Positions 1-64,000 of a stretch of DNA of 64,000 nucleotides are shown here, piece by piece. Source of the DNA: Candidatus Latescibacterota bacterium. GTDB lineage: Bacteria > Latescibacterota > UBA2968. The position numbers and the translations under genes were made by a program. The notes below the pieces were generated by a model. It did no database searches, was not told where the DNA came from, and saw only the letters and a program-made list of their open reading frames with translations. Location: assembly GCA_965204745.1 (NCBI GenBank), contig OZ242010.1:1152001-1216000 (forward strand), written 5' to 3'. Numbering within the stretch: position 1 is the first letter of the stretch; each line of letters begins with the position of its first letter.

Positions 1-800
1 TTTCTGACGCCAATCCATGTTAGCTGACCACTCGGGGGAGCCTCTTTATCTTGAAGCCGGTCTGTATCCCATGTTTCAACTTCGCCACCTAAATACGTGA
101 CTATTTGCTCGTAAGCACCTTCATAAAAACTCTCTGACGTACCGCGCTTATTTTCCGTATCGGCGAGACCGCCGTTCCAAGTGATGCCCAATTTATCATC
201 TCGGGGAAGGCCCTCGGCTATGACCGAAACGTGAACGCGGTACCGATTGCCCTGAAATCGAAAACGTTTCTCAACCGGACCGCGAGGACCTTGAGTGCGA
301 AACACGATTAAGTCTTGCGTATCACCTGAAATTTCAAGCCGATATCGATCAGGGACAAATTCGAGATCATCAAGGGAGGTACCTGCAATCGCAACACCGA
401 GTCCTTTGCCACTGGGGGCGATCAATTCGAGCCAATTGCCGTTGCGATCAAAATAGGTCTTGAGTTGCCAACTGGTAATTACGCCACCACGAGTGGAGAT
501 GGTAGCACGATAAAGATCGGCATCTATAACAACATCCCGTTCTTGAAAGTTTGTTGACGAAACTGAACTTGCGGTGTCATTGACCGGCTGTTGGGTTTTG
601 GATTGTGGTAGGAATTTTGGTTCGGGAGGTGTATCGACAGTTTGGGGGGCTTCTGTCTGGCGAGGAGTAGATTCTTCTACGGGAAGAGGGCGATCACCAG
701 CGGGTTGCGGTCTGTCACCTTGGACAAGTTGCATATAGTACGGCATTAGGATCAGGATCAGGCCGATCAACGCAAAGGCAAGTACCGTGCGTCTATCCAT
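1..800 (-). CDS. yidC: Membrane protein insertase YidC, 5' part (runs off the window)
   Basis: ATG at 800 reads MDRRTVLAFALIGLILILMPYYMQ (N-terminal TM) then a Pro-rich linker. Canonical position downstream of rpmH-rnpA. Confidence 0.85.
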   Translation of the reverse strand, partial: MDRRTVLAFALIGLILILMPYYMQLVQGDRPQPAGDRPLPVEESTPRQTEAPQTVDTPPEPKFLPQSKTQQPVNDTASSVSSTNFQERDVVIDADLYRATISTRGGVITSWQLKTYFDRNGNWLELIAPSGKGLGVAIAGTSLDDLEFVPDRYRLEISGDTQDLIVFRTQGPRGPVEKRFRFQGNRYRVHVSVIAEGLPRDDKLGITWNGGLADTENKRGTSESFYEGAYEQIVTYLGGEVETWDTDRLQDKEAPPSGQLTWIGVR

Positions 801-863
801 AGATTACGTCCTTCTATATTTTTATAATAATTGAAGAGAGGGGAAGGGATTGCAAAAAGGGGA

Positions 864-1193
864 TCAAGGGTTGATGAGACCGAGATTTTGAAATGCTCGG
901 TGCAGTTCGAGACGGAGTTGGGCATAAGAGACACCGCAAGCATGATCTCCTATGGAGATAAGTAACAGATGGTGAGGATGTCCCAGAGGTATCAGTTGGG
1001 AACATATTGCACGTACCTGCCGGCGGATACGGTTGCGCCGAACTGCGTTGCCAAATTTCTTCCGAATTGAAATGAGCGTTAGATCCAAGTCGGATGTGCC
1101 TATCCGAACATGAACCCAACGCCCACGAAAGATCTGACCGTGCTGTCGAATTTTCGCAATCTCGCCTCGGATGTGCCGGTTGGGAGCTCCCAT
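864..1193 (-). CDS. rnpA: Ribonuclease P protein component
   Basis: ISIRKKFGNAVRRNRIRR contains the RNR motif; lies between rpmH and yidC. Confidence 0.93.
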   Translation of the reverse strand: MGAPNRHIRGEIAKIRQHGQIFRGRWVHVRIGTSDLDLTLISIRKKFGNAVRRNRIRRQVRAICSQLIPLGHPHHLLLISIGDHACGVSYAQLRLELHRAFQNLGLINP

Positions 1194-1208
1194 AAAAACA
1201 CCTACATA

Positions 1209-1343
1209 TCAGTGCGACAGGTGCTTGCGACCCTTTCGACGCCGGCGGTTCAGCACATGGCGACCACCGGGAGAGCTCATACGAGCGCGAAAACCATGTT
1301 TGTTTTTGCGCTTGCGATTGTGTGGTTGAAATGTGCGTTTCAT
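1209..1343 (-). CDS. rpmH: 50S ribosomal protein L34 (below the ORF-track length cutoff)
   Basis: Manual translation [44 protein letters not shown]; GAGGT RBS; divergent from dnaA. Confidence 0.98.
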
Positions 1344-1398
1344 CAAAACACCTCGTATCTGTAAAAATTTCAATTATCTATATCGGCAAAGACTTTGG

Positions 1399-1427
1399 AA
1401 TATAGAGGAGCGTATCTCCTTTGTCAA
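1399..1427 (-). promoter_or_regulatory. Sigma70-like promoter of rpmH
   Basis: Minus strand TTGACA-17 nt-TATATT. Confidence 0.7.
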
Positions 1428-1465
1428 GCGATTTCACTTTAAGGGCGTTTGAGATGAATACACCA

Positions 1466-1504
1466 CAATATAAAGTGTACATTTTTTTTGTACACTTTAT
1501 ATTG
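1466..1504. repeat. Perfect 16-bp inverted repeat with T7 spacer
   Basis: CAATATAAAGTGTACA-TTTTTTT-TGTACACTTTATATTG. Confidence 0.9.
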
Positions 1505-1568
1505 ATTATATGATACTATTTTATTATTTTTCAAATACTTATCTTCAATTTTTTTGATCAAAACCCGC

Positions 1569-1597
1569 TTGACATCCATTATTTCCTTAATTAGCTT
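1569..1597 (+). promoter_or_regulatory. Sigma70-like promoter of dnaA
   Basis: TTGACA-17 nt-TAGCTT. Confidence 0.6.
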
Positions 1598-1860
1598 TCA
1601 AGCACTTCAACTTCTGAAGTACATTCCCCCGCGGTTGTCTGTGGTTAAGAATAACCGGACTGTTTCGATTTCAAAGTTTCAGAGTACTTTCAATTCTCTT
1701 CCCACGATTGAAAGTCATCTCCCACCCTACTGAAACGAAATCGACCTCCCTAATGTTCGGATTTCTCAGACAACAATTTCCAAATGCTTAAAACAACTAC
1801 TTACTATTCCCCATCGTTGGCCTGTGTTTGCCAGCATTGGCACAGACGGATCTTTGTCTT

Positions 1861-3243
1861 ATGGATGAACGCTCTTCTGGCTCATGGAGTCAGTGTCTCC
1901 ACGCCATCCAACAGAAAATACAAGGTCAGAGCTTTGAAACTTGGTTTGCTCCCATTACGGTGCGCCAGTTTACCCCTGAAGAAGCCGTTTTGGGGGTGCC
2001 CGATAGTTTTTTTGCCGATTGGCTTGAAGAAAATTACATCGGGTTGATCAAAGCGACCATTCATGAAGTTTTCACCTGGAATCCACGCATTACGTTTGCC
2101 ATTGATGCGACTCCTCCTGTGAAACCCGCACCCTCGTTCATAAACGAGGTATCATCCCATTCTGCATCTGATACGCCACCTACTCGTGCTTTTTCCTCTG
2201 AACTCGAACCCGTTCAACCAGTATTTCCGCTCAATCCGCGCTACCGCTTTGACAATTTTGTTATCGGTGAAAGCAATGAGGTGTCGTTCTCTGCAGCAAT
2301 GGCTACAGCAGAGTCGCCAGGACAAACAGCTTTTAACCCTCTTGTACTTTATGGTGGTGTTGGTCTGGGAAAAACTCATCTGTTGCAGGCCATCGGTGCA
2401 TATTGTATCGAAATGGGGACAGCGCAACGAGTGGTTTACGTTACCGCAGAGAAATTTCTCACTGATTATTTAGAAGGGATCAATCGCGGGACAACCGCTA
2501 ATTTCTATCAAACCTATCGCCAAGCGGATGTGTTGCTGGTTGATGATATTCAGTTTTATGTGAAAACCGAAGGTTGCCAAAGAGAATTTATCCATACATT
2601 CAACGCGCTATATCAAGCCGATAAACAGATTATCATTAGTTCAGATCGCCCGCCATCCCACCTCAAGGGATTTGAAGATCGATTGATTTCTCGATTTCAA
2701 TGGGGTTTGGTTACAAATATTGAAGCCCCTGACGTTTCCACACGTATGGAAATTTTAATGCAAAAAGCAGAAGAAATGGGTATTTCACTGTTCCAAGAAA
2801 TTGCCAGTTTTTTGGCTGAACAGATCAATACCAATATCCGAGAACTTGAAGGCGCGCTAAAACGCCTCGTGGCCTTTACCAAATTACAAGGCTATCCACT
2901 CACCATTGAGACAGTGCGAAAGACGCTGTTGAGTCCGCCTCAAAGGACCAAACCGACTATCAGTATTGAAAGTATCCAAAAAGCAACAGCCAACTTTTTT
3001 GAGATACCTTTAGAGAAACTGGTTGGTGCAACGCGAAAGCAAGATGTGGCAACGGCCCGTCATGTGAGCATGTATTTGAGCAAATCCCTTACAGGAGCAC
3101 CCCTCAAGACAATCGGTTTGCAATTTGGAAATCGCGATCACAGCACAGTCATTCACTCCTGTCGGAAAGTAGAAAGCAAAATATCAACAGATCCGGCGTT
3201 TGAACATCTCGTCAGTCAACTACAAGATCATATCGTAGGTTAG
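1861..3243 (+). CDS. dnaA: Chromosomal replication initiator DnaA
   Basis: FETWF domain I, NPLVLYGGVGLGKTHLL Walker A, LLVDDIQF Walker B, RDHSTVIHS domain IV. Start placed at ATG 1861. Confidence 0.98.
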   Translation: MDERSSGSWSQCLHAIQQKIQGQSFETWFAPITVRQFTPEEAVLGVPDSFFADWLEENYIGLIKATIHEVFTWNPRITFAIDATPPVKPAPSFINEVSSHSASDTPPTRAFSSELEPVQPVFPLNPRYRFDNFVIGESNEVSFSAAMATAESPGQTAFNPLVLYGGVGLGKTHLLQAIGAYCIEMGTAQRVVYVTAEKFLTDYLEGINRGTTANFYQTYRQADVLLVDDIQFYVKTEGCQREFIHTFNALYQADKQIIISSDRPPSHLKGFEDRLISRFQWGLVTNIEAPDVSTRMEILMQKAEEMGISLFQEIASFLAEQINTNIRELEGALKRLVAFTKLQGYPLTIETVRKTLLSPPQRTKPTISIESIQKATANFFEIPLEKLVGATRKQDVATARHVSMYLSKSLTGAPLKTIGLQFGNRDHSTVIHSCRKVESKISTDPAFEHLVSQLQDHIVG

Positions 3244-3341
3244 TGCAAAACTCTATGTAGAAACTTATGCGTCGTGTCGATCTATGAGATGCGTTAAATG
3301 ATTTGCTAGATCAATCATCCTGTTCAAGTACTGAAGTATAT

Positions 3342-3380
3342 AACCCCAAGCTTCTATGGAAGTTTGGGGATTTCTTTTTC
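3342..3380 (+). terminator. Intrinsic terminator after dnaA
   Basis: CCCCAAGCTTC-TATG-GAAGTTTGGGG followed by ATTTCTTTTT. Confidence 0.7.
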
Positions 3381-3399
3381 CCAATAAAACGATCTCCCG

Positions 3400-3790
3400 G
3401 TAGAGGTTGTTCACATTACATCTACATTTTATTTTAAGTTGTGACTCATATAGTTTTGGAGTAATAATGATAACAGTGTGGATTCTGTGGAAAATGGATT
3501 TATTCGCTCAATCAAAGGCAAAAAATAGAGAGAAAGAAGCCATCTGTCAATCTGACATTGTGTATTTTTGTGTGTAGAAAATGTGAAAAACAGTGTGGTT
3601 TTCCACATTTAGAGATGTGGATTTGTTTTTTACACATAGAATCCACAATATATCAAGATTATTTTTCACATACAAAAACCTGTGCACAACTCTGTGCACA
3701 AACCTTATTTGTCCTTAAAAATCAATAAGTTTCTATTTTCGTGTTTAATTGGTCCAAGTCGAGTTATCCACATCGGGTAGATTTGTTGTT
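3400..3790. other. oriC: DnaA-box cluster with AT-rich unwinding element
   Basis: Within an 870-bp AT-rich dnaA-dnaN gap. Perfect TTATCCACA at 3764-3772; many degenerate boxes (3477-3485, 3486-3494, 3599-3607 and others); DnaA-trio-like run at 3461-3472. Confidence 0.88.
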
Positions 3791-3973
3791 GATTGAAAAT
3801 TAGAACTGCTCTCGCATTAGCAAACCAACGATGATCTAATGGCTTGACCGACGATTTGAGACCTGATGGATGCCCTATCCTTATGATTACAGGCCAACCA
3901 ATTCACGTCATTTTCTATCGAAATAGACTGTCTGGAGACCAAATAGAGAAGGTTTTAGAAGACAAAAAGTAGG

Positions 3974-4002
3974 TTGACAAAATCGTTAAAATTCAGTAAA
4001 TT
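3974..4002 (+). promoter_or_regulatory. Sigma70-like promoter of the dnaN operon
   Basis: TTGACA-17 nt-TAAATT. Confidence 0.65.
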
Positions 4003-4116
4003 GCGGTGTTGTAATTGAGCAAAAATCAATCATTTTTAGAAAAAAATGAAGTCCTACGTTCAATGGGATAAAACACCATTCACAAAGGGCTTGACACGCT
4101 CGGGAGAACCACATTT

Positions 4117-5286
4117 ATGAAAGTTTCAATCGAAAAAGAGGAACTCCTCAAAGGTATCCAAGCTGTGATTGATATCGTGCCTTCTAAAACCGCCTTGCCA
4201 GTGTTGTCCAATATCCTGATTGATGCCAGCAATGGTCAAGGTGTGTGTTTGAGTGCTACGGATCTCGATATATCAATCACCTGCAAACTTTCAGCGACCA
4301 TTGAAGATGCTGGGTCAACCACTGTGCCGGCACGCAAGTTCTCAGAAATTGTGCGCGAGTTGCCCGAAGAATCTCTATCCCTCATAGCGGAAGAAGGACG
4401 GGTGATGCTCCAACGCCAAAGTGGTGCCCAAGGAACCTATGCCCTGATGTCGGTGCCAGCCGACGATTTTCCCGAACTGCCTACGGAGATTGACGGTACT
4501 GAAATCGCGTTTGCAGATGGGGAAGAAGACAGGCCCGATAGCAATGCACTCAATGAAATGGTCTTCAAAACGATTTTTGCCGTGTCCCGCGATGAAACCC
4601 GCCCGGTGCTCAATGGGGTACTTTGGCAGGTCGGCGATGGTCGCATGACGATGGTCGCAACGGACGGGCATCGCTTGGTCAAATATTCGCGGATTCAGCA
4701 AGGATTACCCGAAAACAACACAGAAGCCATTGTCCCGCCTCGTGCTTTGAATCATGTGGTCAAGCTCATGAACGGGGGGATAAGCCTTCAAAAAGCACAA
4801 TTTGGGCAAAGCCATGTGTTGTTTGCTTTAGGCGATGAAGACGATGAAGATGCCATTCAGATTTTCTCTCGCGTGATTGAAGGCCCCTATATTGGTTACG
4901 AACAGGTGATTCCTCAAAACAATGGCAAGCGACTTCGGGTTTCGAATAGTCACTTGTTGCCTGCTGTGCGTCGCGTCTCTATCCTTGCCAGTACTCAGAC
5001 ACACCAATTGCGGCTCGCAATCAAAAAGAATGAACTTGAATTGTCGGCTACCAGTCAGGAAATAGGGGGCGAAGCTCGAGAGCATCTCGATGTCGATTAC
5101 GATGCCGAGGAAATGATTATCGGATATAATTCCACCTATCTACAAGAGGTGCTCAGGCGCATTACCTGTGACGAGGTGCTCTTTGAACTCGACAGTGCTG
5201 TTGCCGCAGGTATCATCAGGCCCGGCGAACAACTCGAAGGTGAAGACTATCTTTGCCTGCTTATGCCCCTGCGGCTCAATGAATGA
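4117..5286 (+). CDS. dnaN: DNA polymerase III beta sliding clamp
   Basis: LPVLSNILI, ATDLD, VATDGHRL, C-terminal LLMPLRL; synteny. Confidence 0.98.
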   Translation: MKVSIEKEELLKGIQAVIDIVPSKTALPVLSNILIDASNGQGVCLSATDLDISITCKLSATIEDAGSTTVPARKFSEIVRELPEESLSLIAEEGRVMLQRQSGAQGTYALMSVPADDFPELPTEIDGTEIAFADGEEDRPDSNALNEMVFKTIFAVSRDETRPVLNGVLWQVGDGRMTMVATDGHRLVKYSRIQQGLPENNTEAIVPPRALNHVVKLMNGGISLQKAQFGQSHVLFALGDEDDEDAIQIFSRVIEGPYIGYEQVIPQNNGKRLRVSNSHLLPAVRRVSILASTQTHQLRLAIKKNELELSATSQEIGGEAREHLDVDYDAEEMIIGYNSTYLQEVLRRITCDEVLFELDSAVAAGIIRPGEQLEGEDYLCLLMPLRLNE

Positions 5287-6371
5287 TGTATGTTTCATCA
5301 CTTAAACTCACCAATTTCCGAAACTTCGATCAGGCCGAGTTTGCGTTTGATAAAGCAAAAACGGCGATTTGGGCAGATAATGCCCGCGGCAAATCAAATG
5401 TTTTAGAAGCGTTGTATTTTTTGGCACTGGCGAAATCGGGTCGCGGTGCCAGAGATCGAGATGTGCTCAAGTGGGGTGCGGATTATTTCGTGATTGAAGC
5501 CCATATTGAGCGCGAAGATCATCCCCTTTCCATTCGCATTGCCTACGATCCCCGCGTTGGTAAGAAACAAGCCTTTCTCGCAGAAACTCCTCTCTCCCGC
5601 CTCGCAGATCTCATCGGCGCATTCAACGCTGTTCTGTTCTCTCCTGAAGATGTTGACCTCGTACTACGCGAACCCGCTCAGCGCCGTCGCATTTTAGATA
5701 TTCTCGTTTCGCAATCAAGCGCGTCCTATTTGGCTGATTTAGAAGGGTATCAGCGCGTTTTGGCACAACGCAATCGGTTGTTGAAAGATCGCAGTTCCGC
5801 GTTGCTATCGCATCCAGAACAAGTTGAACCCTGGAATGAACAGTTGGCCGAGTTAGGGGCGCGCATCGTTTCTCGGCGTCTCGAAGCACTCGATGATATT
5901 CAGCCTCTTTTGGCCGAATATTATCAGGCCATTGCCCCCATGTCGGAAAAAATGCAAGCGAGTTATCGCAGTCCCATATCTATGGAAACACGGGACCGGG
6001 GTCGAGATATTCTCTTTGAAGCATTGACGACTCGGTTGCCACAAGAAGTTGAACTGCGATATACGCTTACAGGGCCACATCGCGACAATTTGATTTTCGC
6101 TCTCGACGGCAAGGCCGCACATCAATTCGCGTCTAAAGGGCAACTGAAGACGGTTCTGCTTTCTTGGAAGTTGTCTGAAGCCACTTTTTTGGAGCGACAG
6201 ACCGGGTGGCGTCCCGTGTTGCTGATGGACGATGTGTTTTCAGAACTCGATCCAAAACGCGCACGAGCGGTGTTGAATATGATTCCCGATTTTGGGCAGG
6301 TGGTGGTGACTTCAGCTCGCGATCCGGATTTGGATTTTGAAGCGCACGGGTTTCGGATGTTGGGGTTGTGA
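5283..6371 (+). CDS. recF: DNA replication/repair protein RecF
   Basis: NFRN, NARGKSN P-loop, GPHRDNL, ASKGQ, LLMDDVFSELD. Confidence 0.97.
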   Translation: MMYVSSLKLTNFRNFDQAEFAFDKAKTAIWADNARGKSNVLEALYFLALAKSGRGARDRDVLKWGADYFVIEAHIEREDHPLSIRIAYDPRVGKKQAFLAETPLSRLADLIGAFNAVLFSPEDVDLVLREPAQRRRILDILVSQSSASYLADLEGYQRVLAQRNRLLKDRSSALLSHPEQVEPWNEQLAELGARIVSRRLEALDDIQPLLAEYYQAIAPMSEKMQASYRSPISMETRDRGRDILFEALTTRLPQEVELRYTLTGPHRDNLIFALDGKAAHQFASKGQLKTVLLSWKLSEATFLERQTGWRPVLLMDDVFSELDPKRARAVLNMIPDFGQVVVTSARDPDLDFEAHGFRMLGL

Positions 6372-6445
6372 TGGTTTGCATTCATTCTTTGTCGTTGCGA
6401 TTGACGTCGAGAAAAGCCAGTTTTGCCGGCGAGTGAGAGATTGCT

Positions 6446-6826
6446 ATGGATGCTGAGACGGATAGGCGAAAGAGTGGCGTTTATAGGCATCGGACGAGAG
6501 GTGCGGCATCCGGTCCCATTTCCGTTGGGAATGCCATTCGCCAAGTGGTGGATAGCTTGGGGATGACAGGACGGTTGAGAGAACAAAGGGTGTTGTCGTT
6601 GTGGGAAGAGGTCGTGGGTGAAGAGGTTGCCGCTGTCACCCAAGTTGAGGGTTTTTACTACGGATCGCCTCGAAATCGGCAATACAAAATTCCTCGGGGG
6701 CAATTGGTCGTTTCGGTAAAAAATTCCACATGGCGGCATTGGTTGAGCTTTCAACGAGAGACCATAAGGCAGAATTTGAACCGCGCAGTTGGAGGCGAGG
6801 TCGTCCAAATGATCAGGTTGCGGTAG
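6446..6826 (+). CDS. DciA/DUF721 family protein
   Basis: WEEVVGEEVA...LVVSVKNSTWRHWL pattern; classic recF-DUF721-gyrB position. Confidence 0.85.
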   Translation: MDAETDRRKSGVYRHRTRGAASGPISVGNAIRQVVDSLGMTGRLREQRVLSLWEEVVGEEVAAVTQVEGFYYGSPRNRQYKIPRGQLVVSVKNSTWRHWLSFQRETIRQNLNRAVGGEVVQMIRLR

Positions 6827-6905
6827 CAAAACCAAGACCCGTGCGAAAAATGGTTTAAGTCAGTCGTTCCCCTATCAATCCCCTCAGATCATTTCGTTCA
6901 AATAG

Positions 6906-8849
<1,944 letters not shown>

Positions 8850-8874
8850 TAAATGCAATGGAGAAGATGAGACG

Positions 8875-11388
8875 ATGATGGAACGTTCGCGGGTGATTCC
8901 GGTCGAGATCGGCGATGAGTTGAAGAAGTCGATGCTCGATTATTCGATGAGTACGTTGGTCAATCGCGCCTTGCCAGATGTGCGCGATGGTATGAAGCCA
9001 TCGCAAAGACGCATTTTGGTGGCGATGAATGACCTCGGCTTGGGGGCCAACCGGCAACATCGAAAATGCGCGCATATCGCCGGGCATACCTCGGGCAATT
9101 ATCATCCGCACGGCGAAGATATCGTCTATCCGACGCTGGTGCATTTGGCGCAGGATTTTAAGTTGCGCTATCCGCTCGTGGATGGGCAGGGCAATTTTGG
9201 GTCTATTGACGGCTATCCCCCTGCGGCGATGCGTTATACAGAAGCGCGTATGGCAGGGCCTGGGCAGGAGATGTTGAACGATATCGACAAGGAGACCGTG
9301 GATTACCGGCCCAATTACGACGAGCGGTTGCAAGAACCCGTGTTTTTGCCCTCTGCGTTTCCCAATATGGTTTGCAATGGCGCGGTGGGGATTGCGACGA
9401 CGATGGCGACTGCGATTCCGCCGCACAATTTGCGCGAGGTTGTCGACGCGCTCGTGGCGTTGATCGACAATTCCGAGTTGGATGTTGACGGGCTGATGGC
9501 CTATATCAAGGCACCGGATTTTCCAACCGGCGGCATTATCTACGGTTTGAGTGGTGTTTTGGACGCCTATCGCACCGGGCGCGGGCATCTGCGGATTCGC
9601 GCAAAAGCCGCTGTCGAAGAAGACAAAGGCGGGCGGGAGACCATTATCATCACCGAAATTCCCTATATGGTGAACAAGACCACGATGTTGGAGAAGATGG
9701 CGGATATGGTGCGCGAAAAGCGCATTGAGGGGATTTCGAATATCCAGGACGAATCTGACCGCGATGGGCTACGCATTGTGGTGGAACTCAAGCGCGATGC
9801 CGTGGGCGATGTGGTTTTGAATCAACTGTACAAAAACACGCAGTTGGAATCGACTTTTGCGGCCAATATGGTCGCGCTGGTCAATGGCCGGCCGCAGCAG
9901 GTGAACCTGAAGCAGATGTTGCGGTGTTATGTGGATCATCGCCACGAGGTGGTGAAGCGGCGCACGGAATACGAACTTCGGGTGGCTGAAGACCGCGCCC
10001 ATATCTTGGCGGGGTTGAAGGTCGCGCTGGACAATATCGCCGAGGTGGTCCTGATTATCCGAGGGTCGCGCGATCCCAATAACGCGCGTCGCCTGTTGCG
10101 GACGCAACTCGATTTGTCTGACCGCCAAGCACGAGCCATTTTGGCGATGACGTTGCAGCGGTTGACCAACCTGGAGCAACAAAAGATAGAAGACGAGTAT
10201 GCCGCGCTGATGAAAGAGATCGACCGGTTGCGCGGGATTTTGGACAGCCGCGAATGGCGGATGAAGATCGTCAAGGAAGAACTGGGCGTGATGCGCGAAA
10301 AGTACGGCGATGACCGGCGATCCGAAACCGTGATGTCCGCCCATGAGTTCAATATTGAGGATTTGATCGCCGAAGAAGATATGGTGATTACGATTTCGCA
10401 CAGCGGGTATATCAAGCGCATGCCGGTTTCGACCTATCGGGCGCAAAACCGGGGTGGCCGCGGAATTACGGGGATGCGAACAAAGGATGAAGATTTTGTC
10501 GAAAGTTTGTTCGTGGCTTCCACGCACAGTTATGTCCTCGTGTTGACAGATCGGGGGCATTGCGTGTGGTTAAAGGTGCATGAGATTCCGCAAGGCACGC
10601 GGCAGGCGCGCGGTCGGCCCATCGTCAATGTGGTGGAGATTCCCGAAGGGCACAAGGTGGCCGAGGTGGTGCCGGTGCGCGAGTTTGACGAAGATCACTA
10701 TTTGTTGTCCGCAACCCAAAAGGGTCAGGTTAAAAAGACCGCCCTGTCGGCTTATGGTCGCCCGCGCAAGGGGGGCATTATTGCGATGAATGTGCAGGAA
10801 GACGATCAGTTGATCAAGGCCGCGATTACATCGGGTAATGACGAAGTGATCATCGCCACAAAGCGCGGACAGGCCGTGCGCTTTGAAGAGAACAAGGTGC
10901 GGGCGATGGGGCGCAACTCGCGGGGTGTGCGCGGGGTGTCTCTGCAAGGAGATGATGTGGTTGTGGGGATGGTGGTGGTTCAGGCCGAGGAGGTTTTGTT
11001 GACGGTGTGCGCCCATGGGTATGGCAAGCGCACGCCGGTTTCGGATTATCGCCTGACGAACCGAGGCGGCAAAGGCGTGATCAATATCAAGACCACGGAC
11101 CGCAATGGCCCCGTGGTTTCGGTGATGTGTGTGAAGGCCGATGACGATGTGGTGATCGTGACGCAGAACGGCATCTTGATCCGGCAGGAGGTCAAGGGCG
11201 TGAGCGTGATCGGACGCAATACCCAAGGCGTGCGTTTGATCAATTTGGATGAGGGCGATCAGGTGATCGGCGTTGCACTGGTGGTCAACCAAGATGAAGA
11301 GGAAAAGGATCAAGCGGACGATGAAACAGCGATAGATGAACGCACACCCTCAACAGTAAGTGGCAATGGACGTCATGACTTGGCGTAG
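8875..11388 (+). CDS. gyrA: DNA gyrase subunit A
   Basis: RALPDVRDG, YHPHG, AAMRYTE catalytic Tyr, GyrA-box QNRGGRG, beta-pinwheel repeats. Start placed at ATG 8875 or 8878. Confidence 0.98.
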   Translation: MMERSRVIPVEIGDELKKSMLDYSMSTLVNRALPDVRDGMKPSQRRILVAMNDLGLGANRQHRKCAHIAGHTSGNYHPHGEDIVYPTLVHLAQDFKLRYPLVDGQGNFGSIDGYPPAAMRYTEARMAGPGQEMLNDIDKETVDYRPNYDERLQEPVFLPSAFPNMVCNGAVGIATTMATAIPPHNLREVVDALVALIDNSELDVDGLMAYIKAPDFPTGGIIYGLSGVLDAYRTGRGHLRIRAKAAVEEDKGGRETIIITEIPYMVNKTTMLEKMADMVREKRIEGISNIQDESDRDGLRIVVELKRDAVGDVVLNQLYKNTQLESTFAANMVALVNGRPQQVNLKQMLRCYVDHRHEVVKRRTEYELRVAEDRAHILAGLKVALDNIAEVVLIIRGSRDPNNARRLLRTQLDLSDRQARAILAMTLQRLTNLEQQKIEDEYAALMKEIDRLRGILDSREWRMKIVKEELGVMREKYGDDRRSETVMSAHEFNIEDLIAEEDMVITISHSGYIKRMPVSTYRAQNRGGRGITGMRTKDEDFVESLFVASTHSYVLVLTDRGHCVWLKVHEIPQGTRQARGRPIVNVVEIPEGHKVAEVVPVREFDEDHYLLSATQKGQVKKTALSAYGRPRKGGIIAMNVQEDDQLIKAAITSGNDEVIIATKRGQAVRFEENKVRAMGRNSRGVRGVSLQGDDVVVGMVVVQAEEVLLTVCAHGYGKRTPVSDYRLTNRGGKGVINIKTTDRNGPVVSVMCVKADDDVVIVTQNGILIRQEVKGVSVIGRNTQGVRLINLDEGDQVIGVALVVNQDEEEKDQADDETAIDERTPSTVSGNGRHDLA

Positions 11389-11569
11389 GTTTTTAAGCTC
11401 AAATTGTCAGTTGATTGAGAAGCGTTTTCAAGAACAAACTACCGGCGGTGCGATTCTCGCCGAATATATTCCCGCATTTGAGGAGATGCCACAGAACATT
11501 GCCGAAGATAGAATCTCTTCGGCAATGTATTTGCAACTTAATCCGTTTGGTCTTTCTTAGGAGGAGAAC

Positions 11570-11650
11570 ATGGCGAAGGAGAAGTTTGAATGGGACAAAT
11601 CCCATGTCAATATCAGCATCCTCAAGGGGGTTGCCAATCGCATGAAGTGA
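11570..11650 (+). pseudogene. Degenerate 5' stub of an EF-Tu gene (26 codons)
   Basis: AGGAGG RBS then MAKEKFEWDKSHVNISILKGVANRMK*, versus EF-Tu consensus MAKEKFERxKPHVNIGTIGH. Confidence 0.7.
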
Positions 11651-11746
11651 ATCCCCAGATGTAGAAAATGTCGATGAACTTGCAATATCCATCCCGTTAT
11701 TACGAATGAACTGCTAGCGCAGTTGCACACCACTTGGAGGCGTCCC

Positions 11747-13666
11747 ATGTTTGGAGCAAAATTCCGAAGAAGATTTGCCATTTTTACAACTTTAGTTGGC
11801 GTTTTGAGCGTGTATCTCGTGCTCGATTCCCAGTTGGTGACCGGCGAAGATGCGTATGCACAATTGGGCCGGGGGTTTGATGAGATCAAAGAAGCGTACG
11901 GCCTGCTCTACAACGAGTATGTCAATGAGCTTAAGCCAGAGGATTTGAGCAAGGCGGCCATTTCCGGCATGTTGTGGGATTTGGATCCCTATACCACTTT
12001 GTTCGACCGCAGAGATCTCGATCAGCTTCGGATTGATACGCAGGGCAAGTTTGGCGGGCTGGGCATTACCATCAGCAAGCGCGGAAAGGACAATGGCCCC
12101 CCGGTCGTGATGAGTGTGATTGAAGGCACGCCCGCGGATACTTCGGGTCTGGTTGTGGGAGACCGAATCATCGGCATTGATGGAGATCCCACGTTTGACA
12201 AGAAACTGACCGAAATCGTCGGTGTTTTGCGAGGGGATGAAGGTGCGGGTGTAACCATTCAAATTGAACGGCCGGGCATGGCAGAACCATTTGACCAACC
12301 GATTATCCGGGCGCGCATCGACATACCCAGCGTGCAAATCCCGGGCGAAGTCGATCCGGATATCGGTTATATCTCCCTGTCGTGGCTCAACCAGTCCAGA
12401 TTTACCGAACGCACAGAGAGCGAGTTGGCGCGGGCATTGGTCGCCTTGCTCGATGACGGGGCCACGGGGATCGTCGTCGATTTGCGCGGCAATCCGGGTG
12501 GGTTGCTCAAATCAGCCGTCGATGTGGTCGATAAGTTTTTGCCGCCCGATCTGCTGGTCGTGTCAACCAAAGGTCGGCAGTCGGATCAAAATCGCAGTCA
12601 CAAAACCCGGCGAGAGCCCGTGTTGCCCGCGGATATACCATTGGTGATTTTGGTGGATGAGCGCAGTGCAAGTGCCTCGGAGATCGTCGCGGGCGCGATT
12701 CAGGATTGGGACAGGGGGTTGATCGTAGGCGCGCAAACATTTGGAAAGGGGTCAGTCCAAACCGTGCGCCAACTGGGTCAGCAGGCCCAGAAGGCGTTGA
12801 AGTTGACGACAGCGGCTTATTACACGCCGAGCGGGCGCAGTATTCACAATGCGGAAAAACGCCGGTATCGCGGCGGTCCCATCGAACTTACTGTGGGCGA
12901 TTCCATACGGGTTTCGGCTTATGAATTGTTGAGCATTATCGGTCAGGCCGACCGGCGCGAAGATGCGGTTACGGAGCTCATCAACCGATTTGATCTGGAT
13001 GCGGATTTGACCGATGAAGTGCTCGAGATGCGGTTGGAACGATTGCTGGGGTTGGCTTCCAAAGAACACGATGGGCCTGGAGATGCGGATACCTCAAAGG
13101 TCTTTACGACGCTCCTGAACAAGCGCAAGGTTTATGGCGGCGGCGGGATTAAGCCCGATGTGGTGGTCGAGCAAGAGCGCAAGCCACGACTGGTGGTGGA
13201 GGTGTTACGCAAGGGGTTGGTGTTTGATTTTGCGGTCGATTTTGCAACGATGCAATCATTCCCCAACCGGTTTGAAGACTACGCATTGCCCAAAGATATC
13301 GTCGATCAATTCTGGACGTTTGTAGCAGATTCGGCTAATGCCAATGGCTTTGCGTACAAAACAAGCACGGAGATTCAGGTGCAAGAACTCAAACAATCCC
13401 TCAAAGAGAAAGATGTGTTGACAGACGACGATACCGCGGCCCTCGGTCAGTTGTCGCAGGTTGCAGAGCGCGAGCGCGTCGCCGATTACAACAAGGCCGA
13501 GCCGTATATCCGGCTGGAGATCGAACGGGCATTGGCAAATCGGGTGTGGGGTACCAAGGGCAAAATTTTGGCGGCTCTGAAGGGGGACAAGCAGTTTCAG
13601 GAGGCCGTGCGTCTGTTAAAGGATCGGGCGGTCTATGATCGCAAATTGGCGTTGGTGGAAGAGTGA
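11747..13666 (+). CDS. S41A carboxyl-terminal processing protease (CtpA/Prc type) with an internal insertion
   Basis: N-terminal TM/signal, LDPYT, GGLGI PDZ domain, DLRGNPGG, SASASEIVAG catalytic Ser, TFGKGSVQ catalytic Lys, YYTPSGRSI, GGGIKPD. Confidence 0.95.
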   Translation: MFGAKFRRRFAIFTTLVGVLSVYLVLDSQLVTGEDAYAQLGRGFDEIKEAYGLLYNEYVNELKPEDLSKAAISGMLWDLDPYTTLFDRRDLDQLRIDTQGKFGGLGITISKRGKDNGPPVVMSVIEGTPADTSGLVVGDRIIGIDGDPTFDKKLTEIVGVLRGDEGAGVTIQIERPGMAEPFDQPIIRARIDIPSVQIPGEVDPDIGYISLSWLNQSRFTERTESELARALVALLDDGATGIVVDLRGNPGGLLKSAVDVVDKFLPPDLLVVSTKGRQSDQNRSHKTRREPVLPADIPLVILVDERSASASEIVAGAIQDWDRGLIVGAQTFGKGSVQTVRQLGQQAQKALKLTTAAYYTPSGRSIHNAEKRRYRGGPIELTVGDSIRVSAYELLSIIGQADRREDAVTELINRFDLDADLTDEVLEMRLERLLGLASKEHDGPGDADTSKVFTTLLNKRKVYGGGGIKPDVVVEQERKPRLVVEVLRKGLVFDFAVDFATMQSFPNRFEDYALPKDIVDQFWTFVADSANANGFAYKTSTEIQVQELKQSLKEKDVLTDDDTAALGQLSQVAERERVADYNKAEPYIRLEIERALANRVWGTKGKILAALKGDKQFQEAVRLLKDRAVYDRKLALVEE

Positions 13667-13850
13667 CACAAAATGGTTGATTGTTGTACTTTGCTGTTTC
13701 ATCCCAGGCTGTGGCCCGGTGGGATGTGTGATCCCAGCATTGGGTTGGGGAGCAGGAACAAGTATTACCAAAGCCATTATTGGCGCACTTATTACGCTAG
13801 CGGGTGTCTTCGAATTGGGACGCTGGACAAAAAAGTAAGGGAAATTTTTG

Positions 13851-15143
13851 ATGCCTTCTCCTAATATCATCTTTATTCTGTGTGACGATATCGGCTATGG
13901 CGATCTGGGGTGTTATGGGCAACAGGTTATCCCCACGCCCCGATTGGATCAACTCGCATCCGAGTCGATGCGGTTCACGCAGTGTTATACCGGGTCTTCA
14001 ATTTGCGCGCCTTCTCGGTCCGTGTTGATGACGGGGTTGCACAGTGGGCACACGAGGGTGCGCGACAATTTTGGCATTGTGGGCGGGGTGGGCGATCAGA
14101 AACGGGTGCCGCTCGAGCCGGAAGATTTTACGGTTGCGGAGATGCTCAAGGAGGTGGGCTATGCCACGGGCATAACCGGCAAATGGGGGTTGGGTGAACC
14201 CGATACAACGGGTATTCCCACGCGCAAGGGGTTTGATGAATGGTTTGGCTATCTCAACCAGCGCAACGCGCATACGTACTATCCGCCTTATTTGTGGCAC
14301 AATGAGGAGAAGGTCGTGCTCGAAGGCAATCGGGATGGGCGGCAGGGCGATTATTCCCACGATATGATTTTTGACTTTGCCTGCGACTTTATTCGCAAAA
14401 ACAGCGATGGGCCGTTCTTTTTGTATTTGCCGTGGACATTGCCGCATGGTCGATACGAGATTCCCGACGCCAGTGCATGGGATGAGAAGCCTTGGACGGA
14501 TGACGAGAAAGTCTATGCGGCGATGATTACAAAAATTGATACGCAGGTCGGGCAAATTGTCGATTTGTTGCGCGAATTGGCGATTGCGGATCAGACGCTT
14601 TTGTTTTTTGGCTCGGACCACGGTGCGGCCCGCCGATGGGCGGCGTTTGATAGTTGTGGTGATTTGCGCGGGCAAAAGGGGACGATGTACGAGGGCGGGT
14701 TGCGTACTCCGATGATCGCGCATTGGCCCGGTCGCATTCCCGCAGGCACGGTGAGCGATGCGGTGTGGTATTACGCGGATTTTTTGCCTACGGTTGCAGA
14801 GGTGGTCGGCGTGGATGCGCCGGATGATGTGGATGGGGTGAGCATTCTGCCGGTGCTTTTGGGTGAATCGCGGGATGTCGGCGAACGCTTTTTGTACTGG
14901 GAGCGTTTTGGCGGGGGCTTCAAACAAGCCGTGCGCTGGAAGAATTGGAAGGCGGTACGCAATTCGTCGCCCAAGTTGCTCGACGAACCGCTCGAGTTAT
15001 ACGATTTGGACAACGATATAGGCGAGGAAAACGATGTCGCCAAGGCATACCCAGATGTGATCGCCGAGATTGAACACTTTATGAAAGATGCACGCACGGA
15101 TTCCCATAACTGGCCTATCGGCGTGAAGGGATCTCATGCGTGA
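13851..15143 (+). CDS. Arylsulfatase (Cys-type, formylglycine-dependent)
   Basis: PNIIFILCDDIGYGD, CAPSR, GKWGLG, SDHG. Confidence 0.93.
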   Translation: MPSPNIIFILCDDIGYGDLGCYGQQVIPTPRLDQLASESMRFTQCYTGSSICAPSRSVLMTGLHSGHTRVRDNFGIVGGVGDQKRVPLEPEDFTVAEMLKEVGYATGITGKWGLGEPDTTGIPTRKGFDEWFGYLNQRNAHTYYPPYLWHNEEKVVLEGNRDGRQGDYSHDMIFDFACDFIRKNSDGPFFLYLPWTLPHGRYEIPDASAWDEKPWTDDEKVYAAMITKIDTQVGQIVDLLRELAIADQTLLFFGSDHGAARRWAAFDSCGDLRGQKGTMYEGGLRTPMIAHWPGRIPAGTVSDAVWYYADFLPTVAEVVGVDAPDDVDGVSILPVLLGESRDVGERFLYWERFGGGFKQAVRWKNWKAVRNSSPKLLDEPLELYDLDNDIGEENDVAKAYPDVIAEIEHFMKDARTDSHNWPIGVKGSHA

Positions 15144-15196
15144 TTTCTTTCATCTTTATGCACTGAAAGGGCGAGTCGAAAAGGCTCGCCCTTTTT

Positions 15197-16429
15197 TTAT
15201 AGTAAAATGCCAGCGACGCAAGCGGTCATCATCATGGCGAGGGTGCCGCCGATCATGGCGCGCATGCCGAGGAGGGCCAATTCCGCACGGCGTTCTGGGG
15301 CAATGCCGCCGATGCCGCCGATTTGAATGCCCACGCTGCCGAAGTTGGCAAAGCCGCACAGGGCGTAGGTCAATATCAAGGTGCTGCGCTCGGTCAAGAC
15401 CACCCCGGAATCGGGTTGCGCCCATGCCATCATTTGCGCGTACGCGATAAATTCGTTGAGCACCATTTTTTTTCCAAGCAATTCGCCGGCATACAGGCAA
15501 TCGGCCCAGGGGATGCCGAGTAGATAGGCAAATGGCGCGAAGACATAGCCGAAAATTGCGGACAAAGACCAGGTCCAGTTGTAGCCAAGAAGCGCGCCGA
15601 TCCACTCGCCAATCAGGCCCAGGGTGGCGTCAATCAGCGCGACGAGGCCGAGAAAGGCGATGAGCATCGCGACGACATTTAAGGTCAATTTCATGCCGTC
15701 TAAGGCCCCGCCCGTTGCAGCATCTACGATGTTGCTGTGTTTTTCCTCAACCGCCAATTCCACCTGTCCCAGGGTCATGGATTGCTCGGTTTCGGGTATC
15801 ATCAGTTTGGAAATCAGTAATGCCGCGGGGGCAGAGATGACCGATGCAGATAGCAGATGCCCCGCGTCAATGCCCATGCTGGCATAGGCGGCTAGGACCC
15901 CGCCGGCAATGGTCGCAAAGCCCCCGACCATCAAGGCCATGAGTTCCGATTTTGTCATGTTGCTGATGTACGGGCGCACCATCAGCGGGGCTTCGGTTTG
16001 GCCGACAAAGATATTGGCTACTGCGGAGAGGGTTTCGGATCCCGACGTTCCCAATGTGCGTTGCATGACCCAGGCAAATGCTTCGACGACTTTTTGAACG
16101 ATGCCCAGGTAGTAGAGAATGGACATCAAGGACGAGAAAAAGATGATGGTGGGCAAGACTTTGAACGCGAAGAAATGGTGGACGTATTCTTCGCCGAAAA
16201 CCAGACTCGTGCCCGCATCGACAAATCCCAAAATAGCAGTGAAAAAGTCGCCGATGCTTTGAAATATCGCCGTGCCAATAGAGGTTTTCAAAATGAATAC
16301 CGCGAGGATGAATTGCAACAACAGGCCGCCCCAGACCACGCGGAAGCGCACCTGTTTTTTGTGCTGGCTCATCGCCCATGCCAACCCCATCATGACCACC
16401 AGCCCCACCAGACTGATTGCGCGCTCCAT
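15197..16429 (-). CDS. NupC/CNT concentrative nucleoside transporter
   Basis: FAFKVLPTIIFFSS, NIFVGQTEAP, GFATIAGGV, NEFIAY, YALCGFANF. Confidence 0.95.
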   Translation of the reverse strand: MERAISLVGLVVMMGLAWAMSQHKKQVRFRVVWGGLLLQFILAVFILKTSIGTAIFQSIGDFFTAILGFVDAGTSLVFGEEYVHHFFAFKVLPTIIFFSSLMSILYYLGIVQKVVEAFAWVMQRTLGTSGSETLSAVANIFVGQTEAPLMVRPYISNMTKSELMALMVGGFATIAGGVLAAYASMGIDAGHLLSASVISAPAALLISKLMIPETEQSMTLGQVELAVEEKHSNIVDAATGGALDGMKLTLNVVAMLIAFLGLVALIDATLGLIGEWIGALLGYNWTWSLSAIFGYVFAPFAYLLGIPWADCLYAGELLGKKMVLNEFIAYAQMMAWAQPDSGVVLTERSTLILTYALCGFANFGSVGIQIGGIGGIAPERRAELALLGMRAMIGGTLAMMMTACVAGILL

Positions 16430-16541
16430 AGATCCTCCCTTAACGGTTGCGAATAGTTGTCAATGCTCGTAGATTGGTTCAAATCATCGCGGCAGAATAT
16501 ACAATAATAACCCTTTGGGAACACAAAAGTTTGGACATAAC

Positions 16542-17201
16542 ATGAAACCCGTGTATCTCACGTTTGATTGTTATGGCACGCTTATCGACTGGAAATCCGG
16601 CGTTTTAAGCGCGCTTCGGGATTATCCGACTGTCGATCCGGATGAGTTTTTTGAGACGTGGTGGCAGGTGGATCGACGGCTGACATGCGATACGGCCTAT
16701 CGGCGGTATCGAGAGGTTCTCGCGCTGGATTTTGCGGAGGCGTTTCAATCCGTTGGCATTGCAATTACCCGCAAAAAAGCCGAATGTCTGGCGGATGGGT
16801 TGGGCGATTGGTCGCCTTTTCCGGATGCACCGGCCGCGCTTGCGGCGTTTAGGCGATTGGGTTTTAAGTTGGGGATTTTGTCGAATATCGACAATGAGTT
16901 GCTCGACCGAAGCGTCGAGCAACTCGGCGTGGATATCGAGGTGCGTATCACGGCGGAAAATATCCGCGCCTACAAACCCGAGACGCGCCACTTTGAAGCC
17001 CTTTTGGAAAGGACGGGACTTCAACCCGCGCAGGTGCTACACATTGCGGCGTCGCGTTTTGTGGATATCGCGCCTGCATCGAGACTCGGGTTTCGCACGA
17101 TGTACGTGCAACGGGCCGAACCGGATGCCGATCACGAGGTCACGCCTGAGTTTACCGTTGAGACGCTGACAGATGCGATTCCAATTCTCGAAAATCTGTG
17201 A
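16542..17201 (+). CDS. HAD-superfamily hydrolase (2-haloacid dehalogenase-like)
   Basis: TFDCYGTLIDW, ILSNID, YKP, HIAASRFVDI. Confidence 0.9.
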   Translation: MKPVYLTFDCYGTLIDWKSGVLSALRDYPTVDPDEFFETWWQVDRRLTCDTAYRRYREVLALDFAEAFQSVGIAITRKKAECLADGLGDWSPFPDAPAALAAFRRLGFKLGILSNIDNELLDRSVEQLGVDIEVRITAENIRAYKPETRHFEALLERTGLQPAQVLHIAASRFVDIAPASRLGFRTMYVQRAEPDADHEVTPEFTVETLTDAIPILENL

Positions 17202-17223
17202 ACTTTTGCGAAAGGATGGTGCG

Positions 17224-18096
17224 ATGGGTATTGAAGTCATTCGAGACGAGATGGCCGAATTGGTCGATCCCTCGGCAGAACCCGAATTGGTCGCAGATGG
17301 GTTTCGGTTTACCGAGGGGCCTGTCTGGGATCCTGCGCGAGGGTGTTTGTTTTTTTCCGACATTCCGGCGAATACCATTTTTAGGTGGTCGCCGGAGGCG
17401 GGGGTGGTCGCATATCGCCAGCCGAGTTATCATTCCAATGGGTTGGCGTTGGATGGACAAGGGCGACTGCTTTCGTGCGAACACTCTGGGCGGCGGGTGA
17501 GCATCGAGGTGGATGGCGCGTTGCAGACCTTGGTGGATTCTCATCAGGAGAAAAAGCTCAATTCGCCCAACGATCTCATCGTTTGCCAAAATGGGGATGT
17601 CATTTTTACGGATCCCCCTTATGGTTTGTCGAACAGGCATGGCGTGGCCGCGGAACAGGAGTTGGATTTTTTTGGGGTGTTTCGTCTGCCTGCGGGCGAG
17701 TCAGAACCCATTTTGTTGATCGACGATTTTGAACGCCCCAATGGTTTGGCTCTCACGCCGGATGGGAAGACGCTGTATGTCGATGATACTGCGCGGGGGC
17801 ATATTCGCGCTTTTGAGGTGCGGGCGGATGGTTCTCTGGCACATGGCGCGGTGTTTGCCGAACTGAAAGGCGATGGGGAAGGCGCGCCCGATGGGATGGC
17901 ATTGGATAGCCATGGCAATATTTATTGCACGGGTCCGGGTGCTGTGTGGGTGTTTAACCCTCGGGGCGATCTGCTCGGGAAAATCCAACTGCCTCTTGCC
18001 GCGGCGAATTTGAATTGGGGGGGTGAAGATCGAAAGACGTTGTTTTTTACCGCGCGAACCGATGTTTATCGCGTGCAGTGCAAAGTGGGAGGCTAA
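17224..18096 (+). CDS. SMP-30/gluconolactonase/LRE family protein
   Basis: FTEGPVW, SNGL, NSPND, FTDPPYG, PNGL, PDGM. Confidence 0.93.
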   Translation: MGIEVIRDEMAELVDPSAEPELVADGFRFTEGPVWDPARGCLFFSDIPANTIFRWSPEAGVVAYRQPSYHSNGLALDGQGRLLSCEHSGRRVSIEVDGALQTLVDSHQEKKLNSPNDLIVCQNGDVIFTDPPYGLSNRHGVAAEQELDFFGVFRLPAGESEPILLIDDFERPNGLALTPDGKTLYVDDTARGHIRAFEVRADGSLAHGAVFAELKGDGEGAPDGMALDSHGNIYCTGPGAVWVFNPRGDLLGKIQLPLAAANLNWGGEDRKTLFFTARTDVYRVQCKVGG

Positions 18097-19242
18097 ATGA
18101 AGATCGTGGCAATCAAGACGTTTATGGCGAGCATGGGACGGCGATCTCGTGCGCTGGTCAAGGTCGAGACCGACGAGGGTGTTTATGGCTGGGGCGAGTG
18201 TTATAGCCCCGGTCCTGATTTGGCTATCGGCCCGACGATGGATTATATTTTTGAACTGGTTAAAGGCGAGGACCCGCGGCGGATCGAGTTTATCATGCTC
18301 AAGCTGTTTCAGCAGTTTCGGTTTCCGCCCGGGGCGGTTGGTCTTTCGGCGATGTCGGGATTGGACCACGCGCTGTGGGATATCAGTGGCAAAGCCGCGG
18401 GCTTGCCGGTTTATATGTTGCTCGGCGGGGCTGTGCGCGACCGCGTTCAGGTTTATCGGAGCATCGGCGGCAAAGATGGCGCAGAAGCCGCGGATGTTGC
18501 GTGCGAGTTGAATGAGGATCACGGCATTACGGCGTTTAAGACGTCGCCGTTCCGCTTGGATCCCAGTGCGAGTCGATGGGGCCGCGTGTGTGCGACTGCG
18601 GCGGATTATTTCGAGGCGTTGCGAAAGCATTCGGACGACAACTGGGAATTTGCGTTTGATCCGCACGCCAAAATTTTTGAACCCATTCGCGCCTTGCAAC
18701 TGGCAAATGCGCTGGCCCCTTACGATCCGCTTTTTTACGAAGAACCCCTCCGCCCCGAGAACAGCGATGCGTGGGCGCGCTTGCGTTCCCAAATGCGGGT
18801 TCCGCTGGCGACGGGTGAATCCCTGTACACGAAGTTTGAATTTTTGGATTTGCTGTCGAAGCACGGGGCGGATATCATCCAGCCAGATGTTTGTATCTGC
18901 GGGGGATTGTTGGAGATGCGAAAGATCGCTGCGATAGCACAAGCCCATTACGTGACGGTGGCGCCGCACAACCCGATGGGCCCGTTGGCGACAGCGGTCA
19001 ATGTTCATTTTGCCGCCGCGACCCCCAATTTCAAAATTTTGGAATATCACCTGCCCGATGAAACCAATGCCCTGAATTGGTTGGATGAACCCTATTGGCC
19101 GGTGGATGGGTATTTGGCGTTGCGCCCAGATCGTCCCGGCCTGGGCGTGGAGGTGAATGAAGACGTCATCAAAGCCGGAGCGTACGTCCACTGGGAACGG
19201 GGAAGTACCAAAGCCCCGGATGGTTCGACAAATTACATCTGA
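18097..19242 (+). CDS. Mandelate racemase/muconate lactonizing family enolase (galactonate dehydratase-like)
   Basis: ETDEGVYGWGE, DHALWDISGK, DPH, EEP, ATGE, QPD, APHNP. Confidence 0.92.
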   Translation: MKIVAIKTFMASMGRRSRALVKVETDEGVYGWGECYSPGPDLAIGPTMDYIFELVKGEDPRRIEFIMLKLFQQFRFPPGAVGLSAMSGLDHALWDISGKAAGLPVYMLLGGAVRDRVQVYRSIGGKDGAEAADVACELNEDHGITAFKTSPFRLDPSASRWGRVCATAADYFEALRKHSDDNWEFAFDPHAKIFEPIRALQLANALAPYDPLFYEEPLRPENSDAWARLRSQMRVPLATGESLYTKFEFLDLLSKHGADIIQPDVCICGGLLEMRKIAAIAQAHYVTVAPHNPMGPLATAVNVHFAAATPNFKILEYHLPDETNALNWLDEPYWPVDGYLALRPDRPGLGVEVNEDVIKAGAYVHWERGSTKAPDGSTNYI

Positions 19243-19301
19243 GGCACTGGGGCGGCTTTGCGGCGGAATGCGGGACTCGTCACTTTTGACAGGAGGGGAT
19301 T

Positions 19302-20087
19302 ATGACACCCGAGGAGAAATTTCTGTTCGATCTCGAAGGTTATTTGATCGTCAAAAATGTGTTGACGAAGGAGGAAGTGGATCGGTTGAACGCTGTGTCG
19401 GATGAAAAATTTGTGCGCGATTACAGCGATCCGAGCCAAGACTTGAGGGGGCGAAAAGGCCGCCGGCAAACGGGTCGCGTTTCCGCATGGTCGCCCGAAA
19501 CGCAAGCGTTGATCAATCACCCGCGCATTGTGCCCTATCTGATTGAATTGCTCGGCCCGGCATTTCGCCTCGATCACGACTATTGCATTTTTATGGTGCC
19601 AGGTGCGGCATGTGGCAATTTGCACGGCGCGCCGGGTGGGCACAGAGGTAGCCAGCGCAAGTATCTGTTTTTGGAAGGTGAGATGCTGAATGGGTTGAGT
19701 GTGGTGACATTTTTTTTGGCCGATGCCAAGGCGGGAGATGGCGGCTTTGCGTGCATTCCCGGCAGTCACAAAACGAATTTTGGGCAATGCGTTCCGCCCG
19801 AGGTGCGCCGGTTTGAGCGCGTGCCCGATTATATGGTGCAACCCGAAGTCGAGGCGGGGGACGCGCTGATTTTTACGGAAGCGCTGATGCACGGCACGAT
19901 GCCGTGGAAAGCGCGCCATGAACGGCGGGCATTTTTGTATAAGTACGCACCGGGCAATCTGGCATTTTCCAATCATTTTTACAATGCTGAGGATTATACC
20001 GATCCGTCAGATCAACTGCAGCGCATTCTCACGCCGCCATCGGCGGGGAGACGCCCGCCCGTTGTGCAATGTGCATCCGAGGAATGA
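19302..20087 (+). CDS. Phytanoyl-CoA dioxygenase (PhyH) family protein
   Basis: FDLEGYL, LDHDY, LHG, GGFACIPGSHK, AGDALIFTEALMHG. Confidence 0.88.
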   Translation: MTPEEKFLFDLEGYLIVKNVLTKEEVDRLNAVSDEKFVRDYSDPSQDLRGRKGRRQTGRVSAWSPETQALINHPRIVPYLIELLGPAFRLDHDYCIFMVPGAACGNLHGAPGGHRGSQRKYLFLEGEMLNGLSVVTFFLADAKAGDGGFACIPGSHKTNFGQCVPPEVRRFERVPDYMVQPEVEAGDALIFTEALMHGTMPWKARHERRAFLYKYAPGNLAFSNHFYNAEDYTDPSDQLQRILTPPSAGRRPPVVQCASEE

Positions 20088-20091
20088 GAAA

Positions 20092-20119
20092 AGGGTCACG
20101 GTATCGCACCGTGACCCTT
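20092..20119. repeat. REP-like perfect hairpin
   Basis: AGGGTCACGGT-ATCGC-ACCGTGACCCT immediately after the PhyH stop codon. Confidence 0.65.
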
Positions 20120-20196
20120 GCAGACTTTTGCATCGGTGAGAGTGGCATCTGGTTTTATTTGCCGATGTGGGAAAGAAGGGCTTTGTACTCCGGAGG

Positions 20197-20230
20197 GAAG
20201 ACCGCCCAACAAAGCGGTTTTCCTTTTTTT
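20197..20230 (+). terminator. Intrinsic terminator candidate
   Basis: GGAAGACCGC-CCAACAAA-GCGGTTTTCC followed by a T tract. Confidence 0.6.
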
Positions 20231-20320
20231 GTACATATCGTATAATTGGGCGGTACCGGTCAACTGACACGGCTTTTTGAACAAGGTCGCCATGGACCTC
20301 ATAGCTATTGGGAGGAAGGT

Positions 20321-21343
20321 ATGAACCGCCCCAAAACAAAATTGCAGGGCATTCAGGATTCGACGAATACAAGCACCCTTGGTAGCAATATTCCCGGACA
20401 TGCGTTGAAAACGGTTTCTCTTTTTACCGGATGCGGGGGTTCCGATAAAGGGCTGATTGACGCAGGTTGCGAGATTCTGATGGCAAACGATATTCTGGCC
20501 TATGCCAAAGAGGTCTATGAGGCCAATCTCCCCGAGACCGATTTCAAAACCGATAGCATTGAACAAATCAAAGCCTTTCCGTCAGCAGATGTTTTGGCGG
20601 GATGCTATCCTTGCCAAGGCTATTGTCAAGGCGGAGCACGCGATGCCGGGCGCAAAGTCAATAGACTTTACCGCGAATTTGATCGCGCTCTGCGAAAGAT
20701 CCGTCCCAAAGTCTTTATTGTAGAAAACGTACCTGGCATGGCGAGAAGTAACAATCGACATTTTTTGAAAGCACAACTCGTCCGTTTCCGTTTCGCTGGA
20801 TACCGCGTCAACTGGGACTTCATCAATGCCGCACAGTACGGTCTCGCACAAGAAAGACAACGGATTTTTATCGTGGGCATTCGCTCAGATTTCGGCATAA
20901 AATACGAGTTTCCAAAACCCACACACGGACCGGGATTGCAACCGGTGAAAACACAGCGAGATTTCTTAGGAGACTTAATGGAAGAATGGCCTGAAGGCGA
21001 ATTTTGCGATCAGGATTTTCATTGGTACTATCTTTCCCGTGACCGCTACCGCGGATGGGATGAACCAAGCAAAACAATACTCGCAAACGCACGCCACATG
21101 CCGTTGCACCCCATGAGTCCGCCGCTCAAAAAAATAGGAAAAGATAAATGGGTTTTCCAAGGAGACCCCCAAAAAGCCCGCAGGCTTTCGTACAAAGAAG
21201 CAGCGGCTCTTCAAGACCTCGTCGACTGGACGTTTCCAGATACGACGGGATTGATGAATAAATACAAGGTCATTGGCAATGCCGTGCCGCCGATGATCTT
21301 TCGACAAATTTTTGAAGCCCTACCGGGAGAGGTGTTCTCATGA
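20321..21343 (+). CDS. DNA (cytosine-5)-methyltransferase
   Basis: SLFTGCGG motif I, YPCQ motif IV, ENV motif VI, QERQRIF motif VIII, IGNAVPP motif X. Confidence 0.95.
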   Translation: MNRPKTKLQGIQDSTNTSTLGSNIPGHALKTVSLFTGCGGSDKGLIDAGCEILMANDILAYAKEVYEANLPETDFKTDSIEQIKAFPSADVLAGCYPCQGYCQGGARDAGRKVNRLYREFDRALRKIRPKVFIVENVPGMARSNNRHFLKAQLVRFRFAGYRVNWDFINAAQYGLAQERQRIFIVGIRSDFGIKYEFPKPTHGPGLQPVKTQRDFLGDLMEEWPEGEFCDQDFHWYYLSRDRYRGWDEPSKTILANARHMPLHPMSPPLKKIGKDKWVFQGDPQKARRLSYKEAAALQDLVDWTFPDTTGLMNKYKVIGNAVPPMIFRQIFEALPGEVFS

Positions 21344-22431
21344 AATTTAATACACTCAATATTGACGAGCTCGAATTTGACAAGCAAAATCCGCGTCTGC
21401 CGACTACGGTAGGTACTAAAGAAAGCGAAATTATCAAGTATTTGGCGGCAAAAACCGGCATTGAGGACTTGATGATCTCTATCGGAGAGAACGGGTTTTT
21501 CCCAGGCGAAGCCATCGTCGTAACTCCTGCTGAAGGCGACAAATACACAGTCTTGGAGGGCAATCGCAGACTGGCAGCATTGAAACTGTTGCAAGACCCG
21601 GACTTGGCGGGTAACCGCCGCAGCATTACAAGAGCGTCAGAAGATAGAAAAAATAAGCCAACCGATATTCCAGCATATATCGTCAACTCAAGGGATGATG
21701 CCCTGCAATATCTGGGTTTTCGCCATATTTCTGGGGTCCAACGATGGGATCCTTTGGCAAAGGCACGATACTTGAAATTGTTGTTCAAGCAAGCATCGGG
21801 TGAACCGGAAAAACGCTGTATCGAAGTTGCCCGTGAAATTGGTAGTAGGCGCGATGCAGTCAGGCGTAGTCTGGATGCTTTGGCGGCGTACGAAGCCATT
21901 GAGGAACGCGACTTTTTTGATATTGACGATCTAAACGAAGGAAGTTTTCGGTTTGGCACGTTCTATACGGCTATCGCAAACGTGGAAATCGCGTCATTTG
22001 TTGGCGTCAGAGAGGAAGACGGTAGCGCGACACACCCCATTGCCAATCCAAAATCCTTAAAGGAAGAACCTCTTGAAGAACTCACGGAGTGGATGTTCAA
22101 AAAAGATAGTCAGGGTTCCACACGCCTCGGCGAGTCTCGAAATATTCCCAAATTAAGTGCTGTTATAGAAAATTCTAACGCACTGGAAAAGTTCCGGCAA
22201 GGTGTGTCATTAGATAGTGCTTTTAGTGCTACAATAGATAACAGGGAGGTATTTTTACAAGATATAACCTTAGCCATAGATCATCTTGAGCAAGCAAAAG
22301 ATCATCTTAAACAAGCAAACTTGAATCTATACTCCCTATCGTCTGATGACCAAGAGGCAGTGGAGAGTGTCCAAGAAGCAATGAACATGCTTGATGACGC
22401 AATCAACCGCTTAAAGGTGGATTCACAATGA
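21340..22431 (+). CDS. ParB/Srx N-terminal domain protein
   Basis: DKQNPRL, SIGENGF, VLEGNRRLAALK, RHISGVQRW; ATGA overlap with the MTase. Confidence 0.85.
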   Translation: MKFNTLNIDELEFDKQNPRLPTTVGTKESEIIKYLAAKTGIEDLMISIGENGFFPGEAIVVTPAEGDKYTVLEGNRRLAALKLLQDPDLAGNRRSITRASEDRKNKPTDIPAYIVNSRDDALQYLGFRHISGVQRWDPLAKARYLKLLFKQASGEPEKRCIEVAREIGSRRDAVRRSLDALAAYEAIEERDFFDIDDLNEGSFRFGTFYTAIANVEIASFVGVREEDGSATHPIANPKSLKEEPLEELTEWMFKKDSQGSTRLGESRNIPKLSAVIENSNALEKFRQGVSLDSAFSATIDNREVFLQDITLAIDHLEQAKDHLKQANLNLYSLSSDDQEAVESVQEAMNMLDDAINRLKVDSQ

Positions 22432-23407
22432 TTGATTTTCGTTGGAGTCAAGAAATAATTGAAGATGTCGTTGATTTAGCCGACTGCATTGAGTTAGTCG
22501 TCGCATTGAAGAATGACGACTACGACGGCTACGACGGTTGTTTCACACGCGCACATTTTAACGCAGTTCAAAGTGAAATTTTTGGTGAGGATGACAATTT
22601 TTTGCAAGGCGAGGAAGTCGATGATTTTAATCGCTACTTTGAAGATGCGATGAATCTTATCAAAAACCGCGCCTTATGGTTGGGGAAAACTTATCCCTTC
22701 AGGCAAGATGATGACGAAGTGCAGTTTGCACCTCAAACGTCCAAGAAACACTATTTGTCGTATCTGTTCTTGCTAGTCTGTTCATGTCACAATCGATAAC
22801 TCGGATTCCCTCTTTGCAGTATAAGTTGAGGATAGAGTTTGAAACTCTATGCAAAGAGGCGATGCGGGCATTGTTTCCCAAGTGGGCAGAGGTTTTTCTG
22901 TTCAGTCAAAACAGCGAGGAAAGAAAAAATCTTGGGCGGTCCGTACGCAAGGCCATTCCGGCCTTGGCGAAAAAATTAAACGCCAAAGCGTACCAAAAGG
23001 AAATAGATAAACTGCCCGACACGCAACGCGAGTGTGGCATTGATTTAATTGCCATTTGTTCTTTTGATGACGAATTAGAGTATCCATTTTTCGCCTTCGC
23101 TCAATGCACAGTAAAAAAAGAAGAGTGGTGGACCAAAAAACATGAAGCCCAAAGTCGTCAGGCCTTATCGGGGTTCGTGCGGTTAGATACAGATCATACA
23201 AATTTTTTGTTGATTCCTCATTTCCCGCGCATCAACCTCACAGAATGGCGGGAAGATCGGTCACGTACCGTCAACTGCATTCTCTGTGACCGATACAGAA
23301 TATGTCGGTTGCTGGAGAAATCTAAACCATTGACATGCCAAGTTCTGCCGCGTGGTATGTATGATATTTTCCAAGAGATTCAAAAACACCTGCCAGAGCA
23401 TCACTGA
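22428..23407 (+). pseudogene. Putative PD-(D/E)xK-like endonuclease split into two ORFs (22428-22799 and 22784-23407), probably by a frameshift
   Basis: First part ends YPF...YLFLLVCS; second part has FETLC...ECGIDL...FAQC (E...GxD...QC pattern). The frames overlap by 16 nt and the second start has no clear RBS. Confidence 0.55.
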
Positions 23408-23436
23408 CTGCTCAACTCTCCCACTCGGCTTTTAGC

Positions 23437-25965
23437 CTATTCCCCCTCCCCCCACACCCGCCCCACCGCATCGCATATCTTCTTCTCGAATCGCTCGATC
23501 AATTCCCTGCTGCCATCCACCAACACCTGCTCCGCCTCGATCTCGGCGATGATGGCTTGTTGCGTTTTAAGGGATGGAATCGGGATTTTGTAATTTTCTA
23601 TCACTGACCTCGGAACCCGTTGCAATCCGCCCGTTCCGGTCATTTTGGGCGTCGCCCATGCACGGAAGGTGGGCGTGGCTATGCACAGGAAAATCCATTC
23701 GGGAAGCGCGGTCTCCGATGGCCTCAAAACATAGAACTCGCTTGAGCCGAAGCCGATTCCATTATATAGCCCTTTAGCAATACCAGCTTTGCCGTTTTCA
23801 AAGCACGGCGTCACCTTTGCAATCAGCACATCGTCGTTCTTGAAATATGTATAACTCGTGCCGACTTCCTCTAAACGCTTACTGTCTTTGGGCGAAAAGA
23901 ACATTGTGTTTTCTCCCATATCTGACATAGGTACGAATGAAACGGTCGTTGCCTTATCAAGTTCGGCGAGTTCTGATTTTCGCGGATTTACAGTACAGGC
24001 TTTGCCTATCTCCACCACCGGCCACGTCGGGTCTATCTCAATATGCGGTCGATAGTTCTCCACAACCGCCCGCGCTCCGTCTATCACCTTCTGATAGCCC
24101 TCAATTTCCGCTACGATTTCTCGCTGTACTTCCAGCGGCGGAATAGGAAATTGGAATGAGGAGTATTGCTTGGCGTTGATGTTTGTAAGTGTGCCAGTCT
24201 TGGAATTGCTAAATATCCATTCACGCCAAGAGTCCGATTTGGTAACGTGATACACATACTCGGGAATCGCTTTGGCGGGATTGACACGGAAGCGAATCAA
24301 ATACCCAGCGTATTGATAAGTGCCCGGTAGCGTTTTGTGAATATAGGTACGACCGACCGATCCAGAGCGTGCGATGAGTAGATCGCCCGGTTCAAGAAAT
24401 CGGTCTGGTTCGACTGTCGATGGCGACACAATATCTCCTGCTTTTAGTTCTCCCTGATCTGAAATGTCAGTAATTCGCACATAGCGCACTTTGCCATCGT
24501 ATAGAACTTTGCGTGCGCCAGAACCGTATTGCGGTTTGCCTAAAATGACCTCGCCGAGCGTGATCCAATCATATTTCGTATGCCCCGTTTTGATCTCTCG
24601 ATACCGCTCCCCGCTCAAATTGTACTCCCCACCCTCCGCGATCCGCTCCTTTCCAACGACCAACCCGCGTGCTGTTGTGTACTGTATGCCTTGCTCTGCG
24701 ACTTGGGAGGCGTCCACCGGTTTGCCCGTCCGCAAACGGCTCAGGTATTCGGCGAGTTCGGCTTGCACTTGTGGCAGGTCGTTCTCTGCGATGGGGCGGC
24801 GTTGCGCGCCCAAGTCGAAGCCGTCGTTTGCCACTTTGAAAAACGCGAGGTGATCGGTCTGTCTGGCGAGAGATTTGTCCAAAATCAGGATGGAAGTCTT
24901 GACGCCGGAATAGGGTTGGAATACACCTGCCGGTAGCGAGACCACCGCCACGAGATACTCGTCAACTAGCATCTTTCGCAACTGCTTATGCGCGTTCTGG
25001 CTTTGGAAAATGATCCCCTCGGGCACGATGATGCCCGCCCGCCCATTGGCCATCAGATGCTCGGCGATGTAATCCACGAACAGCACCTCGCTGCGTTTGG
25101 ATTGCACCGAAAAACGACTGTGCGGGCGAATGCCCCCCTTCGGCGACATAAACGGCGGATTGGCGAGAATCACATCGGCGCGCTCAGCCCAACGCGCCTC
25201 GCTCGTCAGCGTATCGTATTCATGAATCTGCGGCGCGACAAAGCCGTGCAAATACATGTTCACCAGCGACAGGCGCACCATATCCGGCGAGATGTCATAC
25301 CCCTTGAAATTGACCGCGAGTGCCCCCTTGTCGTCGGGGGTCAGCGTACTGTTGCCCTTGTCGTCAGTATTGGTCTTGAGAATGTGCTTGTAGGATGAAA
25401 TCAGAAAACCAGCCGTGCCACAGGCCGGATCGAGCACGGTCTCATCCTTCTTTGGATCGAGAATGGCGACCATGAAATCGATGATATGGCGCGGGGTGCG
25501 GAACTGCCCGGCATCGCCTTGCGAACCGAGCACAGACAGCAGATACTCAAACGCATCGCCCAACCGCTCGGAGTGATCGTATTCAAACTCGTCGATCACC
25601 TTGAGGAAGGCGCGCAGGGTCTCCGGATCTCGATACGGCAAAAAGGCATTGTTGAAAATGCTACGGAACAACTGTGGAATGCCGGGATTCTCGGGCATTG
25701 TCGCAATGGCCTCTGCGTATCGGTTGAGCATATCGTAACCGCCAAGGCCGCCACGCATCAGTTTTGCCCAGCCATAATGGGCGAACTCGCCGGCGAAAAA
25801 CCCGCGCTTCCCACCCAACGCCTCGCTCTGCGCGTCGATGTCGTCCATGAACTTGTAGATCAGCGCGATAGTAATTTGCTCCACCTGACTTTTGGGATCG
25901 GGCACCTTACCGACCAAAATATCGCGCGCCGTATCAATCCTGCGCTTCGTCTCTGCGTCCAACAT
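23437..25965 (-). CDS. Type I RM methyltransferase fused to its specificity subunit (HsdM-HsdS)
   Basis: GQFRTPRHI, DPACGTAGF, NPPF, then two TRDs with IPPLEVQREIV and IPSLKTQQAII conserved regions. Start MLDAETKRR at 25965; the upstream ORF extension reads through repeats. Confidence 0.92.
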   Translation of the reverse strand: MLDAETKRRIDTARDILVGKVPDPKSQVEQITIALIYKFMDDIDAQSEALGGKRGFFAGEFAHYGWAKLMRGGLGGYDMLNRYAEAIATMPENPGIPQLFRSIFNNAFLPYRDPETLRAFLKVIDEFEYDHSERLGDAFEYLLSVLGSQGDAGQFRTPRHIIDFMVAILDPKKDETVLDPACGTAGFLISSYKHILKTNTDDKGNSTLTPDDKGALAVNFKGYDISPDMVRLSLVNMYLHGFVAPQIHEYDTLTSEARWAERADVILANPPFMSPKGGIRPHSRFSVQSKRSEVLFVDYIAEHLMANGRAGIIVPEGIIFQSQNAHKQLRKMLVDEYLVAVVSLPAGVFQPYSGVKTSILILDKSLARQTDHLAFFKVANDGFDLGAQRRPIAENDLPQVQAELAEYLSRLRTGKPVDASQVAEQGIQYTTARGLVVGKERIAEGGEYNLSGERYREIKTGHTKYDWITLGEVILGKPQYGSGARKVLYDGKVRYVRITDISDQGELKAGDIVSPSTVEPDRFLEPGDLLIARSGSVGRTYIHKTLPGTYQYAGYLIRFRVNPAKAIPEYVYHVTKSDSWREWIFSNSKTGTLTNINAKQYSSFQFPIPPLEVQREIVAEIEGYQKVIDGARAVVENYRPHIEIDPTWPVVEIGKACTVNPRKSELAELDKATTVSFVPMSDMGENTMFFSPKDSKRLEEVGTSYTYFKNDDVLIAKVTPCFENGKAGIAKGLYNGIGFGSSEFYVLRPSETALPEWIFLCIATPTFRAWATPKMTGTGGLQRVPRSVIENYKIPIPSLKTQQAIIAEIEAEQVLVDGSRELIERFEKKICDAVGRVWGEGE

Positions 25966-25978
25966 AGCCTTTCCTTTT

Positions 25979-26498
25979 TGAGCCACAAAAAGCACGAGCG
26001 GGGTACAACTGGCGATAGCCAGTTCAAAGGCACAGAATGGATTTTGCCCCTTTTTGTGTTTCTGTGCCTTTTGTGGCAATTCTTCGTCTTGCGCCCTGCT
26101 CTATTCATGAGCCACGAAAAGCACGGAAAACACAGCATGAACGGGTTTTGCCCCTTTTTGTGTTTCTGTGCCTTTTGTGGCAATTCTTCGTCTTGCATCC
26201 TGCTCTATTCAGGAGTCACGAAAAGCACAGAAGGCACAGCATGAACGGGTTTTGCCCCTTTTTGTGTTTCTGTGCCTTTTGTGGCAATTTTTCGTCTTGC
26301 GCCCTGCTCTATTCATGAGCCACAAAAAGCATGGAAAACACAGCATGAACGGGTTTTGCCCCTTTTTGTGTTTCTGTGCCTTTTGTGGCAATTTTTCATC
26401 CTGCGTCCTGCTCTATTCATGAGCCACGAAAAGCATGGAAAACACAGCATGAACGGGCTTTGCCCCTTTTTGTGTTTCTGTGTCTCTTGTGGCAATTT
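25979..26498. repeat. Tandem array of a 104-bp palindromic REP/BIME-like unit
   Basis: Unit starts at 26109, 26213, 26317 and 26421 (period 104), plus a modified first copy from about 25980. Arms GCCACRAAAAGCAYRGAARRCACA and TGTGTTTCTGTGCCTTTTGTGGC. Confidence 0.95.
25997..26026 (+). mobile_element. 30-bp hairpin micro-element, copy 1
   Basis: AGCGGGGTACAACTGGCGATAGCCAGTTCA interrupting the left arm of the first repeat unit. Confidence 0.6.
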
Positions 26499-26504
26499 TG
26501 CAAG

Positions 26505-26882
26505 TCACAAAACGAGTTTTTTGACTTGGAGTTTTAACCCTCCGAAGTTGATGAGCATAGCATCGCGTTGACGAGATGCGCGGATATAGCCCAGGGTTTG
26601 CGCGATATGTTCTGGAGCCAATGTCCTGACAGCCTTAAGTTCAAGAATAAGGCAGTTTTCCACAAACAAATCGGCGAAGTAGTTGCCGAGGAGCGTACCG
26701 TCTTCATCATATACCTTGAGAGATTTTTGTTGCTCAACAGCCAAGCCAATTTTTCTCAAACGGTGGGCCATCCCATTCTCATACACCTTCTCGAGATGCC
26801 CGTTTCGAAGATAGGTATGCAATTCAAAGGCTGTTTGGCGAATCCTGTCGCATAAAGCCAGAATGCGCTCTTCATCTCTCAT
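26505..26882 (-). CDS. GxxExxY protein (PD-(D/E)xK nuclease superfamily)
   Basis: GHLEKVY motif, YFADLFVE, LILELKAV, AQTLGY, LINFG; AAGGAG RBS before ATG 26882. Confidence 0.95.
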   Translation of the reverse strand: MRDEERILALCDRIRQTAFELHTYLRNGHLEKVYENGMAHRLRKIGLAVEQQKSLKVYDEDGTLLGNYFADLFVENCLILELKAVRTLAPEHIAQTLGYIRASRQRDAMLINFGGLKLQVKKLVL

Positions 26883-26900
26883 CGTTTCTCCTTTGTGTTT

Positions 26901-26923
26901 TGAACTGGCTATCGCCAGTGTAC
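26901..26923 (-). mobile_element. 30-bp micro-element, truncated inverted copy 4
   Basis: Minus strand GTACACTGGCGATAGCCAGTTCA inside GCCACAAA...AAACACAAAGG, just upstream of the GxxExxY RBS. Confidence 0.55.
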
Positions 26924-26946
26924 TTTGTGGCGTGCTTTCCTTTTTC

Positions 26947-27019
26947 AGCCACAAAAAGCATGGAAAACACAGAATGAACGGGTTTTGCCCCTTTTTGTGT
27001 TTCTGTGCCTTTTGTGGCT
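26947..27019. repeat. Single palindromic unit of the same repeat family, upstream of GxxExxY
   Basis: AGCCACAAAAAGCATGGAAAACACAGAATGAACGGGTTTTGCCCCTTTTTGTGTTTCTGTGCCTTTTGTGGCT. Confidence 0.92.
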
Positions 27020-27026
27020 ATTGACT

Positions 27027-29555
27027 TCAAGTACTAAACTGATTCAACGACACGTAGTCCTTGATATAATCCGGTACCGTAGCATGAAACGCCTGCGGCA
27101 CGGCGCGATAGTCGTTCAGGGAAAACGCCGCGTTGGTCGCCAACTCTGGGAAGCGTCGCTCGTCGATGATGTCCCGCGTGCCTCCGTTGGTGAGGTATGC
27201 TTTGAAGTAGGACTTGACCGCGAGAAGGGCCTCGGGGTCTTCCAACTTTTGATCCGCGAGGAACTTGTCGAACTCCTCGTCTAACAACTCGTCTTTGGAC
27301 TTGAAGCGCGGGATGAGGCCCAAGGCTTTTTCCAGAATTTCGCGCAGGGTCAAGCGGCGATCCACATCCGCGGCGCGGCGCAGCTTGTCCAATGTGTAAT
27401 ACTCCTCTGGCTTGTTGAAAACCTCGCGGGTGACGTAGTCGGCAACGCGCTCCCACTGACCCGCTTCAACCGCCTGCACGACGGTCTCGTCCGCGCGCAC
27501 CGTGTCCGCAAACCGGTCGAAAAACATGCGGTCGATCCGCATGCCCTCTGGCCCGATGCGTTCCTCCCGAACCTCTGCGAGTGCGTCCGGCCCCAAATGT
27601 TGATAGGCACCGAGATAGGCAGTCCGCTCATCAACGCCTTCTCGGGCTTGGGCATCGCCGGGTAGTCGGGGCAATTCCAACACCTCGTCGTAATTGAACT
27701 CGGTCTCGAAGTATTCGCAGTTGGCAAAAAAGTCAAACAGCTTAAACGCGGTCTTCTGTGGCTCGGCAACATCGTCTTTCAACGCGTCGTCGAAAAGCAG
27801 GTCGAGAAAATTGTGTTGCCGAGTGCCGCGGCCCTTGATCTGGATAAAGTCCGTCGGCGAGAAAATGGGGCGAAACAGGCCCAGGTTGAGAATGTCCGGG
27901 CAGTCGTACCCCGTGGTCATCATCCCGACTGTCACGCAGACGCGGGCCTTGCCCGTGCGGTATTCGGACAGGAAATTGCCCGCGCCGAGCAACTTGTTAT
28001 TGGCGAAATTTTTGGTGAACTGTTGCGCGCGTTGCACCTGTGACGTGACTTGCACCGCGAAATCCGACCGATACTTGCCGGGAAACATGCGATAGGCGAT
28101 TTCATTGAGGAGATTGGTCAACCGCGCCGCGTGGTTCTGGCTGACCGCAAAAATGATGGACTTGCCGATCTCGTTGCTGACCGGATCGTGCAGCGCGTTC
28201 GCCATAAACGTCTTGCAAAAAAGCGCGTTGGTCTCATCCGAGAAAAACGTCCTCTCAAACGTGCGTTGCTTATAGGTCGCCTCTTGATCCTCGCCCGTGT
28301 CGTCGGTGAACACAACCATAAACCCTTGCTCAGAAAGGAGTTGTGCGGTCACGTCCGTGCGCGCATCCACCACCGTCGGGTTGATGAGCACCCCATCTTT
28401 CACCCCGTCCAAGAGGGAATAGCGGAACGTCGGATCTCCGCTCTCGCAACCAAACGTGCGGTACGTGTCGCGCAACAACCTGCGCTCTGTCTCCCGAGGA
28501 TCAGCCGCATCGGCATGGGCAACGCCTTTCAGATAATCGCGCGGCGTTGCGGTCAGCCCCAACTTGTAACCGACAAAATAATCGAACACGGCCCGCGCAT
28601 TGCCGCCAATGGAACGGTGCGCCTCGTCTGAAATCACCAAATCAAAATCCGTCGGCGAGAAAAGCGACTGGTACTTGTTGTCGAACAGCAGGGATTGCAC
28701 CGTGCTGACCACGATCTCCGCGCCGCGCCAATCCTCCCGTCGTTCCTTGTAAATCACCGTGTCAAAATCATTGGCGAGCAAGCCCCCAAACACCCCGGCG
28801 GCTTGGGTTTCCAATTCCAGCCGATCCACCAAAAACAGCACCCGCCGCGCATTGCCAGTGCGGAGAAACAACTTGATAACCGCAGCCGAGACGAGCGTCT
28901 TGCCCGTGCCAGTCGCCATTTCAAAGAGAAAGCGATCCGCGCCCTCCCTCACTGCGCGTTGCAAGGCGTGAACGGCCCGCGTCTGATACGGGCGCAAAAA
29001 GCGCAACTCGTGCGCCTTAACAAAGTCCTCGCGCTCGTGTTCATTTCGCCACGCCGCTTCTGCCGCATAATTGGGCCGTTGCGTCAGCGCGATATAATCA
29101 GCCCCAACCCGCTCGGCAACCAACCCCTGCGGATTGGGTTCGACCTTTAGGTACCGGCCCACCGAATCCGGCGTGGGGAACGCCGTGATGATGTGCGGAT
29201 TGCCCCGGTCCAAATCCCAAAAGTAGTGCAGGTTGCCGTTGGACATGATAACGAACCGGCAGTTCAGGGAACGTGCGTACCGGCGCGCCTGCTCCTTGCC
29301 GACGAGCGGGGACTTGTCCTCGGACTTGGCTTCCAACACGACCAACGGAAAGCCCCGGTCATCCAACAACAGAAAATCGACAAACCCCTTCCCCGCCTTC
29401 TCGAAATCATCCCCCATGCCGTCGAGATCAGCCGCCGCAATCGCCACGCTGAGTTCCAACCGGATATTGGCGGGCGTACCCCCTTCATCAAAAAACCGCC
29501 ACCCCGCCGCCTCGAGCAACCGATTGATTTTTATCCGCGCTGTCGCTTCATTCAT
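27027..29555 (-). CDS. hsdR: Type I restriction endonuclease R subunit (EcoEI/EcoAI-like)
   Basis: VDFLL...LEAK nuclease motif, MATGTGKT Walker A, DEAH box, GLTATP, TTGYD, QIKGRGTR. Confidence 0.92.
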   Translation of the reverse strand: MNEATARIKINRLLEAAGWRFFDEGGTPANIRLELSVAIAAADLDGMGDDFEKAGKGFVDFLLLDDRGFPLVVLEAKSEDKSPLVGKEQARRYARSLNCRFVIMSNGNLHYFWDLDRGNPHIITAFPTPDSVGRYLKVEPNPQGLVAERVGADYIALTQRPNYAAEAAWRNEHEREDFVKAHELRFLRPYQTRAVHALQRAVREGADRFLFEMATGTGKTLVSAAVIKLFLRTGNARRVLFLVDRLELETQAAGVFGGLLANDFDTVIYKERREDWRGAEIVVSTVQSLLFDNKYQSLFSPTDFDLVISDEAHRSIGGNARAVFDYFVGYKLGLTATPRDYLKGVAHADAADPRETERRLLRDTYRTFGCESGDPTFRYSLLDGVKDGVLINPTVVDARTDVTAQLLSEQGFMVVFTDDTGEDQEATYKQRTFERTFFSDETNALFCKTFMANALHDPVSNEIGKSIIFAVSQNHAARLTNLLNEIAYRMFPGKYRSDFAVQVTSQVQRAQQFTKNFANNKLLGAGNFLSEYRTGKARVCVTVGMMTTGYDCPDILNLGLFRPIFSPTDFIQIKGRGTRQHNFLDLLFDDALKDDVAEPQKTAFKLFDFFANCEYFETEFNYDEVLELPRLPGDAQAREGVDERTAYLGAYQHLGPDALAEVREERIGPEGMRIDRMFFDRFADTVRADETVVQAVEAGQWERVADYVTREVFNKPEEYYTLDKLRRAADVDRRLTLREILEKALGLIPRFKSKDELLDEEFDKFLADQKLEDPEALLAVKSYFKAYLTNGGTRDIIDERRFPELATNAAFSLNDYRAVPQAFHATVPDYIKDYVSLNQFST

Positions 29556-29666
29556 ACCGCGCCCTCTCAAATTGTTTTTTGATGTGTTTTTGCATAGATT
29601 ATATTTTACCAAAGAGCCATCTCAAAACAACGCCATCTCGCCGAGGAGCCAAACAAGGAGGTTTTT

Positions 29667-31106
29667 ATGAATGTCATTCTCGTCATCATCGACACGATGC
29701 GCTACGACTATATCGGTGCGAACGGAAATGATTGGATCGAAACGCCCAATCTCGACCGGTTGGCCGCGCAATCATGGTGCTTTGACCGCGCTTTTGCGGC
29801 CAGCTTTCCCACGATTCCCTATCGCACGGATGTCATGACGGGCAAGTACGGCAGTCCCTTCCACACTTGGAAACCCCTGCCTTTTGACACGCGCAGCCTT
29901 CCCTCTGTGTTGGTCGAAGCGGGATACGCCACGCAACTCATCCACGATACGCCCCACTTGGTCAACGGTGGACACGCCTTTGATTATCCCTTTCACACCT
30001 GGACGTTTATTCGCGGCGCAGAAGTTGACCGCGCCTGGATGGACGACGAAGCGCGATGGCCGAGCAACTGGTGCAAAGATCCGCTCTTTGACAGCTTGGG
30101 CGAAGATGCGGACCTGACAAAACACAACCTCACGTATGCCCGCACCAACCGGGGGCGGAAAAATTTAGACGACTGGAATTGCGCCAAGTTGTTCAATACC
30201 GTAGCCCAGTTCTTGCGGGACAATGCGCGGCGGGAAAACTTCTTCTTGTGGATCGACTGTTTCGATCCCCACGAACCCTGGGATGTGCCCCCGGCTTTTA
30301 TGCTCAAGTACGACCAAACCCCCGGTTACGATGGTCGCCTCGATCCCCGCGCTTTTCAGGGGGCGCGCAACAATCCCAATTTGCCCGACGAAGCAAAAGC
30401 CCGCATCAGGGCTAGCTATGCGGCCAAAGTCACTTGGATGGACCACTGCTTTGGGCGATTTCTCGAAGCCTTTGACGCCGCGGGGCTGGGCAAAAACACC
30501 GCGATTATCGTCGCAGGCGATCACGGCACCAACGTGGGCGAGCGCGGGCGCTTTGGCAAATACGCGCCCGTGTACGAACAGGAAATCCACATCCCGCTTT
30601 TCATCAAAACACCCGAAGGCGATGCGGGCCGCAGTACGGCCATTTTCCAACCCCAGGACTTTTTCGCCACTGTCGCCAACTTGGTCGGTGCGCCCATTCC
30701 TGGGGGGTTGGACAGCCACGACATCCTCACCGCGGCGCGGCAAGGCCGGGCAGGTGCGCGAAAACTCGCCCTCGCTGGCACGGCCAGAGGGTGGTCGGAA
30801 CAGCGCGGATTTTTCACTGTTTTTGACGGTGATGGGTACTTGGAGTGGAAGCCCGCGGGCGAAGACTGCATGCTCACGGCCTACGGCTCGCTGGACGATA
30901 TCGCCGCTGAACGTGCTGATCGCGTTCAGAACCTGCACGCCGCTGGCCTTGCCGAACTCGAATGCCGAGGGGCGGATCCCATTCTCATCGACTGGCTCAA
31001 AAACGGCGCGAAAGGCGAGGTGCCCGACGATTGCCGGCTGTTTGATGGCTGGCCCGGTCCAAAGGGATTTCAGACCTATTTCGCCAGGGCCTATGGCGGT
31101 GTTTGA
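29667..31106 (+). CDS. Sulfatase-like alkaline-phosphatase-superfamily hydrolase with Thr at the nucleophile position
   Basis: IDTMRYD, TPNLD, FPTIPYRTD, FDPHEPW, GDHG. Confidence 0.85.
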   Translation: MNVILVIIDTMRYDYIGANGNDWIETPNLDRLAAQSWCFDRAFAASFPTIPYRTDVMTGKYGSPFHTWKPLPFDTRSLPSVLVEAGYATQLIHDTPHLVNGGHAFDYPFHTWTFIRGAEVDRAWMDDEARWPSNWCKDPLFDSLGEDADLTKHNLTYARTNRGRKNLDDWNCAKLFNTVAQFLRDNARRENFFLWIDCFDPHEPWDVPPAFMLKYDQTPGYDGRLDPRAFQGARNNPNLPDEAKARIRASYAAKVTWMDHCFGRFLEAFDAAGLGKNTAIIVAGDHGTNVGERGRFGKYAPVYEQEIHIPLFIKTPEGDAGRSTAIFQPQDFFATVANLVGAPIPGGLDSHDILTAARQGRAGARKLALAGTARGWSEQRGFFTVFDGDGYLEWKPAGEDCMLTAYGSLDDIAAERADRVQNLHAAGLAELECRGADPILIDWLKNGAKGEVPDDCRLFDGWPGPKGFQTYFARAYGGV

Positions 31107-31176
31107 TCGGCGGGCAGTGGCGAATACCAACTCGCTCTCTCGCCTCACATCGGGCCAACGGCAATTCAATTTGGTA

Positions 31177-33738
31177 TTATTTCCCAATCGCGACCCAAAT
31201 ATCCTTTGTCATTGCGGGGTTCCCTGGGCGGTTCAGGTCGGTTACGGTTGCGACAATCGCGAGTTTTTGGCCCGGTTTTGCCGCCACGTTGAGGGCGACG
31301 TACACGGGCTCGGTTTCCGAAGTGCCCCGGTGTTCATAAGAAATCTGCACGCCTTCTCGTTTTTCCGAGATGCCCAACAATGTGCCGATGCCCTTTAACA
31401 AGCGGGCACCGGCATTTTTGCTACCGCGCACGGCGTAGTCCACGCGGTAATGCGTTTGGCCCGTGTCGTCGCGCAGGAGGTTGTACACCTCATAGTACAG
31501 ATAGACCGGCTGTTTGGGGGCAAAGGTGTGCGATGGCAGGGGGATCACTTCGAGGTCGGCCCGAATGAATTTGCCTGTCGTGTGCGTTTCCAAGGCGGCA
31601 ATATCGCCGGCGACGACGAGGTCGCTCAGCATCAAGGTCGGGGCATCGTAGGATTCCACCTCGACGAGTTGCCGATAAATTTGCAATCGCCCCGAAGCCG
31701 GATCGGTCACGCGCACGGCCATAAAGTAGGGCCCTGGCGCGACTTGTGTCGTCACTTGGTCCACCCATAGAACCCCGGGGTTGTCAGTGACTTCGCGTTG
31801 CGTTGTCGATGTTTCCAGAGTGTCGCGGGCGATTTCGGTTCCCGTTGCGTCAAACAAGACCCATACGCGCTTTACCGAAGCGGATACAAGTGACCCTCGC
31901 TTTCTGGTGGTTAGGGATGTCCACGGCACGCCGATAAAGGCATCCAAGCGCGTATCGCGTCCGTGCCCTCTGAAATCTGCTATGGACAAATGCAGGGGCA
32001 TTGGCTCGCCGGGATAGGGATAGCGGTAAACAGAGGGCGTGCGGTTGACGACCCGCGCGACTACGGCTTCGGGCGCGAGGTGTTGCCACAACAGGCGATT
32101 GGGCGAGTCGATGGGGGGATGGGGAAATTGAAAATCAAAATTGCCCAAGGCGTCGAGGAATGTCACTTCAAACCCCTCGCCAATGTGGGCATAGATCCAG
32201 GTTTCCCACTTGTAGTTCAAAGACGCGCCATCTCGAAACAAGGCCCCTTGGTGGGGCAGCGGAAATATGGGCAGGCCGCGAACCTCGGGCGTGACGTGCA
32301 TGGCCGCGCCTGCGCCGAACGATTCTGCTTGTAGGGATGAGGTGGTGGGCGCGATTTCGTGGAGGGCGTTCCCGGCCATGTCCATGAGGCGGTTCTTTAC
32401 CCGAATCACTTTTGCATGGGTTTCAAAGACCAAGTGATCGGACCAACTGCGGTGATCGGGATGCCCAAAGCGGACGTACACGTCGCCACGCGCATCCCAT
32501 GGCATTCGGCCTTCGGAAAAATTTTGAATCGCGTAATTCACGCGCCGATAGTGTTCCAATTTTCGCTCGTTGACCGGTGTCGTGGGCGTGGGGTCTCGCT
32601 CGCGCCAGAACAAGCCGAGAAACGCGCGTTTTTCACGTTTGTCCGCCATGCGAAAGGTCTCGCGTTCTGTTGCGGATAAGAGCAAGGTGACATCCTCGTA
32701 CAAGGCGCGTTCACGAGGCGGTATGAGGGATAGAAATTGCGAGAAGGTGGCTTCTGCCCGTTCGTAGTTGCCCGATTCCAAATATTGCGCGCCCAAAAGC
32801 GGGAGGTACCGCTCGGGGTCTTTTTGTGCGAGGTCGCGCAGTTCTGTCGTGGTGTGGAGTGCTCGATTCAGATATTTCAATTCCAGGGCCACGCGCGCCA
32901 ACCTGCCCCGCGCTACGCCGTGCGCTGGATTTACAGCCACTTGTTTTGACAAGGCTTTGACGGCTTTGTCGAAATAGTAGAGCGATTCGTAAAATACGCC
33001 CAGTTTGAAGTGCGCGTCTCGGTGGTTGGGAAAGCGTTTGACCACCTTGCCGAAATGGTGGTCCATATCCACGCTCCGCATCGCCAGATGGCACATCGCC
33101 AAATTGTAATACGCGGCTTCGTATTTCGCGTCTAAGGACACGGTGTCTCGAAAGAGGTCCAGCGCGCGGCGCACCTGCTTTTTTTGGATGAGACAGGCCA
33201 GGGCGCGGCCGTGGCGTGCGATGAGAAAGCGCCGATCCCTTTCCAGCACTTGCACAAAAATGCGTTCTGCCTCAGGGCCTTTGTGCTGTTCCAGCAAGGC
33301 GTAGCCCAGCGCGCACAGGGCGACGCGGTCGTCGGGATTGCTACTACGCATCCGCTCGAACAGAGCTACCGCATCATGGAGCAGAGCCGCATCGGGTGGC
33401 ACAGCGCGCGTTTTGTAGTGCCGGGGAATCAATCGCCCGCGCTCGAAAAATGCGTCCGATACGGTCAGATAGCGATGCCCGAGATGATACCCGTAGTAAA
33501 ATTGCAAGACCACGGGATTGTGGCGTTGCCAAAAGTCCATCAGAAATCGCGCTTTTGCCTCTCGGTCAAGGGCGCGATACGCAAACGCGCTGTCGGCCCC
33601 GGCGCGTTCTGCGATGAGAACAGCGGCGAGCGAATCTGCCTCGGCGTCAAAACGCTCGTGCAGACGCGCTCCCCAAACCGGCGCACACAGCAGGGCATAC
33701 GCAAATGCAATCATTGCGATTTTCAAATTAGGTTTCAT
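31177..33738 (-). CDS. GWxTD-domain TPR protein, secreted
   Basis: Signal peptide, TPR repeats, FWRERDPTPTTPVNE...HYRRVNYA...RGDVYVRFGHPD. Confidence 0.85.
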   Translation of the reverse strand: MKPNLKIAMIAFAYALLCAPVWGARLHERFDAEADSLAAVLIAERAGADSAFAYRALDREAKARFLMDFWQRHNPVVLQFYYGYHLGHRYLTVSDAFFERGRLIPRHYKTRAVPPDAALLHDAVALFERMRSSNPDDRVALCALGYALLEQHKGPEAERIFVQVLERDRRFLIARHGRALACLIQKKQVRRALDLFRDTVSLDAKYEAAYYNLAMCHLAMRSVDMDHHFGKVVKRFPNHRDAHFKLGVFYESLYYFDKAVKALSKQVAVNPAHGVARGRLARVALELKYLNRALHTTTELRDLAQKDPERYLPLLGAQYLESGNYERAEATFSQFLSLIPPRERALYEDVTLLLSATERETFRMADKREKRAFLGLFWRERDPTPTTPVNERKLEHYRRVNYAIQNFSEGRMPWDARGDVYVRFGHPDHRSWSDHLVFETHAKVIRVKNRLMDMAGNALHEIAPTTSSLQAESFGAGAAMHVTPEVRGLPIFPLPHQGALFRDGASLNYKWETWIYAHIGEGFEVTFLDALGNFDFQFPHPPIDSPNRLLWQHLAPEAVVARVVNRTPSVYRYPYPGEPMPLHLSIADFRGHGRDTRLDAFIGVPWTSLTTRKRGSLVSASVKRVWVLFDATGTEIARDTLETSTTQREVTDNPGVLWVDQVTTQVAPGPYFMAVRVTDPASGRLQIYRQLVEVESYDAPTLMLSDLVVAGDIAALETHTTGKFIRADLEVIPLPSHTFAPKQPVYLYYEVYNLLRDDTGQTHYRVDYAVRGSKNAGARLLKGIGTLLGISEKREGVQISYEHRGTSETEPVYVALNVAAKPGQKLAIVATVTDLNRPGNPAMTKDIWVAIGK

Positions 33739-36106
33739 AATCGGACCGTTGCAGATTGTAGATGCACCACAACGCGAGGGCATAAGCTACCGCGGCGAGA
33801 TAAAAGTTGGTAGAGATGCCGATGAAGATGGAGAAGAATACGGCCAGCGCGGAACACAGCACGCTCATGATGCCGTTTAGTGCCCAGAACCACGGGGTTT
33901 CGCTTTCGTAATTTGTTTGCACCAGACGCATGCCCATGGGAAAAAAAAGGCCCATGAGCATGCCCGTGGGAAAGATGACGAGAATGGACAACAGGATTTT
34001 CGTCTCCGTGGACTCGGAAATCATGTGGGTTAGTAAAAGGTGGAGAATGGCGTTGAGGGCGACAATGCTCAGGGCGGTTGTGATCGGGAAAATGTAGGTC
34101 CACGGTTTTCGCGTGAGGGGGAGATAATCGCTTGCAAAACTGCCCAGGCCCGTGCTTGCGATGAGGGTGAACAACAAGATGCCAAGCGAATAGATGGGAT
34201 GCCCCAGGAATACATTGAGCCGTTGAATCGAGGCTATTTCGACCAGCATAAAGGCCGCGCCGATCAAAGAGAAATACAGGGCCGCGAACCAAAAGCCGGG
34301 GGAGGGGCGAGCGTTTGGTTTGTGGGTGAGCCATAAGGGGACACAGATAGTCGCCCCGGCGACGATGCCCAGAACGATTAAAAGCGCGAGGAGTACTGCG
34401 GTGGCACGCAAGTTTCCGCTTATGACGCCTTCTTGTACTTTGAGCGCGGCACTTAGGTGGTTGAGTTTTAACATGTTAAAAAAATAGGGGTTGTCATCTA
34501 TCGGCGGCGCGTAGTTGAGTTTGGCGTGGGCTACGGCGTCCGCGAGTTGGTCGGCGGATTGGGCAGATACAATTTGCTTTAAGACCGGGGCCGCGGGTAA
34601 GTTGTCGGGCAGATGGATGATTTGGTATTGCAGCGCAGCGCAGACCCGTTTGAGGTGATCGATATCAGTCGCGCTCAAGGGGTTGCGGCAGATGATCAGG
34701 GTCGCGATGTTGCCGGTTGCGATGAGGGCCATGTGATCGGCCGGGGTCGTTACATCGAGGTGCAAGAGAGATGCGACTCCCAGACTCAAGACGCGCCCGG
34801 TTTCTCCGATGTGTTGGGGACTGTACCAGCGCGATACCGTGAAAATGCCATCTGGTGACAGGCGGCGGAGGAATGTCTGCCAGGCTTCCACGGTGTAAAG
34901 GGCATTTTCGGACAGGGAGAACGCGCCTGCGCCGGTTGCGGCCCAAGTGTCTATCAATGCCATCTGAATAACGGAGAATTGCTCGCGGCTTTGCGATAGG
35001 AAACTGCGTGCATCATCTACGATTAGGGTGACGCCCTCGTAGTCGGCGAGGCCGGCAAATTCTCGAAATTCGTTTTGGAGCAATTCGACGAATATGGGAT
35101 TGACTTCAATGCCCAAGACAGCGTTGTGACCAAAAGCGAGCGCGCTTAGGATGTCTTTGCCTCCGCCCACGCCGATTATGCAGGTTTTGCCCTGTCTGTT
35201 GAGGTAATATCCGATGTTCGTCACGTCATAGCGCAGGTGCTCGATGTCTTTTGGCGAGGCATGGCGAAGGATTTTCGTGTATGCGGCACCGTCGATTTTG
35301 ATGGCGTGCAAGACGATGTTTTCTTTTGGAGTTACAGGGCTGGGACCCCAAAGCGGTAGCGGCGTGGGCCTTTCTTCTTGGCGATAGACAACGACTTGGG
35401 AGAAGGAGTTCCAGCGTTCTAAAATTTGGTCGTCGAGTACTTGAAAAGTTTCTTTGATAAACATGGGGCGAATGCCATGCTGGGTTTGGGCGTTGAGGAT
35501 GCCCAACAAAAACAAGAGGAAGGCAAGGGCGGTATAGCGACGGGCGGATTGGGGTAGGCGAACAAAACACGCGCCGGCCAATGCCCCTATGCCGCTACAC
35601 CACAACATGAGGCTGGGGGCGTCCACGAGTTCAAGGCCACCCAAGACGATCAAACACCCCGCAGAAGCCCCTGTTAAGTCGCTGGCATAAAGTCTGCCAA
35701 TGGGCGCGTTGAAGCGCGTTAAGACAGCGGTGATGACGAGGCCAGAATAATAAAAGGGCGAAGCGCAGATCCAGGTTGTTGCGATGAGCACGATCAGGCT
35801 CAGGATGCTTTTGTAGAAGCCTATGGGCAATACGCACAAAAGGATCAGGCTGGCGGGTATGGACAGGGCAAATTTGAGACACGCTCGGGCAATCGCATCG
35901 GTTTTGTTCTCGCCGCCAAAGCGATCTTTTTGCACATAGACTTGGATAGCCCCCACAGTCATGCCCAGCATGGCGGTGGAGATGGCAAAGAATGCCAGAA
36001 AGTACCAGGTTATGACGCTGAGGAGACGCACCAGTACAATTTGGATTGCCAGCGAGGACAATGCGATTAAGAAGAGACCCGTGTAAGTCGAGGCTTCATT
36101 TTTCAT
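33728..36106 (-). CDS. Multi-TM protein with a central spermidine synthase-like/class I SAM domain
   Basis: TM blocks on both sides of IIGVGGGKD, IEVNP, DDARSFL, LSENALYTVEA. Confidence 0.85.
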   Translation of the reverse strand: MKNEASTYTGLFLIALSSLAIQIVLVRLLSVITWYFLAFFAISTAMLGMTVGAIQVYVQKDRFGGENKTDAIARACLKFALSIPASLILLCVLPIGFYKSILSLIVLIATTWICASPFYYSGLVITAVLTRFNAPIGRLYASDLTGASAGCLIVLGGLELVDAPSLMLWCSGIGALAGACFVRLPQSARRYTALAFLLFLLGILNAQTQHGIRPMFIKETFQVLDDQILERWNSFSQVVVYRQEERPTPLPLWGPSPVTPKENIVLHAIKIDGAAYTKILRHASPKDIEHLRYDVTNIGYYLNRQGKTCIIGVGGGKDILSALAFGHNAVLGIEVNPIFVELLQNEFREFAGLADYEGVTLIVDDARSFLSQSREQFSVIQMALIDTWAATGAGAFSLSENALYTVEAWQTFLRRLSPDGIFTVSRWYSPQHIGETGRVLSLGVASLLHLDVTTPADHMALIATGNIATLIICRNPLSATDIDHLKRVCAALQYQIIHLPDNLPAAPVLKQIVSAQSADQLADAVAHAKLNYAPPIDDNPYFFNMLKLNHLSAALKVQEGVISGNLRATAVLLALLIVLGIVAGATICVPLWLTHKPNARPSPGFWFAALYFSLIGAAFMLVEIASIQRLNVFLGHPIYSLGILLFTLIASTGLGSFASDYLPLTRKPWTYIFPITTALSIVALNAILHLLLTHMISESTETKILLSILVIFPTGMLMGLFFPMGMRLVQTNYESETPWFWALNGIMSVLCSALAVFFSIFIGISTNFYLAAVAYALALWCIYNLQRSDYET

Positions 36107-36152
36107 GGGCGATAGAATGCGAAATGATGAAGCAGGATGTGAGTTTAAGTCG

Positions 36153-36285
36153 TGTTGACATTTGCGCCCTGCAACTGACAAGCGGTTTATATCGCAGGAT
36201 ATGCTCTCGGTTTGAGAAACTGGGATAGGTACTTCGGAGTTCTCTGTTTGCTCCCACTTTCATCGCAAAAAATAAAATGTCAACA
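36153..36285. mobile_element. Putative 133-bp MITE
   Basis: Perfect terminal inverted repeats TGTTGACATTT (36153-36163) and AAATGTCAACA (36275-36285); no coding capacity. Confidence 0.45.
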
Positions 36286-36316
36286 AGCGGGGTACAACTG
36301 GGCGACAGCCAGTTCA
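36286..36316 (+). mobile_element. 30-bp micro-element, copy 2
   Basis: AGCGGGGTACAACTGGGCGACAGCCAGTTCA followed by AAGGC. Confidence 0.6.
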
Positions 36317-36580
36317 AAGGCGAACGTCATGACGTAAGTAATCCAGTGACCTTTGCCTTTATTTTCTGAGGAAGGTACGCCGGTTTGGTGGATTGGACAA
36401 GATCCAATGATTGTGCGAGGTTTGATCGACCGTTGCTTTGAGGCGAGAAGCAGGGAGGCAGGCTCTCGGCTTCTTTCTTGACAGGCCCTATTGCCTGACC
36501 TATATAGATGTTGTTGATTATATGATTTGGTTTTACGGGCAAGGTCGCGGGGTGCTGTTTTCCGATGAGTTGATTGCGCC

Positions 36581-38413
36581 ATGATGAAAGACGATGCGAT
36601 GGAGCGGATCTCGCGCTGGTTTCCCTGGGTTGTGGGCGGGGTTGCGGTTGTGATCCGTTTTTTTTATTTGCGATCATTTTGGGCAGATCATCCGTTTTCG
36701 CAAAAGTTGATTTCGGATGCGCGGATTTTTGACGATTGGGCATGGCGCGTCGCGTCCGGGGATTGGCTCGGCCCTGCCGAAGTGTTTGTTTTGCCGCCGC
36801 TATATCCATACCTCATGGGCGTTGTGTACGCGGTTGTTGGGCACGCGCCCAAAGTGATCGCCGCGTTGCAGGCCGTTGCCGGTTGCGCGACTGCTGTTTT
36901 GGTTTATCGCTTGGGGGCGCGGCATTTTGGTGCAGGTGCCGGGCTGATGGCGGGGTTGCTGTTTGCCGGGTATGGGCCGCAGATGTTTTACGAAGGCATG
37001 TTGCTGGGCACTTCTTGGGCTGCGCTTCTCTGTGTGTTGGGGCTGGCGTTGATCGATGCGGGGAACGGTGAGCGCGGGGGGTGGTATTGCGGAGTGGTCG
37101 GATTGGTTTTTGGGCTGGCAGTGCTGATGCGGCCCAATGCGTTGGCGGCCATTCCGTTTGTGCTGGTAGGCGCGTGGTGGGGGCATTACAGAGACAAGCC
37201 GGTGCGAATCTCTGTGAAATTGGGCGGTTGCTTTTTTGTGGGGTTGATGGTGCCGTTGCTCCTGTGCGGTTTGCGGAATGGACTAGTGGCGGACGATTGG
37301 GTGTTGATAACAGCGCACGGGGGCATCAATTTTTACATGGGCAATCACGCAGACGCGCCAGGCTGGTTTTCAGCACCGGCTGGCGTGGATGCACAGATTA
37401 CGCCGGCCGGGGCGCAGGGCAATTTGGAAGGCCCGCGCCGCGTGGCCGAGGCCGCGCTTGGGCGGTCGTTGAAGGCGTCGGAGGTTTCGGCATTTTGGTT
37501 CGACAAAGGGCTTGCGTTTTGGCTGGACGATCCGTGGGGGGTGCTCGCGGTGACATGGCGGAAGGTGCGGTTGTTTGCGTTGGGGTACGAGGTGCCGCTC
37601 AATTACAATTTTTATTACCAGCGAAAGTTTTCCGCGTTTTTGCGCTTTCCCCTCACCGAGTTGTGGGTGTTGTTGCCGCTGGCCCTTGTCGGGCTCGCGG
37701 TGCATATCCGACGGTTTGATCGGCATGCGGTGTTGTATTTGTGGCTCGTCGGCTATGCAGCAGGGGTGGTGGCTTTTCATGTGTCGTCTCGCTACCGCAT
37801 GCCCGCCATTCCCATCGCGATGGTGTTTGCGGGCATGGGGGTATGGACGCTGGTAGGATGGATACAGGCACGCCGGTGGAGATCTCTGTACATTGGCGCG
37901 GCGATGCTGGTCTTGCTGTGGGCGGGTTATCGCGTGGCGTTGGACGCGCAACTCGCCAAAACGAATTGGGGAATGGATCCCTTCAACTTGGGCACGGCTT
38001 ATTTGTGGCAAAATGAAAATGAACGCGCATTATCCCTTCTCGAAGAAGCAGAGAGCTATGGGCAGGGCGATGCGTCTTTGTATTACAATTTGGGATTGGC
38101 CTATGCGCGGGCGGAAAAGACAGATGCCGCAGAGAACGCATATCGCCGGGCGCTGTTGCAAGACCCCGATCTGGTCAGTGCGTATGTCAATTTGGGCAAT
38201 ATTCTGTTTCACGAGGGCGAGTTTCAAGACGCCATCAGTACCTATCAGGAGGCATTGAAGCGGGATGCCGATACGCACAATGCACGGGCGAATATGGGCT
38301 GGGCGTATTTGTCTTTGGGACGGGTTGAGGACGCGCGAAGAGCATGGCGCAGGGTTTTGCAAACCGCGGCCAATCACCCTTCGGCAAAGGCGGGGATGGC
38401 GCGGATTCAGTGA
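36581..38413 (+). CDS. GT-C fold (GT39/PMT-like) membrane glycosyltransferase with C-terminal TPRs
   Basis: SDARIFD, PPLYPYL, LMRPN, GGINFYMGN, SRYRMP; TPRs YYNLGLAY and YVNLGNIL. Confidence 0.85.
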   Translation: MMKDDAMERISRWFPWVVGGVAVVIRFFYLRSFWADHPFSQKLISDARIFDDWAWRVASGDWLGPAEVFVLPPLYPYLMGVVYAVVGHAPKVIAALQAVAGCATAVLVYRLGARHFGAGAGLMAGLLFAGYGPQMFYEGMLLGTSWAALLCVLGLALIDAGNGERGGWYCGVVGLVFGLAVLMRPNALAAIPFVLVGAWWGHYRDKPVRISVKLGGCFFVGLMVPLLLCGLRNGLVADDWVLITAHGGINFYMGNHADAPGWFSAPAGVDAQITPAGAQGNLEGPRRVAEAALGRSLKASEVSAFWFDKGLAFWLDDPWGVLAVTWRKVRLFALGYEVPLNYNFYYQRKFSAFLRFPLTELWVLLPLALVGLAVHIRRFDRHAVLYLWLVGYAAGVVAFHVSSRYRMPAIPIAMVFAGMGVWTLVGWIQARRWRSLYIGAAMLVLLWAGYRVALDAQLAKTNWGMDPFNLGTAYLWQNENERALSLLEEAESYGQGDASLYYNLGLAYARAEKTDAAENAYRRALLQDPDLVSAYVNLGNILFHEGEFQDAISTYQEALKRDADTHNARANMGWAYLSLGRVEDARRAWRRVLQTAANHPSAKAGMARIQ

Positions 38414-38472
38414 GGAATGAGAAGTAACCACATAAGAACGCAGATGAAAGGCGAAATGCAACTTTTGCCACG

Positions 38473-38502
38473 AGCGGGGTACAACTGGCGACAGGCCGTT
38501 CA
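38473..38502 (+). mobile_element. 30-bp micro-element, copy 3
   Basis: AGCGGGGTACAACTGGCGACAGGCCGTTCA between GCCACG and AAGGC. Confidence 0.6.
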
Positions 38503-38523
38503 AAGGCGAGATACCCGCCTGTC

Positions 38524-38561
38524 GTCACTCCGGCGCACGCATAGCCAACGCCGGAGGCCAG
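38524..38561 (+). repeat. CGTC-type REP-like hairpin
   Basis: CGTCACTCCGGCG...CGCCGGAGGCCAG. Confidence 0.5.
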
Positions 38562-38610
38562 CGGCTTTTGTTTTTTGACATGTAGTAAGACGTGAAATCG
38601 GAGTGAGCGA

Positions 38611-40563
38611 ATGGCGATTCGGGAAGAACGAGCGCGGGCAGTACTCGTTCGGCGAGCGGTGACTGTGCGGGCGATTGTGATCGGGGCGATGTGTGCGGGG
38701 TTTTTGGGGTGGGGCGGACATTTTACGCGGCATATTGCCCATACGACAAAGATGGCGCAGGATCATTTGCCGTGGGGGGCGGTGGTGCCGTTTTTGTTGA
38801 TCGCGGTCGTGCTGAATAAGGTGCTGGAAAAGGTGCGTCCGCAGTGGGTTCTGCGCCCGTCGGAATTGCTGGTTATTTTCAGTATGGGACTGGTGGCGTC
38901 GGCATTGCCGAGCTATTTTATGGGGCATCTGATCGCCAATGTGTCCGCGCCGTTTTATTTTGCGAATACCGAGAACCGATGGGCGGAAGACCTGCATCCG
39001 CATTTGCCGGATTGGGCGGTTGTGACCGATGTGACGGTTGCGCGGTGGTTTTTCGAGGGGTTGCCAGCCGGTGCCGATATTCCTTGGGGGGTGTGGGTGA
39101 CGCCGATGGTCTGGCGGCTGAGTCTGGTGTTTATGATCGGCGCGTTTGGGTTTTGTGCGGTTTCCATGATGCGGAAGCAGTGGGTGGAGCACGAGCGGTT
39201 GCCCTTTCCGTTGATGACGTTGCCGCTGGAACTGGTCAACAGGAGGCCGCGTGGGTTTTGGCCGGTGGGCATGATGAACCGGCCCGTGTTCTGGTGGGGA
39301 TTCGCGTTGGCGTCGTTTCCCATTTACTGGAATATGATCGGCTATTTTCAGCCGCTGTTTCCCACGATTCCGCGCGATTTGGGGTTGATGGAATTTGGCC
39401 GGTATTTCCCGCCGATTCACACGCGGTTTTATCCGGTGATTATCGGGGTGTCGTATTTTATGGATTTGGATGTGTCGTTCAGCATTATTGTGTTTCACCT
39501 CTTGTTGACGTTTGAGATGGGGATGTTCAACCGCCTGGGCATCGAGATAGGCCCAACCCATGTGTGGCCGGCATCGGAGTTTGAAAACTGGCAGGGGTTT
39601 GGCGCGCTGTGCGTGCTGGTGCCGTGGAGTTTGTGGATGGCGCGGGCGCATTTGAAGCAGGTGTTTCGCAAGGCCGTGTTCAATGCGCGGGAAGTGGATG
39701 ATTCGGGCGAGTTGTTGTCTTACCGAGCGGCTTTCGGTGGGTTGCTGGCGAGCGGGTTGTTTATTTTGGGCTGGTGCGTGGCGTCGGGCATGTCGGTTTT
39801 TGTAGCCCTCACTTTTTTGGGACTCGTGGTGTTGATCTGGTTGGGCATTACGCGCGTTTGCGTGGAGGGCGGGTTGATCAGCAGCCGGATGATTCAGGGG
39901 CAGTTCGTCGCATACCACCTGCTGGGGCCCGTGAATATTTCGCCATCCGGGATGGCGGCGTTCGCGCTGACCGAGACGTGGCACCACGATATCAAGACGA
40001 TTTTGATGGCGAATTTGGGCAATGCCACGCGGCTTTACGACAGCATGCGCCACGAGCGCGCACGCTTGGTCATCGCTTTGGGATTGGCGATGGGGGTGGT
40101 GATAACGAGCAGCGCGTATTATCAAATTTCGTCGAGCTACGCGACTGGGGCGTTTAATTACGGCGGGATTTATGGCCCTTATGTGCAGAATACGTATGAT
40201 ACGATTGCCGCGCATATCCGGGATCCCTTCGCGCTGAAGCGCGAGCGCGTGTTGATCGCGCTGATTGGGATGGCGACCACGGCGTTGATGCTGTCCTTGC
40301 GGTACGTGTGGCCCCGGTGGCCCTTGCATCCGATTGGCTTTGCCGCGGTGACGGCGTATCCGGTCAACCGCATTGTGTTTTCGATCTTTTTTGCGTGGTT
40401 TGCCAAGTTTGTCATTTTGCGCGCTGGTGGGATTGAGTTGTACCGCAAAGCGTCGCCGTTTTTCCTGGGGCTTATGGTGGGGTATTTCACGGGTGTATTT
40501 GTGTCGTTTTTGGTAGATTGTATCTGGTTTCCGGGACAGGGCCATTCACTGGCGTTGTATTAA
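38611..40563 (+). CDS. DUF6785/DUF6784 family multi-pass membrane protein (OPT-like transporter)
   Basis: SELLVIF, RKQWVEHERLPFPL, WPLHPIGF, PFFLGL; many TM helices. Confidence 0.8.
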   Translation: MAIREERARAVLVRRAVTVRAIVIGAMCAGFLGWGGHFTRHIAHTTKMAQDHLPWGAVVPFLLIAVVLNKVLEKVRPQWVLRPSELLVIFSMGLVASALPSYFMGHLIANVSAPFYFANTENRWAEDLHPHLPDWAVVTDVTVARWFFEGLPAGADIPWGVWVTPMVWRLSLVFMIGAFGFCAVSMMRKQWVEHERLPFPLMTLPLELVNRRPRGFWPVGMMNRPVFWWGFALASFPIYWNMIGYFQPLFPTIPRDLGLMEFGRYFPPIHTRFYPVIIGVSYFMDLDVSFSIIVFHLLLTFEMGMFNRLGIEIGPTHVWPASEFENWQGFGALCVLVPWSLWMARAHLKQVFRKAVFNAREVDDSGELLSYRAAFGGLLASGLFILGWCVASGMSVFVALTFLGLVVLIWLGITRVCVEGGLISSRMIQGQFVAYHLLGPVNISPSGMAAFALTETWHHDIKTILMANLGNATRLYDSMRHERARLVIALGLAMGVVITSSAYYQISSSYATGAFNYGGIYGPYVQNTYDTIAAHIRDPFALKRERVLIALIGMATTALMLSLRYVWPRWPLHPIGFAAVTAYPVNRIVFSIFFAWFAKFVILRAGGIELYRKASPFFLGLMVGYFTGVFVSFLVDCIWFPGQGHSLALY

Positions 40564-40574
40564 GGAATAAACCA

Positions 40575-40680
40575 TCCGCGGCCGTAACTGGTATTATTGA
40601 CACCGAGAAGAGAACGACCATGACCACCGACACCACTGAACGCGCCCTAGAGCAGCGCGTCTGTGCGATGCTGACCCACA
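40575..40680 (+). pseudogene. Scar of a type I hsdS 3' end / hsdR 5' end junction
   Basis: Reads SAAVTGIID (cf. HsdS C-terminal SAAVTGKID) then MTTDTTERALEQRVCAMLT (cf. HsdR N-terminal TDTSE.GLE..I...L). Confidence 0.5.
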
Positions 40681-40704
40681 GGGGCAATGCGCGTTTGCAA
40701 TGGA

Positions 40705-41082
40705 CTATATACCGAGTGTCTGAACAACCCGCTCTGCGCCCCACGGCTCATTGCCACGCCGAACGCGAATGGCGTAGCGGGTGCTTGGCTCAAGTCCTGT
40801 GAATGTGTAGCGAGCACCTATATTGACAGCGAACCCATACGTGCGTTGAACGCGGACACCTACGCCAACCTCTGCGGGTTCGCCAATATAGATGCCGGGA
40901 TCACCTCGCAGTTGCACCTGCCAACTGCCATTGCCCACGTCACCCTCCATAGCAATAGTGATGCTATGGGTATCTATTCGGGTGACAAACCAACGTGGCT
41001 CATCGTGCTCTGTCGGCCCCAAGGGGGGCCGTTGGCACGCCCCCGCGCCGATAAGCACGGCCAACAGCATCACCTTGTTCAT
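40705..41082 (-). CDS. Small lipoprotein with a fibronectin type III-like domain
   Basis: MNKVMLLAVLIGAGAC lipobox; YTFTGLEPSTRYAIRV FN3 signature. Confidence 0.65.
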   Translation of the reverse strand: MNKVMLLAVLIGAGACQRPPLGPTEHDEPRWFVTRIDTHSITIAMEGDVGNGSWQVQLRGDPGIYIGEPAEVGVGVRVQRTYGFAVNIGARYTFTGLEPSTRYAIRVRRGNEPWGAERVVQTLGI

Positions 41083-41309
41083 TGCCATTTCCAAAGCCGC
41101 TGGGCGGAGATCAAATGGTCAACACCACGATTACAAATCACGCGCTTTACCCGTTGATCTACGGAGGCTTGTCGGGAAAAAACAAAAGACACCGAAGGCG
41201 AGGGTGCTGGATTTCAATACCCCAGTAGGCGGGGCGTCCACATAGAAAAACAAGACGCTCTCATTTCAGAAGCGTCTTCTCAAATCCAACAAAAATCCCG
41301 ATCCGACTT

Positions 41310-41567
41310 TTAAGCTTTGGCAAAAGAGACCTCGTAACTTTTCACAATAATTCGATCCATATACTTCAAAATATCGGGGCGTCTGATTACAAGGCGCTCC
41401 CTCTCTCGAACCATGTCCTCCAAAGCAATGCCGTATCGCTTAATTGCAATGAGAATATCGCCCAAAACAGCCTTAAGCAAACGCAAATCGCCCTCATCTA
41501 CAACGATCTCAAGATAGACGACAATATCTTTTGCTGTCTCCAAACCCTCGATAGGATCCCACGGCAA
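41310..41567 (-). CDS. Addiction-module antidote (HI1420-like) N-terminal domain without a recognisable HTH
   Basis: PWDPIEGLETAKDIVVYL...EGDLRLLKAVLGDI. Confidence 0.6.
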   Translation of the reverse strand: MPWDPIEGLETAKDIVVYLEIVVDEGDLRLLKAVLGDILIAIKRYGIALEDMVRERERLVIRRPDILKYMDRIIVKSYEVSFAKA

Positions 41568-41579
41568 TATCTTCTTTTT

Positions 41580-41660
41580 TTATTTTTTTTTATAAATCGA
41601 CGCCAAATTTTTGGCCTTTTTAATATTTCGGCTCTGCGACCCCTTATCACCACCCCACAA
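41580..41660 (-). pseudogene. 3' stub of a RelE-like addiction-module killer gene (HI1419-like)
   Basis: Manual translation LWGGDKGSQSRNIKKAKNLASIYKKK* (cf. LLCGGDKSTQ..DI..AK); in-frame stop just upstream. Confidence 0.7.
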
Positions 41661-41662
41661 AG

Positions 41663-42997
41663 TTATCGGTCATCGCGACGCTTGCGGTTTAATCTATCCG
41701 CGCATTCCCGCCCCAAGTCGCGCATAATCTCCAGGTAAATCGGATGTTCGCCTTGAACGGGTTGTACATCTTCGCCATTGACCATGCGATTGGCCGCAAT
41801 CAGCGCCGATTGGATGCGGTCGCTCTGCTCGGTGTAGCGTCGAAAAACGCGCCGCACTGCTTCTCGCGCCCTGTGGATGGGCAGCGCGTCATCGCGCCGG
41901 TCTTGGGCCTCGTGTTCATCGCGCCATTGAATGCGGTGCGCGCAGGTGTATGGCAAGACCGTGCGGATGTGTTCGAGATCCACTTCTGAATCGCGCGACA
42001 ACCACGCGAGGGCTTGGGCATAGCGGCGCAGGGAAATGGGCAGGCGATTGGACGGACAGGCTCGCACTTCGTAACACAAATAGCCCGTGTAGTGACAGCC
42101 CTCGCCGCAGACTTCATGGGTGCGCTTTTGCCCGTATTTGCAACAAAAAGACAACTCGGCCAAAAAGGTTCGCACAAAGGCACTCGCGTCTGACCGCACG
42201 GGCAACGCGGCCATCTCGTCGCGAATCGCCGCCCGCTCGGCACGCCCCAAGGTGGGCACGGACAAGCGTTCGGAAATCGCTTTGCCATAGTCCGCACAAA
42301 TCGCTTCCACATCCCCATTGCGCTTTGCCAACCGCGCTTGGATGGCCCGCTCGCGCTGCGGGTCGCGCAACAGCGATGCAGGGGGGGATTCCGCGCCGAT
42401 CATCCACGACAAATTCGCGCCCGGGTATTTGGATTCCACCATCACGTCAAAGCGATCCAAAAGGGGGACGACGATGGTATTTGTGCCGCGATCCTGGTAA
42501 TTGGCCGTTGCAAACAAACAGTATTCTTCGTTGGTCTGCACCTGGTTCAAATACGTCCAAGTGCCGCGATCCACCCCGTTCAAAATCAAGCTCTGCTTGG
42601 TTTCCGGCAGGCGGTTGATTTCATCTATGACCTTGACGGGCAAGACGGAAAACGCGGACCACACCACTTCTTCGTCGCCGCGGTTGAGCGCGCCCAGGTT
42701 GGGCCGCCCGACGATTTTTTCCTCGGTCTGTTCGGGATGCCCGCTCACCTCGGCTTCCCACACGGCCCCCAAGGGCAGGCGATAGAGCAACGCGCCGATG
42801 TACTCTGCGGACGTGGTTTTGCCCAAGCCGGGTTCGCCCACGATCAGAATTTTGCCCCCCAACAAGCCGGTCAGCGCGCTGAACAACAAAGCGGCGTTGT
42901 GCGTCTGCCCCTTGATTTCTAGATCGGCGCGGTTGAAATACAACCGATCTTGGATAAAGGCGATGATGTCGCGGACTGTGGTCTGTAAATCGGCCAT
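41663..42997 (-). CDS. MoxR-like AAA+ ATPase
   Basis: GEPGLGKTT Walker A, IDEINRL Walker B, FATAN, LLDRFD. Confidence 0.85.
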   Translation of the reverse strand: MADLQTTVRDIIAFIQDRLYFNRADLEIKGQTHNAALLFSALTGLLGGKILIVGEPGLGKTTSAEYIGALLYRLPLGAVWEAEVSGHPEQTEEKIVGRPNLGALNRGDEEVVWSAFSVLPVKVIDEINRLPETKQSLILNGVDRGTWTYLNQVQTNEEYCLFATANYQDRGTNTIVVPLLDRFDVMVESKYPGANLSWMIGAESPPASLLRDPQRERAIQARLAKRNGDVEAICADYGKAISERLSVPTLGRAERAAIRDEMAALPVRSDASAFVRTFLAELSFCCKYGQKRTHEVCGEGCHYTGYLCYEVRACPSNRLPISLRRYAQALAWLSRDSEVDLEHIRTVLPYTCAHRIQWRDEHEAQDRRDDALPIHRAREAVRRVFRRYTEQSDRIQSALIAANRMVNGEDVQPVQGEHPIYLEIMRDLGRECADRLNRKRRDDR

Positions 42998-43006
42998 GGC
43001 TATCAC

Positions 43007-43816
43007 TCATTTGGCGCGCCGTCGCAACCATTCGACGGTGAGCAGCAACAACACGGCAAACGCGATCAGGAAAGTCGCCACGGCCAAAATGGTCGGGCTG
43101 ATCTGTTCGCGGATGCCCGCCCACATTTGGCGCGGGATGGTGCGTTGCTCCACGCTGCCCATAAAGAGCACGACGACCACTTCGTCAAAAGAGGTTGCAA
43201 ATGCGAAGAGCGCGCCAGAAATCACGCCCGGCGCGATCAGCGGGAGTTGCACGCGGCGAAACGCAAGCACCGGGCCGGCGCCCAGGCTCGCGGCGGCCCG
43301 CGTCAGGTTTGTGTCAAAGGCGGACAGGGTAGCGGTCACGGTGATCACGACAAATGGCGTGCCGAGTGCGGCGTGGGCGAGGATCAAGCCGAGGTGGGTT
43401 TGGGCGAGGCCCAGGTTGGAATAAAAGAAAAACATGCCCGCTGCGGAGATGATCACCGGCGTGACCATCGGGGAAATGAGCAGGCCCATGGCGAAGCGGC
43501 GGCCGGGCATGACCGGGCTAGAAAGCCCCAGCGCGGCCAGGGTGCCCAGCGCGGTTGCCAGCGCGGTTGCGGCAATGCCGATGATCAAGCTGTTGCCGAG
43601 GGCGCGCGTCCACACTTCGTCTTCGATGATTTGCCGGTACCAGCGCAGCGAATACGCTTCGGCATCGAGGCGCAACATGCCCTCGGTGAAGGTGAAGTAG
43701 GGTTCGGCATTAAAACTGAGGGGAACGATCACCAGGATCGGCGCGATCAAAAACGCGAAGATCAGGGTACAACAGACCAGGTAAGCTAGCCGACCGACGT
43801 TTTGTTTTGGGATCAT
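43007..43816 (-). CDS. Polyamine/opine-type ABC permease (PotC-like)
   Basis: AAASLGAGP EAA loop; FATSFDEVVV. Confidence 0.92.
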   Translation of the reverse strand: MIPKQNVGRLAYLVCCTLIFAFLIAPILVIVPLSFNAEPYFTFTEGMLRLDAEAYSLRWYRQIIEDEVWTRALGNSLIIGIAATALATALGTLAALGLSSPVMPGRRFAMGLLISPMVTPVIISAAGMFFFYSNLGLAQTHLGLILAHAALGTPFVVITVTATLSAFDTNLTRAAASLGAGPVLAFRRVQLPLIAPGVISGALFAFATSFDEVVVVLFMGSVEQRTIPRQMWAGIREQISPTILAVATFLIAFAVLLLLTVEWLRRRAK

Positions 43817-43817
43817 A

Positions 43818-45032
43818 TCAGCCCAACCTCATGCGTTCGATGCCGACCAAGCGGTCGTAGAACAGATAGAGCGCGACGACGCAGACCAAGAGGATGCCCC
43901 CAAGTGCCGCGGCCAAACTCCAGTTGAGGGAGGTCTGCATGTGGTAGGCGATCATGTTGGAGATGAGTTGCCCGCTGCTGCCGCCCACCAGCGCGGGGGT
44001 GATGTAGTAGCCAATGGCGAGGATGAACACGAGGAGGGATCCCGCGCCCACGCCGGGCAGGGTTTGCGGCCAATACACGCGCCAAAACGCCTGAAAGGAA
44101 CTCGCGCCAAGCGACGAGGCCGCGCGCATTTGGGTTGGCGGAATGGCGCGCATGATCGAGTAGAGGGGCAAGATCATGAAGGGCAAGAGCACATGGGTCA
44201 TCGCCACCAGCGTGCCGGTCATGTTATAGACCATCGCGATCCGACCGTCGTCGCCAATCAGCCCGAGTGAGACGAGCAGACTGTTGAGCACGCCCTGCTT
44301 TTGGAGCAAGACGATCCACGAGGTCGTCCGCACGAGGAGCGACGTCCAAAAGGGCACGAGCACGAGGATGAGGAGTAGGTTTGAGACGCGCGCGGACGCA
44401 TGCGCGATCAGATGGGCGATGGGATAGCCGAGCAACAGACAAAGGCCGGTGATGATCAGGCTCACGACAAGGGTGCGCCACAAGAGGGACAAATAGATGC
44501 GGCGCTCTGCGGGTTGACTGGCGATGGCGCCATCGGGCAGGCGTTGCATATCGAGTGCGTTGAGGTAGTGCCGCGAGGTGAAACGCGCACCCGCGCTGCG
44601 GATCGCATGCCATGTTTGCACATCGCCCCAGGCCGCGTCGATGCGGATCATCGCGTCTCGCCATGGCCCCTCGTCCATGCTCCGCAACCGTCGCACGCTG
44701 CGCGTCATCACACTGCGAAGCCCGGCATGCACGCGATTGACGCGCCCGGCAATCCGACCGAGCGTGCGCTCCGCATAAGCCTTTCGGAGTTCGCGGGCGA
44801 TGGCTTCATAGACCGCCTCGTCGGGCGTGCCCGCCCCGTCCCATTGCGAAAGCAGATCCAGGGTTTCGGGCAGGGCATCGGCGACCACCGGGTCGTGAAT
44901 GCTCCGGATGAGCATCGTCGCGAGCGGCGCGACAAAGGTGATGCCGATAAAGGCCAGCAATGGCAACACCAACCCCACGGCGCGCAGGCGCGGGCGAATA
45001 TCGGAGATTTTGATGTCTGTCTTGGGTTTCAC
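43818..45032 (-). CDS. Polyamine/opine-type ABC permease (PotB-like)
   Basis: LLLGYPIA, PFWTSLLVRT, LPFMILPLY, GYYITPALVGG. Confidence 0.92.
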   Translation of the reverse strand: MKPKTDIKISDIRPRLRAVGLVLPLLAFIGITFVAPLATMLIRSIHDPVVADALPETLDLLSQWDGAGTPDEAVYEAIARELRKAYAERTLGRIAGRVNRVHAGLRSVMTRSVRRLRSMDEGPWRDAMIRIDAAWGDVQTWHAIRSAGARFTSRHYLNALDMQRLPDGAIASQPAERRIYLSLLWRTLVVSLIITGLCLLLGYPIAHLIAHASARVSNLLLILVLVPFWTSLLVRTTSWIVLLQKQGVLNSLLVSLGLIGDDGRIAMVYNMTGTLVAMTHVLLPFMILPLYSIMRAIPPTQMRAASSLGASSFQAFWRVYWPQTLPGVGAGSLLVFILAIGYYITPALVGGSSGQLISNMIAYHMQTSLNWSLAAALGGILLVCVVALYLFYDRLVGIERMRLG

Positions 45033-45418
45033 AATCTCGTCACTTTCATGTGCGTGTTCTTGAGCCGCGTGGATGGGAGTCGCGTGAGTTTCTGATTGCG
45101 CGGGTCGATCTCAATACCCACGGATTCCAAGGCCGTCACACCGAGCAGTGGTTCGGCATCCGCTTCTCCGAATACAATCGTCGATCCGACGATCTCGCCC
45201 ATAAATTCGATATCCCCGGTCGTAATGTCCATTTTGACTTCGCTACCGTCGGCCAACCCATACACCCGCTGTCCTTTGGGCTTGAGACCGATGGCTTCCA
45301 AATGCGGCCTGGGCACGAGCGAATCAACCGCGCCCGTATCGACCAAGAACAGCCCTTCCCAAAATTTGTCTGGTTCAGCCGGGTTCCGAATGACAGCGGT
45401 GACATGTGTTACGCCCAT
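45029..45418 (-). CDS. Clan AA (retropepsin-like) aspartyl protease
   Basis: LVDTGA catalytic motif, LADG flap, PLLGVTALE; AAGGAG RBS. Confidence 0.88.
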   Translation of the reverse strand: MGVTHVTAVIRNPAEPDKFWEGLFLVDTGAVDSLVPRPHLEAIGLKPKGQRVYGLADGSEVKMDITTGDIEFMGEIVGSTIVFGEADAEPLLGVTALESVGIEIDPRNQKLTRLPSTRLKNTHMKVTRL

Positions 45419-45419
45419 T

Positions 45420-45599
45420 TCAACGCTCCTTGTAGAGCCCGATTGTCGCGTCGATATAGTCGCGCAACACGACCTTGCCGGTGTCCACATCGCCAGCGAG
45501 CATACATCCGATGCCTTCTTTCATGAGTTCCTCGCGGAAAGCAGGGTCTCGCTGGACACGGGCCAGTATCACCTTTTTGACATCACATGTAAGTGCCAT
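45420..45599 (-). pseudogene. Truncated addiction-module antitoxin/regulator (59 aa, HTH lost)
   Basis: Manual translation MALTCDVKKVILARVQRDPAFREELMKEGIGCMLAGDVDTGKVVLRDYIDATIGLYKER*; preceded by a toxin-like tail IAAAQDLWQAYKRHKQLRE* ending at 45602. Confidence 0.7.
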
Positions 45600-45753
45600 T
45601 GCTATTCTCTCAGTTGTTTGTGCCGTTTATACGCTTGCCAGAGGTCTTGAGCGGCGGCGATCTGTTCAATCCTGTCCTTAGGTCATGCCGCTCCTTCCAC
45701 GCGCTTGCGGATCGCTGAAATCTCCCAGATGCTTCGATCTCGAGAAAGGGTAC

Positions 45754-46857
45754 TCACTGCGCCAACCAAGTGCTGAAGCGTTCGTTCATGTCGTCGTCGT
45801 GGTCGCTTCGCCACTCCCAGGAATTTCGCACGGCGCGCTTGATATTTTGCTGGCTCGTGGGCATGTGCGGCATCATCTCTACGCCGGTCTCGGCGTGCGT
45901 GGAGATCAGTTGCATCGCAGAATGGCGTGAGGGGCTGTACGCGATGTAGCGCCCGACGCCGGCCATGGCTTCCGCCTTGGCGGCAAAATTGAGAAACTTC
46001 TTTGCGGCATCGAGGTTGCGCGCGCCCGCGACTATCGCAAGCCCGCCGACCTCGAGGATCTGACCGTCCCAGACGATGACGAACGGTTGGTTTTCCAGCA
46101 CTTGGGCATTGAAGATGCGCCCGTTGTACGCCGTGCTCATCACCACCTCGCCATCGGCGAGCATCTGCGGGGGCTGGGCGCCGGCTTCCCACCATACGAT
46201 GTGGTCTTTGATGGTGTCCAACTTGCGGAAGGCGCGATCCATCCCCGCCTGTGTGGCGAGCACCGCGTACACCGAATCGGTGGGCACCCCGTCGGCAACC
46301 AGCGCGAATTCCAAATTTGCTTGGGGCGCGCGGCGCATCCCGCGGCGGCCCGGGAATTTCTCGAGGTCGAAAAAGTCGGCCATTGTGGTCGGTTTTTCGC
46401 CTGGGATGAGGTCTGAGTTATAGGCATATACGGTGGAGGCGAACAGGGTTGCCACGCCGCATTCCGTCTCTGTGCCAATAAAAAAATCTTCCGAAGCGGG
46501 TGTGCCATCTACGCCTGGGGGCAACGAACTGGTATCGAAGCGTTCCAACAACCCCTCGTCACAACCGCGCACGATGTAGGTGAGGTCCAGATCGACCACA
46601 TCCCAGTGGACATTCCCAGTCTCGACCTGTGCGCGAATTTCCGCCAACCCGCCGTTGTAGCTTTCGAGTTTGATCTCGATACCCGTTTCAGCGGTGAATT
46701 GCTCGTGGTAGCCCTTGACGCATGCCCGCGCATAAGAGCCGCCCCACGAAACCACAGTCAGGGTCTGGTGTTCGTCCGCGTCAGCGCGATTCCACGCCAG
46801 CATCGCCAAGGCGATCAGCACCGCCATTGCCTTCATGTGTGTGTGTTTGCACGTCAT
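45754..46857 (-). CDS. ABC substrate-binding protein (PotD/PotF-like), copy 2
   Basis: Signal peptide, SWGGSY, DFFDLEKFPG, AYNGRI. Confidence 0.92.
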   Translation of the reverse strand: MTCKHTHMKAMAVLIALAMLAWNRADADEHQTLTVVSWGGSYARACVKGYHEQFTAETGIEIKLESYNGGLAEIRAQVETGNVHWDVVDLDLTYIVRGCDEGLLERFDTSSLPPGVDGTPASEDFFIGTETECGVATLFASTVYAYNSDLIPGEKPTTMADFFDLEKFPGRRGMRRAPQANLEFALVADGVPTDSVYAVLATQAGMDRAFRKLDTIKDHIVWWEAGAQPPQMLADGEVVMSTAYNGRIFNAQVLENQPFVIVWDGQILEVGGLAIVAGARNLDAAKKFLNFAAKAEAMAGVGRYIAYSPSRHSAMQLISTHAETGVEMMPHMPTSQQNIKRAVRNSWEWRSDHDDDMNERFSTWLAQ

Positions 46858-46908
46858 GGTGTGTCCTCCTCGTGGTTTGGGTTGAGCATCCGGTTGTGGA
46901 ATGTGATC

Positions 46909-48006
46909 TCAGCGGGCCAGCCAAGCGCTGAAACGCTCGTTCATTTCGTCTTGGTGATCGGTCCACCACTCCCAGTTGTTGCGTAAAAAGTGACCGGGGA
47001 CGAGGTTTTGAGGACTGGTGGGCATGTGCGGCATCATCTCCACACCGGTCTCTGCGTGCGTGGAGATCAAGGCCATGCCAGAGCGACGGGCGGGGCTGTA
47101 CGCGATGTAATGCCCGACGCCGGCCATGGACTCGGCCGTCGAGGCGAATTGGACGAACTCGAGCGCGGCATCGAGATTGGGCGTCCCCGCGACCACCGCG
47201 ATTTGGCCTATGTCCAAAACCTGACCGTCCCAGACGATGACGAACGGCTGGTTTTCCAACACCTGTGCGTTGAAGATGCGCCCGTTGTACGCCGTGCTCA
47301 TCACCACCTCGCCATCGGCGAGCATCTGCGGGGGCTGGGCGCCGGCTTCCCACCACACGACATCGTCTTTGATGGTGTCCAACTTGCGAAAGGCGCGGTT
47401 CACCCCCTCCGGCGTGCCGAGCGCGATGTACACCGAGTCGGGCGGCACCCCGTCGGCCATCAGGGCGAACTCCAAATTCACTTGGGGGACGCGGCGCATC
47501 CCGCGGCGGCCCGGAAATTTTTCCAGATCAAAAAAGTCGGCAATGGTCGTCGGTTTGGGGCCGGGGATGTTCGCTTTGTTGTACGCGTAGATCGTGGCGT
47601 AGAACAGCGTCCCCACGCCGCATTCGGTCTGCGTCTCGGGGATGAAGTCCTCGGCGGCCGGGGTGCCGTCGGGTGCGGGGGGCAACGAATCGAGCGCGAT
47701 GGGCTCCAACAAGCCCTCGTCGCAACCGCGCACCGCGTCGGAGATATCGAGATCGATGACATCCCAGTGGACCTTGCCCACGGCGACTTGGGCGCGAATT
47801 TGCGCCAACCCACCGTTGTATTCTTCGATGTTGAGGGCGATGCCCGTTTCCTCGGTGAAACGCTCGTGGTAGCCCTTGACGCAGGCCCGTTCATAAGAGC
47901 CGCCCCAAGAAGTCACGGTCAGCACTTGGTCGTCTGCGCGTGCGCGCCCCCAACTCAACAGCGCCAGCGCGATCAGAACCGCGCTGCAAAAGGTCTTCTG
48001 ATTCAT
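46909..48006 (-). CDS. ABC substrate-binding protein (PotD/PotF-like), copy 1
   Basis: Start MNQKT at 48006 with GAGGAGG RBS; same motifs as copy 2. Confidence 0.92.
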   Translation of the reverse strand: MNQKTFCSAVLIALALLSWGRARADDQVLTVTSWGGSYERACVKGYHERFTEETGIALNIEEYNGGLAQIRAQVAVGKVHWDVIDLDISDAVRGCDEGLLEPIALDSLPPAPDGTPAAEDFIPETQTECGVGTLFYATIYAYNKANIPGPKPTTIADFFDLEKFPGRRGMRRVPQVNLEFALMADGVPPDSVYIALGTPEGVNRAFRKLDTIKDDVVWWEAGAQPPQMLADGEVVMSTAYNGRIFNAQVLENQPFVIVWDGQVLDIGQIAVVAGTPNLDAALEFVQFASTAESMAGVGHYIAYSPARRSGMALISTHAETGVEMMPHMPTSPQNLVPGHFLRNNWEWWTDHQDEMNERFSAWLAR

Positions 48007-49136
48007 GGTGTGTCCTCCTCGTCGTCTGGGTCGAGCACCCGGCAGTCCGTCGGCGTCCAGCCAATGCGGATCTGATCGCCCGCTAAGATCGCGCCGTGCC
48101 CCACGATATTGGGAATTTTGGCGATGAAATCCGAACGGTCGCACACGCTCAAGCGCAGGCGCAAGTGGTCGCCCAAAAAGGTGATGTCCTCGATTTTGGC
48201 GTCGAGTTCATTGGTGTATAGGCCGGGATCGGGCGCGATGGCGACGCGCTCCGGGCGAATTGAAAGCGTGATGGAATCCCCGAGCCGACAGGGCACGACG
48301 CGCAACGCTTGAATGACCTGACCGCCGGTTTCCACCTCGCAGATGTCGTCCTCAACTTTTCTCACCCAACCGTGCAGGCGGTTGTTTTCGCCGATGAAGC
48401 GGGCGACAAATGAGCGTTTCGGCTCTTCGTAGAGGGCCTCGGGCTCGGCGATCTGCTCGATGTCTCCGCCGCGCAAAACCGCGATGCGATCCGACAAGAC
48501 CATCGCCTCTTGCTGGTCGTGCGTGACATAGACCATGGTCACGCCGAGGCTTTTGTGGATGCGCCGAATTTCGTACTGCATTTCCTCGCGCAAACGCCGG
48601 TCGAGCGCGCCCAGGGGTTCGTCCATCAGCACGAGATCGGGTTCGAATACCAACGCACGGGCGATAGCCACGCGCTGCTGTTGCCCGCCCGAGAGTTGCC
48701 CAGGCCGCCGGTCTTCCATGCCGCTGAGGCGCACCAAGCGCAGGGCACGCGCCACGCGCTCGCGGCATTCCTCGCGGTTGAACCCGCGCACCTCCAGCGG
48801 AAAGGCGAGGTTGCCGCTCACGGTCATGTGGGGGAAGAGCGCGTAGTTTTGAAACACCATCCCAATGCCGCGTTTGCGCGGGGGAAGCGCGTGAACGGAA
48901 CGCCCGTCGATGCGGATGGCGCCCGAGGTGGGCACCTCGAAGCCGGCGAGCATCATCAGGCACGTCGTCTTGCCCGATCCAGATGGGCCGAGCAGGGTCA
49001 AAAACTCGCCCTTGCGGACGCGGAGATCGACGTTGTGAACGACCATCGTCTGTCCGTCGTAGCTCTTGCAGACGCGCTCAAATTCGACGTACGCATCGTC
49101 ATTTGGGTTCATATCGGCATCGTCATTTGGGTTCAT
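48003..49136 (-). CDS. ABC ATP-binding protein (PotA-like)
   Basis: GPSGSGKT, LSGGQQQR, LMDEP, TOBE domain; duplicated start MNPNDDA. Confidence 0.95.
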   Translation of the reverse strand: MNPNDDADMNPNDDAYVEFERVCKSYDGQTMVVHNVDLRVRKGEFLTLLGPSGSGKTTCLMMLAGFEVPTSGAIRIDGRSVHALPPRKRGIGMVFQNYALFPHMTVSGNLAFPLEVRGFNREECRERVARALRLVRLSGMEDRRPGQLSGGQQQRVAIARALVFEPDLVLMDEPLGALDRRLREEMQYEIRRIHKSLGVTMVYVTHDQQEAMVLSDRIAVLRGGDIEQIAEPEALYEEPKRSFVARFIGENNRLHGWVRKVEDDICEVETGGQVIQALRVVPCRLGDSITLSIRPERVAIAPDPGLYTNELDAKIEDITFLGDHLRLRLSVCDRSDFIAKIPNIVGHGAILAGDQIRIGWTPTDCRVLDPDDEEDTP

Positions 49137-49168
49137 GGCAGCATCTCTTTGTCGTAGGGATTTAGGGC

Positions 49169-49197
49169 AAAATAGGTTGGCGAGTCGCGTGTGTCAA
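49169..49197 (-). promoter_or_regulatory. Sigma70-like promoter of the pot-like operon
   Basis: Minus strand TTGACA-17 nt-TATTTT. Confidence 0.6.
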
Positions 49198-49320
49198 GAT
49201 TAAAGCATGCCGAAAATTTTTTCAATGTCAATGTCTTTCCGCTTTCGCCATCGGGCGCGCTGGTATATATTGGAAACCGCTATCGCGAACTCATTGCACA
49301 ATTCTAAGGAGTCAAAACGC

Positions 49321-50058
49321 ATGCGGTACAAACGGGTTGTTCTCAAACTCAGTGGCGGCGCGGTTTCGGGCACCTTGGAATCGGGATTTGACCCGGAAGC
49401 CCTCGAACACATCGCCGACGAAATTCTCGACCTCCACGTGCGGGGCGTTGAAATTGGCATCGTCATCGGCGGCGGCAATATCTTTCGCGGGGACCAAAGT
49501 GCGCGCTGGGGCATCGAGCGGTCCGAGGCCGACAACATCGGCATGTTGGGCACGATCATCAACAGCCTGATGCTGCGCGGCGTGCTCAACGCCAAAAGCG
49601 ATGCCGAAGTGCGCGTGATGACCGCCATTCCGATCAACGCGGTCGCAGAGCCGTTTATTCGCTTGGTCGCGGCGCGGCATCTCGACAAGGGGTACGTCGT
49701 CATTTTTGCCGGCGGCATCGGCAATCCCTTTCTCACCACCGACTATCCCGGCGTGCAGCGCGCCCTCGAAGTGCGCGCAGAGGCCATTTTGTTTGCCAAG
49801 CACAAAACCAATGGCATCTATACGGACGATCCAAACAAAAACCCCGTTGCCAAACGCTATCGCCGGATCAGCCACGACACCATTATCCGCGAAAACCTGG
49901 GCGCGCTGGATCAGTCCGCAGTGCTTCTCGCCCGAGATCACAACTTGCCGATCCACGTTTTCGACTTTGAGCAAAAAGGCATGATGCGCCGCATTGTCGA
50001 AGGCCAAAACATCGGCACGCTCATCACCCAAACGCCTGAAGATGTGTTGGAAGGATGA
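49321..50058 (+). CDS. pyrH: UMP kinase
   Basis: YKRVVLKLSG, GGGNIFRG, GMLGTIIN, GNPFLTTD, DPNKNP. Confidence 0.9.
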   Translation: MRYKRVVLKLSGGAVSGTLESGFDPEALEHIADEILDLHVRGVEIGIVIGGGNIFRGDQSARWGIERSEADNIGMLGTIINSLMLRGVLNAKSDAEVRVMTAIPINAVAEPFIRLVAARHLDKGYVVIFAGGIGNPFLTTDYPGVQRALEVRAEAILFAKHKTNGIYTDDPNKNPVAKRYRRISHDTIIRENLGALDQSAVLLARDHNLPIHVFDFEQKGMMRRIVEGQNIGTLITQTPEDVLEG

Positions 50059-50061
50059 ACG

Positions 50062-50385
50062 ATGAAACCGTGCAAAAAAAGTCTCAAACTTGCAGAAAAA
50101 GTCAAACATCTGTTGATTGAAGGTGGGATTTCCCCCATTAAAACAGTTGTGTTTGGGTCAAGAGCACGCGGCGATGCGAAGTTGGAATCGGATTTGGATC
50201 TCCTCGTCATCGTTGAGAAACGAACGCCCGAGATTCGCCAAAAAATCAGCCATTGCGCTTGGGAGGTGGGATTTGATGCCGAGGTGATTATCCAAACAGT
50301 TGTGATGACACGCGATCAGTTGAACGGCCCGGAAGGATCATCTCCCCTCATAAATACCGTCAATACAGAAGGAGTGCCCGTTTGA
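50062..50385 (+). CDS. Minimal nucleotidyltransferase (MNT) antitoxin
   Basis: FGSRARGD...SDLDLLV. Confidence 0.9.
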   Translation: MKPCKKSLKLAEKVKHLLIEGGISPIKTVVFGSRARGDAKLESDLDLLVIVEKRTPEIRQKISHCAWEVGFDAEVIIQTVVMTRDQLNGPEGSSPLINTVNTEGVPV

Positions 50386-50807
50386 ATCAGGATGAGGTAA
50401 AAGTAATTATTCGAAACCGTTTTACGCAGGCCAAAGAAGCCCTGAATGATGCGCGATTTTTATTTTTTGCAAAGCGCGGCAATCGCACCATTGTCAATCG
50501 GTCGTATTACGCCGCGTTTTATGCGGGCCTCGCGCTTATGCAAAGTGCCGGGCTAACACCGCACAGACACCGAGGAGTGTTGTCGTTTTTTGATCGAGAA
50601 TTTGTTAGACCCGGCCACTTTTCAAAAGAAAACTCCCAACAATTTCATCAACTTTTCGACCTGCGTATGGAAGATGATTACGCACGGATGAGTTTCATTA
50701 CAAAAGAAGAAGCAGAGCAGGCTTTGTCATTATCCGAAAAATTTGTAGAAGCCGTTGGCACGTACCTCGTCCAAAATCAATATCTCGATCCGGAGACCCT
50801 CTCATGA
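50382..50807 (+). CDS. HEPN domain protein (partner of MNT)
   Basis: NRSYYAAFY, HRG, FDREFV, RMEDDY; overlaps the MNT stop. Confidence 0.88.
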   Translation: MNQDEVKVIIRNRFTQAKEALNDARFLFFAKRGNRTIVNRSYYAAFYAGLALMQSAGLTPHRHRGVLSFFDREFVRPGHFSKENSQQFHQLFDLRMEDDYARMSFITKEEAEQALSLSEKFVEAVGTYLVQNQYLDPETLS

Positions 50808-52096
50808 AATGCCTCGTCGTCGGCAAGGGCGGAAGGGAACACGCCTTTGTTTGGAAACTCGCGCAGAGTAGCAAAATCACCCAGTTATACGCCGCGCCCG
50901 GCAGCCCGGGCATGGCGCGGTATGCCGAATGCGTGGATATTGCGGACAGCGATCTCGAGGGCCTCGCGGACTTTGTGCGCCGAGAGGGCATCGACATCTC
51001 GGTGATCGGCCCTGAAGCCCCGCTTGCAGATGGCATTGTCGATATCTTCACAGCACGCGGGCTTTCGGTCTTTGGCCCCACGCAGGCCGCGGCGCAAATC
51101 GAAGCGGATAAAGACTTCGCCCTCGAACTCATGCACAAATACGACATTCCGACCGGGGCTTACGAAACCTTTGCGGATGCAGAAACCGCTCGACAGTGCC
51201 TCGAGGCGTGGCAACACCCGCTCTATCTCAAAGTCAGCGGCCTCGCGGCGGGCAAGGGCGCGATTTATTGCGAAACCCTGCGCGATTCCCTCAAAACGGT
51301 GGATGAGGTGATGGTGCAACGCGCATTTGGCGATTCGGGCGACAAGCTCATCGCGATGGAATTGCTCGAAGGCGAAGAAGCGTCCATATTTGGCTTTTCC
51401 GATGGGCAGAACATCGTTTGCATCGCGCCCTCGCAAGATCACAAAACCATTGGCGAAGGCGATGTGGGTCTCAACACGGGTGGCGTTGGCGCGTATGCCC
51501 CCGCGCCGGTTATCACGGCCGAACTGTTCGACGAGATCGTGCAACGCATTATGAAACCCACAATACGCGCCCTCGCATCGGAAGGCCGTCCGTACAAAGG
51601 CATTCTCTACGGCGGCATCATCGTCACGTCCGACGGCCCCAAGGTCATCGAGTTCAACTGTCGCATGGGCGATCCCGAAGCGCAGGTGGTGCTCCCCTTG
51701 CTCAAGACCGATCTCGTCGATATTATCTCCGCAGTGTGCGCTGGCTCTGTCGCGGATCTCGCCATTGAACTCGACGACCGTGCGGCGACCTGCGTGGTGA
51801 TGGCATCGGGCGGCTATCCCGAAGCGTACGCAACGGGTTTTCCCATTTCTGGCATTGATCGCGCCGAAGCCCTGGGCGATGTCGTGGTCTTCCACGCGGG
51901 CACGGCGTACCGAGATCGGCAACTCGTCACAAACGGCGGGCGCGTGATCGGCGTTACCGCTATCGGCGATTCCATCCAATCGTCCATTGCCCATGCGTAC
52001 AAAGCCGTGGGCAAAATTGCCTTTGACAACGCGTACTTCCGCCGAGATATTGGACACCGCGCTCTGAACAGAGGCATCGAATATTTCGAGACGTGA
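50804..52096 (+). CDS. purD: Phosphoribosylamine-glycine ligase
   Basis: GGREHA, GPEAPL, GLAAGKG, QDHK, NTGG, EFNCRMGDPE, FHAGT. Confidence 0.97.
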   Translation: MKCLVVGKGGREHAFVWKLAQSSKITQLYAAPGSPGMARYAECVDIADSDLEGLADFVRREGIDISVIGPEAPLADGIVDIFTARGLSVFGPTQAAAQIEADKDFALELMHKYDIPTGAYETFADAETARQCLEAWQHPLYLKVSGLAAGKGAIYCETLRDSLKTVDEVMVQRAFGDSGDKLIAMELLEGEEASIFGFSDGQNIVCIAPSQDHKTIGEGDVGLNTGGVGAYAPAPVITAELFDEIVQRIMKPTIRALASEGRPYKGILYGGIIVTSDGPKVIEFNCRMGDPEAQVVLPLLKTDLVDIISAVCAGSVADLAIELDDRAATCVVMASGGYPEAYATGFPISGIDRAEALGDVVVFHAGTAYRDRQLVTNGGRVIGVTAIGDSIQSSIAHAYKAVGKIAFDNAYFRRDIGHRALNRGIEYFET

Positions 52097-52194
52097 TTCA
52101 GCGCGATTGGGTTTGGCGATTTTTTCGTTTCGGTCAACCCATTCGGCGGTTGGGCGTCATAATTTGAGTCGATAAAAACGAAGGGAGAAACGCT

Positions 52195-53292
52195 ATGGCT
52201 TACAAAGCAGCGGTTATTGGCTTGGGGCGGATGGGCAGTACGTTTGACGATGAGATCACGCAGGGCGGGGCCATTTTCTTGCCCTATTGCCACGGGCCTA
52301 CGTACCATGTCCATCCACAAATTGACCTCATCGCCGGGGCCGATCCCCACGATGAGCAACGCGCCCTGTTTGGGGACAGGTGGGGCGTTGATGCCGACCA
52401 CCTGTACACCCATCACAACGATCTGCTCGAAAACGAAAAACCCGACATCGTCAGCGTGACCACCACAGCGCGTCACCGCCCGCAAATTGTGATTGACGCG
52501 GCCCGAGCCGGGGTCAAAGCGATTTGGGCGGAAAAGCCCATTGCGTTCAGCCTTGCAGAAGCCGATGCCATGGTCGACGCCTGTCGGGCAAATGGCGTTG
52601 CCCTGGCCATCTTTTGCTCGCGCCGCTACAACCCCTATTTCAGTCAAACCCGCCGCAGGATTGAAGCGGGCGATTTGGGCGATGTACTCCAGATCACGGC
52701 GTATGCGACGTGCGGCCTGTCGCACAATGGCAGCCACGCTATCGACACGATCCGCTATCTCGCAGGGGGCAATGTCGCGTGGGTCTTTGGCGAAATGGCG
52801 TCGGACAAAGACGCCGCTGCGGACGACGATTTGATGGGCAATGGGTATCTCGCCTTTGACAATGGCGTGCGGGCCTATCTCCGCAGCACATCGACCGGGG
52901 TCGCCTCGTGGGAATTTGACGTCATCGGCACAAAGGGCCGCGTACGCACCTTGTCAGACGCGCTTGAGTTTGAGTTTTTTCAACGGGTTTCAGGCGGCCT
53001 CCGAGACCGGGGCATCCCCGCACGGTCGCCCTTTCCGCACCCTGCACGGCCCGAAGGCCAAGGCATCACCGTTGTCAATGACCTCATCGACGCGATAGAG
53101 AACAACCGGCCCCCGCGCTGTTCTGGGGCAGACGGACGCGCCGCGCTCGAGGTCGCCATTGCCCTGCGGGAATCCCACCGCCAAGGCGGAGTTCGCATCG
53201 ACCTGCCCATTTCAGATCGGTCGCTCAAAATTTTCTCCAATGAAACCCACGCGGACCACACGCCCGCACGGATTCGCAGGTTGAGGCAGTGA
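52195..53292 (+). CDS. Gfo/Idh/MocA family oxidoreductase
   Basis: IGLGRMG Rossmann motif, EKP, HNGSHAID. Confidence 0.92.
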   Translation: MAYKAAVIGLGRMGSTFDDEITQGGAIFLPYCHGPTYHVHPQIDLIAGADPHDEQRALFGDRWGVDADHLYTHHNDLLENEKPDIVSVTTTARHRPQIVIDAARAGVKAIWAEKPIAFSLAEADAMVDACRANGVALAIFCSRRYNPYFSQTRRRIEAGDLGDVLQITAYATCGLSHNGSHAIDTIRYLAGGNVAWVFGEMASDKDAAADDDLMGNGYLAFDNGVRAYLRSTSTGVASWEFDVIGTKGRVRTLSDALEFEFFQRVSGGLRDRGIPARSPFPHPARPEGQGITVVNDLIDAIENNRPPRCSGADGRAALEVAIALRESHRQGGVRIDLPISDRSLKIFSNETHADHTPARIRRLRQ

Positions 53293-53296
53293 GATG

Positions 53297-53328
53297 CAGT
53301 TGTCAGTGGTCAGTGGTCAGTGGTCAGT
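53297..53328 (+). repeat. Heptamer tandem repeat (CAGTGGT)n
   Basis: CAGTTGT CAGTGGT CAGTGGT CAGTGGT CAGT; partial complementary copies at 53360-53384. Confidence 0.85.
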
Positions 53329-53409
53329 CCCCACCCTTTCAGCCCAAGGCAAGGTATGTGCTGACCGCTTGGTTTGCTGACTGCCGAAACACAACCACAG
53401 GAGGTTTTT

Positions 53410-53865
53410 ATGGCAGAACCCGTTGTCGGTATTATTATGGGCAGTTCATCGGATGAACCCACGATGCAAAAGGGCTGCGCCATTCTCGACGAGCTTCGGA
53501 TTCCCCACGATATCACTGTTTGCTCTGCCCATCGCAATCCCGACCGCACTGCGGAATACGGCCGCACCGCCAAAGCGCGTGGGCTCAAAGTGATCATCGC
53601 GGGCGCGGGATTGGCCGCCGCACTTCCCGGCGTGATCGCCGCGCATACGACTTTGCCCGTGATCGGCGTGCCGTGTGCTTCGGGCGCGCTCAACGGTATG
53701 GATGCCCTCTACGCCATCGTCCAGATGCCGCCTGGGGTGCCCGTTGCAACCGTGGGCATTGACAACGCGCGCAATGCCGCTGTGCTGGCCGCACAAATCC
53801 TCGCGCTTTCAGACGCGGGCATCCATGAGCGCCTGCAAGCGTACAAAGACGCGCAGGGGCGATAA
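53410..53865 (+). CDS. purE: N5-CAIR mutase
   Basis: IIMGSSSD, SAHRNP, AGAGLAAALPG, PVIGVP, QMPPGVPVATV. Confidence 0.97.
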   Translation: MAEPVVGIIMGSSSDEPTMQKGCAILDELRIPHDITVCSAHRNPDRTAEYGRTAKARGLKVIIAGAGLAAALPGVIAAHTTLPVIGVPCASGALNGMDALYAIVQMPPGVPVATVGIDNARNAAVLAAQILALSDAGIHERLQAYKDAQGR

Positions 53866-53878
53866 TGCGGAGGTCTTT

Positions 53879-54364
53879 GTGAACCGGAAATCCCTTGTCT
53901 TGATCGCGCTTCTCTGTTTTGGTTGTGGCGCGTCGGAAACCGAGGTCCTCATCCCTGCGACTGCGGCAGAGGTTATGGAGGCGGTCAAAAATGCCGACGC
54001 CAATGCCGTGCTCGTCAATGTCTGGGCGACTTGGTGCGCGCCATGTGTGGAAGAATTTCCCGATATTATGGCGGTTTATCAGCAGTACAAAAGTCAGGGG
54101 TTGAAGGTCATTTTTGTCTCTGCTGATTTTGAAGACCAAGCCGATGAGGCGCGTGCTTTTCTCAAAAGCCAAGGCGTGGATTTTCCGACCTATCTCAAAT
54201 TGAGTGACGATAGGGCGTTTATCAATACCTTAGACCCCTACTGGTCGGGCGCAATGCCCGCCACTTGGATATACGATAGCGAGGTCGAGAAACGCCATTT
54301 TTGGATTGGAAAAGCCTCGCGCGATTTTTTGCAAAAGAAAGTCCGCGATGTGTTGTCCCAATGA
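53879..54364 (+). CDS. TlpA-like thiol-disulfide oxidoreductase lipoprotein
   Basis: GTG start with GGAGG RBS, lipobox CFGC, NVWATWCAPC. Confidence 0.88.
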   Translation: MNRKSLVLIALLCFGCGASETEVLIPATAAEVMEAVKNADANAVLVNVWATWCAPCVEEFPDIMAVYQQYKSQGLKVIFVSADFEDQADEARAFLKSQGVDFPTYLKLSDDRAFINTLDPYWSGAMPATWIYDSEVEKRHFWIGKASRDFLQKKVRDVLSQ

Positions 54365-54388
54365 TTTACCCGACCAAAGGAGGATTCC

Positions 54389-55009
54389 ATGCGTAAATTG
54401 TACAGCACTTTAGCCGTTGCACTCGCTTTGGCGATGGGTTTCAAGGCCGAAGCGGACAAAGGCGAACCCCTCGCATTGGGCGCGGAAGCACCCGTAACCG
54501 ATTTGCAGATGAAAGGCACGGATGGCGAGATGTACACCTTGGCCGACGTGCGGGGCGAGAAAGGCACGCTGGTCATTTTTTCGTGCAACTCCTGCCCGTG
54601 GGCGGTCAAGTGGGAACGCCGCGTCGCCGGTATTGGCAATGCGTATCGCAACAAGGGCTTTGGCGTCATCGTGATCAATTCCAACGATCCGGCCCGCGTC
54701 TCGGAAGATGGCTTTGACGAAATGGTCGCCCGCGCCGAGAGTCTGGCCTACGAATTTCCATACGTGGCCGATCCCACATCCCGCGTGGCACGCGCTTTTG
54801 GCGCGCGACGCACGCCCGAAGTGTTCCTCTTCAATGCAGATGGCAGACTCGTTTACCACGGTGCCATAGATGACAATGCCTCGGATGCCAACGCTGTGGA
54901 AGCGGCCTATCTCAAAGACGCACTCGACGCATTATTGGCGGGAAAAGCCATTTCGATCCCCGAGACCAAAGCCCTGGGTTGTAGCATCAAATTCAACAGA
55001 GACGCTTGA
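54389..55009 (+). CDS. Secreted thioredoxin/AhpC-TSA family protein
   Basis: Signal peptide, FSCNSCPW, INSND, FGARRTPE, YHGAIDD, GCSIK. Confidence 0.9.
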   Translation: MRKLYSTLAVALALAMGFKAEADKGEPLALGAEAPVTDLQMKGTDGEMYTLADVRGEKGTLVIFSCNSCPWAVKWERRVAGIGNAYRNKGFGVIVINSNDPARVSEDGFDEMVARAESLAYEFPYVADPTSRVARAFGARRTPEVFLFNADGRLVYHGAIDDNASDANAVEAAYLKDALDALLAGKAISIPETKALGCSIKFNRDA

Positions 55010-55019
55010 TCTTGCCATT

Positions 55020-55490
55020 TGTCTGAATCGCGGATTAAACGGATTACGCAGATTACGCGGATTACCCCACACCGCCCTACCGTCCCCACCGCGTTCCCCA
55101 ACCGCCCGGGCGTGCCTCACTGCGCCCCCTACCCACCCGTGCGTTCCCGTCCTCGCCGCCGTGTCTGAATCGCGGATTTTCTCGGATTAGGGGGTTGCGC
55201 GGATTACCCCAACCGCCCAACCCCCTTCGGTAAGAGGGGAGAGGCGAGAGGCAAGAGGGGTGGCCTTCTCACGTCTTACCTCTACCTTCTCACCTTTTTG
55301 GGCGATGCCCCCATGCTCGCCCAAAGATATAAGAGACAAATCGCATGCCCGGGAATGTGAAACGCACACGGCGGGCCGGAGTAGCGGATGGGATCGCACT
55401 TGGGCGGATGAGGGGATGGGACGGGCACGCACGGCAGGGCGGGGACGAGGCGGGGAAACGCACACGGCAGGGTTAGGGGATAGGTCCCAC
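55020..55490. repeat. Mosaic of REP-like repeats
   Basis: GTCTGAATCGCGGATT twice, with GGATTACGCAGATTACGCGGATT periodicity; GGGCG...GCGCCCCTAC (GTAG type); GAGAGGCGAGAGGCAAGAG; GAAACGCACACGGC twice. Confidence 0.75.
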
Positions 55491-55517
55491 TTTAACATTT
55501 TTATTTTTGGAGGAACC

Positions 55518-57350
55518 ATGAAATCCATTGTGTTCGCGGTTGTGTTGGGTTTGTCGGTTGTTGCGGGGCCGTTGGCGGATCAGCCATATCACAAGGGCCA
55601 CGCGATCTCGATGTATGGCGATTTGAAATACGGGCCTGAGTTCGCGCATTTCGATTACGTCAATCCGGCCGCGCCCAAGGGCGGTCGCGTGAAGATGAGT
55701 GCCAATGGCACGTACGACACCCTCAATCAATTCACCCTCAAGGGCGTGTCCGCGTATGGCTTGGGGTTGATCTACGATTCCCTGACGACCCGCGCATTGG
55801 ACGAGCCGTTCTCCGAATACGGTTTGCTCGCGGAATCCATCGAAGTCCCGCCGGATCGCTCATGGGCGATCTTCACCCTGCGCTCGGGCGCACGCTGGCA
55901 CGACGGCAACCCCATTGTGCCGGAAGACGTGGTCTTCACCTTTGAAACCATCAAAACCCAAGGCAGCCCGATCTATCGCAATTACTACGCGGACGTCAAA
56001 CAAGTGGAAAAAATCAACGCGCAACAAGTGAAGTTCACCTTCGGCGGCGCGGACAACCGCGAATTGCCCCTCATCGTCGGGCAGATGTCCATTTTGCCCA
56101 AACACGATTGGGAGGGCAAAAACTTTGAAGAAACCACACTGGACCCGCCACTGGGCAGCGGGCCGTATCGCATTGAAGCCATCGACGCCGGCCGCTCAAT
56201 CACGTATCGCCGCGTGGAAAATTACTGGGGCGCGGACCTGCCCGTGAACAAGGGGCGTCACAACCCGGACGTAATCCACTACGATTATTACAAAGACAGC
56301 ACAGTGGCAACCGAAGCGCAAAAGGGCGGCGAATTTGATTTTCGGCTGCAAAACACTTCCAAGGCCTGGGCGACGGCATACGACATCCCCGCCGTGGCCG
56401 AGGGCAAATTGATCAAAGAACTCATCCCGCACGAGAACGGCACCGGGATGCAGGGGTTCTGGTTCAACACGCGGCGCAGCAAATTCGCGGACCCCAAAGT
56501 GCGCTACGCCTTGGCCTATGCGTTCGATTTTGAATGGACGAATGCCAATTTGTTCTACGGGCAATACACGCGCTCCACGAGTTATTTCTCCAACACCGAA
56601 CTGGCCTCGTCCGGCTTGCCCCAAGGCCGGGAACGCGAGATATTGGAAGCCTTCCGCGGGCAAATCCCCGAAGAAGTATTCGCCGCGGAATACGCGCCGC
56701 CCGGCACAGATGGGTCGGGCAACATCCGCCAAAACTTGCGCGTGGCCGCCCGCATGCTCAAAGACGCTGGGTGGGCCGTGACGGATGGAAAACTCACCCA
56801 CGCCGCGTCTGGCGAAACCATGTCAATCGCGTTCTTGATCAACAATTCGCCTTCCTGGGAGCGCATCATCGGCCCGTACATCCAAAACTTGGAACGCTTG
56901 GGCGTCGCGGGCGCGATTCAAATCGTCGATACCTCGCAGTACCAAAACCGCGTTCGGGAATACGATTTTGACGTCATCGTCATCCTCCGCGGGCAATCCC
57001 TCAGCCCCGGCAATGAACAGCGCAACTACTGGACATCCGCCGCCGCCGATGAACCCGGCGCGCGCAACTACGCGGGCATCAAAAACCCGGCCATAGACGC
57101 GCTGGTGGATCAACTCATCAATGCCCCGGACAGACAAACCCTCGTGGCGACCACCCGCGCACTGGATCGCGTCCTCCTCTGGGGGCACTACGTCGTCCCG
57201 CACTGGCACATCCGCGCGTACCGCGTGGTGTATTGGAACAAATTTGGCAAACCCGCCATGTCCCCCAAGTACATGCCGCAGCCGTGGCAGTATTTTCCGG
57301 ATACGTGGTGGGTTGATGCGAAAAAAGAAGCGGCGTTGAAGGAGCAATGA
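55518..57350 (+). CDS. YejA-like peptide ABC substrate-binding protein
   Basis: HAISMYGDLKY, FDYVNPAAPKGG, YGLLAE, PLGSGPY, SPGNEQRNYW, LDRVLLWGHY; start MKSIV with GGAGG RBS. Confidence 0.93.
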   Translation: MKSIVFAVVLGLSVVAGPLADQPYHKGHAISMYGDLKYGPEFAHFDYVNPAAPKGGRVKMSANGTYDTLNQFTLKGVSAYGLGLIYDSLTTRALDEPFSEYGLLAESIEVPPDRSWAIFTLRSGARWHDGNPIVPEDVVFTFETIKTQGSPIYRNYYADVKQVEKINAQQVKFTFGGADNRELPLIVGQMSILPKHDWEGKNFEETTLDPPLGSGPYRIEAIDAGRSITYRRVENYWGADLPVNKGRHNPDVIHYDYYKDSTVATEAQKGGEFDFRLQNTSKAWATAYDIPAVAEGKLIKELIPHENGTGMQGFWFNTRRSKFADPKVRYALAYAFDFEWTNANLFYGQYTRSTSYFSNTELASSGLPQGREREILEAFRGQIPEEVFAAEYAPPGTDGSGNIRQNLRVAARMLKDAGWAVTDGKLTHAASGETMSIAFLINNSPSWERIIGPYIQNLERLGVAGAIQIVDTSQYQNRVREYDFDVIVILRGQSLSPGNEQRNYWTSAAADEPGARNYAGIKNPAIDALVDQLINAPDRQTLVATTRALDRVLLWGHYVVPHWHIRAYRVVYWNKFGKPAMSPKYMPQPWQYFPDTWWVDAKKEAALKEQ

Positions 57351-57475
57351 GTGGTCAATGCGAATGAAGCGTTGAATCCATCGCGTACTTGTCTTTTGTT
57401 TGAGGGCTCACCCATTCCCACCCTCAAAGGAAGGAGCGAGCACGCGATGGATTGGCAAGATAAACGCATTCACTT
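57349..57475 (+). ncRNA. Candidate structured RNA (rod-like hairpin with central bubble)
   Basis: Nested pairings AATGCG/CGCATT, AATCCATCGCGT/ACGCGATGGATT, TTTGAGGG/CCCTCAAA, with G-U pairs on the + strand. Confidence 0.4.
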
Positions 57476-57526
57476 GTCTGTCTCTATCTGTCAGCAGGAT
57501 CACCAAAAGCATCTGGTGATGGTAGG

Positions 57527-57653
57527 CAGTGGTCAGTCCCCACCCGACCCTACCGCCCAAGTAGTCAGTGGTCAGTCCCCGCCCAACCCCCACCGCTATA
57601 TTCGTTAGAATTAGTCAACTGATAACTGACAACTGACAACTGACAACTGACTG
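57527..57653. repeat. Heptamer repeats in opposing orientation
   Basis: CAGTGGTCAGT twice, facing AACTGAT(AACTGAC)4 at 57617-57651. Confidence 0.85.
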
Positions 57654-57681
57654 TCTCACTTCACAACCCACAACAAAGGAG

Positions 57682-58341
57682 ATGAACATGAGCAAAAGAG
57701 CCTTGATGGTCTGGGGCGGCTGGCCCGGGCACGAGCCAAAGCAGTGCGTGGATATTTTCGCGCCGCTGCTGGAAGAAGATGGCTTCGAGGTGGAGGTGCG
57801 CGATTCAATGGACGTGTACGCGGATGCGGATTACATGGCGACCCTGAGCGTGGTGGTGCCGTGTTGGACCATGGGCGACATCGAGAGAGCGCAGGATCAA
57901 GGGTTGCAAGCCGCGGTGAAAAGCGGCGTTGGCTTGGCCGGGTGGCACGGCGGGATGTGCGATGCGTTTCGCAACAGCACGAGCTATCAGTGGATGACGG
58001 GCGGACAATTTGTCGCGCATCCGGGCGGGGTGAAAAATTACGAAGTCCACATTGTGCCTGAGAAAGCCGCCGACCCCATCGTGGCCGGGCTGGACGATTT
58101 CAAGATGCACTCCGAGCAGTATTACATGCACACGGACCCGAGCAATGAAGTGCTGGCAACGACGACATTCGAGACCGACGTGGCGCCGTGGGTCAATGGC
58201 TGCATCATGCCAGTGGTGTGGAAACGCATGTGGGGCGCCGGGCGCGTGTTCTACTCGTCACTGGGTCACAAAGCCGTGGATTTTGACATACCCGAGGCAA
58301 CGGAAATCCAGCGGCGCGGGATAAACTGGGCCGCGCGTTAA
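57682..58341 (+). CDS. ThuA (trehalose utilization-like) domain protein
   Basis: [37 protein letters not shown]. Confidence 0.92.
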
Positions 58342-58356
58342 AAGCATATCCCCCCC

Positions 58357-58385
58357 TTGACATTCGGCGCAAAGTTCAGTATCTT
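58357..58385 (+). promoter_or_regulatory. Promoter of tRNA-Cys
   Basis: TTGACA-17 nt-TATCTT. Confidence 0.75.
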
Positions 58386-58405
58386 AACGGCACACACGCA
58401 TGCAC

Positions 58406-58480
58406 GGCGCCGTAGCCAAGTGGTAAGGCAGAGGCCTGCAAAGCCTTTACTCGGCGGTTCGAATCCGCCCGGCGCCTCCA
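58406..58480 (+). tRNA. tRNA-Cys(GCA)
   Basis: GGCGCCG/CGGCGCC acceptor stem, AGCCAAGTGGTAAGGC D arm, CTGCAAA anticodon loop, GGTTCGAATCC T arm, encoded CCA. Confidence 0.97.
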
Positions 58481-58535
58481 AAAACCAACCGGTCAGTCTC
58501 CGCAGAGATTGACCGGTTACTCGTATGGAAACGAG

Positions 58536-59960
58536 ATGCTCACCAAAGAACGAATCAGCCACCTCAAAAAACGCGACAATGGGGCATTGGAAGATCTGGT
58601 CGAGAACCACTCGGACAGCAAAAGCCTGTTGTTCATCATGCAGAACCTCGGCTACTTGCCCAAAAACTTTGACGACCAATGGGTCGCGTCCCTCATCTCA
58701 AACCGCAATCGAAAAGTGCGGCTCTGGTCTGTCAAAACCCTGGGAAAGACCAAGCGAGAGAAAAACATCTCCCTCCTCAAGCGCGTTGCCCAATGCGATG
58801 AAGCGACAGAGGTGCGGCGCGAAGCCGTGTCTTCTATCGGCAGAATGCGATCCCCGGCCATCGTTTCGGTCTTGGTTGAATTTTTGCAGGACGATGATCC
58901 CAAAATTGTTTTGCAAGCGATCCGGGGGCTTCTCACCTTTAAGCACGACGCGCATGTGAGCGCGCAACTCAAATCGTTTCGCAACCACCCAAATGAAATG
59001 ATCCAAAAGGTCATCGAGAAGGAATATTTCCCCGCCGAGCGCGACGCGCTTCCCGCACGAGCGCATCGAGAGACTTATGATTTTTTGAAAAATGTCATTG
59101 TGTTGGGCGATGTGCGAGCGGCGTTAAATGCCGTGCCGGATGAGAGTTTTCACCTCACATTCACGTCTCCGCCCTATTACAATGCGCGGGACTATTCCAT
59201 TTACAAAAGCTATCGGGCGTATTTGGATTTTCTACAAGAGGTTTTTCATCTCGCGCACCAAAAGACAAAGGAAGGGCGGTTTCTGGTCGTGAATACGTCG
59301 CCCATTATCATTCCGAGAGTGAGCCGGCAACACGCGAGCAAGCGATACCCCATCCCCTTTGACATTCACAATTTTCTGGTCGAGATGGGATGGGAATTTA
59401 TCGACGATATCGTGTGGAAAAAGCCGGAAACGAGCGTCAAGAATAGGAACGCGGGGTTTATGCAGCACCGCAAGCCGCTGGCGTACAAGCCCAATGTCGT
59501 CACGGAATACGTGATGGTTTATCGCAAGGAGACTGACAAGTTGATCGATTGGAATATCCGGCAATACGACCCTAAGACCGTATTTGAGAGCAAAGTCGAA
59601 GATGGGTATGAGACCTCAAATGTTTGGGAAATCGCCCCCAAGCACGACAAGGTGCATTCCGCGGTGTTCCCGGTTGATCTGTGCAGGCGCGTGATCAAAT
59701 ACTATTCTTTTCGGGGAGATCTGGTTTTTGACCCGTTCGCAGGCAGTGGCACGTTTGGTCGGGTGGCGAAAAGCCTGAACCGATTTTTCTTTTTGACGGA
59801 ACGAGAACCCAAATACTTCGAGTATATGAAAACCTTCCTCGTCCAGAGCAATATGTTCGACGAAGAAACGGACAGGAACGAATTTTTAACACTGGACGAG
59901 TTTAGAGATTTGAGAAACTTGGATTTGGAGATTGAACGGATATTCGATGAGATTTTTTGA
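58536..59960 (+). CDS. Beta-class amino DNA methyltransferase (probably N4-C) with N-terminal HEAT repeats
   Basis: HEAT-like KVRLWSVKTLG, EVRREAVSSIG and KIVLQAIRGL; TSPPYY catalytic motif precedes DPFAGSGT. Confidence 0.9.
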   Translation: MLTKERISHLKKRDNGALEDLVENHSDSKSLLFIMQNLGYLPKNFDDQWVASLISNRNRKVRLWSVKTLGKTKREKNISLLKRVAQCDEATEVRREAVSSIGRMRSPAIVSVLVEFLQDDDPKIVLQAIRGLLTFKHDAHVSAQLKSFRNHPNEMIQKVIEKEYFPAERDALPARAHRETYDFLKNVIVLGDVRAALNAVPDESFHLTFTSPPYYNARDYSIYKSYRAYLDFLQEVFHLAHQKTKEGRFLVVNTSPIIIPRVSRQHASKRYPIPFDIHNFLVEMGWEFIDDIVWKKPETSVKNRNAGFMQHRKPLAYKPNVVTEYVMVYRKETDKLIDWNIRQYDPKTVFESKVEDGYETSNVWEIAPKHDKVHSAVFPVDLCRRVIKYYSFRGDLVFDPFAGSGTFGRVAKSLNRFFFLTEREPKYFEYMKTFLVQSNMFDEETDRNEFLTLDEFRDLRNLDLEIERIFDEIF

Positions 59961-59982
59961 CCCAGGCCTGAAGAATGCGCGT

Positions 59983-60011
59983 TTGACAAGTCTGGGAACT
60001 TTGCCTATTTT
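59983..60011 (+). promoter_or_regulatory. Promoter of tRNA-Leu
   Basis: TTGACA-17 nt-TATTTT. Confidence 0.65.
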
Positions 60012-60022
60012 TTGCCTGCAAT

Positions 60023-60107
60023 GCCGAGGTGGTGGAACTGGTAGACACGAGGGACTTAAAATCCCTTGGGCGATTCGCCCGTACGGGTTCGAGTCCCGTC
60101 CTCGGCA
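60023..60107 (+). tRNA. tRNA-Leu(TAA)
   Basis: GCCGAGG/CCTCGGC acceptor stem, CTTAAAA anticodon loop, long variable arm GGGCGATTCGCCC, GGTTCGAGTCC; CCA not encoded. Confidence 0.97.
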
Positions 60108-60118
60108 CTTTGCAATCT

Positions 60119-60148
60119 AGCTTGGCGATCCGCCGGGCTTATTTTTTG
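60119..60148 (+). terminator. Terminator after tRNA-Leu
   Basis: AGCTTGGCG-ATC-CGCCGGGCT followed by TATTTTTT. Confidence 0.65.
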
Positions 60149-60243
60149 TAGGTCAGCAATCGGCCCTGCCCATCATCCCGAAATTGGAACAACGATGGTG
60201 TGCATCTGAGCGCGACTGATTCACCCTTTAACTTTTCAAACCA

Positions 60244-63147
60244 ATGCCTACGACCAACGAAGTCGCCTTCAATTTCCCGCTACTGGAAGTACTGCGATCC
60301 AAGCATCCGCACTGGCGCGAGCGCGCCGCCGTGGAGCAACATGGCCTCATCCGAGAAACCGATGAGCGCCCGGATATTCTCATTCGTCCGGCGGGTGGGG
60401 TTCCGGTCGTCATCGAAACCGAGTTTGAGCCTGCGCGCAACGTGGAAGATGAGGCCAAAGCGCGTTTGGGAAAACATCTGCAATACAACGGCGACCAAAT
60501 CGAGCAGACCATCGCGGTGCGGATCCCGCAGGAACTGAGCCGCACGCCCCAAAGTGACTTGAAGCGACAAATCGAGGCCGCCGAGTTCCGCTATTGCACC
60601 TTTTCGCTGCAAGAAGCGGATGCCATCGCGCGCTGGCCGGCTGCGGGCTGGCTGACCGGTACCATGGACGACCTCGCCACTTGCATTGAAAATGTCGCCC
60701 TGTCCGAACGCTTGCTCGCCGAGGGCACGCGGATTTTGGAGCAGAGCATCGGCGAGGCCGCCGGCCGGTTGCGCGAAACCGCAGGCCCCCATGTGCTTGG
60801 GAAAATGGCGCGTGCCCTCCACCAAGCAGATGGCGATCAAACCTCGCGCATGGCCTGCGCCATCGTCGCCAACGCGCTCGTTTTTCACACCGCCATCGCC
60901 GCGGCCCACGGCATCGACACCATCGACGAACTCCGCAGTCCGGGGAATAACGCGGTCAGCAAAAGCCGCGTGCTCGCCTGTTGGCGGCATATTCTCGACC
61001 ACATCAATTACTATCCCATTTTCCACATCGCCTCCGAGTTGCTGTTGCCCATTGACGACCACACGGCGCAAGCGGTGCTCGACCGGCTCGCGCAGGCGGC
61101 CAGCGAGTTGGCGGGCTTGGGCGCGACGACCTTGCACGACTTGTCCGGGCGCGTGTTCCAACGGCTGATTGCGGATCGGAAGTTCCTCGCCACGTTCTAC
61201 ACCTTGCCGACATCGGCGGCCCTGCTCGGCGAGTTGGCTGTGGCGCGGCTTGACGAGCGGACGGATTGGGCAGATCCGAAGTCCCTCGTCGGCCTGCAAG
61301 TCGCGGACTTGGCATGCGGGACGGGTGCCCTGCTCTCGGCGGCGTATCGCGCTTTATCGGCGCGCCACCGGCGAACTGGCGGAGATGATCGGGCCTTGCA
61401 TCGGCGGATGATGGAACGCGCCCTCATCGCGGCGGACATCATGCCCGCGGCCACGCACCTGACCGCGTCGATGCTGTCGAGTGCCCACCCGGGGACGACC
61501 TTTGGTCATACCCGCGTCCACACCTTGCCATACGGTCGACAAAGTCAGGAAAAACAGCGAGTAATGGCCTTGGGCGCGCTCGACCTGATTGCGTATGACG
61601 CCACGCCGTCGCTGTTTGGGACGGGCATCCAAGTGGCGCAGGGCACGGGCGCAGATGTGGAGACAGCGGGGAGTTCAGACATGATCATGCCTCGAGAATC
61701 AGCGAATCTGGTGATCATGAACCCGCCCTTTACGCGGCCCACCAACCACGAGAGTACCGAAGTCCCGGTGCCGTCATTTGCAGGGCTGAACACGACCAAA
61801 GACGAACAGCAGGCCATGGCCAAGCGTCTGTCCGAGATCCGGCGGCGGTTGTCCCATCCGTGCGGCCACGGCAACGCGGGCCTGGCCTCCAACTTTGTCG
61901 ATCTCGGGCACGCCAAGCTCGGTCCGGGTGGGGTTCTCGCGCTGGTGCTCCCCGCGGCGTGTGTGAGCGGCAACTCTTGGGCGAATTTCCGGCGCTTGTT
62001 GGAACGCGAATACGAGGGGTTGACCGTGCTGACCATTGCGGCACACGGCCAGACGGATCGGGCGTTTTCTGCGGATACGGGGATGGCGGAGGCCCTTGTG
62101 GTGGCGACTAAGCGACGCGATGGGAAAAATGGGGAAGGCGGGAAAACCCTGTTCGTCAATTTTTACCACCGGCCGGGCAGTATCGCAGAAGCGGTTGAGA
62201 TGGCGCGGGCCGTGCGGCAAATCCCGGGCAATGCGCGACAGGGGCGGTTGTGCATCGGCGATAGCGAGATGGTCGGCACGTACATTCGGGCATCGTTGCG
62301 TCAAGGCGGCTGTGCATCCCTGCGCGAGACGACGCTGGCAGATGCCGCCCTCGGTTTGGCAAAAGGGACGCTTCAACTGCCGCGGGGATACACCGCGCCG
62401 CTGGCGACGACTCGCCTCGGCGACCTCGGCGAGAAGGGCTTGCTCCACCGCGACATTTCCGGGAAGAACAGCAATGGCACGCCGCGAGGGCCGTTTGACA
62501 TCATCCCCATTCAAGGCATACCGCAATATCCTGTGCTGTGGGGACATGCCGCCGACCACGAACGCAACCTCGTCGTCCCGGCCGATAGCGAAGGCGAGGT
62601 GCGCCCCAGTTGCGATGACCGTGCCGTCGCGGTCTGGAATCGCACGGCGTCGCGGTTGCATTTCACGCTTGATTTCGGGCTTAGTTCACAAAGTCTCGCC
62701 GCCTGCCTCACGCCGACCAAAGCCATCGGCGGCAGGGCGTGGCCGAATTTCCTGCCAGTTCAAGATGAGTGGAGCATCCCCCTCGTCTTGTGGGCGAATA
62801 CCACCTTGGGCCTTCTCGCCTTCTGGTGGATTGGAAGCCGACAACAGCAGGCCCGCACAATCCTCACAATCTCCCGGTTACCCCGCCTAACCGTGCTGGA
62901 TCCGCGCACCTTAAGCCCGGCGCAACTCGGTCAAGCCGAGGCGATCTTTGAGCGATTCAAGGACGCGACATTCCTCCCGGCCAATGAGGCGTATCGAGAC
63001 CGCACCCGCCAAGCCCTCGACCGCGCCATCTTGATCGACCTATTGCACCTGCCCGAAGCGGCCCTCGAACCCCTCGCCCTCCTCCGCGACCAATGGTGCG
63101 CCGAACCGAGCGTGCATGGCGGCAAAAGCACGCGGATTGATGTTTGA
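60244..63147 (+). CDS. Type IIG-like fused restriction endonuclease/N6-adenine methyltransferase
   Basis: N-terminal RPDILI...IETEF nuclease motif, ATFYT, DLACGTG motif I, MNPPF motif IV, C-terminal TRD-like region. Confidence 0.85.
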   Translation: MPTTNEVAFNFPLLEVLRSKHPHWRERAAVEQHGLIRETDERPDILIRPAGGVPVVIETEFEPARNVEDEAKARLGKHLQYNGDQIEQTIAVRIPQELSRTPQSDLKRQIEAAEFRYCTFSLQEADAIARWPAAGWLTGTMDDLATCIENVALSERLLAEGTRILEQSIGEAAGRLRETAGPHVLGKMARALHQADGDQTSRMACAIVANALVFHTAIAAAHGIDTIDELRSPGNNAVSKSRVLACWRHILDHINYYPIFHIASELLLPIDDHTAQAVLDRLAQAASELAGLGATTLHDLSGRVFQRLIADRKFLATFYTLPTSAALLGELAVARLDERTDWADPKSLVGLQVADLACGTGALLSAAYRALSARHRRTGGDDRALHRRMMERALIAADIMPAATHLTASMLSSAHPGTTFGHTRVHTLPYGRQSQEKQRVMALGALDLIAYDATPSLFGTGIQVAQGTGADVETAGSSDMIMPRESANLVIMNPPFTRPTNHESTEVPVPSFAGLNTTKDEQQAMAKRLSEIRRRLSHPCGHGNAGLASNFVDLGHAKLGPGGVLALVLPAACVSGNSWANFRRLLEREYEGLTVLTIAAHGQTDRAFSADTGMAEALVVATKRRDGKNGEGGKTLFVNFYHRPGSIAEAVEMARAVRQIPGNARQGRLCIGDSEMVGTYIRASLRQGGCASLRETTLADAALGLAKGTLQLPRGYTAPLATTRLGDLGEKGLLHRDISGKNSNGTPRGPFDIIPIQGIPQYPVLWGHAADHERNLVVPADSEGEVRPSCDDRAVAVWNRTASRLHFTLDFGLSSQSLAACLTPTKAIGGRAWPNFLPVQDEWSIPLVLWANTTLGLLAFWWIGSRQQQARTILTISRLPRLTVLDPRTLSPAQLGQAEAIFERFKDATFLPANEAYRDRTRQALDRAILIDLLHLPEAALEPLALLRDQWCAEPSVHGGKSTRIDV

Positions 63148-63264
63148 TCATAAGCAACCGAACAACACTGCGGGCACGGCTTGACGCGATGCTTAAAATG
63201 CCGTAACTTTTTTTAAGATGGCTACCCAAAAAATTCCATAGTCTTTGCCGAAAGGACTAATGCG

Positions 63265-64000
63265 ATGCAACCTGTCAAATTTATTTTCAAAAAAATCGGC
63301 CCGACAAAAAAGGCCGAACTGGAATTAGGCGACATCACGATCATTGCCGGGCGCAACAACACCGGCAAGACGTATCTGGTGTACACGCTTTACGGCTTTC
63401 TGAAACAGTGGTATAGGCAAAGGAATATATCGCCGGAAATAGAAAAAATAGTCGAAGAAGTGACAGAGAAGGGGCACTTCAAGCGCACCGTTGATAGAGA
63501 AACGCTCGATCAAGAGCGCAAAAAAATAATCCGCGGCGTGACCCGTTCCTTCTCGCAAGAAGACTTATCCGGTGTGTTCAGTTCTCCATCCGATGCTTTT
63601 GAAGAATCCTCTATCGAAGTCGAACTCCCCGGTGAATTTCCCAAAAATTTACAAATTGATATTCCTTATCCAAAAGGTGGCCTTGTTTCAATCCAGTACG
63701 ATGGAACCGATATTATCGCAATCGACAAAAACGCAAGAGAACAAAAGCGCGATGACCCCTTTTTTCCCTTTCTTATCTCGTATCGTTACTATCGTTTTCT
63801 GTTTCCAGAACTGTCTCTTGATCCGTTTATTCTCTCTGCCGAACGCTTTGGTATCTCGCTCTTCTACAAAGAACTCGATTTTACCAAGAACCAATTGGTG
63901 GATTATTTGCAGAAAATGAGCGACGACAAAAATAGGGATCGATTTTCTCCATATATCTTCATAGACAAAACGACCAGCCGCTACGCGCTTCCGATAAAAG
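63265..64000 (+). CDS. AAA_15/AAA_21-type ABC ATPase, 5' part (runs off the window)
   Basis: Manual translation MQPVKFIFKKIGPTKKAELELGDITIIAGRNNTGKTY...PFILSAERFGI; no stop seen before the window end. Confidence 0.85.
   Translation, partial: MQPVKFIFKKIGPTKKAELELGDITIIAGRNNTGKTYLVYTLYGFLKQWYRQRNISPEIEKIVEEVTEKGHFKRTVDRETLDQERKKIIRGVTRSFSQEDLSGVFSSPSDAFEESSIEVELPGEFPKNLQIDIPYPKGGLVSIQYDGTDIIAIDKNAREQKRDDPFFPFLISYRYYRFLFPELSLDPFILSAERFGISLFYKELDFTKNQLVDYLQKMSDDKNRDRFSPYIFIDKTTSRYALPIK

Follow-up and report, generated by a model that had tools for sequence, protein, structure and literature searches.

REPs are GC-rich hairpins of 20–40 bp that occur in hundreds of dispersed copies. The features of REP/RAYT systems used for comparison below come partly from four sources (PMC3733652, PMC3479197, PMC8266576, PMC5581495), the first of which attributes to REPs a GTAG or CGTC tetranucleotide tag at one end. 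A second point of reference is the Coxiella IVS, which PMC4990558 describes as 428–444 nt long, with a 28-bp terminal inverted-repeat stem, an ORF in the loop and cleavage by RNase III; the same source characterizes IVSs as sporadic and horizontally acquired, with an obscure mechanism of movement. GxxExxY proteins are entered as "Unknown" in a survey of PD-(D/E)xK enzymes (PMC3424549), and PMC8934634 notes that myRT/CRISPRone confused one GxxExxY domain with cas4. The GxxExxY/PDDEXK_3 family is very large: 26,114 representatives pass a threshold of E<=0.001, and 9,864 still pass E<=1e-10. Our literature search found no functional paper on GxxExxY and, in the literature searched, no earlier report of the cassette described here.

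The locus considered here lies in a 64-kb stretch of DNA, hereafter the window, in which the sequence and its ORF list place a type I restriction-modification (RM) operon on the minus strand in the order hsdR, a 1,060-nt spacer and a fused hsdM-S. We read the spacer as a member of a widespread family of very small selfish cassettes, each made of a nuclease and its cognate repeat, and give this reading a probability of about one half. The features are as follows.

23437..25966, minus strand: fused hsdM-hsdS, methyltransferase with two target-recognition domains, last gene of the operon (Pfam, PADLOC)
25967..27026, between hsdR and hsdM-S: spacer of 1,060 nt, low GC
25981..26081, no strand assigned: last palindrome of the array, a 66% copy whose hsdMS-proximal arm holds the 37-nt host repeat X1 (25995-26033)
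26035..26499, no strand assigned: tandem array with a 104-nt period, the unit being a 73-nt solo palindrome plus a 31-nt spacer (Tandem Repeats Finder, repeat families D1/D2)
26505..26882, minus strand: GxxExxY gene, 125 aa, intact (PF13366 and TIGR04256 profiles, alignment, AlphaFold2, Foldseek)
26890..26931, minus strand: the gene's own upstream (L) arm, GCCACAAAG...ACACAAAGG (reading of the sequence; inverted repeat I1)
26932..26946, minus strand: ribosome-site-like segment AAAAAGGAAAG, with a second copy ahead of hsdMS (repeat family D3)
26947..27022, no strand assigned: solo palindrome P6, two arms of ~28 nt made of CACAAAAGG-type words around a GGGGCAAAACCC centre (D2 copy, 97%)
27027..29555, minus strand: hsdR, restriction subunit of an EcoAI-type type I system, at the head of the operon (Pfam, NCBIfam, PADLOC)

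The operon encodes every component of a type I system: R (helicase and nuclease), the M methyltransferase and the S specificity domains. hsdR matches Pfam ResIII (2.5e-34) and HSDR_N, NCBIfam restrict_EcoAI (4.3e-64) and PADLOC REase_I (1.6e-59); its start is taken as the ATG of MNEATARIK, and the open frame extends up to 29612. hsdMS encodes one 843-aa protein with matches to Pfam N6_Mtase (5.9e-50) and, in two stretches, Methylase_S (6e-16), and to PADLOC MTase_I (9.1e-98) and Specificity_I (1.4e-65). The initial annotation had described a gap of 1.06 kb that holds one GxxExxY gene, a palindrome upstream and five copies downstream, all built from subrepeats around a GGG-TTTT-GCCC centre. The sequence and ORF list bear out this layout and the subrepeats and centre are present as described; its RM link does not extend to the family, and the window and loci compared give little sign of the REP-like dispersal that it also proposed. 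The spacer is an insertion. Its GC content is 46.1%, against 57.8% in hsdR and 53.7% in hsdMS, and an empty-site allele, which the initial annotation had suggested looking for, occurs on the E. coli plasmid NZ_CP034592.1. In this plasmid, the one inspected among 64 matching records, the orthologues of hsdR (63.6% identity) and of the methylase (59% over 447 aa) are 45 nt apart, with neither the gene nor the palindrome in the 45 nt between them.

The GxxExxY ORF exceeds both curated family cut-offs, for PF13366 (PDDEXK_3; E 3.9e-28, 98.6 bits vs 22) and TIGR04256 (E 2e-32, 112 bits vs 35), and has no other Pfam/NCBIfam match. Its protein carries the motifs G28xxE31xxY34, D71, E81-x-K83 and Q95xxxY99, and G28, E31, Y34, E35, D71, E81, K83, Q95 and Y99 are invariant in an alignment of 37 sequences, from which L037, with a stop codon, is left out. 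(Loci are numbered with the prefix L throughout.) The AlphaFold2 model (pLDDT 97, pTM 0.89) has an alpha-beta-beta-beta-alpha-beta core, for which the best Foldseek match in the PDB is Cas4 SSO0001 (4ic1, E 6.4e-4, TMq 0.60); besides Cas4, the folds closest to it are those of the AdnAB nuclease domain, lambda exonuclease, RecE and Hjc. The PD-(D/E)xK fold that had been claimed for this protein is therefore supported by intact catalytic motifs and an agreeing fold model. With its RecB-type fold and QxxxY motif, the protein is, as judged from model and alignment, a RecB/Cas4-like PD-(D/E)xK nuclease with intact catalytic residues and predicted activity. Like Cas4/RecB nucleases it has this fold and the motifs E, D, ExK and QxxxY, whereas it comprises the 125-aa core only and lacks Fe-S cluster cysteines; no CRISPR or helicase partner is present in the window or the annotated loci. 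A sequence search of the PDB returned only chance ankyrin matches, and a predicted homodimer (two copies) scored 0.00 in a run without controls, which counts neither for nor against.

Repeats fill much of the remaining spacer. Tandem Repeats Finder reports one array (26035-26499, period 104, 4.5 copies, 92% matches), and the repeat search gives a 76-nt unit in six copies, five at 104-nt spacing and one, P6, at 26947-27022. These copies are 92–100% identical to the reference except for the leftmost, one arm of which contains a separate host repeat, X1, that lowers the identity to 66%. P6 has the hsdR stop on one side and the gene's own arm on the other; the arms of inverted repeat I3 within it are at 26947-26966 and 27000-27019, and it folds at -33.6 / -36.7 kcal/mol (z about -6). 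The L arm of the window is split by a mirror copy of X1 (26899-26922), which is reflected in a perfect 21-nt inverted repeat (I1, 26008-26028 / 26899-26919); its uninterrupted homologues are found in L004, L009 and L013. Arms start with AATRG-GCCAC, or with AGCCAC in the window, and an AAGGAG ribosome site follows the L arm, 7 nt ahead of the GxxExxY ATG. The arm pattern has six matches in the window against 0.00 expected, all six at the GxxExxY locus, and the exact 21-nt pattern has none in a genome-contig collection that does not include the source genome. Copies of D3 at 25969-25994 and 26935-26960 are 96% alike, and the AAAAAGGAAAG segment is a trace of local duplication. The 31-nt array spacer matches nothing in any fetched locus and is thus confined to the window, so the array is recent. 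The cassette in the window is a rearranged copy: both of its own arms contain the 37-nt host repeat, there is a solo palindrome on the upstream side, and downstream a solo together with the 31-nt spacer has been amplified to five tandem units.

Comparison of 53 loci with GxxExxY homologues places this copy in a wider pattern. Gene and arms occur together across several phyla in no fewer than 15 neighbourhoods that are unrelated to one another, such as cusB-cusA, MoxR-BatA, SDR/FG-GAP and PhoD, and all units examined sit between protein-coding genes. The usual form is an arm, the ORF and the inverted arm, 426–604 bp in total with arms of ~20–45 nt, an order that puts the ORF in the loop of a palindrome. 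The basic unit can accordingly be pictured as ~450 bp consisting of an arm, the 125-aa nuclease gene and the same arm inverted. Each arm of ~28 nt is composed of three direct "words" of 9–10 nt, which in the window are of the CACAAAAGG type with the outer end AATRG-GCCAC. The L arm ends 2–20 nt before the ATG, its last word overlapping a ribosome-site-like purine run, and the inverted downstream arm starts at or within the stop codon. In nearly all loci with at least 57% identity, a 15-nt arm motif lies ~8–25 nt from both gene ends. Its density across 27 loci is 2.10/kb within 700 nt of the homologues vs 0.033/kb farther out, with four matches in 366 kb of other-clade loci, so the palindrome is, as the initial annotation held, cognate to the gene and enriched near its homologues.

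Inverted repeats with z>=5 flank 30 of 45 homologues but only 2 of 66 control ORFs taken from these loci, a result of the flank comparison that had been recommended at the outset. The 45 scored loci are those of the 53 other than L020, L028 and L047 (truncated or interrupted) and L049-L053 (partial matches). The remaining 15 of the 45 score z<5; L027, L041 and L042 are without convincing arms and L048 is a pseudogene. The top-scoring repeat is the outer end of a MITE in L013 and L014 rather than an arm, and in L033 and L039 it looks unrelated to word-array arms. An independent plasmid sample, covering six of eight matches (all but H4 and the unannotated L059), has a strong inverted repeat at two of the six genes (L055, z 13.4; L060, z 8.7), an 11-nt inverted repeat with z 2.3 in L058, an upstream arm only in L056, and direct repeats on either side of the gene in L054 and L057. 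Direct repeats outside the arms, as a target-site duplication would leave, are absent from 26 units. Small neighbouring ORFs were also checked for another type of cassette, S23p for example, and Pfam gave nothing relevant. The gene contexts of the loci come from an annotation of their ORFs other than 12 RM-flank ORFs (L001-L004, L007), the hsdR ORF of L005 and the very long ORFs L025:1937-5938 and L047:535-6879.

Arm type follows protein clade. Distant clades have their own arm words (CGCAAAGAA, ACACGGAT/CACTGAT, CACAGAGGA and CGCGAAGG), and word class changes 11 times on a tree of 43 proteins (42 intact ORFs and that of the window; near-copies cluster), compared with a mean of 23.0 and a minimum of 18 after shuffling (0 of 500 as low). 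Words were labelled from 150-nt flanks by a two-strand rule that leaves 11 rows as "none"; it replaced a labelling from 70-nt flanks that had left 19 of 43 rows unlabelled. The co-variation of palindrome and protein clade predicted by the initial annotation is thus borne out, and linkage and shared descent alone could produce it because gene and arms are adjacent. The arms are selected as sequence, not merely as a stem. They are identical to the window's arm at 22–27 of 28 nt, compared with 13–61% at four-fold sites and 54–87% for the proteins. Of 21 arms examined for internal periodicity, 19 have their best period at 9–10 nt, and 12 of the 21 reach p<=0.05.

These data bear directly on an RNA-level explanation, in which the unit resembles the ORF-bearing IVS of 23S rRNA. 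Arms would pair in the transcript with the ORF in the loop, and host RNase III or other RNases would cut the stem and release or silence the cassette mRNA while the operon stays functional; the arms would be no target of the nuclease, and their words would be ribosome-site-like or RNA-protein signals. Architecture and size do match the Coxiella IVS as described in PMC4990558, and the S23p IVSs of Coxiella and Leptospira share with the cassettes a unit of ~430–470 nt, terminal inverted repeats of ~28 nt, a single small ORF in the loop and a sporadic distribution through horizontal acquisition. Most cassettes are co-directional with their neighbours (29 contexts, vs 9 antisense and 1 mixed), the position of the L arm just before the ATG, with its last word in the purine run, would suit such a signal, and the solo palindromes fold strongly as RNA (-31.9 to -36.7 kcal/mol for the palindrome units, z -5.3 to -6.2). 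However, the two strands fold with similar strength, the cassette runs antisense to host genes in nine contexts, and Rfam has no match at E<=1 over 25800-27200. Among the 129 arm-to-arm mismatches in 32 arm pairs, picked for having a visible inverted repeat, 73 are transversions, and G.U-compatible mismatches are not in excess on the sense strand (24 vs 32 antisense). Primary sequence and the 9–10-nt periodicity are also conserved far beyond what a stem requires. IVSs further differ in lying in 23S rRNA helices, whereas cassettes lie between protein-coding genes, and in encoding a four-helix S23p protein rather than a nuclease; the arms of cassettes, moreover, are arrays of words whose primary sequence is conserved. 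We consider the RNA-level explanation unlikely.

The selfish-cassette reading also has to account for how copies decay and spread. L047 contains two distinct internal-deletion derivatives, each of which retains the two arms, and the solo palindrome of the window can be aligned with the L004 unit once the ORF is left out; solo palindromes look like two arms joined with the ORF missing. Orthologous copies are long-lived and decay in place between leuS and serS in Ignavibacteria and between GT2 and GT1 in Chitinophagaceae, so movement, if any, is rare. The Versatilivorator copies L014, L016, L047A and L028 share a change of Tyr34 to a stop and are enclosed in a further, MITE-like element that has separate inverted ends, and must therefore have been multiplied by something other than their own protein.

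Such copies would fit GxxExxY as a passenger gene. Its arms would mark the termini of a non-autonomous element that an unlinked transposase or recombinase moves, and the protein would be a cargo with its own cellular role, for example as a defence, anti-defence or repair nuclease. The Versatilivorator unit has multiplied within the larger element, whose ends are different, even where the gene carries a stop codon or deletions. In two phyla a type I RM operon retains the gene, a Fic gene adjoins it in Treponema, and the protein is under purifying selection (86% amino-acid identity vs 60% at four-fold sites between the window and L001). Against a passenger role, PADLOC and PHROGs contain no family (0) that matches the protein, one orthologous operon among ~40 contexts is defence-related, and no transposase adjoins the units except an IS in L005. 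Target duplication is lacking, and arm type changes with protein clade, although an unlinked transposase should itself set arm type. The cassettes do resemble IS/MITE elements in having terminal inverted repeats around one gene, in internal deletions that give ORF-less inverted-repeat pairs, and in the nesting of elements within elements. They differ in having neither a target-site duplication nor a DDE, HUH, serine or tyrosine transposase, and in being only ~450 bp long with a hydrolytic enzyme incapable of strand transfer. On balance, a passenger gene seems quite unlikely.

A selfish cassette of this kind would be close in logic to REP/RAYT. Both have a small nuclease gene flanked by cognate palindromes whose type is specific to the protein clade, no target duplication, and solos and clusters near the gene. 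The enzymes are different, RAYT being an HUH/Y1 (IS200-like) transposase and the cassette ORF a PD-(D/E)xK protein of RecB/Cas4 type. Cassette arms are ~28 nt long, with three A-rich words of 9–10 nt, and lack the GTAG/CGTC tag, and several genomes have multiple, often broken, GxxExxY copies. A gene between REP arrays, as first proposed, is not the usual geometry, in which the ORF lies inside the palindrome in the order arm, ORF, arm. Nor do the window and the loci compared support the proposed REP-like spread: palindromes cluster at the gene with none elsewhere in the window, they mostly lie within ~2 kb of it, and 14 of 90 arm-motif matches are beyond 700 nt, mostly in L005, L026 and L047. 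Gene-proximal palindromes give little sign of REP-like spread.

The RM operon itself invites another explanation, in which gene and hairpin array form an RM-specific regulator that sets the hsdR:hsdMS ratio or controls establishment in a new host. Six loci besides the window bear RM genes (L001-L005 and L007; four Latescibacterota and two Terriglobia), and all have the order hsdR-GxxExxY-hsdMS, with hsdR orthologues (71–75% identity) upstream of GxxExxY and hsdMS orthologues downstream. Solo palindromes precede hsdMS in each of them, arrays occur in the window and L005, and the ribosome site of hsdMS comes immediately after the last arm. Regulation of this kind is nonetheless very improbable. 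The orthologous operon works without the insert on E. coli plasmids, as judged from the record inspected, and all other loci in the 53-locus sample are in non-RM contexts; the RM association is no trait of the family and is confined to one orthologous operon (the window and 6 of 53 loci). A promoter/terminator scan of the locus found no sigma-70-like promoter and no terminator-like site on the operon strand, the sole terminator-like hairpin being repeat X1 on the non-operon strand, and the array, with its window-only spacer, is recent. In the other RM-bearing loci nothing corresponds to the neighbours present in the window. The cassette is carried by a type I RM operon that is itself horizontally mobile.

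For the selfish cassette we infer binding, cleavage and a copying route of the following form. The nuclease, acting as an oligomer, would bind the words in its own arms and cut at or in the palindrome, either as duplex or cruciform or as a single-strand hairpin. Host repair of the break would then copy the cassette by gene conversion, turning ORF-less into ORF-bearing palindromes, and the same repair could yield local tandem amplification. Such copying would be homing-like because the ORF splits its own target. Similar to homing endonuclease genes, the cassette would be a selfish nuclease gene that splits its own symmetric target and spreads through repair, and its copies decay into pseudogenes; in contrast to them, its target is a repeat that it carries itself rather than a conserved host gene, and it has no intron or intein. 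What speaks against self-mobility is that a hydrolytic PD-(D/E)xK nuclease cannot by itself join DNA. A broader proposal, which we put forward tentatively and with the odds somewhat against it, is that GxxExxY proteins are the nucleases of unrecognised, transposase-free prokaryotic selfish elements of ~450 bp, a PD-(D/E)xK counterpart of REP-RAYT in which clade-specific arrays of 9–10-nt words would be read by the nuclease and ORF-less palindromes cut and filled by repair.

The spacer between hsdR and hsdMS in the window is a hitch-hiking insert and not part of the RM machinery. Clade-specific arms that move with the gene between phyla give the GxxExxY family a testable job, and the likely substrate of the nuclease is written beside every gene. 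If the broader proposal is true, it may supply the long-missing mobility logic for IVS-like elements with an ORF in a stem-loop. Confirmation of the job suggested for the family would add a new nuclease class to the few repeat-mobilising systems (RAYT/REP, IS200/IS605), account for many unexplained small inserts inside bacterial operons, and make compact, sequence-programmable pairs of nuclease and site available.

The type I restriction-modification operon in the window is divided by a GxxExxY gene and its repeats. ORF calls and family-model matches bear out the initial annotation, in which hsdR and hsdMS are split by a spacer with one such gene, and Tandem Repeats Finder and a repeat search confirm its upstream palindrome and five tandem downstream copies with a period of 104.

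Features of the operon and its spacer
29555..27027, minus strand: hsdR, EcoAI-type (ResIII 2.5e-34, restrict_EcoAI 4.3e-64)
1,060 nt between hsdR and hsdM-hsdS: spacer with the GxxExxY ORF and repeats
26882..26505, minus strand: intact GxxExxY ORF, 125 aa, sole ORF of the spacer
25966..23437, minus strand: fused hsdM-hsdS (N6_Mtase 5.9e-50, two Methylase_S stretches; PADLOC MTase_I 9.1e-98, Specificity_I 1.4e-65)

The GxxExxY ORF far exceeds both family cut-offs (PF13366, 98.6 bits against 22; TIGR04256, 112 bits against 35), and the spacer has 46.1% GC compared to 57.8% in hsdR, 53.7% in hsdMS and 54.5% in the window. A single array was detected at 26035-26499 (4.5 copies, 92% matches), and a 76-nt unit occurs six times, five in tandem and one across the gene at 26947-27022. 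All six matches to the arm pattern in the 64 kb (0.00 expected) lie at this locus, and the palindrome units fold strongly (-31.9 to -36.7 kcal/mol, z -5.3 to -6.2). The hsdR-hsdMS spacer is evidently an insert. The empty-site allele sought in relatives was found on Escherichia coli plasmid NZ_CP034592.1, the one record inspected among 64 plasmid records matching hsdR (52 from Escherichia): an orthologous hsdR (63.6% identity) lies 45 nt ahead of the methylase orthologue (59% over 447 aa), and neither a gene nor a palindrome occupies the gap. This insert-free pair (4028-10571) adjoins the tra region of an IncF conjugative plasmid and is followed by a gene for a TrlF-family AAA-like ATPase; its 677-aa methylase lacks the specificity domains of the window protein in BLASTP comparison.

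Among the 53 loci encoding relatives of the window protein (L001-L053), the operon is common only to L001, L002, L003 and L005 (Latescibacterota) and L004 and L007 (Terriglobia). Other loci are found in unrelated neighbourhoods: some are flanked by housekeeping genes, among them the pairs cusB-cusA, MoxR-BatA and those for an SDR and an FG-GAP protein, and further ones adjoin PhoD, PilO or sulfatase. No synteny was seen between the neighbours of the window operon and those of the other operon-bearing loci; the hsdR-GxxExxY-hsdMS trio, shared by two phyla among non-syntenic neighbours, is evidently a mobile package. A regulatory function of the insert in the restriction-modification operon, including the tuning of the R:MS ratio by the array, would concern this small group of loci and is very improbable. 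The window itself covers the region of the chromosomal replication origin, as indicated by the row rnpA, dnaA, dnaN, recF, dciA, gyrB and gyrA (864-11388), and its GyrB is that of Latescibacterota (best named relatives 79% identical). Adjoining the operon, a C-5 cytosine methyltransferase gene (PF00145, 1.7e-55) and three ORFs without Pfam match (20246-23407) may form a further restriction-modification system; the region would then be a small defence island. A toxin-antitoxin-like nucleotidyltransferase/HEPN pair (50062-50807) separates an amino-acid kinase gene from purD and is another small insert within a housekeeping gene row. At 58509-63147, an N6/N4 DNA methylase that has HEAT repeats at its N-terminus precedes a 967-aa ORF with no Pfam match; the two may be another modification-linked system.

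The protein has the marks of an intact nuclease. G28, E31, Y34, E35, D71, E81, K83, Q95 and Y99 are invariant in a 37-member alignment, and we take these residues to represent the PD-(D/E)xK triad and the QxxxY motif of RecB-type nucleases. AlphaFold2 models the protein with high confidence (pLDDT 97, pTM 0.89); the best PDB neighbour of the model is Cas4 SSO0001 (E 6.4e-4, TMq 0.60), followed by the AdnAB nuclease domain, lambda exonuclease and RecE, with Hjc more distant. The family comprises 26,114 representatives at E<=0.001 and 9,864 at E<=1e-10, including two-domain forms such as P0124-P0128 (250-270 aa, two GxxExxY domains), and near relatives of the window protein (70-88% identity) occur in several phyla. 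A PD-(D/E)xK survey places GxxExxY/PDDEXK_3 under 'Unknown' (PMC3424549), and another paper reports a GxxExxY domain where a different tool called cas4 (PMC8934634). A literature search outside subscription journals found no paper tying the family to repeats or assigning it a function.

Flanking inverted arms are apparently a property of the GxxExxY family. The exact arm pattern of the window has no match in the genome collection searched; short-word BLAST of its repeat unit against the 53 loci gives matches directly at gene ends. Usually, about 10 nt lie between an upstream arm such as GCCACAAAAGGCACAAAAACACAAAAAG and the ATG, and an inverted arm, CTTTTGTGCTTTTTGTGGC, begins at the stop codon, so that the ORF sits in the loop of a palindrome; units are 426-604 bp long and no target-site duplication was seen at them. 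A 15-nt arm motif (<=2 edits) adjoins the gene in nearly all loci with proteins at least 57% identical to that of the window, and the expected enrichment of palindromes around homologues is clear in 27 such loci, with 2.10 motifs per kb within 700 nt of the gene versus 0.033 per kb farther out; 33 loci of other clades gave four matches in 366 kb. Relatives with 40-52% identity are without this motif, yet have arms of the same build with their own words (planctomycetes, CCGCAAAGAACGCAAAGAACGCAAAG; Ignavibacteria, CACTGATCTTTATGAT; Chitinophagaceae, GGAACACAGATAACACGGATT), and in a consensus read by eye outer unit ends share AATRG and then the first word even across clades with 40% protein identity. 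When 130 nt upstream were scored against the reverse complement of 130 nt downstream and compared with 100 shuffles, inverted repeats with z>=5 flanked 30 of 45 homologues versus 2 of 66 control ORFs of the same loci; the 30 include L013 and L014, where the best-scoring match corresponds to an outer MITE-like element's end, and L033 and L039, where it is possibly something else. An independent plasmid sample (eight matches, six tested) was weaker than the main set and only partly consistent, which counts against a selfish cassette: strong inverted arms occur in two of six (Bacteroides finegoldii, CACAGAGGA words, z 13.4; Bernardetia, z 8.7), Treponema has an 11-nt inverted repeat (z 2.3), two of six have repeats on both sides in direct orientation, and Sphingomonas has an upstream arm only, with the gene between fabD and fabG.

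Arms and proteins co-vary, as had been anticipated for palindrome types and protein clades. Word class, assigned by an objective rule, changes 11 times on a 43-protein tree, compared to 23.0 times on average and no fewer than 18 for shuffled labels (0 of 500 as low), a count inflated by orthologous loci and gene/arm linkage; the co-variation supports, without proving, recognition of the arms by the nuclease. Selection evidently acts on the arms at the level of sequence. In 14 loci the best arm matches the 28-nt arm of the window at 22-27 nt, compared to 13-61% identity at four-fold degenerate sites of adjacent genes and 54-87% for the proteins. The main rival, an RNA-level cassette like an intervening sequence (IVS), is unlikely. 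The Coxiella IVS resembles the GxxExxY cassette in its size and in carrying an ORF within the loop of a 28-bp terminal stem (PMC4990558), and cassettes are mostly co-directional with neighbours (29 contexts versus 9 antisense and 1 mixed, by manual tally). Within units, arms differ by 129 mismatches in 32 pairs, 73 of them transversions; G.U-compatible mismatches number 24 in sense versus 32 in antisense, and both strands fold alike. Internal arm periodicity is best at 9-10 nt in 19 of 21 arms and outperforms shuffled arms in 12 of 21 (p<=0.05). The arm conservation, mismatch pattern, periodicity and shared outer ends agree better with arrays of protein-binding words than with a simple stem of RNA or DNA.

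The window cassette is evidently a rearranged copy. In gene orientation, the hsdR stop is followed first by a solo palindrome and then by a second copy of the segment with the hsdMS ribosome site. Next come the arm that belongs to the gene, into which a 24-nt piece is inserted, the GxxExxY gene, CTTGCAAAATT and five units (palindrome and 31-nt spacer). A final arm, interrupted by the 24-nt piece in mirror image, precedes the hsdMS ribosome site. The 24-nt piece is a portion of X1, a 37-nt dispersed repeat of this genome, GAGCGGGGTACAACTGGCGA(T/C)AGCCAGTTCAAAGGC, with a 6-bp hairpin and four copies in 64 kb (25995-26033, 26899-26922 on the minus strand, 36283-36322 and 38470-38508); two are mirrored within the cassette arms and two flank a glycosyltransferase/TPR gene (36581-38413). 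In Latescibacterota relatives a mirrored insert of this kind is absent (L002), in one arm (L001) or in both (L003), a series that points to copying from arm to arm. The 31-nt spacer has no other occurrence in the sequences compared, so the array arose recently, by local amplification; L005 has a similar array with a period of about 186, and those of L006 and L011 have one of about 169.

Solo palindromes look like units without an ORF. The solo palindrome of the window can be aligned with the L004 unit once the ORF of the latter is left out: positions 1-41 pair with the arm and 5' leader, and 46-76 with the final 11 nt of the ORF and the other arm. This short alignment is only suggestive. Two differing internal-deletion derivatives in one Versatilivorator genome (L047) retain both arms, and several copies are pseudogenes with internal stops. 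Replacement of the motif tyrosine by a stop (codon 34) is common to L014, L016, L028 and L047 copy A, from two Versatilivorator genomes, and implies that an inactive allele was copied after arising or spread by conversion. A second, MITE-like element with ends GAGCCTTTTGCAAAATTCG (L028 10213-10376; flanks of L009, L013, L014, L016 and L047) interrupts the gene in L028, encloses whole units in Versatilivorator and Terriglobia and has multiplied jointly with them; CTTGCAAAATT, 3' of the window stop codon, is a remnant of it. Sister proteins (SH-aLRT 100) of L025 (6029-6415) and L026 (10001-10378), from two Verrucomicrobia, are encoded in the spacer between cusB and cusA in both genomes, in opposite orientation relative to the operon, with the L025 cusA ORF identified by position only; either an inversion between the inverted arms or two separate insertions would fit this. 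In L010, the GxxExxY gene at 9986-10375 and the copy downstream of it are tandem duplicates, and the same arm precedes each of them in direct orientation.

The unit architecture, selection on the arms, their co-variation with the protein, the status of the spacer as an insert, the series of decayed copies and the intact catalytic site are shown and can be read, with a probability of about 0.5, as a selfish cassette. For binding, cutting and copying we propose that the nuclease would read the word-array arms of its own unit and cut them, and host repair would copy the cassette by homing-like conversion of ORF-less palindromes, with local amplification as a further outcome. Several observations count against this reading. 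The REP-like spread initially envisaged is hardly apparent in the loci examined, where palindromes keep close to the gene; a hydrolytic nuclease is unable to join DNA; and broken Versatilivorator copies have multiplied inside another element. If the gene were a mere passenger, the nuclease would have no part in such copying, a model that is doubtful and somewhat less probable than the IVS-like cassette. The GxxExxY cassette could be a selfish unit composed of a nuclease and its cognate palindrome, possibly of a new class.
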